From Octopus sinensis (Eukaryota), in the NCBI RefSeq assembly GCF_006345805.1, contig NW_021835804.1:1-38282 (forward strand): DNA of 38,282 nt, in the 5' to 3' direction. Within the stretch, counting starts at the first letter, position 1. Each line of letters begins with the position of its first letter. This document shows, one piece after another, positions 1-38,282 of the stretch. Made by a program: the position numbers and the translations under genes. Under the pieces are notes generated by a model that saw nothing but the letters and a program-made list of their open reading frames with translations, was not told the DNA's origin and did no database searches.

Positions 1-95
1 TATATATATATATATATAATATTTATATATATATTTATATATATATATATTTTTACATATATATATATAATATAATATTTATATTAATATATCTA

Positions 96-126
<31 letters not shown>
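1..126. repeat. (TA)n microsatellite
   Basis: Direct inspection. Confidence 0.95.
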
Positions 127-130
<4 letters not shown>

Positions 131-145
131 GCCAAAAAAAAGCAT

Positions 146-849
146 GTGGTATTTGATAATGAATCTGATGTTTCATTTTCCGAAAGTGAAAACAGTGAAT
201 CCGAGAGCTCCGACAGCGATAAAGAAAATGAATTGGCACCTGAATGGAGTGAAAATTTAAAAACTGTTTCTTTCGGTGATTTTTCTGAAGAAAGTGGACC
301 AAGCCACAGACTTTCCCAGAAGAGTAAAGCCTTAGACTATTTCTTTTACTTTTTCGAATGAGCCTATTTGAAATCATTACGGCGGAAACGAACCGTTACG
401 CTAAATGTAAACAAAACGAAAGAAAGGATGGTTAGTGGTTTCCCACAACCTTAAATGAAATTAAGACTATTTTGCCGTAAATATTATTATGGGTATCAGA
501 AAGTTACCCAGAATAACAAATTCTATCGTAAAATTTTGTTGTATACCCAATTGAATATTAGCTAATAACCCATTTTCTATAGCGATGTTTGAACAAAATT
601 TTAATAATTTTATATTTTGTTGAATTTACCTGTATCTACCTGCAATTAGAGTCACTTTGTGACAAAAATTATAGTATAGAATTGGTTGAGAACATTTCAT
701 TAAATTATCTTCCAAAATTCACGTTGATATATTGATAAATAATAAAGTTATAGTTGTTTAATGAAACCAGACTAAATTTATGATTATTTTAGAAATTAAT
801 TGAAACACATAAGGAGCGTATTTTGGTCAGAAATATAGTAACAAAAGGG
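146..849 (+). mobile_element. piggyBac internal-deletion derivative: N-terminal transposase remnant plus right end
   Basis: 146-530 reads, with stops and frameshifts, an acidic N-terminus then LFEIITAETNRYA..W.PTT.NE..F..NIIMGIRKLP, as in PGBD-type N-termini. It ends GTAACAAAAGGG followed by TTAA (850-853). The 3' ~310 bp align with the right end of the element at 10547-11585. Confidence 0.8.
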
Positions 850-853
850 TTAA

Positions 854-1852
854 ACAAAAAATATAAAAGAGAAAATATCATTTGGCTAAATATTCCCTTT
901 AATTGTGCGATCTTGACGAATGTGTACAGTAGATTTAAATCTATACTAGAAAAAAACTTCCCAGCCTCCCATAGATATCATAAAATAATTTCTAAGAGAT
1001 TAGTAAGGATTTCATATTCAACCCTCCCAAATATGTCTACCATAATAGCTAGACTTAATAGTAAAAACATTAAGTTAGCCAGGAGTAATAATATTAATAA
1101 AAATAATAATAATGGGGATAATAAAAATAAAAAATAATACTAAAAATGATGATAGCAATAATAATAATAATAACAATAATAACAACATTGATATAAATAT
1201 AAATAATCATAATAGCAATACCAGTAATGTAGGTAGTATAGGTATTGGTATGGTAGATGAGAATGATAGTGTAAATGGATCAATAAATAGTAGCCCTATT
1301 TTGGATATCAATATGACCACTAATAATGAAAATAATACTAATAATATTACTAATAATATTTTAAATAACAGTAATGTGAGAGAACTATCCTTAAATAATT
1401 CCAAATCTGAATATTATCGCCCCAGTTGTAATTGTAGGATTAGATCAAATTGTCCGGCATATGGTCGCTGTTCGGTCCAAAACGTAATTTATAAATGCAC
1501 TGTAATAACTTCTAACGGTAGCTTTTTTTTTTATCTCAGTTGTTCTGTGGATTTTAAACGATGTCTTAACGATCATTTTTCCTCTTTTTGTTTAAAACAT
1601 AAGGCAGGTTGCACTACACTATCTAGCAAAATTTTGGAACTTAAAACAAATAATATAGGATACAACCTAAAATGGGATATAGTTAGGAGGGCAAAACCTT
1701 ATAGAAATAGTAGAGTAGGCTGTCAACTCTGTTCTATGGAAACCAATGAAATTTTAAAGTATTGGAATAACAAAAATCTACTAAATAATCATCTAGAGTT
1801 AGGATCATCTTGCATACATTCCACAATTAGAACTTTTAAAAACTTTCAATAG
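854..1852 (+). pseudogene. PLE linker + GIY-YIG endonuclease, frameshifted within an (AAT)n tract
   Basis: ORFs 823..1137 and 1112..1852 are in different frames; the YIG motif reads YLS. Confidence 0.75.
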
Positions 1853-2600
1853 AAATTTAAGTTTTCCTATTTTTTCTAACTGTATCTTTTAATATAATAA
1901 TAATATAAGATATAATTTACTTTTATAGTTAACTAGATTAACCTCACTATAATCTTGAAATTGCATCTTTCCCCAAATCTATTCTAATTTTAACATTAAT
2001 ACCATTCCCCCAGTTATAAAATACGATACCTACTATAAATTAGATGAGGTTTTGTTCCCCTACACTTTGTAAAAGAATTTAATTGACCTAGATTTTTTCT
2101 CACCACATAAGAATAAATAGCTTTTTATTCTAGTGACAACATGAATTCCCTTCATGTATTCTAAATCCTTTTTTTCTGCAACTAACTTAAACCTCTTTTA
2201 CAGTATTCTTTCACATCCCCTTACCTAAATTCCTACTAAAAAATTCTGATGGCTTTCAGTTGAAAGTAGGGTTTGGTCAGTTTAGTAGCTGACCTACTAT
2301 CTCTTCTGTTCCTTAGAATTTAATGATCTTTCTACACTGACCTAAATTTTTTGTCACCACATAAATAAATTGACCCTTTGTTCTAGTGACAATCGGTTCT
2401 TCTTTTACATCTCCTGAATTTTCCTCTTCTTTTCTTCAACTAACTTGAATTCTTGACCTGCCCTTACCCCTATCCTTATAACTAAAGAAATTTTCTTACA
2501 ACAGTCAGTTGTAAACAAGGTTTTGTTCAGTTGGCATCTGAACTACACTACCTCATGTTCCTAAGATTCATATCTACATCTTTATCTGTATATTTACAGC

Positions 2601-2650
2601 TTTTAATAAAATGTTGTAGTATGAAACAATTGTACTACATTACCGGATTC
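2601..2650 (+). ncRNA. 3' half of a hammerhead ribozyme (relic; CUGANGA half deleted)
   Basis: GTAT-GAAA-C-AATT-GTA-C at 2619-2635 aligns with the intact motif at 13845-13937; no upstream CTGANGA. Confidence 0.6.
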
Positions 2651-2669
2651 ATTCTTGCTGCTTATTTTT

Positions 2670-2715
<46 letters not shown>

Positions 2716-3394
2716 ATCTTCGCTTTGACCAGCAGATTTTAAAAATAATTTCTTTGTAACTAAAAAATTTTAAACTTCGTATACTGGTAGAATGAGTTTA
2801 TAAAACATCTTTTTCTCTTGGCTTTCTTGAGAAAATTCTGTAGTTTGTAAGATATTTGTTGTTTAATTCCTTGCATTTCGGCAACTTCAACCAATCAATG
2901 ACGTCTATTGAGGTGAATACAATATCTGATGTACTGTGTCAACAACATTTTCTGGCGATGTCATATGAAAATGTCCCCATTATTTATGACATATTTCATA
3001 TCAGTTACGTTCGTATGAATAAAAGATTATTGTTATTAAACTTTTATTAATAAACACGTATTCTAAGTTCACAACATATGCAGTTTTAATTTGCCTCTCT
3101 GTTGCACAGATACACACATTACATATATATTTGTTTAAGAAACAGATTGGGTTTATTTACATTTCTGAAGAAAAAAAAGATACCCTTCCCTCAACCTTAA
3201 TTGATAGGCAGTATTTCCCCATGGCCTTAGAAGCCTCTCACAGAAGTTTGGAAATGAACATCACCTGCATGATAGAGACACTTCTTCTGAACCATCATGT
3301 GATGTCATCACAAGGACATATATGCATGCACAAACACAATCAATCTCACTACCAACCCCAACATACACACAAAAAGACATACATATAAACAATA

Positions 3395-3545
3395 AACTTC
3401 TTTCAGTTTCTATCAACCAAATCCACTAACAAGGTTTTGGTTGGCTCAGAGCTAAACTAGAAAATATTTTCCCAAGGTACTGCAAGATAGACCTCAACTC
3501 AAAATTATATGGTTGAGAAACGAGTTTCTTAATCATACAGTCGAG
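3395..3545 (-). mobile_element. Degenerate tRNA-derived SINE fragment
   Basis: Resembles the head/body region of SINEs elsewhere in the window; heavily diverged. Confidence 0.45.
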
Positions 3546-3926
3546 CTTTGCCTGTGCCTGTATATGATAAAAACTCCAAGAAAATGTCCTAGAGAGCAAT
3601 GTTTCTCCTATCAGTTCTAATCTTTAATCATCATTATTATTACCATTGTCTTAATATTCAATTTTCCAAGATGGGTTATCAAATTACTAATCTACATATA
3701 TCATCTTTTCATATTTCTTAATCCTGCAATATCATTATCACATTTGTGAGGTTTAATCTCAGGCCTTATTCAACTACTTTTTTTCTTTACTTTTTTTCTG
3801 TGTCTTTCTTGTTTTACTTCTCCCATAAACATTTTAGCCAACTGACAAATTATTCAGATAACATACCTAGAACAATTTTAATGACTCTCTTCTTTTATAA
3901 ATATTGAGTAATATCTTTTATGCTTG

Positions 3927-4303
3927 ACTAGCAGTATCGCCCGGCGTTGCTCAGGTTTGTAAGGGAAATAACTATAAAGCATTTTTAGAGAGTTATAGCC
4001 AAAAAATAGCAAAAAAATGATGGTAAATTTTTTTTTGAGATTTAAGAAAGGTAGAGTTGCGTCCCCTAGACAGTTTGTGGTTCGTATTCCTGATTCTCGA
4101 CCCCATGTCGAATTTATCGATTTTTTTCAGAACTGGGGGAACTTTTCAAAATTTTCGCTGCGTTAGTTTTGAATTATGACATTGGGCTATGTGTGTGTCA
4201 AGTTTCATCAGAATCGGTTGAAAGCCATGGTCAGGGTGAGGGTACAAGCAAACAGACACACAGAAACACGCACAGACAAACTGCCGTTTATATAGAGAGA
4301 GAT
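3927..4303 (+). mobile_element. Non-autonomous Helentron/DINE-like element
   Basis: Starts ACTAGCAGTATCGCCCGGCG, has a subterminal inverted GCAGT/ACTGC, an ACAGAC-type repeat near the 3' end, and ends TATATAGAGAGAGAT. This is the general HINE layout, recognised by pattern only. Confidence 0.5.
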
Positions 4304-4543
4304 TACTACTTCAACTGAGTAATACCTAGCCTTTTTTTATAAGTCAAAATTGCCTATCCAAAAGACAAAATCCTACTCATTCTTTTTTAATTGCTCTATC
4401 ACTCTATATTCACTTTATTTACTTCACTGCCATCTCTATATTACTTACAACAATATCATTATTTTCACTAACACAACAATAAAATAACAATATACAGGTT
4501 GATCAAGAGAAAGCAATGAGAATTGCCTCCGATTCAGCCTTAC

Positions 4544-4693
4544 CTCATCTCCTGGATTCAAGAAACCATTTATGCAACTGTAAAGAGCACCATAACCTCC
4601 AACTGAGACGAGTATTTCCTTAAATGGATCAATTGTACGGCCCATTATTGGAGAATATACCTTTGATAATATGTCAATCAATCGATGTTGTCC
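4544..4693 (-). CDS. KYAT: Kynurenine aminotransferase exon (GQHRLIDILSKVYSPIMGRTIDPFKEILVSVGGYGALYSCINGFLNPGDE)
   Basis: AG acceptor (TTGCTAG), GTAAGG donor, 150 nt, phase 0/0; matches the KAT I/III stretch GH.RL...EILV.VG.YGAL....G....GDE. Confidence 0.93.
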
Positions 4694-6031
4694 CTAGCAA
4701 TTAAGAAAAAAGTAGGTAAATACAAAAATAAAAAAAAAAACTAATAAAAATATCAAATATCTTTTCATTTGCATGCACACTCACACATGACTATAACGAG
4801 AGGAGTGAAGCTTCGGTTATCAATGTCCTCAACATGTAAGATTGGGAGCAGGAATGTGAATGGTGGAAGTGACTAGTTGTAGAGGTGAAAATAGACAACC
4901 TCTATCACACTGAATTCATTTATTTAATCTGTTGTTGGGAGAGTCATTTTCCTTTTGTGCCTTACAAACTCACCGGTAAAATTTCCACTTCTTCCTTATT
5001 TTTATTTTCCTAAAATTTTCGTTGCGTTACATAAAGAAACTTGCAAACCAAATCAAAAAATGAAATATCATTTATTTAACATTTCTAAATATCTTTTCAC
5101 ATCAGTTAATTGTACAAATACTATCTCATGAGTTAGGGATTAAAATGCATGGTAACCATTATAAAGATGGCAACAAGTTTCTTTAGAGAAATCTAGTAAC
5201 TACTTTGAGCAAATCAAGGGATTTCCTCATCTCAGTCTGAAGAAATGTCTATATACTGATAGAATATCAAAGTGTTTGGTAGCACAATCATAGAACAAAT
5301 ATGTCTTATTTTTCACAACTTAATCAAGAATACTACTGGCATTTATTATTGTTACAAATCAACTTCACAATATTAAAACTTCGAAGTCAACATTACTAGA
5401 CTTCATCATTAATTAGTGAAAGTAATTTAGCAGTTAATTCTAGCCAGATTATTTCTGACAGTGCACAGTTTGATCATAATTTAACTTTATGAAACATAGC
5501 TGACTTATTATATGTTGGCGTTGTATTCCATTCAGCACATAACAGATGTGGGAATCACAGGTGACTAAAGCGATAATACTGTAGATTAAAAGTTGAAGGG
5601 TTAGTTCAAAGTCTGCATTATTTCTGACAAAGGCATAATGCCCAGTCAAAAAGACAATTAACAGATGAGATACAGCTCATCCATGAGCTATATCTCTTTA
5701 CATAATTCATTGAGTTATGTGACACCCATCCATAACAAAAATGTAGTTGCAAGTGGAAAAGACATCACTGCTGATACTGTTATCATCAACATTTTCATTA
5801 TTGTTACTTTGATACTTGATTTTCTCTGCTGAACAGTTCTACAAAATGATAGTTTTACATGCATTTTGATGATGTCACAAATATTGTTCAATCCTGCACA
5901 CAGTATAACTATTTCTTTTTGGCTCTTACATCTACAGATACCTTCAAAAAGAAAAAGATCAGCTGCCATAATGTAAAAGTTCTCCATTTTAACTTGTAAA
6001 AATAAACAGATCAGAAGAGAGAATTACTTAC

Positions 6032-6130
6032 AAAACCTCGAGTATATTGGTGTAGTAAATGGTTCTTGTTACTAGCAGCTTCTATCATAGCATTTGTAGC
6101 AGATGGTGGTGGTTTAAAGTCTGGAAAACC
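6032..6130 (-). CDS. KYAT: Kynurenine aminotransferase exon (GFPDFKPPPSATNAMIEAASNKNHLLHQYTRGF)
   Basis: TTTCAG acceptor, GTAAGT donor, 99 nt, phase 0/0; GFPDF and QYTRGF motifs. Confidence 0.93.
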
Positions 6131-7689
6131 CTGAAATTAATACAGAGTTTGTACATATAATAGTGATTTAATATATATATTACTAACATTTTATATGACC
6201 ATTACTAACAATGTTTCCACAATGTGTTGCTGTACGCTTGAGAACATGCCGTATGAACAATAAAGATTAAAACTATCACATCTTCTTTTAAACTCTGAAC
6301 AAAAAAATCTTTGTTATAGTTAAAAACTATCTTGGATTGTTTAAAATTGCAGAGTTTATGGTAAAAGTTATATTGATTTGGTCACTTGGAATGCATAAAT
6401 GAGGAAACTGATTAAAGCATATTCTCACTAAAGCATTCCAGAAATCAAGGTGGTTTACATATGCTCCTGAAGATATCATCTAAATATTGATTATAAGACT
6501 AACACAAAATGGAGAAGAATATGGAAAAAATACAACTATGGTAACAAAATGCCAATGGCATGCAGATCATTGGTAGTTTTAGTATAAGTAATGATTACAA
6601 TTAGATATTAGTAGCTTGCTTTATAATTACATATAATACACAGAAAGCATCAACAAATATAGCATACTTTTTACAAACTTCAATAGCATACTGACATTTG
6701 CTTTGGTCTCTTGTCATCTCTTCAGTGAGGCCCAGTATCCTTCCTTTATCTTCATCTTCAATGAGAGCCTTCCACTCACTGGCCATTCCAGCAAGCATCT
6801 TTCTTGCACCATTTCAGTGATGCTGTTGATGCCCACTTATTCTATCAGCTCACCTGTGCTACACTTTCATACAAGTTAATATAATAACACTTGCTTCATT
6901 TCTCACTAACTGCTACATCTTCCAGAATCATACTCATAGGAGCAATTCAATTTATTAGTGTTCTTCTGATAACTATTCTTGTGCATCAAATACATCTAAC
7001 TTCTTGGTTCTCTGTAAGCTTACTAGAGATCCCGCTGAAATATTATGTACTTGTTAGTCTAATTGAGCACACAGTATCAAAATTCTATCAGCCATCTTTA
7101 TACATAAAGGGTAAGGCTACTTTGAACTCTTAACCATGTTTCCAGATTTTAAACATTTTCTGCAACTCTTTGGCACATTTTGCTATGCAAACCAGGTCAT
7201 CAGCTCAAAGTTCACCAGCACTCAATGAACAGAAATGACAGGAGAGAGAATCTTAGTGAACAGTTACCTGTAGACTAGATTGTTCACTGAACATGCCACC
7301 AACTCAAAGCTTGTTAGCAGTTACCTTGCAATGGTACAATCCTTAGAAGACTAAGCCCAGCACCTACCATACAACAATTCAAGAACTTCATTTACATAAA
7401 TATAAAACAGGTGTGCTTGCTTTTAGCAACAAATGTTTCTTTTGGTTGTTTCACTAGAAATATGGAATATGTGGCTTCACAACCTGAATAAATCAAAACT
7501 GCATCTTATTCAGTCTAACCTTCTCTTGAATTCAGTCCACTCTTTCACAGTCCATCAGTGTTATACCACTGGTTTTCATTTCTAGCAGTTGATGAATATG
7601 CTGCTATGTCACACATTAAGGATAGTACATTCTGGCACAACACAATTAACTAGGCAAGCATATGATCTACATATGCTTTCTAAAAAAAA

Positions 7690-8030
7690 TGGTAAAGACT
7701 CCCTTTGGTCATGAATGATCATGGGATTGCACCTAGAAAGTTTCCCTTCAAGGTGCAAGTCCAAGCAAGGTTGTTATTATGGAAAACCAGCAGTCACCCA
7801 TGTAAACCAGCCTCCCCTCACCACACCACAGATGTTATCCAAGGGAAAGGCAAAGGCCGATACAGCTTGGCACCAGTGATGTCGCAACTCATTTCTACAG
7901 ATTAGTGAACTGGAGCAACTTGAAACAGAGTGTCTTCCTCAAGAACACAGCACACAGCTCAGTCTGGGAATCAAACTCATTATATTATGATTGTGAGCCT
8001 GATGCTCTAACCACTGAGCCATGTACCTTC
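7690..8030 (-). mobile_element. tRNA-derived SINE
   Basis: Minus strand starts with TGGCTCAGTGGTTAG (A-box-like) and GAGTTTGATTCCC (B-box-like), followed by ~300 bp of SINE-like body. Confidence 0.7.
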
Positions 8031-8991
8031 ATATGTACGCTTTCTAATTCTTGGCAATTATTGTTAGTAAGCATAATGCTAAAATAATGCTTTTCCTGTC
8101 TACATATTTTTGATGATCTTAGTAACCATATCACAAGCTGACATCTGCAGAGAAAATATGGCAGGAAGAGCAGATTTGGGAATAAAACACAGAAGTGGTA
8201 ATATTTGAGGCAGGCTTGTGTGAGGGAGGCATGCAACCATCTAGTACAGAAGGAAAGAATCTACTGATATAGCAATATAATAGACAGCATATCTGTGAGC
8301 CAAAAGTGTTTGAAAGTTAGTTTTTGTCAATCAGTGGGTTGGCCATTTGGATGCAGTTGTTTGTAGGAAGTCATTAATGAATCAGGTCTGAAATATTTTC
8401 TCATTATGAGAAGAAAGGCTAAGGCCCCTTTGCAGATTTCATTTAGTGTAGTACTAGCTCTTGCACTCACATTTTTCATTCAACAATCCTTTGTAGTGGT
8501 TCAACAAATGATACATAGAATTCAAATGTCACTATATTTTGCTTTCACTATTTTTATTTTCACACCAGTAGAATGACACTAACCTAGGTTAAAAGTATAT
8601 TAATAGGATAGCAAAAATATTCATAATCAGGCATTAATAAAAGTGAACAAAATTTTTAGGGAGCATCATAAAGTAATACATAGAAACAGATGTATGTCAG
8701 ATTTAGTTGTTGTTTAGCTCAAATTTAACCTGACTGAGCCAAATGAAAGACATTCCATCTATGACTATTGCATATCCTTTCTTCAGGAATGTCTAAGACT
8801 ACATTGTCCAATGTGTCCTTTTCTTAAGATAGCAGGATGTGCTACAAGAAAAATTTTGTAACTATTTCTAAGAAGTCAACACTCTTTTATTGCACATGTC
8901 ACAACAAAAGAGATGAGCTTTGCAGCTCGAGAAATAAAGTCAAAAATTTCTAACTTAGAGTGAAGTTTAAAAAAGAAATAATTGAAGTTAC

Positions 8992-9043
8992 CTGCCCAAG
9001 GTTGACAGCATTATAGTCTACAGCCAGTTTACTCATTTCCACC
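8992..9043 (-). CDS. KYAT: Kynurenine aminotransferase exon ((W)VEMSKLAVDYNAVNLGQ)
   Basis: TTACAG acceptor, GTAACT donor, 52 nt, phase 2/0; completes W (TG|G) with the upstream exon and gives NLGQ|GFPD. Confidence 0.92.
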
Positions 9044-10546
9044 CTGTAATTACATAATGTATTTTTTCATCAAGTGAAAGATACCAAGTGTGTATGATAG
9101 AATAAAAAATAGAAGATATATAAATGGTATGATAAAGTATACAGAAACATTACGAAATTAATTAAATAAATTAAAAAATAACTTGTGTCAATGTAAATCA
9201 ATGTTAAGGAAGAATGTAATCTATTGAAATAACACCAGTACATGAGTGGCACATATTTTATCAAGATCATCATTTTACTGAACTAATGAGGAACGCTCTA
9301 CACAAGTCAACTGATCTACCAGAAATAAATGTCAAATTTACGTCAAATCATATCCTACGGTCTTAAAACAAAGGTAAAAATGCAGAGGACAATGTTCTAA
9401 AAACGTGATGTTGAAAGAAGAAAATATAGCAATGTTTGGAAAACTTTTGAACATAAGGCTGCTTGACAGGTGCCAACCTAGGACAAACAAGCTAAAGAGC
9501 TGTAAAACAATGTGAACTCAAACTAAGAAAAGACGGAACTAAAAATACTGTAAACCACTGAGTCTGACACTCTTCTATTTCTGTTTTAATAAAACAATAC
9601 ATCATACATGTTAAATTCAATGAAGAGAAAGATGGTAAGTAGGCAGGAGAGTATATGTTATTCAGTATTTAGTTTTGTTTTCATACAAGTTCAAATCATA
9701 ACAGAGTAAACTTAACTTTTCAAATATATTCTTCCCAACAAAATTGGTTTTGTGCAAAAAGAAATCAATATTAATATTACCCATTGTTTCGCTCATCACA
9801 CCAAACTAAACTTAGGTTAAAATCGCCTCAGTTCTGGAGCTGGTGGGATTATCCAGAAGTGATGGAAAGAGTGTACATGGCCTTACCATTTGTCCCTGGG
9901 TAAGAGGTATGTGCCTCATCTGAAATTCCACAGTATGTGACTCTTTTGCTCCTCCCCACATCCTGGATACAAGAGGGTAAATGAGAGTGTGACTGCTTCG
10001 GCAGCCAAATGGAACAAAATACTTAAGATTTGGGACTTATCAGATAAAAAGTTCTGCCAGTCTGTGGATTTTGAAACATTTGGAAAGGCTGGGATGCTGA
10101 CAACAAAGTTCTTTTCTTTGACAATTACCACACTAAAGTGTCAGATGATGCCTGTGAGAGGGCTTGATTGTTCAAATTCCTTAGACTGTTGCTCATGATA
10201 ATATCATAAGCATGTTGGATTGCTTCAACAGGTTCCATTGAATTTTGTGGTGTGCGGCCAACTGGGACACTTGATGTTGAATTGATGTTTTTTCTTCTTT
10301 TTTCTTTCTTTCTTACTCTTCTACTTTTCTCTCTTTGCTCATGTTTGTATTTTCTTCAGTTTTGGACTTGTATTTTCATGTGGTTTTGTTTTATATATGT
10401 ATCATATACATGTGTTTTGTATATGTAATAAAATAATTAATGTCATACTTGTTTATGAATAAGTAACTATTAATTTAGCTTGGTTAACTTAAGTTATTAG
10501 GTTGGTCTTCATTCACTCATAGCTTACATTTTTCTTCCTGTTTTAA

Positions 10547-11585
10547 CCCTTTCATTACCAAACCACCCAAAGCCACCCGAATTCATATTTAAATGAGAAT
10601 ATCAGAGCAAATCTCTTTAGTACATTCATGAAAACACGTGATTATGCTTCGTAAACAATTCATCTACAGTTTTGTACAACGATCAACATGTAATTTTAAT
10701 TCCCTGAATTTTGGGAGATTTTTTTCCACATTTTTTTCGGCATCGATTTTTCTTCAACTTTGAAAATGGATAGGAGTTTCATGTTATCAAGCATTGATTC
10801 CGAATTGGAAAATTTGTGAAACAAATACTGGGTACTGTTGTGGATTTAGTTTTTATACAGGGAAACTAATGTTAGTCAGCATGGCTTAGGGTATGATGTG
10901 GTCTGGAAGTTATTGTTTGAAGCGATCAATGCGGAAACAAATTTACGCAGATTGTAAACAAACACAAAATGGGGGTTCAAATTTCGGAAAATTTGTGAAG
11001 CAAATACTGGGTACTGTGTGGATTTAGTTTTTATACAGGGAAAATAATGTTAGTCAGCATGGCCTAGGGAACGATGTGGTCTGGAATTTATCACTTCCAT
11101 ACCATAACCAGGGCCGTATATTATTTTTTGACCAGTGGATTCCAGTATTTCACTTTATTCCACCTTTATGGTACACCTGTTGTGCATTAAATTCAACTGA
11201 TGATATAGTGAGGTGCACAATTCTTCTTTATCAAAATTTTGTTGCATACCCATTTGAATATTAGCTGATGATTCATTTTCTATGGTGATGTTTAAACAAA
11301 ATTTTAATATTTTTACCTTTTGCTCAATTTAAAATTTTAATATGTTTACCTTTTGCTCAATTTACCTGGATTTACCTGTAATTAAAGTCACTTTGAGACA
11401 AAAGTTATGCAATAGAATTGATTAAGAACCCTTTCTTTAATTATGTTCCAAATATCACATTAATATGTTGATAAGTAAAAAAGTTACAGTTATTTAATGA
11501 AACAAGCCTAGATTCATGATTATTTTAGAATTTAATTGAAACTCATGAGGGGTGTATTTTGGTCAGAAATATAGTAACGAAAGGG
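10547..11585 (+). mobile_element. Complete non-autonomous piggyBac element with transposase core fragments
   Basis: TTAA at 10543-46 and 11586-89; TIRs CCCTTTCATTAC / GTAACGAAAGGG. The interior encodes KWGFKF.KICEANTGY..DVVWNLSLPYHNQGRILFFD, with a ~110-bp segment duplicated near 10808 and 10986. Confidence 0.9.
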
Positions 11586-11828
11586 TTAAATTATCAAAAA
11601 TACTATCATTCTCAAAACACAAACTGTAATTACTAGTTAATTTTACAAATTACTTTTTTGTTTAGAATACATTTACTTTATGTTCTATTATAAAGAAATT
11701 TCCAAGCTGGTATTCTTCTAAATGTCATCGGAGATGTCAGAATACTGACAACTGATTTGATCCAATCTGACTGACAAAACCTGTTCTAGTGCTACATTAT
11801 GAATGAGTGGTTAGCAACACAAAAGTGC

Positions 11829-12310
11829 ATTATCATTTAGCGTCTGTTTTCCATGCTGGCATGGGTTAAACAGTCTGACTGGAACTGGCAAGCCAGAGAG
11901 CTGATTTTAGCTTGGTTTCTACAGTTGAATACCCTTCCTGACACCAACCACTCCAAGAGTGCAGTGGGTGCCTTTTAAATGTCACCAGCACAGGTGCCTT
12001 TTACATGTCACTGGCACTGTCCTTCACTACGATTTCACTTGGCCTGACAAATTTTCTCAAGCACAGCAAACTGCCAACATCTGTGAGACCTACCATCTGA
12101 AGATCATGCTTGTCCTATGTCTTCCTGGATCCACAGGTTCCATCAACAGTTAGAGACTGGCACTTCTTTATGCAGCTGTCCTTGTCTGTAAGTATCATAT
12201 CACCATACCAGCACAGTCTTCTCTCTTGCACATCGCATATCATGCCTCTTATGCCCAATTTTTCTTTCAAGATGCTTACATTCTGTTGTACATACACACT
12301 GACATTACAA
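11829..12310 (-). mobile_element. 5'-truncated RTE-clade LINE
   Basis: KLGIRG...VQERRLCWYG...DSCIKKC..L.VDGTCG.RKT is the RT C-terminus; the 3' UTR and tail match the copy at 20972-22124. Confidence 0.8.
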
Positions 12311-12541
12311 AAAGGGGGCACCCAATCCAACTATAAATTTAATCCCTTCAACAGTATATAAATGTTGAAGCAATTGGTTTTACAACTGAATGCTCTTGAT
12401 TTTACAATTCCATTCATATAAGCATGGAAAATACAAGTCACTGCCATCAGTCATGGTAATAACATCTCCATCAGTGACATTGGTATCATCAACATTTTGT
12501 GTCCTTTCTTCCATGCAGATATGAGTTAGACTGAATAATAA

Positions 12542-12825
12542 GTTATTTCAGTTCTGGTTGGTAAATTATTGACCCCATATTTCTAGTGAACTAACTATGC
12601 TAACATATGAAACTATGGAGATGAAGTACACAATAAAGAAGGGATTTGGAAATATGGGGTCAATATTGGGGTACATAAACATATATATATATATAAACAT
12701 ACACACATGAAATATTTCCAAATCCCTTCTTTATTGTGTACTTCATCTTCATAGTTTCGTATGTTAGCATAGTTAGTTCACTAGAAATATGGGGTCAATA
12801 ATTTACCAACCAGAACTGAAATAAC
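12542..12825. repeat. Inverted repeat / MITE-like element with ~114-bp arms
   Basis: 12542-12655 is the near-exact reverse complement of 12712-12825 (about 2 mismatches); ~56-bp spacer. Confidence 0.85.
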
Positions 12826-12993
12826 ATTGTTTTAGCCTTCGAATGACGCAGGCCAACAGAAGAAAGAGTGGAGAAAGAGTGGTGAAAGAGTACAGCAGGG
12901 ATCACCACCCCCTGCCGGAGCCTCGTGGAGCTTTTAGGTGTTTTCACTCAATAAACACACACAACATCCGGTCTGGGAATCGATTAAACCTCG
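12826..12993 (-). mobile_element. Truncated copy of the SINE at 13236-13540
   Basis: Nearly identical over ~130 bp apart from one internal deletion. Confidence 0.85.
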
Positions 12994-13201
12994 CCAAGTT
13001 AAATATTTAAACCACCTGAAGAATGACTGTAACTTGAAAATTTTAAGAATTGAACAGCCATGAAACGATCGTAGTGTTATATTAATTATCTTTTTTAATG
13101 ATTTTGATATATATTTAAAAAATACAAATTAATTAATCTTATGTATTGGCTTAAGTTTTTCATTGTATGATTTGCCTAATAGTGGTTTTATCTCTAATTT
13201 A

Positions 13202-13235
<34 letters not shown>

Positions 13236-13238
<3 letters not shown>

Positions 13239-13540
13239 TGTGACCACGTGACCGACCAGACCATCAGATGTTGTTACACATTGCTGGTCACAATGCGTTC
13301 GCATTGTTTTAGCCTTCGAATGACGCCACCCCTCTGGCTAAGCAAGCAGGCCAACAGAAGAAAGAGTGGAGAAAGAGTGGTGAAAGAGTACAGCAGGGAT
13401 CACCACCCCCTGCCGGAGCCTCGTGGAGCTTTTAGGTGTTTTCGCTCAATAAACACACGCAACGCCCGATCTGGGAATCGGAACCGCGATCCTGCAACCG
13501 CAGGTCCGCTGCCCTAACCACTAGGCCATTGCGCCTCCAC
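13236..13540 (-). mobile_element. Full-length tRNA-derived SINE inside a (TA)n tract
   Basis: Minus 5' end GTGGAGGCGCAATGGCCTAGTGGTTAGG (A box) and GGTTCCGATTCCC (B-box-like); TA repeats on both flanks. Confidence 0.88.
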
Positions 13541-13612
<72 letters not shown>

Positions 13613-13680
13613 AATATATATATAATATATATATATAAATATATATATATAAATATATATATAAATATATATATAAATAT

Positions 13681-13722
<42 letters not shown>

Positions 13723-13735
13723 ATATATACACACA
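13541..13735. repeat. (TA)n microsatellite
   Basis: Direct inspection. Confidence 0.95.
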
Positions 13736-13814
13736 CTCAAATGAATATGGTACTTAATTTAGATGCACCAGAATTTTGTATGGTGTTATCCATAAAAATC
13801 CGTGGGGTGATTAT

Positions 13815-14765
13815 AATCAAAATAAGCAACAAGAATGATTCCGGTAATTTGGTACGATCGTTTCGTACTACATCATTTTATTAAATGTTGTAAGTATTAC
13901 AACAGATTTAAGATGCTGAGTACTCATCAGCCAATTATAGAGGTTTTCCATTAATACAAAAATTTTCAAATCAAGTGGCAACATTATAGAGAAGGTAGAT
14001 ATATAGACAAAGATGTGGATTTAAATGTTAAGAACATATGAGGTAGTAGAGTCCCTCCACTGACTGACTAAGATTTGATTGTTCCAGACTGCTGTAAGGT
14101 TGTGAGAGGGAGAAGTAAGCAATAAAGATTTTCTAATTGTAGAAATGGGGCAAAGGGGGATTCAGAACTCCATAAAAGGAATTCATGTGGAAGACAACAA
14201 TTCTCACTACTAAATTTCAATTACTACTATTTGATGAGAGAACTAGGTCAATGTCAAGTGGTCACTATCACATTCACAGAGAGTGCAATTTGGAGAAAAA
14301 AAACTATCACTTATTACGAGTAGGCATAGTACTTTTTAACTGGAGGAAAGCCTTATTAATTTTAAAGCCAGTTTAATTTTAGAAAAAAGAATTCAATTTC
14401 AAGTTTGTAGTGAAGATTTTTTAGTCATCTATGAATGTGAAATTGAAAGCCAGTATGGTATATTCCTTCTTATTTGATTATAAAGAATTACAATTTGAAA
14501 AATATAGGAATACTCACAAAATTATTATTTAAAGTATTTAAACGTTCGGGTTGTACGATGTATACAAGATACTCCCAACTCCAAATGGTTATTCAACAGA
14601 TTTGTATTATTCTGATGTTTCAAAATTTCATAAGTTTCCATAGAACAAAGTTGACAACCATCCCTGCTATTTCTATAAGGTTGCACCCTTCTTACTATTT
14701 CCCATTTTAGGTTGAATTCTATATTATTTGTTTTTAGTTCCCAAATTTTGCTAGATAATGCAGAT
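13815..14765 (-). mobile_element. Penelope-like element 3' fragment (endonuclease C-terminus, 3' UTR, HHR)
   Basis: ORF 14525..14857 contains LSSKIWELK..KWEIVRRVQPYRNSRDGCQLCSMET..LLNNHLELGVSCIH, homologous to 1112..1852; the downstream DNA aligns with 1853-2676. Confidence 0.87.
13845..13937 (-). ncRNA. Type I hammerhead ribozyme, complete core
   Basis: Minus strand: UAAUUGG-CUGAUGA-GUAC[long hairpin]GUAC-GAAA-C-GAUC-GUA^CCAAAUUA; predicted cleavage between 13853 and 13852. Confidence 0.85.
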
Positions 14766-14789
14766 GGTGAACACACAGAACAACCGTTG

Positions 14790-15388
14790 GCTTGACATGT
14801 ACTAAAAGTGATAAAAATCAAACAGCCAATCAACATCATGATGTTTGGAGTGATCACTTAGTGATGGCAACATTATACCTTCATTCATCTTCCCACACAG
14901 CCTCACACTCAACATGGAGGCCTACATCAAGTGCCTGGAGGAGGCAGTGCTACCCTGGGTCAAGAGGATGGTTGCTGGAAGACCCTATATCTGGTAACAG
15001 GACTCTGCACTATGCCATACAAGCAGGAGAACCCAGTCATGGCTGTCAGACAACTTCTGCAACCACATTACCCCTAACATCTGGCTCCCTAACTCCCCAG
15101 ACTGCAACCCCCTTGATCACTATGTGTGGGACACAGTTGAGCGAGAGACCAACAAAATTCTTTGTAACACCACAGATGAACTGAAGACAAAGATTATGGC
15201 AGCATTGACTAACTTAAACGAGACCATCCAGAAGAGTTGAAGCCAATGGCGATTTTATTGAATAAATTTACTCTTTAGTATTTTAAGATATTTTTATGTA
15301 ATTTTGGTAAATATATCTGTTAAAATGAGATGTCAGTGTCATTTTCACTTCTGCATTATATAGATAACAATATATTCACCACACCCTG
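14790..15388 (+). mobile_element. Tc1/mariner DD37D (maT-type) transposase 3' fragment with probable right end
   Basis: Translates to IMMFGVI...PYIW*QDSALCH...IWLPNSPDCNPLDHYVW; 37 residues lie between the second and third Asp; ends CACCCTG followed by TA. Confidence 0.82.
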
Positions 15389-15734
15389 TATATATACTAG
15401 AAAGACAGAAAGATATCCATATAAAAGCCAACTATACTGTCTTCAAAGAGGAAGAATTAAGGATAGTAATTCTTCAACAATGGAACTGGTAACTACTAAT
15501 ATCCTCTATTAATGATATTCTGTAGCTAATACAAAGAAATAGTGGCAGCAGCAGCAAAAGTGGTATTAGTAACAAATATAGTAAAACAAATAATTATTGA
15601 TGTAAATTTGAAAAGTGGAAATTTTGATTTTTTTTCAGTAATTAAATAAGTAGATAGAAATAAAAATATATAAATAATGTGACAGACAAAAGACAGTAAA
15701 TAATAATAAAAATAATGATATTCCTATCTACAAA

Positions 15735-15910
15735 AGGCGCCAAGCTTGAAATTTATTGGGAGAGGGTTAGTTGATTACATCAACTCCAGTGCATAACTGG
15801 TATTTATTTCACTGACCTCAAAAGGATGAAAGGCAAAGTCATCTTCATAGAATTTGAACTCAGAAGATAAAGACAGATGAAATGCCATTAAGCATTTTGT
15901 CTGACATGCT
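15735..15910 (-). mobile_element. SINE, same family as 16864-17230 and 19380-19590
   Basis: Reverse complement shares TGAGTTCAAATTC..TTTGCCTTTCATCC..AAATAAATACCAG with those copies. Confidence 0.7.
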
Positions 15911-16099
15911 AAAAAAAAGGTAATAATAATAACAAAGAAAAGAAGAAAAATCTGATGAGGAGAAAAGAAAAGAAAGGAATTGATGATGAAGAAGAAAAGA
16001 GGTAAGGAGAACAGAGAGGTACAGAGAGATAATAATAAATAATTGAAATAGCCCAGCTTCAGATCAAATCATTTGCCAGATTATAAATGAGAGAGTATG

Positions 16100-16560
16100 C
16101 ATATTATAAGAGTGTGTGTGTATGTGTGAAACAGTACAGGCCATGTACAGGAATGCTGATAGTAAGGTAAGAGTTAGCCATGGGTACAGTTATGAATTTA
16201 GTGTACAGGCAGGTGTTTGCCAGGGCTCAATCCTCAGCCCCCTCCTATTCATCATTGTCTTCCGGACCATAACAGAGGAGTTTAGGACTGGAAGCCCATG
16301 AGAACTACTAAGTGCTGATGATCTTGTCCTCATAGCAGAATCTGTAACAGAATTAGAAAAGAAATTCTCAGTGTAGAAAAAAACCTAGAATCAAAGGGCT
16401 TTAAAGTAAATGTAACTAAGACCAAGGTCCTAGTAAGCAAAAGATTGGAAAGGACCCTTCACCCTTCAGTAAATGGCCCTGCTCAATATGTAAGAAGGAT
16501 GTAAGCAAAATTCCATTTGGTGTACAAAGAGTGCAGTAGAGAGGTTAACACAGGAAATTG
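16100..16560 (+). mobile_element. RTE-clade reverse transcriptase fragment
   Basis: VQAMYRNADSKVRV..GV.QGSILSPLLFIIV..ELL.ADDLVLIAES. Confidence 0.85.
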
Positions 16561-16863
16561 TATGTATAAGCAAGAACTTGTCTGATCAAAGCTATGTACA
16601 TTTTACATTTTTTTCATTATAACACGAACAGCAATAACTGATGTGAGCTAACAAGAGAGAGGATGAAAGGTATAGGAAAGAGGTAACACAAGAGCAGAGA
16701 GATTAAACACTACAATGAAGACAAAACTGCAGCAGAGAAACAGTGGAAACATGAAAGAAAACAGTATTTACAAAAAATGAGAGAAAAAGCTCAACAACCA
16801 AGAAATTCTTATGGCCTCATTTACTTATTTCATCATCATCAGTTGTAGTAATAGTAGTATTTG

Positions 16864-17230
16864 TAAGGTGGTGAGCTAGCAGAATTGTTAGCATACTGGA
16901 CAAAATGTTTAGAGACATTTCTTCCAACTCCTTACATTCTGAGTTCAAATTCCACTGAGGTCAACTTTTTCATCCTTTTGTGGTCAATAAAATAAGTACC
17001 ACTTGAATTCTGGGGTTGGTGTAATCGGCTTATACCCAATCCCCAAACTGCAGGCTTTGTGCCAAAATTTGAAATCCTTATTATTATTGTTATTCTGCTG
17101 AGGTCAACTTTACCTTTCTTCCTCTTGGGATCAATAAAATAAGTACCAGTTGAGCACTGGGGTCAATATAATCAACTTATCCCCAATCCCCAAATTGCTG
17201 GCCTTGTGCCAAAATTTGAAATCATTATTA
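16864..17230 (+). mobile_element. Two tandem SINE copies (second one partial)
   Basis: Repeated body GAGGTCAACTTT..AATAAAATAAGTACC..GTGCCAAAATTTGAAATC with (TTA)n tails. Confidence 0.8.
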
Positions 17231-17231
17231 C

Positions 17232-18342
17232 TATTACCTCCACCTTCGCAAAAGCAGAGGTATTGTTTTCAGTTGAGTTTGTTTGTCCATGGACAAGATA
17301 TCTCAAGAACTTCTAGATAGATTCAGATGAAACTTTCAGTGATGTTTGGCCTTGTGACTGGCATGAACTGATTAGATTTTGGGATCGATCCAGAACTGGA
17401 CAAGGATTCTGGATTATTTGTTATATTTACTTTACATGAAGTATTACAATATTATGTTCTTTGATTATCTCCCTTGAAAGCACACTCATGGTTTCCATGT
17501 AAGTTATAGCAGTGTTGCTGTTTCCAAAGTTTTATTTTCGTTTCTTTATTATTAATTTTACTTGCATCTCTATCTTAGTAGAAACTGATAGATAAAGAAA
17601 TCAAACTGCATAAACAAACAGCAGCAAAACCATTCAGAAATTAAATAACACTAACATATTCAGTAATAATGATAAATTTAATTTATCCTTGACAACTTTT
17701 AGTTTTATCAATTTTGAATATATCACTCCTGTTTAAAACCTACTTGACATTTCTAGCTCTAACTTCAAGGTAGCTTTACTTCTTGGACTCAAGTTTTTGA
17801 GTGCAACAATGTTGTTAAACCTCCATCAACAGCTCCGTATGCAGGTCTTTTCCATTTTCTTTCACGCATGGATAAATTTTTCACTATAGATTTTAATGGT
17901 CGTAGAGACATATCAGTGGATAGACTAAAAATGGATTCACGTATTTGTGTGCAATGATGTTGTTAAATCTTCATTAACAGCACCGTATGCAGGTCCTTTC
18001 CATTTTCTTTCACACAGATAAATTTTTCACTATAGACCTTAATGGTCATAAAGACACTATATCAGTGGATAGACTAAAAAAGGCCTTCATAGAGAAAACT
18101 GTCTCTATTCCCACTACAGACGACACACACACGAGCATTACAAACACGGCCCGCACACCCACCTTCACATTCCATGACTACCATTTGCATTGGTCAGGTA
18201 CCGGACAAGGATTCAGGATTGTTTTTCCAGTTTTTTACCTTAATTTCTGAGAGCAGTTGGGTTCATTTTTAGTTTCTCGCTTGTGAGAGCAGTCGAGTTT
18301 AGTCTTGCCTTGGCAGAGGTCTGCACTCTCTGAGTGCTGTTG
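17232..18342 (+). mobile_element. Helentron/HINE-like element interrupted by an ~800-bp insert
   Basis: 5' TTACCTCCACC..AGAGG and 3' TTGGCAGAGGTCTGCACTCTCTGAGTGCT; GGACAAGGATTC repeated near 17398 and 18204. Confidence 0.5.
17815..18110 (+). pseudogene. Two tandem Gypsy integrase C-terminal fragments
   Basis: [32 protein letters not shown] (frameshifted), homologous to [21 protein letters not shown] at ~25570-25685. Confidence 0.75.
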
Positions 18343-18375
18343 TTATTATTATCATTATTATGATTATGATTACTA

Positions 18376-19372
18376 AGGCAGCAAGCTGGCAGAACTGTTA
18401 GCACACTGGACAAAATGTTTAGCAGCATTTCATCCACCTTTACATTCATCATCATCATCATCATCATCCAGTGTTTTAAATTTGGGCTTTGCCCCCACTA
18501 ATGGGGGTGGCCAGATCTATCTCAATGCCACTGTAACTGCCCTCACACCATCTCACCATGTTTTGGGCGTCCTTCCTTCTCAAGCCAACCTTCCCAATCT
18601 CCTCCTCCATCTGTCCCCTTGTTTTTCTCAGTCCATTTACCTCAAATTCAAGCACCCTGCCCAGAATATGCTTCTTAATCCTCCTCAACACATACCCATA
18701 CCACCGCACTCCATTCGTCCTTACAAGCCATTCCACTGATTCCTCCAACCCCAGCATCCCCATCAAGTCCTCAGTCCTCTTCTTATCAAACAGTTTCACT
18801 CCATACATTTCTCTCACCATTGCTCTCTCAGTCCTTCTCAAAATTGACATCTCTCTCTCCCTCCGAGACTATGTCTCACTCTCATACAGCATTGCAGCTC
18901 TCACGCAATTCCTACAGACCCTTCCTTTCATCTTCAATGAGAACCTTTTCCCATATAACAATGCTCCACATTCCCTGAACTTCACCCAGTCAAGTCTTGC
19001 TCTTGCTGTCACAGCTGCTTCACATCCACCCTATCTCCCAAATAACAAAATCCTCTCACCGTTTCCACCTTTGTTACATAACATTTCCACTGGTTCTGCC
19101 AGCCCTCCAGCTCCATTCTCACATCTTCTACAAACAAACTTTCTTGCCAGTATTGGGGTCACCTTCACCATTTTCGTACATCTACAATGAGTCCATTTCT
19201 CACATTGTGAGTTCAAATTCTGTCAAGGTGAACTTTGCCTTTCATTGTTTCTTTTTTTTTGTGGGGGTGGGGGTGGGGTCAATAAAATAAGTACCACTCA
19301 CGTACTAGGGTGATGTAATCAACTTTCCCTTCCCATGAAAAGCTGCTGGCCATGTGCCAAAATTTGAAATCA
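18376..19372 (+). mobile_element. SINE split by an RTE insertion (5' half 18376-18446, 3' half ~19202-19372)
   Basis: The two halves join into one copy matching 19380-19590. Confidence 0.75.
18447..19201 (-). mobile_element. 5'-truncated RTE-clade LINE with (ATG)n tail
   Basis: ILRRTERAMVR.M.GVKL..NGVRWYG.VLRR; ACATT on both sides (18442-46, 19202-06) is a candidate TSD. Confidence 0.85.
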
Positions 19373-19379
19373 TTGTCAT

Positions 19380-19590
19380 TGAGAGCTGACAGAATTGTTA
19401 GAACACTGGACAAAATGCTTAGCGGCATTTCGTCTGTCTTCACGTGTTGAATTCAAATTCTGCCAAAGTCAACTTTACCTTTCATCTTTTTCAGGTTGAT
19501 AAAATAAGTACTTGTTAAACACTGTGGTCAATGTAATCGACTCACCCTCTCCCCCAAAATTGCTGCCCTTGTGGTAAAATTTGAAACCAT
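19380..19590 (+). mobile_element. SINE
   Basis: Same family as 16864-17230; (TTA)n tail. Confidence 0.8.
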
Positions 19591-19693
19591 TATTATTTAT
19601 TATTATAAACATTGTTCATTGTCCTGGGCAAAAATATTTGACACTACAGCTTAAAATGGATGCATGAAAAATAAGTAAGTAAATAAAACTCAC

Positions 19694-19749
19694 CAAACAT
19701 TCTTTTCACTGCCATAGTATTTCTTGGCCAATGAAAGTTTAGTTGACAT
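19694..19749 (-). CDS. KYAT: Kynurenine aminotransferase exon (MSTKLSLAKKYYGSEKNV + TG)
   Basis: TACAG acceptor followed by AAAA-ATG; GTGAGT donor; phase 2 joins the 8992-9043 exon to give NVWVE. Confidence 0.88.
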
Positions 19750-20827
19750 TTTTCTGTATGATATTCCTTAAAAGGAAAATAATTGTATTAAACATAGAGA
19801 TAAAAAACACCATTATTTTAGAAAAATACATTTCATATACAAATACATTTCATTAGTTTTCACTGTTGTTGTAGCTTAATTTTAGCTAAAATTTTGATAA
19901 ATGATCTAAGGCGTTTTGAAGCTGTTTCAATACAGCAGAATGCACTTAGAACTTCCAAATCAACAAGATGGCAATAAGACAAGTAGTATCTCTGGTAAAC
20001 TGACAGTTGCAAATATTCATTCAACACTTTCTATACCATAGCTCAGCTCTGATAGAATTCACTGAAGCTACAGAATATCTTAATTTGGTTTCAAATTATC
20101 TTTAAACTAGCTCTTTGCCTAAAATACAAGCCATTAGAAAACAGTAAACAAGTATATTTAAAAAGTGGAATAATCCTTTTTAAAACAATAACTTTGGTAA
20201 AAGAAACTGATTTTTATAGTTCACTACATTCCTTGAGTAGAAATATGATCCTGAAACCTAGTTTGATTTCACACAGAAGCCATTTCATTTCACTTCAAAC
20301 CCTTTCTGGAATGTATGAACAGTACAAATCTATATTCCCATGCACCCCTCACAAAAGTAAAAGAAAACTGAAACAATGTGAAAAACATTTCAATTGATAG
20401 AAAACTCACTTGTCTTGAAATTCTTCAAAATTTCAATGAAAATATTTAAAATTTAATAACTGCTTAACTTTGATACATCTTTTAGAAACAACAATAAAAA
20501 ATATAGCTGAATTTGTTATCTGTCTACAGAAGTTCACTTCAAATCTTTGACCACTTTTGATTTTGATATTTTTCATTAGCCAGATTTTATGAGAATACCT
20601 ATAATTACTCTTTATAAATTGAGGATTTTTTTTTTGTTAATTTATAATAATTCTTTGTTAATTATTACAGGTCATAGTAGCTATTAACTAAAATTCAGCT
20701 GCCTAGTGTCTAATTAAGAATATAATTTAAATTAATTTTTGTAAATCAACTGCAGCGTGGAAGGTGTTTATAAGCCATTTAAGAAACACACAAAAACCAT
20801 TAGATTCACTTCAACATTTAAATTTAA

Positions 20828-20878
20828 TTTGTCAAAATATTTTCGTTGCTTTGAGACCGTGACCTGTTCACTGACAAA
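20828..20878 (-). ncRNA. Hammerhead-like motif with G3-C8 swapped core (left arm)
   Basis: UUUGUCA-GUGAACA-G-GUCAC..GCAAC-GAAA-AUAU-UU^UGACAAA; 7-bp stem I, decayed stem II. Confidence 0.55.
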
Positions 20879-20900
20879 ATTCCATGCTGCATCACGGAAT

Positions 20901-20951
20901 TTTATCAGTGAACAGGTCGTGGTCTCAAAGCAACGAAAATATTTTAGCAAG
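20901..20951 (+). ncRNA. Hammerhead-like motif with G3-C8 swapped core (right arm, more decayed)
   Basis: UUUAUCA-GUGAACA-G-GUCGU..GCAAC-GAAA-AUAU-UU^UAGCAAG; stem I disrupted. Confidence 0.4.
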
Positions 20952-20971
20952 TTAAATTTTTAATGTTGAAG

Positions 20972-22124
20972 GTGACCAAATCAGTGTAGCAGCTAGAATA
21001 AGAATAGCCTGGGCAAAGTTCATAGAGCTCTAACCTCTGCTGGTGACAAAGGGCCTCTCGCTCAGAGTAAAAGGTAGACTGTATGATGCATGTGTACAAA
21101 CAGCCATGCTACACGGCAGAGAAACATGGGCTGTGATTGTTGAGGATATGCATAAGCTCACAAGGAATGAAGCCAGTATGATCCGATGGATGTGTAATGT
21201 CAGTGTGCATACTCAATAGAGTGTAAGTACCTTGAGAGAAAAGTTGGACCTAAGAAGCATTAGATGTGGTGTGCAAGAGAGACGACTGCGTTGGTATGGT
21301 CATGTGGTGAGAATGGATGAGGATAGCTGTGTAAAAAAGTGCCACACCCTAGCCGTTGAGGGGAACCTGTGGAAAAGGTAGACCCAGGAAGACCTGGGAT
21401 GAAGTGGTGAAGCACGACCTTCAAACATTAGGCCTCACCAAGGAAATGACTAGCGACTGAGACCTTTGGAAATATGCTGTGCTCGAGAAGACCCGGCAAG
21501 CCAGATGAAACCATAACCCGTGGCCTATGCCAGGAGCATAACCAGCCCGCTTATGCGTAGCTTTTCCTTCTTTGGTTACTAAACTTTGCTTGCAAAGACC
21601 TGTTATGGCAAGTGAAATCAAAATCATTTCGATGACTGGCATCCGTATTAGTGGGGTGCAAAGAGCACCATATGAGTGTGATCGTTGACAGAGCAGCTAT
21701 TCGAGTATGATCGTTACCAGCGTCGCTTTACTGGCACTTATACCTGTGCGAGTAGGGTGCCAAGAACACCATCCGAGCGTGATCGTTGCCAGAACAGCCA
21801 ACTGGCTTCCATACACATGGCACGTAAAAGGGCACCATTCAAGCGTGATTGTTACCAATGTCGCTTCACTGGCACCTGTGTCGGTGGCACGTGTAAAAAG
21901 ATTTGAGCGAGGTCATTGCCAGTACCGCCTGACTGGCCCCCGTGCATGTGGCACATAAAAAGCACCCACTACACTCTCAGAGTGGTTGGCGGTAGGAAGG
22001 GCATCCAGCTGTAGAAACTCTGCCAGATCAAGACTGGAGCCTGGTGCAGCCATTTGGTTGCCAGCCCTCAGTCAAAACCGTCCAACCCATGCTAGCATGG
22101 AAAACAGATGTTAAACGATGATGA
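20972..22124 (+). mobile_element. 5'-truncated RTE-clade LINE with repeat-containing 3' UTR and (GAT)n tail
   Basis: AARIRIAWAKF..KGRLYDACV..RRLRWYGHVVRMDEDSCVKKC..RPRKTWDEVVKHDL; TGAAG at 20967-71 and 22125-29 is a candidate TSD. Confidence 0.9.
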
Positions 22125-22316
22125 TGAAGTGAATCTAACGGTTTTTGTGAGTTTTTTAAATGGCTTATAAACACCTTCCATGCTGCAATTGTTTTCGTTC
22201 CAGCACATGATCTCAGATCAGGTCACTTGCTATGCAAGTACATTTCCATAATTTTTGTAAATCATTTTGCATAAAAACTAAATATTCAAGATATCAGAAT
22301 ATATCTTCTATTTTAA

Positions 22317-22527
22317 CTCTTTAGCATTCAGATTACTCAATCAAATATAAGATTTATTTATTCACAATGTTTTGAATAAATCATACCTTATCTTGTAGCT
22401 TTGAGATTTTGATGATTATTTTCAGAATAACATACTGGGGTAGGTGTAAGTGACTGAATCTGGTCGTTTGAACAAAAAACAAGAGTGAATATTTAGGCTG
22501 GATATAACCAGTTTAAATGCTAAAGGG
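22317..22527. mobile_element. piggyBac-type MITE
   Basis: TIRs CTCTTTAGCATT / AATGCTAAAGGG flanked by TTAA and TCAA. Confidence 0.8.
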
Positions 22528-22799
22528 TCAAGAGATATATAAGGAATGGTCTTTGGGATATGTCATTTAGATGTTGACAAAACAGTTCCAATATAGAAAT
22601 TATATACCATTTATAAATGAAATCAAAGTCTATGGAATATGGAAGGGATATAGTAGATTTAAATAACCCTGATACTTAACAGATACTCTTTTACTGACTG
22701 AATGTGATTTGAACTCAGAAAATAAAGACATATAACAAAATACCAATATATAACTATATGTAATATATATATATATATAATATATATTATTTATATATA

Positions 22800-23494
22800 A
22801 TCCGATCGTGGCCGTTCGCCAGCCTCATCTGGCACCTATGTCGGTGGCACATAAAAACACCATCCGAAGACCCGGCAAGACTAGTCAGGCCATAACCCGT
22901 GGCCCTTACCTGGGACGTAGTCAGTCCACCTGTGCTTACCTTCCTTCTTGTGACACTTGTGAAGACCTGTTGAGGCAAGTGAAAATCAAATCAAAATCAA
23001 ATCAAATCAAAATAGATGAACATCAATGGAATTTGTATCTTTGTGGTACCAGTGCCGGTGGCACGTGGCACACAAGAAAACCATCCGAACGTGGCCGTAG
23101 CCAGTACTGCATCGACTGGCCTCCGTGCTGTGGGCACGTAACAAACACCATCCGATCGTGGCCGTTTGCCAGCCTCATCTGGCACCTGTGTCGGTGGCAC
23201 ATAAAAACACCATCCGAGCGTGGCCGTCTGCCAGCCTCGTCTGGCACCTGTGTCGGTGGCACATAAAAAAACACCATCCAAGCATGGCCGTTTGCCAGCC
23301 TCGTCTGGCACCTGTGTCGGTGGCACATAAAATCACCCACTTCACTCTCGGAGTGGTTGGCGTTAGGAAGGGCATCCAGCTGTAGAAACACTGCCAGATC
23401 TGACTGGACTGGTGCAGCTTTCGGGCTCCCCAGACCCCAGTTGAACCGTCCAACCCATGCTAGCATGGAAAGCGGACGTTAAATGATGATGATG
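22800..23494 (+). mobile_element. RTE 3' UTR fragment with ~62-bp tandem units and (GAT)n tail
   Basis: Unit CATCCGAGCGTGGCCGTTTGCCAGCCTCGTCTGGCACCTGTGTCGGTGGCACATAAAAACAC; terminal ~150 bp match 21965-22124. Confidence 0.85.
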
Positions 23495-23651
23495 AATACT
23501 AGCAGCTACCCAGCCTTCACACCAGTCTGGACTGTACTCAAATGTATTGATAAGGCATCTATTGTAATGCTCATGTGTCTGATCACAATTAAAGGCTGCT
23601 AGTCGCTACTCTTCACAAGGTCTAAATTCCAACCTGATTAATTATTGCTCT

Positions 23652-26536
23652 TTTAAGAATTAGCACTTCCTTCTCTAAGCCTAGTTTCGAAATCGAATCC
23701 AAGAATCATCCAAACCAATGCAATTAAAGGCACGAAAATAGGATCCCTTTGTTCTGTCAAAAAGTGATTGATCATCTCCCTTTGACCTGCGACCTTCAGT
23801 CATGTCAGGCTGAGTTCAAATGGACAAATGCTGACCTAAATAAGCATTGTCTCTATTGCGATATGTCTGTTTTCTCCATTGTATTTATAATATTTGTGAC
23901 AGCTAGAAAAACAGACATATCGCAATAGAGACAATGCTTACTTAGGTCAGCATTTGTCCATTTGTACTCAGCCAGACATGGCTGTAGGTTGCAGGTCAAA
24001 GGGAGATGATCAATCACTTTTTGACCGAACAAAGGGATCCTATTTTCGTGCCTTTAATTGCATTGGTTTGGACGACCGATGATTCTTGGATTCGATTTCA
24101 ACGCTACCATGTTGGTTTATCCAAAACCAGACGCCCCACGATGTTTACTCGTTGATGCATCCGATTCCAGAGTTGGAGGAGTACTACAGCAGCTTGTTGA
24201 TGGTATATGGCAACAGTTGTCCTTCTTTTCTAAGCGGTTAAAACCCGCGGAAACCAAATACAGCACATTCAGTCAGGAATTATTAGCGGCATACCTGGCC
24301 GTTAAGCATTTCCGTCACATGCTAGAAGGTACCAATTTTGCCATATACACCGACCACAAGCCATTGGTATATGCATTTAACACCAAGCCGGATCGCCACT
24401 CGCCGAGAGAAATCCGCCACCTCAACTTCATATCGCAGTATACGACGGATATACGCCACATCAAAGGGACGACCAACTTAGCAGCCGATGCACTTTCACG
24501 CACGCAAATCAATGCTATCCACACCACGTCTACAATTGATCTGGCACGTATAGCAGCTGACCAGGAGAATGACGAAGAACTTCTAAAGCTCTGGAATTCA
24601 TCATCTCTGAAATTTCAGCATGTTCCGCTACCATCATCCACGGCCCATATTTGGTGTGATATCTCCACTGGTTACCAACGCCCTTATGTACCACAGAAAC
24701 ATCGTCGAGAAGTTTTCTCCGCTCTGCATTCTCTGTCATATCCTGGTATTCGCTCCACTCAAAAGCTGATATCGACCCGTTTTGTGTGGACAAGTATCAA
24801 CAAGGATATCAGAGAATGGACCAAGTGCTGTGTTGCATGCCAAAAAGCAAAAATCCACCAGCACATAAAATCACCAATCGGTTCATTTTCGCAACCCGAC
24901 GCACGATTTCAGCACGTTCACATTGATATCGTCGGACCCCTACCACCTTCGCAGAACTATACATATTTGCTTACCTGCGTAGATCGTTTTTCGCGATGGC
25001 CTAAAGCCTGGCCCTTACCTGATACATCAGCAGAAACGGTCGCCAAAACGCTGATATCACAATGGGTTTCGCGTTTTGGCACACCCGCAACAATCACCAC
25101 GAACAGAGGACGTCAGTTCGATTCCCACCTTTTCACCGAGCTGACTCGTCTCCTCAGGTGTAAACACACCCGCACTACGGCTTACCACCCTGCAGCGAAT
25201 GGCATGGTCGAATGCTTTCACCGCCAACTCAAGGCATCTATCAAAGCAGCTCCAGACAGTTCTCACTGGTTGGAACATCTCCCTCTCATCCTCCTTGGAA
25301 TTAGATCCACGGTTAAGGAAGAACTGGGATATACTCCAGCTGAACTCGTTTATGGCACAGCACTCACCTTACCTGGGCAGATGATCGAACCTGTTTCACA
25401 AGACTTTCCTGACCCACAACAATATGTGCACCGATTACGGACATCCATGTCGCAATTATCACCTTCAGGCCCCAGACAACAGAACGTCGTTTCACGTGTC
25501 CCAAAAGACATCAACACCTGGACTCATGTTTTCGTGAGGAATGATGGGATACCATCTCAACTTCGGCTACCATATTCCGGGCCCTACAAGGTTATCAAAA
25601 GAGAACCCAAGTATTTCGTCCTCGATATTGGAGGTAAACGAAATACGGTCTCAATTGATCGTTTAAAAAAAGCTTTCATCGAGGAGGACTTACATTCAGT
25701 CCCCTCTTTTCCTCGAACAGACTCAACAACTCCAGCAAACACCACAGATTCTACACAACCCCAACACACCAAATCGGGAAGAACAGTTCGATGGCCAGCA
25801 AGGTTTGTGCAAGTTTTTCGGGTAAGTTCCGAACTCTTAACTTATCCATCTTCCTAAATGAAATGCATACATCAACACATATCTCACATAACTGCATCAC
25901 CCACATACAAACCCAGAGAAATCAAAGAACATTCGTGTACATAAAGAAAAAAAAAATGAAAACAAAAACGTGTTCCACATCAACGAAAAACTGTCTGAAT
26001 GAACATTTACGGAACATTTCACAATCGAACTTTGCCAATGAACATTTCTTTCATTTTTGCATGTACATATGTTTTGTTTTCTCTTTAAAATGTTTTGCCT
26101 TCTTGTAAATATATTTTTTGCTACCTGTATGTTTACACACATTTACAAGTCATATTCTCATGTGTGCTACCACTCGATCTTTTTCGCCACTGAAAGACAC
26201 CTTGCCTCTATTAGACCTCTCGTGGGTCGAGTAATCAATAGACGCACATCTCTTTCAACACGCCAACATATTTCTGCCTGGGCACATATACAAATTGCCC
26301 ACCATATAGCACACACAAACAGTAAACCTTTGCTTCATATTTTTATTGTTCATTTGTCTGTTACAATGTGTAAATTCTTTCTGCATATATGCAAAAAAAT
26401 AACATTCCAATATCGTTCGATCTCTGTGGCTTTCTCACTAGAAAGTGTAAGAATTAGCACTTCCTACTCTAAGCCTAGATTCGAAATCGAATCCAAGAAT
26501 CATCGGTCGTCCAAACCAATGCAATTAAAGGCGCGA
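23652..26536 (+). mobile_element. Rearranged Gypsy/Ty3 LTR retrotransposon: LTR(+), LTR(-), RNase H-integrase, 3' UTR, truncated LTR(+)
   Basis: Shared LTR-like sequence at 23652-23875 (+), 23880-24099 (-) and 26446-26536 (+); reconstructed ends TGTA...TACA. Confidence 0.8.
24100..25857 (+). CDS. Gypsy pol fragment (RNase H + integrase); open frame, probably inactive
   Basis: DASD, ELLA, TDHKPL, N.AADALSR, C..C, HIDIVGP, NGMVE, PYSGPY. Codons before 24100 in ORF 24058..25857 come from the inverted LTR. Confidence 0.9.
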
Positions 26537-27488
26537 CAATACAAAACCCTGGAAATATTGCACATCTGCAGCAGAAGTTGGATACAATATACAGGTGGGC
26601 TGAGGACAACAACATGCAGTTTAATGAAGATAAGTTCCCGGCCCTGCGCTACCGGCACACAAAGGTAAACGACATGCAGACTGCATTCACTGGCCCGGGA
26701 AGAATTGTAATCAGTGAGTCATAATCAGAGCATGACCTGGGCATTGACATGAGCAATGATGCATCTTTCCAAGTGCATATTACTAATTTGGTGATAAAAT
26801 GCAGACGACTAGCTGGATGGATTTTCCGAACTTTCAGAACAGGAGAAAAGGAGACACTGATGGTCCTATGGAAAACTTTTGTCCTCAGCCACTTGGCCTA
26901 CTGCTCCAACTATGGTCACCACACAATATAAAACTAACAGCAGAACTCGAAGCAATTCAACGAAGCTACACAAAGAAGATCGTCTCAATGTAACATATCA
27001 GCTACTGGGAAAGACTGAAAGTATTAACACTCTTCTCCCTAGAGCGAAGGCGGAAGAGATATGCGGTGATATACATCTGGAAAATCCTGGAGGGTCTTGT
27101 CCAAAGTAACTCCAACCGCAGAATGGGGTGCCATTGCATGGTGCCAAAGATACCAACATTACCATCAAAATACAGGACCAGACACTGCAACAGCTTGCGT
27201 TACAGAGGACAACAGCTCTTTAACATCCTCCCTAAATGCCTGAGAGACATGCATGGTGTGGTTGTGGGTTTCTTTAAAACTAAACTGAATCTCTTCTTAT
27301 CGGGAGTCCCAGACGAACCTACCTCACGATACTAGACACAGATGCAGGCAACGGCATAGAACTCCCTTGTTGACCAAGTGCCACGTATCAGAGGTGGATT
27401 CACATATTAGCGTAGCTCATTCAGCAGTGGTGCCCCAGCATGGCCGCAGCCTTCGGACTGAAGCATGTTTAAGGATTTTAAGGATTTA
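26537..27488 (+). mobile_element. 5'-truncated CR1-group LINE
   Basis: IYRWAEDNNMQFNEDKF..LEAIQRSYTKKI..YRGQQLFNILPKCLRD; homologous to ~34290-35200; interrupts the Gypsy 3' LTR. Confidence 0.88.
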
Positions 27489-27858
27489 TATACATATATA
27501 TTTACATATACATATATATACATATATATATACATATACATATATGTACATATATATATATATACATATATATATACATATACATATATATATACATATA
27601 CATATATATACATATATATATATACGTATATTATATATATACATATATATATGCATATATTATATATATATTATATATACATATTATATATATATACATA
27701 TATAGATACATATATTATATATATAATATACATATATATATATATATACAATATATATACATATATATATAATACATATATATATAATACATATATATAT
27801 ATACATAGATATATATATACATATATTATATATATATATACATATACATATACATATA

Positions 27859-27893
<35 letters not shown>

Positions 27894-28111
27894 TATACAT
27901 ATATATATAAATATATTATATATATACATATATATATACATATATTAAATATATACATATACATATATATATATATACATATACATATATATATATTACA
28001 TATATTATATATATACATATATATACATATATATATACATATATTATATATACATATATTATATATATACATATATATACATATATATGTATATAATATA
28101 TATGTATATAC

Positions 28112-28142
<31 letters not shown>

Positions 28143-28213
28143 TATATATACATATTATATATATATACACATATATATATATACATATATATATATATGT
28201 ATATACATATATA

Positions 28214-28245
<32 letters not shown>

Positions 28246-28436
28246 CATATATATATACACATATATATATATACATATATATATATACATATATACATAT
28301 ATATATGTATATATATATATATATATACATATATATATGTATATATATATATAGATATATATATATATATATACATATATATATGATATATATATATACA
28401 TATATATATGTATATTATATATATACATTATATATG

Positions 28437-28467
<31 letters not shown>

Positions 28468-28595
28468 CATATATATATGTATATATATATATATACATGT
28501 TATATACATATATATATATACGTATATTATATATATATATAATATATATATAGATATATATATACATATATAGATATATATATATACATATATAG

Positions 28596-28632
<37 letters not shown>

Positions 28633-28743
28633 TATATACATATATGTATGTATACATATATAATATGTATATATATATGATATATATATGTATACATATA
28701 TATATGTATATATATATGTATATATATATATACATAATATATG

Positions 28744-28777
<34 letters not shown>

Positions 28778-28913
28778 CATATATATATGTATATATATAT
28801 ATATACATAGATATATATATATATACATATATTATATATATTATTATATATATATACATATATGTATATATATATATATACATATGTATATAATATATAT
28901 ATATACATATATG

Positions 28914-28944
<31 letters not shown>

Positions 28945-28966
28945 ATATATATATACATATAGATAT

Positions 28967-29003
<37 letters not shown>

Positions 29004-29057
29004 TAATATATATATATATATATACATATATATATAATATATATACATATATATATA
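27489..29057. repeat. ~1.57-kb (TA)n/(TACA)n compound microsatellite
   Basis: Direct inspection. Confidence 0.95.
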
Positions 29058-29270
29058 ATTTTGTGAAATAGAAAGATGAATAATCTAGTAGTAGATTAAT
29101 CAAAAGTTTAACCGATACCTTAGTAGCAAAAATCACAGCAGTGAACAGCACGGTTGGAGGTACAACCATCTGGCGTTGCAACCGTGCGTTGGTGCGGATA
29201 ATTGAAATTAAAACATTATTGGTGAATTGAAGAAATGGAGCTGAACGCAGATTGAACAGAAATCGTTTTA

Positions 29271-29361
29271 TTTCATTCTACACGTGTTTCGAAAGGCACA
29301 AATTACCAAAATCCGATTGAATAATGGGACCATATTGTGTCTTTCTCTTCAGGAAGAAAAA
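29271..29361 (-). ncRNA. Type I hammerhead ribozyme (left arm)
   Basis: UUUCUUC-CUGAAGA-GAAAG..CUUUC-GAAA-C-ACGU-GUA^GAAUGAAA; predicted cleavage between 29279 and 29278. Confidence 0.8.
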
Positions 29362-29532
29362 AGGAAATCCGTTGGAAAAACAAAAACAGAACAGAGGCAG
29401 AGCAAAAAACAAATCGAACTGTGCTCCTAAGAGCCCATGGCGAAACTCTTCGCCATGGGCTCTTAGGAGCACAGTTCGATTTGTTTTTTGCTCTGCCTCT
29501 GTTCTGTTTTTGTTTTTTCCAACGGATTTCCT

Positions 29533-29625
29533 TTTTTCTTCCTGAAGAGAAAGACACAATATGGTCCCATTATTCAATCGGATTTTGGTAATTTGTGCCT
29601 TTCGAAACACGTGTAGAATGAAAAA
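29533..29625 (+). ncRNA. Type I hammerhead ribozyme (right arm)
   Basis: CTGAAGA at 29542-48, stem II GAAAG/CTTTC, GAAA at 29604-07, C-ACGT-GTA; predicted cleavage after 29615; stem I TTTTTCTTC/GAA(T)GAAAAA. Confidence 0.82.
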
Positions 29626-30184
29626 TAAACGATTTCTGTTCAATCTGCGTTCAGCTCCATTTCTTCAATTCACCAATAATGTTTTACATATATAATATAT
29701 ATATATATATATATACTATATATATACATATATATATATCCGGTTCCGTTTTCAGCAGAGAAGGACGTGATTGCCTTTGCTCTGTGAAAAAGTTTGCATA
29801 GAATGGCGAAATAACCCACTGTAGTTGCAAAACGTAAAACTCTAAGTCATAGAGATCACTACAACACTTTGGTTAAAAATATTTTTTAAAATATATATAA
29901 ATATATACATATACACAGTAATTTTCATTTTCGCCGAAACGCACATGGTGCAAAAATAACTAAATCAAGTTATCTCCTGCAAGAAAGAAAAAGAAGTATC
30001 TCTCCTGAAAAATCCCGTAAACCAAAAAAAAATAATCCAGACCACATTGTTGGATTAAGTATCAATTTCATCTCTTTCATATTTTATTTATTATTCTATT
30101 TTATCTTTCACTTAGGCCCACATCTTAGTTAAAGTTGCGATCGTCATTTTGTTTGTTTACATTTTCAATATATGTTCTCGATAT

Positions 30185-31270
30185 AATAATTTTCCAGATA
30201 CTCTATCTTCTAATTAGCCTTAAGATTAAATTAAATAACGTTTAATATTGATACCGTCAAATTAGCCTTAGGATTAAATTAAATAACGTTTAATATTGTT
30301 TAATATTGTTAATAATTATTGTTAATTAGCCTTAAGATTAAATTAAATAACGTTTAATATTGTTTTAATATTGTTAATAATTTTTCAGATACTCTATCTT
30401 CTAATTAGCCCTAAGATTAAATTAAATAACGTTTAATATTAATAACGTCTAATTAGCCTTAGGATTAAATTAAATAACGTTTAATATTGTTCAATATTGT
30501 TAATAATTACTGTTAATTAGCCTTAAGATTAAATTAAATAACGGTTAATATTGTTTAATATTGTTAATAATTACTGTTAATTAGCCTTAAGATTAAATTA
30601 AATAACGTTTAATATTACCCACACTCTAATATAATATTAACATTGCTAATATATTTTCAGATACTCTATCTCCTGATTAGCCTTAAGATTAAATAACGTT
30701 TTTATCCACACTCTAATATAATATTAATATTGCTAATATATTTTCAGATACTCTATCTTCTAATTAGCCTTAAGATTAAATTAAATAACGTTTAATATTG
30801 ATAACGTCTAATTAGCCTTAAGATTAAATTAAATAACGGTTAATATTGCTTAATATTGTATATATAATTTTTCAGATACTCTGTCTTCTAATTAGCCTTA
30901 AGATTAAATTAATAACGTTTAATATTACCCACACTCTAATATAATTTAATATTGCTAATATATTTCCAGATACTCTATCTCCAAATTAGCCTAAGATTAA
31001 ATAACGTTTAATATCACCCACACTCTAATATAATATTAATATTGCTAATATATTTTCAGATACTCTATCTCCTAATTAGCCTTAAGATAAACAACGTTTT
31101 TATCCACACTCTAATATAATATTAATATTGCTAATACATTTTCAGATACTCTATCCCCTAATTAGCCTTAAGATTAAATAACGTTTTTACCCAAATAACG
31201 TTTTTTACACAAACTTTAATATTGTTAATATTTCTTTTTCAAGTACTCTATCTCTAATTAGCCTTAATAT
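30185..31270. repeat. AT-rich modular minisatellite, 15 core copies
   Basis: Core ATTAGCCTTAAGATTAAATTAAATAACGTTTAATATT counted 15 times, with interchangeable spacer modules. Confidence 0.92.
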
Positions 31271-31328
31271 CTTCCTGTCTTCTCTCGAACATAATTAGAT
31301 AGATAAACGGATAGACGGATTATCCAGC

Positions 31329-31622
31329 ATGTCCAGAGCATGGAGACGTGACGAGCTGGATTTATTCGTACGAGCATGGGAGTGCGCCGGCGGAGATAGC
31401 CCTAGGGAGGTGATTGCGGCTGCGCTGAAGAGCAGAGGCTACAAGAGGACAGCGGCTCAGATGGAGCGAAAGAGACAGGAATTCGTGCGCTCATATGCGC
31501 TTGTACGGTCGCACATTGGCGCACTTGATGCCATCTTTGAGAACGAGCGGGGCAAAGATGGCAAGAATGGAGACGATGAAAGAAGTCACCCCCACCTGGT
31601 GGACGCCCGGAGGAGGTTTTGA
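31329..31622 (+). CDS. Myb/SANT-like (trihelix-type) domain ORF; possible LINE ORF1 N-terminus
   Basis: W..DE..LF..AW......IA..L..RGYKRT..Q..RK pattern, recognised by eye. Confidence 0.6.
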   Translation: MSRAWRRDELDLFVRAWECAGGDSPREVIAAALKSRGYKRTAAQMERKRQEFVRSYALVRSHIGALDAIFENERGKDGKNGDDERSHPHLVDARRRF

Positions 31623-31842
31623 ATGAGAAAACCTGCCCGGGAAGTGAACCCAGGTGCAAGTTCTCCAACCGGCAGCAAGGGCCATGGAGACGGAGAACCC
31701 GGTGAAGAGGTAGAGGGGAAGAAGAACTAAAAGAAGGACTGGAAGAGCTAAAGGAAAAGAAAAAGCTCAAGCAGGACCAAAGAGTGAAACAACCAGAAAT
31801 AGAAGGAACCGCAAGGATGGAACCAAACAGCGCACACGGGTG

Positions 31843-31908
31843 TGTATGTTCTACCTGAGAGGTTCCTGCTGGCATGGAAAGGAAGGTGCAGGCTGCCGCT
31901 TTGCACAT
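31843..31908 (+). pseudogene. CCCH zinc finger, probable LINE ORF1 remnant
   Basis: CMFYLRGSCWHGKEGAGCRFAH (C-x7-C-x8-C-x3-H), preceded by an R/K/G-rich linker. Confidence 0.6.
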
Positions 31909-32149
31909 CGGGGACCCTGCCACAGAGACACGAGGCAGATGGACAAACCATCAACACAAAGAAAAGGGATGGACCACGCACCACCTGCCCCAAAGCGGAG
32001 GTACGCAGATGTTGTGCGCGCCACAAACAGCCAACATGATGTTGTCGAAGAGCAGCCGCTGAGCAACAATCTTTTTTGTGCATGGCACAAAAGATTGTAC
32101 AGCAGCTGACCTGGCTTCATCAAACCCAAGCCCGCAGGTGGGACTACCC

Positions 32150-35100
32150 ACTATATACCAGAACACCACAGCAAACAGACACAGGATGGACACCGCCGGC
32201 AACAAACGTACACCTCACCTCGATACTCCTACTGAACATCAGAGGACTGCAAACACTCAGTAACAGGACAAAGATTCCGTTCCTGAGAGACTTTGTTGCA
32301 TGCAATCAAGCCATATGCATAGCACTTACAGAAACGCACCTGAAACCGGACATAGCAGATGCGGAGTTATACATAACATTATGCTGTACTACGGACCGAC
32401 AGGAAAGAAAGGAGTCATGGAGGTGTTGCTATGTACATCCGTGAGGACCTCACACCCCAGGTCCTCTTGTCATACTCAAACTCGGTGTGGACACACTAAT
32501 TGTACATATTAAGCAACTTGATGTAGTTGTGTGTGCTACATATCGCCCTCCAGATGCCCCAAGCCATGTGGGCAAGTTTGAAGACTGCCTTATAAAAATA
32601 GAAGAAATTCTAACCACATTAGAACACAACATAGGTGTGTGCTTCTTATGGGAGACTTCAATCTGCCCAATGTCAGATGGCCCGAGGGCCTTTCTCTCTC
32701 AGGAATGACAAGATGTGAACGAGGACAGGCGAGTCCCTCCTGAACCTCATCAACACCCTGTACATGGAGCAGGTAATACTCCAACCAACCAGGGCAGGTA
32801 ACACACTGGATCTCTGCTTCACAAATGACATGGATCTCATCCATAATGTGAAAGTGACACCGACACTACTCTCGGATCACAACATGATAGAGCTCACCAT
32901 GTACGGGCCAAAAGAGAGCACGGACATGCAGCCTACAAGAAACCCCCAAAATCTTTACAGCTTGAACTACCATAAGGCAAACTGGAAACAAATTGAGAAA
33001 GAGATCCTCAAACAAAACTGGCCTAAATGTCTCTCCTCGCCAGACATCGACGTGAAACTTCAACAATTCATGTCTGTAATGCAAGCCATATGCTACAAAT
33101 GTGTCCCAGAGAGAAAGGCCACTGTACACAAGAACAAAATCCCCAGAGAGAGGAAAATCTTAATGAGACGGCGTACGAAATTTCAAATCGCCTAAACAAA
33201 CAGATTGAAAGCAGTGAAAAGTCCCGCCTAAAAATAAAACTGTTGGAAATCGAAAAATGTCTGCAACTCTCCCATGAAAAGAAAGAGCAGACAAAGAAGC
33301 CTGGGCTATAGAAAAATAAAATCTAACCCAGAGCTTTCTACAGGTATGCCAAAGAAACAGCTACAGTGCACTGTAGAATAGGGCCACTCCTCGAAAAGGA
33401 TGGCACACTTACAGGAAACCATGAGGGTAAGTGAAATACTGAATGAGCAATTCAAGAGTGTTTTCACTCCACCCCTTGGGCATCTCCAAATCACCAATCC
33501 AACTGACTTTTTTACCACTGCAGATATAAAATCAGAGGCGGCGACGATAGATTACATCGATATAAAGGAAGACGATGTAACCAAGGCTATAGATGAAATG
33601 AAAAACAGACTCAGCTACTGGCCCCGATGGATTCCCGGCAATCCTCCTAAAAGCATGTAAGAGAGTCCTAGCAAGACCACTGCAGTTCCTCTTTCAGAGC
33701 TTCCTTGCAGCTGGCAAACTTCCAGGAAAACTGAAGGAAGGTAAAATATGCCCCATTCATAAGGAGGTAGCAGAGCGGAAGCCAAGAACTATAGACCTAT
33801 CTCTCTGACCTCACACATCGCAAGTCATGGAACGAATAGTCAGAAGGAAGCTGATCACCTTCCTTGAAGAGAATGACTTGCTGCCCGACACCCACATGGT
33901 TTCGACCAGGGAGAAGCTGTTTAACTCAGCTCCTACAAACACTATGACTGGGTGCTGAAACAGCTGCTCAACCACTCAAATGTGGAAGTGATATATCTCG
34001 ACTTTGCAAAGGCCTTTGATAAAGTCGATCATGGAATAATATGTCACAACTGCGTGATCTAAACATAGTTGGAAAACTGGGAGAATGGCTTCATGACTTT
34101 CTGAAGGATAGAAGTCAGGTGGTAGTAGCCAATGGGGCCACCTCCATTAACACACAAATAGTGAGCGGTGGTCCGCAGGGCACTGTTCTGGGACCACTAC
34201 TGTTCATAATGGCCCTCTCAGACATGCCCTCAGCCATGCAGAGAGCCACGATCACAAGTTATGCAGATGATACAAAAGTTTCACAGGCAATACAGAACCC
34301 TGAGGACGAAATATACAAGTGGGCTGAAAAGAATAGCATGCAGTTCAATGCTGGAAAGTTTCAAGCTTTATACTATCAGCATGCAAAACTGAATGCAATA
34401 CCCAATGAATACACTGGACCCGGAGGGATTGCAATCCCAGAGGCACAATCAGTGCGTGACCTGGGTATTCACATGAGTGATGACGCGACCTTTCATGTAC
34501 ATATTGCTAAACTGACAATGAAATGTAGACGGCGGCTGGCGGATTCTTAGAACCTTTAGAACAAGAGAACAAGAACCATGATGATCCTCTGGAACACTTG
34601 TCCTAAGCCACTTTGACTTATTGCTCTCAGCTATGGCACCCATCCAGTGTCAAGTTGATCACAGAACTTGAGGCGATCCAACGAAGCTACACAAAGAAGA
34701 TAGCCTCTATGCAGAATGTAAGCTACTGGGAAAGACTCAAGAGATTAAATTATATTCCCTGGAGCGTAGGCGGGAAGATATGCCATAATATATCTGGAAG
34801 ATCCTGGAGGGAAGTGTCCTGAACTTTGGACTGAGAGTTACGGCAAATGCCAGAACTGGGCGCCACTGCGTGGTGCCTAGGACTCCAAACATGCCATCAA
34901 GATGTAGGACAAGATTCTGTGATAGCCTGGGCTTCCGAGGCCCACAGCTCTTCAATATCCTCCGAAGAACCTGAGAGACCTGCATGGGTGGATACAGATG
35001 TCTTTAAATGAAGCTGGATCTCTTCTGTCAGGTGTCCCAGATGAACCAACTTCACGGCAGGAGGGGAAGATGAGGGCAGCTGCATCGAACTCTTCATGCA

Positions 35101-35222
35101 CCAAATAGCAGTTGCTAGAAAGCCTCCATGAAGTGAAAACAAGTAGCAACACCAAATGGCGGTGCCCCAGCATGGCCACAGCTCATAAGCTGAAACTAGA
35201 ACAATCAATCAATCCATCAATC
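32150..35222 (+). mobile_element. CR1-group LINE ORF2 (APE endonuclease + RT), multiply frameshifted, with 3' stem-loop and (ATCA)n tail
   Basis: LLLNIRGL..ALTETHL..GGV..GDFN..LDLCF..SDH; YRPISLTSH..HGFR.GRSC..IYLDFAKAFDKVDHG..PQGTVLGPLLF..YADDTK. Confidence 0.92.
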
Positions 35223-35224
35223 AT

Positions 35225-35379
35225 TACATATATATACTATACATATATATAATAGACATATATAGATATTTTATACTATATGTATATATATACATATATG
35301 TATATATATATATATACATATATATACATATATGTATAGATACATATACAATATGTATAATACATATATATAGTACCAT

Positions 35380-35415
<36 letters not shown>

Positions 35416-35585
35416 ATATCATATATAATATATATATATTACTATATATATATAGATATAATATATATATATACATATATATATATCACATATATATATA
35501 TACATTATATATTACATAATATATATATACATTATTATATAAATTTATATATATATACATATATATATATACATATAATATATAC

Positions 35586-35616
<31 letters not shown>

Positions 35617-35683
35617 CACATATATATATATATAACAGATATATATATACATATATATATATATATAATATATATATATATAC

Positions 35684-35716
<33 letters not shown>

Positions 35717-36870
35717 CATATGTTATATACATATATATTATATATATGATATATATATACCTATATACATACATATAGTATATTATATACATTATTATAT
35801 ATGATACATATATATGTATACATATATATATGTATATATATATGTATATATATATATATACATATATGTATGTATACATATTATATATGATAAATATATA
35901 TATGTATACATATATGTATGTATACATTATATTATACATAATGTTATATATATATATCATATATATATACATATATATATATATACATATATAATACATA
36001 TATATCTGTCATACATCTATATATGTAGTATATAATATATGTATAATAATATACATATATATAGTAAATATTATATGTATATATATATGATATACATATT
36101 ATATTTACATATATATGTATACATATATATATGTATACATATATTATGTATACAGTATATATATGTATACATATATATATGTATAAATATATATATGTAG
36201 ACATTTATGTATACATATATATGTATACATATATATATGTATACATATATAATGTATACATATATATGTATACAGATTATATATGTATACATATATATAT
36301 GTTAAATAGATATGTATAGATATATATGTATATATATATATGTATAACATATATATATGTATATATATATATGTTATATATAATATATATGTTATATATA
36401 TATATAATGTATATATATTGTATATATATATATGTATATCATATATGTATATGTATATATATATGTATATATATATATATATGTATATATGATATATATA
36501 TATATAGATATATATATATGTATATATATTATATATGTTATATATATGTATATATATAATATGTATATATATATATATGTATATATATCTACTATATGTA
36601 TATAGATAATATATATATTATATATATATATATATATATATCTATAGATATATATATATATATGTATATATGATATATATATATGTATATATGTAGATAT
36701 ATATATATTATATTATATTATATATATATATATATGTTATATATAAGATGTATCTATGTATATATATATATGTATATATATATTATAATATATATATGTA
36801 TGTATATATATCTATATATATATATAAATGTATGTATGTATGTATGTATATATATTATATATATATATAT
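35225..36870. repeat. ~1.65-kb (TA)n compound microsatellite
   Basis: Direct inspection. Confidence 0.95.
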
Positions 36871-37993
36871 ATTGTAGTATATGTTAATAAAATAGAATAT
36901 ATGCATATATATAAACATATATGTACGTACCTACCTCTACATGTACATATACACGCATATATGTGTACAGGACACCAAAAAGACGTCGAACACATAGAGA
37001 GACAAAACACATAGACACAACCAAGGAACAAGACAAGCAAAAAAAAGGAGAGATTACAGGACAATAAGCACAACGAAAAATCCCTTCTTCAGTCGCTAAG
37101 AGTCATCTACTAAACGTTTCGAAGGATAAAAGCGAGACGATACTTCGAAGAAAAATTCCTTCCCGCGAAAGCAAATCAATTAAAATTCTGAGATCTTTCG
37201 CAGAGGGGGTAAAAAAAAGCAAGACGGTAACGACAGTACAAACATATAAACAGTAGAAAATATATATACATAACAGTGGAAAAATAAAATATAACAGTGA
37301 GAGAGACAGGACAGGAGAACAAGATAAGAAGGGCTGTTAACGCCAGACGAAAAAAGTATTGCAAACGCTGGATTATCGTGGAAGACGAGAGGGGAAAATT
37401 TGTCGACCAGAAGCCTTACAAGCGAGGGCGAGAGAAAAGACAGGATAGCAGTTGTATGATTCCACTCATGTCGTACTGAATTTTGTTTGTTTTTTTTTGT
37501 ATTCAAACTCAATTAAATCCGTTTTTCTGAATTGAAATACATTGAGATATGTATTTTTTTTACAAACAATTCATCATACCTAATTCCTTACCGTAAACAC
37601 TTCAGCGATCATTTTAAAAGGATAAATGAATAAATAAGTAAAATAAATATAATGAATACTCAAAGTAACATAAATTGAAAAATGTTAATTACAGGTGGTT
37701 GTGTTTTGGTGTAGCAAGACATTAACTGCAGGTACTTTTCTCTGGTTCATGGAACTGAAAATATTAGGCTGGTCGAAATCTTTCTATAATTAGATATATT
37801 TCCGCTGCATGACCGTGTACAAATTGTTCCGTTTATATCTCAAATCAAAAGAGTAGCTTCATTAAAACTACATCATGGTAGAATAATTTCAAATACAAAA
37901 TAATGTAAAGATGCTAATCACGTTTGATAGAAACACATAATTTAAATTATAATTCTATTTAATTCTTTATTTCGCATTAAGTAGCTATTTTAC

Positions 37994-38085
37994 CTTGTAC
38001 CAGCAATGGTCGAAGAGATATACGTTCTAAGTATTTCGAGAGTTAAAAACTTGCATTTGCTTTGTGTCAGACAAGCAGTGTGCAT
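37994..38085 (-). CDS. KYAT: Candidate first coding exon of the KYAT gene, mitochondrial-leader-like (MHTACLTQSKCKFLTLEILRTYISSTIAGT + AG)
   Basis: ATG at 38085 with an in-frame upstream TAA; 92 nt open to AG|GTAAAA; phase 2 joins A-AAA-ATG at 19753 to give ..GT-R-K-MSTK. No homology or transcript support available. Confidence 0.5.
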
Positions 38086-38282
38086 GTGGATTCTTTATAC
38101 GGGGATTCATTCATTGTTTGTTTAAAAGATGCACGCCTTATTGAGAGAAGAGAGTTTTGACATCTTCAGCAGAGGGTTATCCTCTTCATGTTTTGTGTTA
38201 GCCCAAAGAAAAGTAGGGCTTCAAGCATTCAAGCAACAACAAAAGTACTTTGAGAAATACGAATTCATGTGCAACGCTCACT

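What the first reader, a model, noticed from the sequence alone, without database searches (positions are those of the whole stretch)
13845..13937. Intact hammerhead ribozyme at a PLE 3' end, in sense with the KYAT intron
Seen: complete core CUGAUGA/GAAA, GUAC/GUAC stem II extended by a long hairpin (UGUUGUAA-UAC-UUACAACA), stem I UUGG/CCAA, and cleavage triplet GUA. It lies on the same strand as the host pre-mRNA, in the intron between the 19694 and 9043 exons. Inference: it could cut the nascent transcript, but the 2-bp stem III suggests it needs a dimer partner and may be nearly silent as a single copy.
Basis: partly seen in the sequence, partly recalled or inferred. Interest (0 to 1): 0.72.

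Follow-up and report, generated by a model that had tools for sequence, protein, structure and literature searches.

The report
Retrotransposon hammerhead ribozyme inside octopus intron
The motif is a real, complete hammerhead ribozyme, but it is the standard tail ribozyme of a broken Penelope-like retrotransposon that landed in an intron of the octopus KYAT3 gene. This kind of element is already described, and as a lone copy it is probably almost inactive.

Summary
On the minus strand, 13937..13845, there is a complete type I hammerhead:
- helix I UAAUUGG/CCAA(A)UUA
- core box CUGAUGA
- helix II GUAC/GUAC, carrying a 51-nt imperfect hairpin
- GAAA
- the palindrome CGAUCG as helix III
- cleavage site GUA|C at 13853/13852

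Chance does not explain it. Shuffled windows give 0-0.01 such motifs. Rfam Hammerhead_1 aligns over its full length but below threshold (19.6 bits, threshold 34). Two paralogous Octopus sinensis copies keep all helices through five compensatory double changes, including one that preserves the helix III palindrome.

The motif sits about 110 nt from the 3' end of a 5'-truncated, roughly 1-kb copy of a Hydra-clade Penelope-like element (PLE). That copy is inserted at a (TA)n microsatellite. It lies in sense orientation in intron 1 of a KYAT3 gene model; the window is scaffold VCDQ01000347.1.

The short palindromic helix III, the fold energies and the published biochemistry of PLE and newt-type hammerheads all indicate a ribozyme that works as a dimer. 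A solitary intronic copy should therefore cleave little or not at all.

No RNA data were available, so activity is untested.

The parts
13845..13937 (-). Complete type I hammerhead ribozyme motif
   Evidence: Read directly from the sequence. Found by the descriptor scan. Full-length Rfam RF00163 alignment, 19.6 bits, E=0.012. Not expected by chance.
13931..13937 (-). Helix I, 5' strand (UAAUUGG)
   Evidence: Pairs with 13852-13845 (CCAA-A-UUA, one bulged A). The four inner pairs are kept in the O. sinensis copies through G-U wobbles.
13924..13930 (-). Catalytic box CUGAUGA (C3-A9)
13865..13923 (-). Helix II: GUAC(U)/(A)GUAC closing a 51-nt imperfect hairpin. The apical hairpin UGUUGUAA-UAC-UUACAACA lies at 13904-13886.
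   Evidence: Fold predictions. Compensatory changes at pair 10.1-11.1 (GC/AU), at pair 10.5-11.5 (UA/GC) and at two apical pairs (UA/CG).
13854..13864 (-). GAAA box (13864-13861) and the self-complementary helix III segment ACGAUCGU (13861-13854)
   Evidence: As a monomer it forms only 2-3 bp around a 2-4-nt loop. As a dimer it forms 8 intermolecular bp. The palindrome is preserved as CAAUUG in L002 and in window copy 1 through a double change.
13852..13853 (-). Predicted self-cleavage site, GUA|C (after A17 at 13853, before C1.1 at 13852)
   Evidence: Position follows from the hammerhead numbering in the Rfam alignment. Cleavage itself was not tested.
13845..13852 (-). Helix I, 3' strand (CCAAAUUA)
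13737..14770 (-). 5'-truncated copy (about 1.03 kb) of a Hydra-clade Penelope-like element: the last ~74 codons of the GIY-YIG endonuclease plus the whole 3' tail
   Evidence: tblastn and blastn against the 809-aa O. sinensis copy in L002. Alignment with window copy 1. Clade-defining motifs (PMC8557442).
14525..14764 (-). Remnant of the GIY-YIG endonuclease ORF, including the stop codon (…CQLCSMETYEIL…LLNNHLELGVSCIH…)
   Evidence: [quoted passage not shown]
13541..13729 (.). (TA)n microsatellite adjoining the element's 3' end (the target site)
   Evidence: Tandem Repeats Finder. Hydra-clade PLEs insert into (TA)n (PMC8557442).
9044..19693 (-). Intron 1 of the KYAT3 gene model. It contains the hammerhead in sense orientation, 5.76 kb from the donor site and 4.80 kb from the acceptor site.
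   Evidence: Exon 1 is 19749..19694 and exon 2 is 9043..8992. NCBI model P0160 spans 19749..4445 on this scaffold.
856..2676 (+). Second, longer 5'-truncated copy of the same PLE family. It is antisense to KYAT3 and downstream of exon 4. Only a mutated 3' half of the hammerhead remains (about 2595-2645: …GUAU GAAA CAAUUG UA CUAC…); a deletion of roughly 105 nt removed the CUGAUGA half.

Best explanation
The feature is the genuine type I hammerhead carried in the 3' tail (pseudo-LTR region) of a Hydra-clade Penelope-like retrotransposon of Octopus sinensis.

Role in the element's own life cycle (inferred from the literature). Tandem or pLTR-flanked copies are transcribed as RNAs longer than one unit, which carry two hammerheads. 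The self-complementary ACGAUCGU segments of the two motifs pair into an extended helix III, forming a double hammerhead. Each helix I forms between the two motifs. The RNA is cut after GUA, giving 5'-OH and 2',3'-cyclic phosphate ends. The element's own protein possibly assists.

What this locus holds (shown). The copy is a dead-on-arrival, 5'-truncated insertion of about 1 kb at a (TA)n tract in intron 1 of KYAT3. It lies by chance in the same orientation as the gene, so the KYAT3 pre-mRNA contains exactly one sense hammerhead.

Expected behaviour here (inferred).
- The motif has no partner in cis.
- As a monomer it is predicted to prefer a non-catalytic fold.
- It should therefore cleave the pre-mRNA rarely or not at all, and is best seen as a passenger of the intron.
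For: Motif:
- It is complete and non-random.
- 98% of cells pair across three copies, with 5 doubly compensated pairs against 0-1 in the slid controls.

Element identity:
- The ORF remnant and tail are contiguous and collinear with an 809-aa O. sinensis copy.
- The family has 2,211 relatives, with the endonuclease domain always C-terminal.
- Full-length 722-aa members carry RWK, DKT, YRDD, CxCX5C, CxxC and CxH motifs, matching the published Hydra clade definition (PMC8557442).
- Best structural matches of a low-confidence model are TERT, followed by other reverse transcriptases.
- pLTRs flank the ORF in Argonauta.
- A distant member has a compact hammerhead about 140 nt after its stop codon.
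- The element ends at a (TA)n target.

Dimer dependence:
- Monomer minimum free energy is -18.6 kcal/mol in a non-hammerhead fold, against -13.3 when forced into the hammerhead fold.
- The double-hammerhead dimer is -40.8, against -37.2 for two separate monomers.
- Single PLE hammerheads showed no cleavage in vitro, and dimeric or trimeric constructs only low cleavage (PMC4209133).
- Axolotl hammerheads with a short helix III cleave well only as dimers (PMC7229834).

No partner: no other minus-strand hammerhead lies within 4445-19749.

Host gene.
Against: - No RNA or biochemical data were available, so cleavage by monomer or dimer is untested for this sequence.
- The unconstrained dimer prediction (-47.0 kcal/mol) is not the double-hammerhead fold. 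Nearest-neighbour energies also ignore tertiary contacts.
- The covariation rests on only three copies, two of them close to each other.
- Hammerhead cleavage was not needed for PLE insertion in vitro, and no reads ended at the hammerhead cut site in Anolis (PMC11167929). The role of these motifs in the PLE life cycle is therefore still unsettled.
- Pfam sees no RT domain in the family. The profile match to PDB RTs is not significant. Clade assignment rests on motifs, not on a phylogeny.
- The host gene model is a truncated 151-aa model on an unplaced scaffold, so it may not be the functional KYAT3 copy.
Confidence: 0.8

Rival explanations
1. The hammerhead is active in its intronic context and cuts nascent KYAT3 pre-mRNA. 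This could happen as a monomer helped by proteins, or in trans with transcripts of other copies. Expression would then be lowered or tuned, as proposed for the conserved intronic hammerheads of amniotes and the CPEB3 ribozyme.
For: - It is in sense orientation and has a complete core.
- About 4.8 kb of intron remains to be transcribed after the motif, which gives time for cleavage before splicing.
- A PLE hammerhead cleaved only when the element's protein was added (PMC11167929).
- Retrozyme repeats are under-represented in Xenopus introns, which suggests such motifs can be harmful in genes.
Against: - Helix III is too short for a stable monomer, and the predicted monomer fold sequesters both core boxes.
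- There is no second sense motif in the gene.
- Single PLE hammerheads were inactive in vitro (PMC4209133).
- No evidence of orthologous conservation could be obtained.
- The insertion looks like an ordinary truncated transposon copy among many in this window.
Confidence: 0.08
2. The motif is conserved in the element for a reason other than self-cleavage, for example as a folded RNA handle recognised by the PLE reverse transcriptase, or as a selfish hitch-hiker on PLEs. It never cleaves appreciably, even as a dimer.
For: - Catalytic hammerhead mutants did not affect PLE insertion in vitro, and no reads ended at the hammerhead site in vivo (PMC11167929).
- Naiad PLEs thrive without hammerheads, and the authors suggest that hammerheads may simply parasitise PLEs (PMC8557442).
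- An alternative hairpin (GUAYGA/UYGUAC) that hides the cleavage site is also kept in all three copies.
Against: - All catalytic core nucleotides are kept, not just the helices.
- The helix III palindrome, which matters only for dimer formation, is preserved by a double change.
- Dimeric PLE hammerheads do cleave, although weakly (PMC4209133).
Confidence: 0.1
3. The motif belongs to a non-autonomous non-LTR retrozyme (a short tandem repeat producing circular RNA), not to a PLE copy.
For: It is a type I hammerhead with low GC content. Retrozymes are thought to derive from PLE pLTRs.
Against: - There is no tandem repeat of 150-450 bp around it.
- The motif is contiguous with the endonuclease ORF remnant, in the same order as in protein-coding copies.
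Confidence: 0.02
4. It is a chance match to the hammerhead consensus in AT-rich DNA.
For: The Rfam score is below the gathering threshold, and the whole-window scan found nothing.
Against: - Zero of 300 shuffles gave a motif of this quality.
- Homologous copies show compensatory changes.
- Three further PLE-type hammerheads lie in the same window.
Confidence: 0.01

Closest known systems
Hammerheads in the pseudo-LTRs of Penelope-like elements (Cervera & De la Pena 2014, PMC4209133)
   Same: Both are type I motifs in the repeat or tail region of PLEs. Both have a long helix II, a short helix I, and a very short helix III with a palindromic sequence that implies action as a dimer. In both cases most genomic copies are solitary motifs from truncated elements, sometimes in opposite orientation a few hundred bp apart.
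   Different: This one has a real 6-nt palindrome (8 with A15.1 and U16.1) rather than the no-helix-III 'minimal' form. [quoted passage not shown] Its helix II is unusually long (59 nt in all).
Hydra clade of C-terminal EN+ PLEs (Craig et al. 2021, PMC8557442)
   Same: Short single-ORF elements with RWK and DKT motifs, a CxCX5C linker, CxxC and CxH motifs in the endonuclease, no CCHH motif, insertion into (TA)n and detectable hammerheads. Molluscs are listed among the hosts.
   Different: The octopus family carries a long asparagine-rich low-complexity insert between the linker and the endonuclease. No phylogeny was made here. The window copy is only a 1-kb 3' fragment.
Newt or salamander satellite 2 and axolotl retrozyme hammerheads (PMC7229834)
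   Same: Type I hammerheads with a helix III too short for the monomer. They cleave efficiently only as double hammerheads.
   Different: Those sit in tandem arrays of about 330 bp that supply the partner. This copy is solitary.
Poseidon PLE of Anolis carolinensis (PAc) hammerhead (Mob DNA 2024, PMC11167929)
   Same: A PLE-borne hammerhead whose cleavage is weak on its own.
   Different: The PAc motif overlaps the ORF start, needs the PLE protein to cleave, and was shown to be dispensable for insertion in vitro. Nothing is known for the octopus motif.
Conserved intronic hammerheads of amniotes (HH9/HH10; De la Pena & Garcia-Robles 2010, cited in PMC7229834) and the intronic CPEB3 ribozyme (PMC10274809)
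   Same: A self-cleaving motif in sense orientation inside an intron of a protein-coding gene.
   Different: Those are stable monomeric ribozymes conserved at orthologous positions over long evolutionary times. This one is a dimer-type motif within a recognisable transposon fragment, with no evidence of conservation at the locus.

Membership tests
Hammerhead ribozyme, type I | Conserved core: C3 U4 G5 A6 N7 G8 A9, G12 A13 A14, A15.1-U16.1, and H17 before the cleavage site | tested here: met
   CUGAUGA … GAAA … U-A|C, read on the minus strand and aligned by Rfam RF00163.
Hammerhead ribozyme, type I | Helices I and II base-paired around the core, with helix I open (type I topology) and a G10.1-C11.1 pair | tested here: met
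   Helix I has 4+3 bp with one bulge. Helix II is GUACU/AGUAC plus an extended hairpin. 98% of cells pair, with 5 compensated pairs across three copies.
Hammerhead ribozyme, type I | Score at or above the Rfam gathering threshold for RF00163 (34 bits) | tested here: not met
   19.6 bits, E=0.012, full model length. No hit in the whole-window or 401-nt scans. The shortfall comes from the 51-nt insertion in helix II.
Hammerhead ribozyme, type I | Stable helix III in the monomer | tested here: not met
   Only A-U, C-G and G-C around a 2-nt loop, or 2 bp around a 4-nt loop. The hammerhead-constrained monomer is 5.3 kcal/mol less stable than the minimum free energy fold. This is typical of the dimer-type animal and PLE hammerheads.
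Hammerhead ribozyme, type I | Site-specific self-cleavage giving 5'-OH and 2',3'-cyclic phosphate ends | not testable with these tools
   No RNA or biochemical data.
Penelope-like elements, Hydra clade | Single ORF with an RT followed by a C-terminal GIY-YIG endonuclease | tested here: met
   - In relatives (P0038 and P0042, 722 aa; the 809-aa ORF in L002): FDI.DFYPSI, YRDDG and FLD motifs upstream of the endonuclease.
- The endonuclease is C-terminal in all listed hits.
- Weak Pfam GIY-YIG hits.
- Foldseek top hits are TERT and other RTs, from a low-confidence model.
- Pfam RVT_1 is not detected.
- The window copy keeps only the last ~74 codons.
Penelope-like elements, Hydra clade | RWK motif present and DKG changed to DKT | tested here: met
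   RMRWKAF and ADKTNN/ADKSNN in P0038 and P0042; ADKTGN in the L002 ORF. Not observable in the truncated window copies.
Penelope-like elements, Hydra clade | [quoted passage not shown] | tested here: met
   Window copy 1: CNCRIRSNC, CQLC…E…N…CIH. Window copy 2: CQLC…CIH.
Penelope-like elements, Hydra clade | Insertion into (TA)n; short element; pseudo-LTRs or tandem and inverted arrangements | tested here: met
   - (TA)n adjoins the 3' ends of both window copies and of the L002 copies.
- 980-bp direct repeats flank the ORF in Argonauta L001.
- An inverted truncated copy lies upstream of the L002 ORF.
- Contigs of 2.6-3.0 kb hold the whole ORF.
Penelope-like elements, Hydra clade | Phylogenetic placement with the Repbase Hydra families | not tested
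   No reference PLE sequences were available. Profile comparison with a canonical PLE in L002 aligned RT motif A and the GIY-YIG core only weakly (E=0.12 and 0.0011).
Non-LTR retrozymes | Head-to-tail repeats of 150-450 bp, each with a type I hammerhead and no ORF | tested here: not met
   No such tandem repeat around the motif. The motif is contiguous with an ORF remnant.
Domesticated intronic ribozymes (amniote HH9/HH10 type) | Conservation at the orthologous intronic position across species | not testable with these tools
   The KYAT3 search returned no other cephalopod orthologue from which a locus could be fetched.

The most novel reading that the evidence does not exclude
A transposon-derived, dimer-type hammerhead lying in sense orientation in the first intron of KYAT3 is occasionally activated. 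The trigger could be PLE protein, or pairing in trans with transcripts of sister copies through the ACGAUCGU palindrome. It would then cut the nascent pre-mRNA, coupling expression of a kynurenine-pathway enzyme to retrotransposon activity. A conserved alternative hairpin would act as the off-state of a conformational switch.
Probability: 0.05. Interest if true: 0.6.

Novelty: new member of a known kind. Interest (0 to 1): 0.25.

Why it matters
The case is mainly useful for annotation. It shows that PLE-type hammerheads with long helix II insertions escape Rfam thresholds, yet can be recognised from the core, the palindromic helix III and the element context. It also documents a Hydra-clade PLE family in Octopus, with its ribozyme supported by covariation.

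If sense-oriented copies like this one did cleave host pre-mRNAs, they would be a widespread and overlooked source of transcript truncation in PLE-rich invertebrate genomes. Nothing here indicates that this copy does so.

Tried and rejected
- Rfam at gathering threshold on the whole window, and an E-value scan of 13700-14100, gave no hammerhead hit. Only the 121-nt scan recovered RF00163. The shorter O. sinensis copy in L002 was not recovered at all.
- Pfam found nothing in the window's PLE ORF pieces or the 120-aa KYAT fragment, and no RT in full-length family members.
- The family profile against PDB sequences gave only a non-significant RT match, E=1.
- The AlphaFold model was poor (pLDDT 56), so its Foldseek matches are only indicative.
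- The word-indexed protein search found just two relatives. The exhaustive search was needed.
- Marine-metagenome and Logan contigs L003 and L005-L008 showed no hammerhead and no DNA similarity to the tail. They end within 120-600 nt of the ORF, so this is uninformative.
- The KYAT search gave no other cephalopod orthologue, so the presence or absence of the insertion at the orthologous intron could not be tested.
- ARAGORN found no tRNA in the SINE-like repeats next to the element.
- The idea that the nearby plus-strand hammerhead at 13013-13076 could serve as a partner was rejected. It is on the other strand, so the KYAT3 pre-mRNA carries only its complement.

Full report
**Observation**

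The motif is on the minus strand. Read 5'->3' from 13937 to 13845 it is:

UAAUUGG CUGAUGA GUAC-[51 nt]-GUAC GAAA CGAUCG UA|CCAAAUUA.

All conserved hammerhead positions are present: C3-A9, G12-A14, the A15.1-U16.1 pair, the G10.1-C11.1 pair, and A17 before the cleavage site between 13853 and 13852. The 51-nt insert folds into an imperfect hairpin.

I tested chance with a descriptor requiring the core, helices I and II, a palindromic helix III and UH. It finds four motifs in the window against a mean of 0.01 in 300 dinucleotide-preserving shuffles. The strict version finds one against none.

Rfam gave no hit on the whole window or on a 401-nt stretch. On the 121-nt stretch, Hammerhead_1 (RF00163) is the best match. 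It aligns over its full length at 19.6 bits (gathering score 34) with E=0.012. The shortfall is due to the long helix II insertion.

**The element**

A 110-codon ORF runs on the minus strand from 14857 to 14528, 590-680 nt upstream of the motif. Its last ~74 codons (14764..14543) match the C-terminus of a longer ORF at 823-1852 on the plus strand. The two copies also share the non-coding tail that follows the ORF.

An exhaustive protein search found 2,211 relatives. In these the domain is always C-terminal, and the longest are 722-806 aa. The full-length proteins carry:
- an RWK motif;
- ADKT(N/G)N;
- RT-like FDI.DFYPSI, YRDDG and FLD motifs;
- a W(F/Y)NPP(F/Y) linker;
- a CxCX5C motif;

This is the published description of the Hydra clade of Penelope-like elements. 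That clade consists of short elements (<3 kb) with DKG changed to DKT, RWK present, a CxCX5C linker, no CCHH motif, insertion into (TA)n and canonical hammerheads. Its hosts include molluscs (PMC8557442).

Further support for the assignment:
- An Octopus sinensis locus (L002) has an 809-aa ORF of this family. A hammerhead lies about 1.1 kb downstream of it, and an inverted truncated copy lies upstream.
- An Argonauta hians locus (L001) has 980-bp direct repeats, 98% identical, flanking the ORF. These are pseudo-LTRs, and each contains a hammerhead-like motif.
- A distant marine-metagenome member (L004) has a compact type I hammerhead about 140 nt after its stop codon.
- A low-confidence structure model of a 722-aa member matched TERT best, then other reverse transcriptases.

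Sequence-only tests of the RT were weak.

The window copy that carries the motif spans about 14770..13737. It is 5'-truncated, and it ends at the (TA)n tract 13541-13729.

**Conservation of the ribozyme**

I aligned the window motif with the two L002 copies. In this alignment 98% of cells form standard pairs. Five pairs show compensatory double changes, against 0-1 in the slid controls:
- pair 10.1-11.1, GC to AU;
- pair 10.5-11.5, UA to GC;
- two pairs of the apical hairpin, UA to CG;
- the middle pair of helix III, so that CGAUCG becomes CAAUUG and stays self-complementary.

The last change matters only if helix III forms between two copies.

The second window copy keeps only a mutated 3' half (GUAU GAAA CAAUUG UA CUAC, about 2595-2645). 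A deletion of roughly 105 nt removed the CUGAUGA half.

The sample is only three copies, two of them closely related, so the statistics are indicative.

**Host gene**

On the minus strand, 19749..19694 encodes MSTKLSLAKKYYGSEKNVW and ends at a GT donor site. After an AG acceptor site, 9043..8992 continues with VEMSKLAVDYNAVNLGQ. Two further exons follow, at about 6133-6030 and 4693-4540.

The concatenated 120 aa match the NCBI protein 'kynurenine--oxoglutarate transaminase 3 [Octopus sinensis]' at 100%. That protein maps to a contig of exactly 38,282 bp, VCDQ01000347.1 of GCA_006345805.1, with the gene spanning 19749..4445. The window is therefore that unplaced scaffold.

The hammerhead lies in sense orientation in intron 1, 5.76 kb from the donor site and 4.80 kb from the acceptor site.

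The gene model is truncated. It has 151 aa and reads into the intron after exon 4. Whether this scaffold holds the functional gene copy is open.

**Mechanism**

As a monomer, helix III has at most three pairs around a 2-nt loop. The predicted minimum free energy fold (-18.6 kcal/mol) is not a hammerhead. It pairs GCUGA with UCAGC, and GUACGA with UCGUAC, which hides both core boxes and the cleavage site. The hammerhead-constrained fold is -13.3 kcal/mol.

A double hammerhead has an 8-bp intermolecular ACGAUCGU helix and swapped helix I strands. It is predicted at -40.8 kcal/mol, against -37.2 for two separate monomers. The unconstrained dimer optimum (-47.0) is a different structure.

The published work agrees with a dimer requirement:
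- Animal PLE hammerheads have short palindromic helices III. They were inactive as single motifs and weakly active as dimers or trimers (PMC4209133).
- Amphibian motifs with a short helix III cleave well only as dimers (PMC7229834).
- An Anolis PLE hammerhead cleaved only with the element's protein, and was dispensable for insertion in vitro (PMC11167929).

No second minus-strand hammerhead lies within the gene. The most likely reading is that this motif served the retrotransposon and is here a nearly silent passenger. That it cleaves KYAT3 pre-mRNA remains possible but unsupported.

**Comparison and novelty**

Hammerheads in PLE pseudo-LTRs, the Hydra clade, solitary truncated copies, inverted pairs and (TA)n targeting are all documented. 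PLEs are a known, old component of octopus genomes (PMC13282606).

The features specific to this case are:
- the long, covarying helix II;
- the asparagine-rich insert in the octopus ORF;
- the incidental sense-intronic position.

This is a new member of a known kind, and its interest is modest.

No step had to be referred.

Noticed in passing
window 13013-13076 (+): A second PLE-type hammerhead from a different family: CAC CUGAAGA AUGACUGU…ACAGCCAU GAAA CGAUCG UA GUG. It has the same CGAUCG palindrome and lies on the opposite strand, about 770 bp from the main motif. It sits in a tail fragment of roughly 220 bp that ends at a (TA)n tract (13202-13236) and appears to be inserted into a SINE-like repeat.
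   Followed up: partly
window 29209-29686: A near-perfect palindrome of about 478 bp (arms 97% complementary), flanked by (TA)n. It consists of two head-to-head truncated PLE tails. Each carries a hammerhead of a third family (CUGAAGA GAAAG…CUUUC GAAA CACGUG UA GAA), at 29539-29618 (+) and 29355-29276 (-).
   Followed up: partly
window 856-2676 (+): A longer 5'-truncated copy of the same Hydra-clade PLE lies antisense to KYAT3, downstream of exon 4. Its ORF has an (AAT)n-rich low-complexity insert with a frameshift, and its hammerhead has lost the 5' half. A piggyBac-like fragment may lie just upstream (about 130-560); Pfam did not confirm this.
   Followed up: partly
window 13240-13540 and 12825-12990 (-): Two copies (96-100% identical over the shared parts, spaced 498 bp apart) of a SINE-like repeat. 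By eye its 5' end looks tRNA-like (GGCCTAGTGGTTAGGG…GGTTCCGATTCCC). ARAGORN calls no tRNA there.
   Followed up: partly
window 13865-13852 (-) and L002 copies: An alternative hairpin (GUAYGA-loop-UYGUAC) sequesters the helix II 3' strand, the GAAA box and the cleavage site. RNAalifold predicts it in all three copies. It could be the off-state of a monomer/dimer switch, or simply a by-product of the hammerhead's own sequence constraints.
   Followed up: no
window 4445-19749 (-): The NCBI KYAT3 model on this unplaced scaffold is only 151 aa and ends by reading into the intron after exon 4. Exon 5 is not in the window. The scaffold may be a haplotig or a partial duplicate of the gene.
   Followed up: partly
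window 14790-15250 (+): Directly at the 5' truncation point of the PLE copy there is a transposase-like reading frame (…QDSALCHTSRRTQSWL…WLPNSPDCNPLDHYVW…) that resembles the C-terminus of a Tc1/mariner-type DDE transposase. It has one stop codon, and Pfam gave no hit.
   Followed up: partly
window 24058-25857 (+) and 32076-34550 (+): An LTR-retrotransposon pol fragment (RNase H, integrase zinc-binding domain and integrase core) and a LINE fragment (endonuclease plus RVT_1). Long TA-rich, low-complexity arrays lie at about 27.4-29.2 kb and 35.5-37 kb.
   Followed up: partly
L002 9844-12093 (-) and 1209-1934 (-): The O. sinensis comparison locus also carries canonical PLE fragments from a clade other than Hydra. 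They show an RT with RYLDDCF and a GIY-YIG domain with NVIYCITC…YVGET. Several PLE clades therefore coexist in this genome.
   Followed up: no
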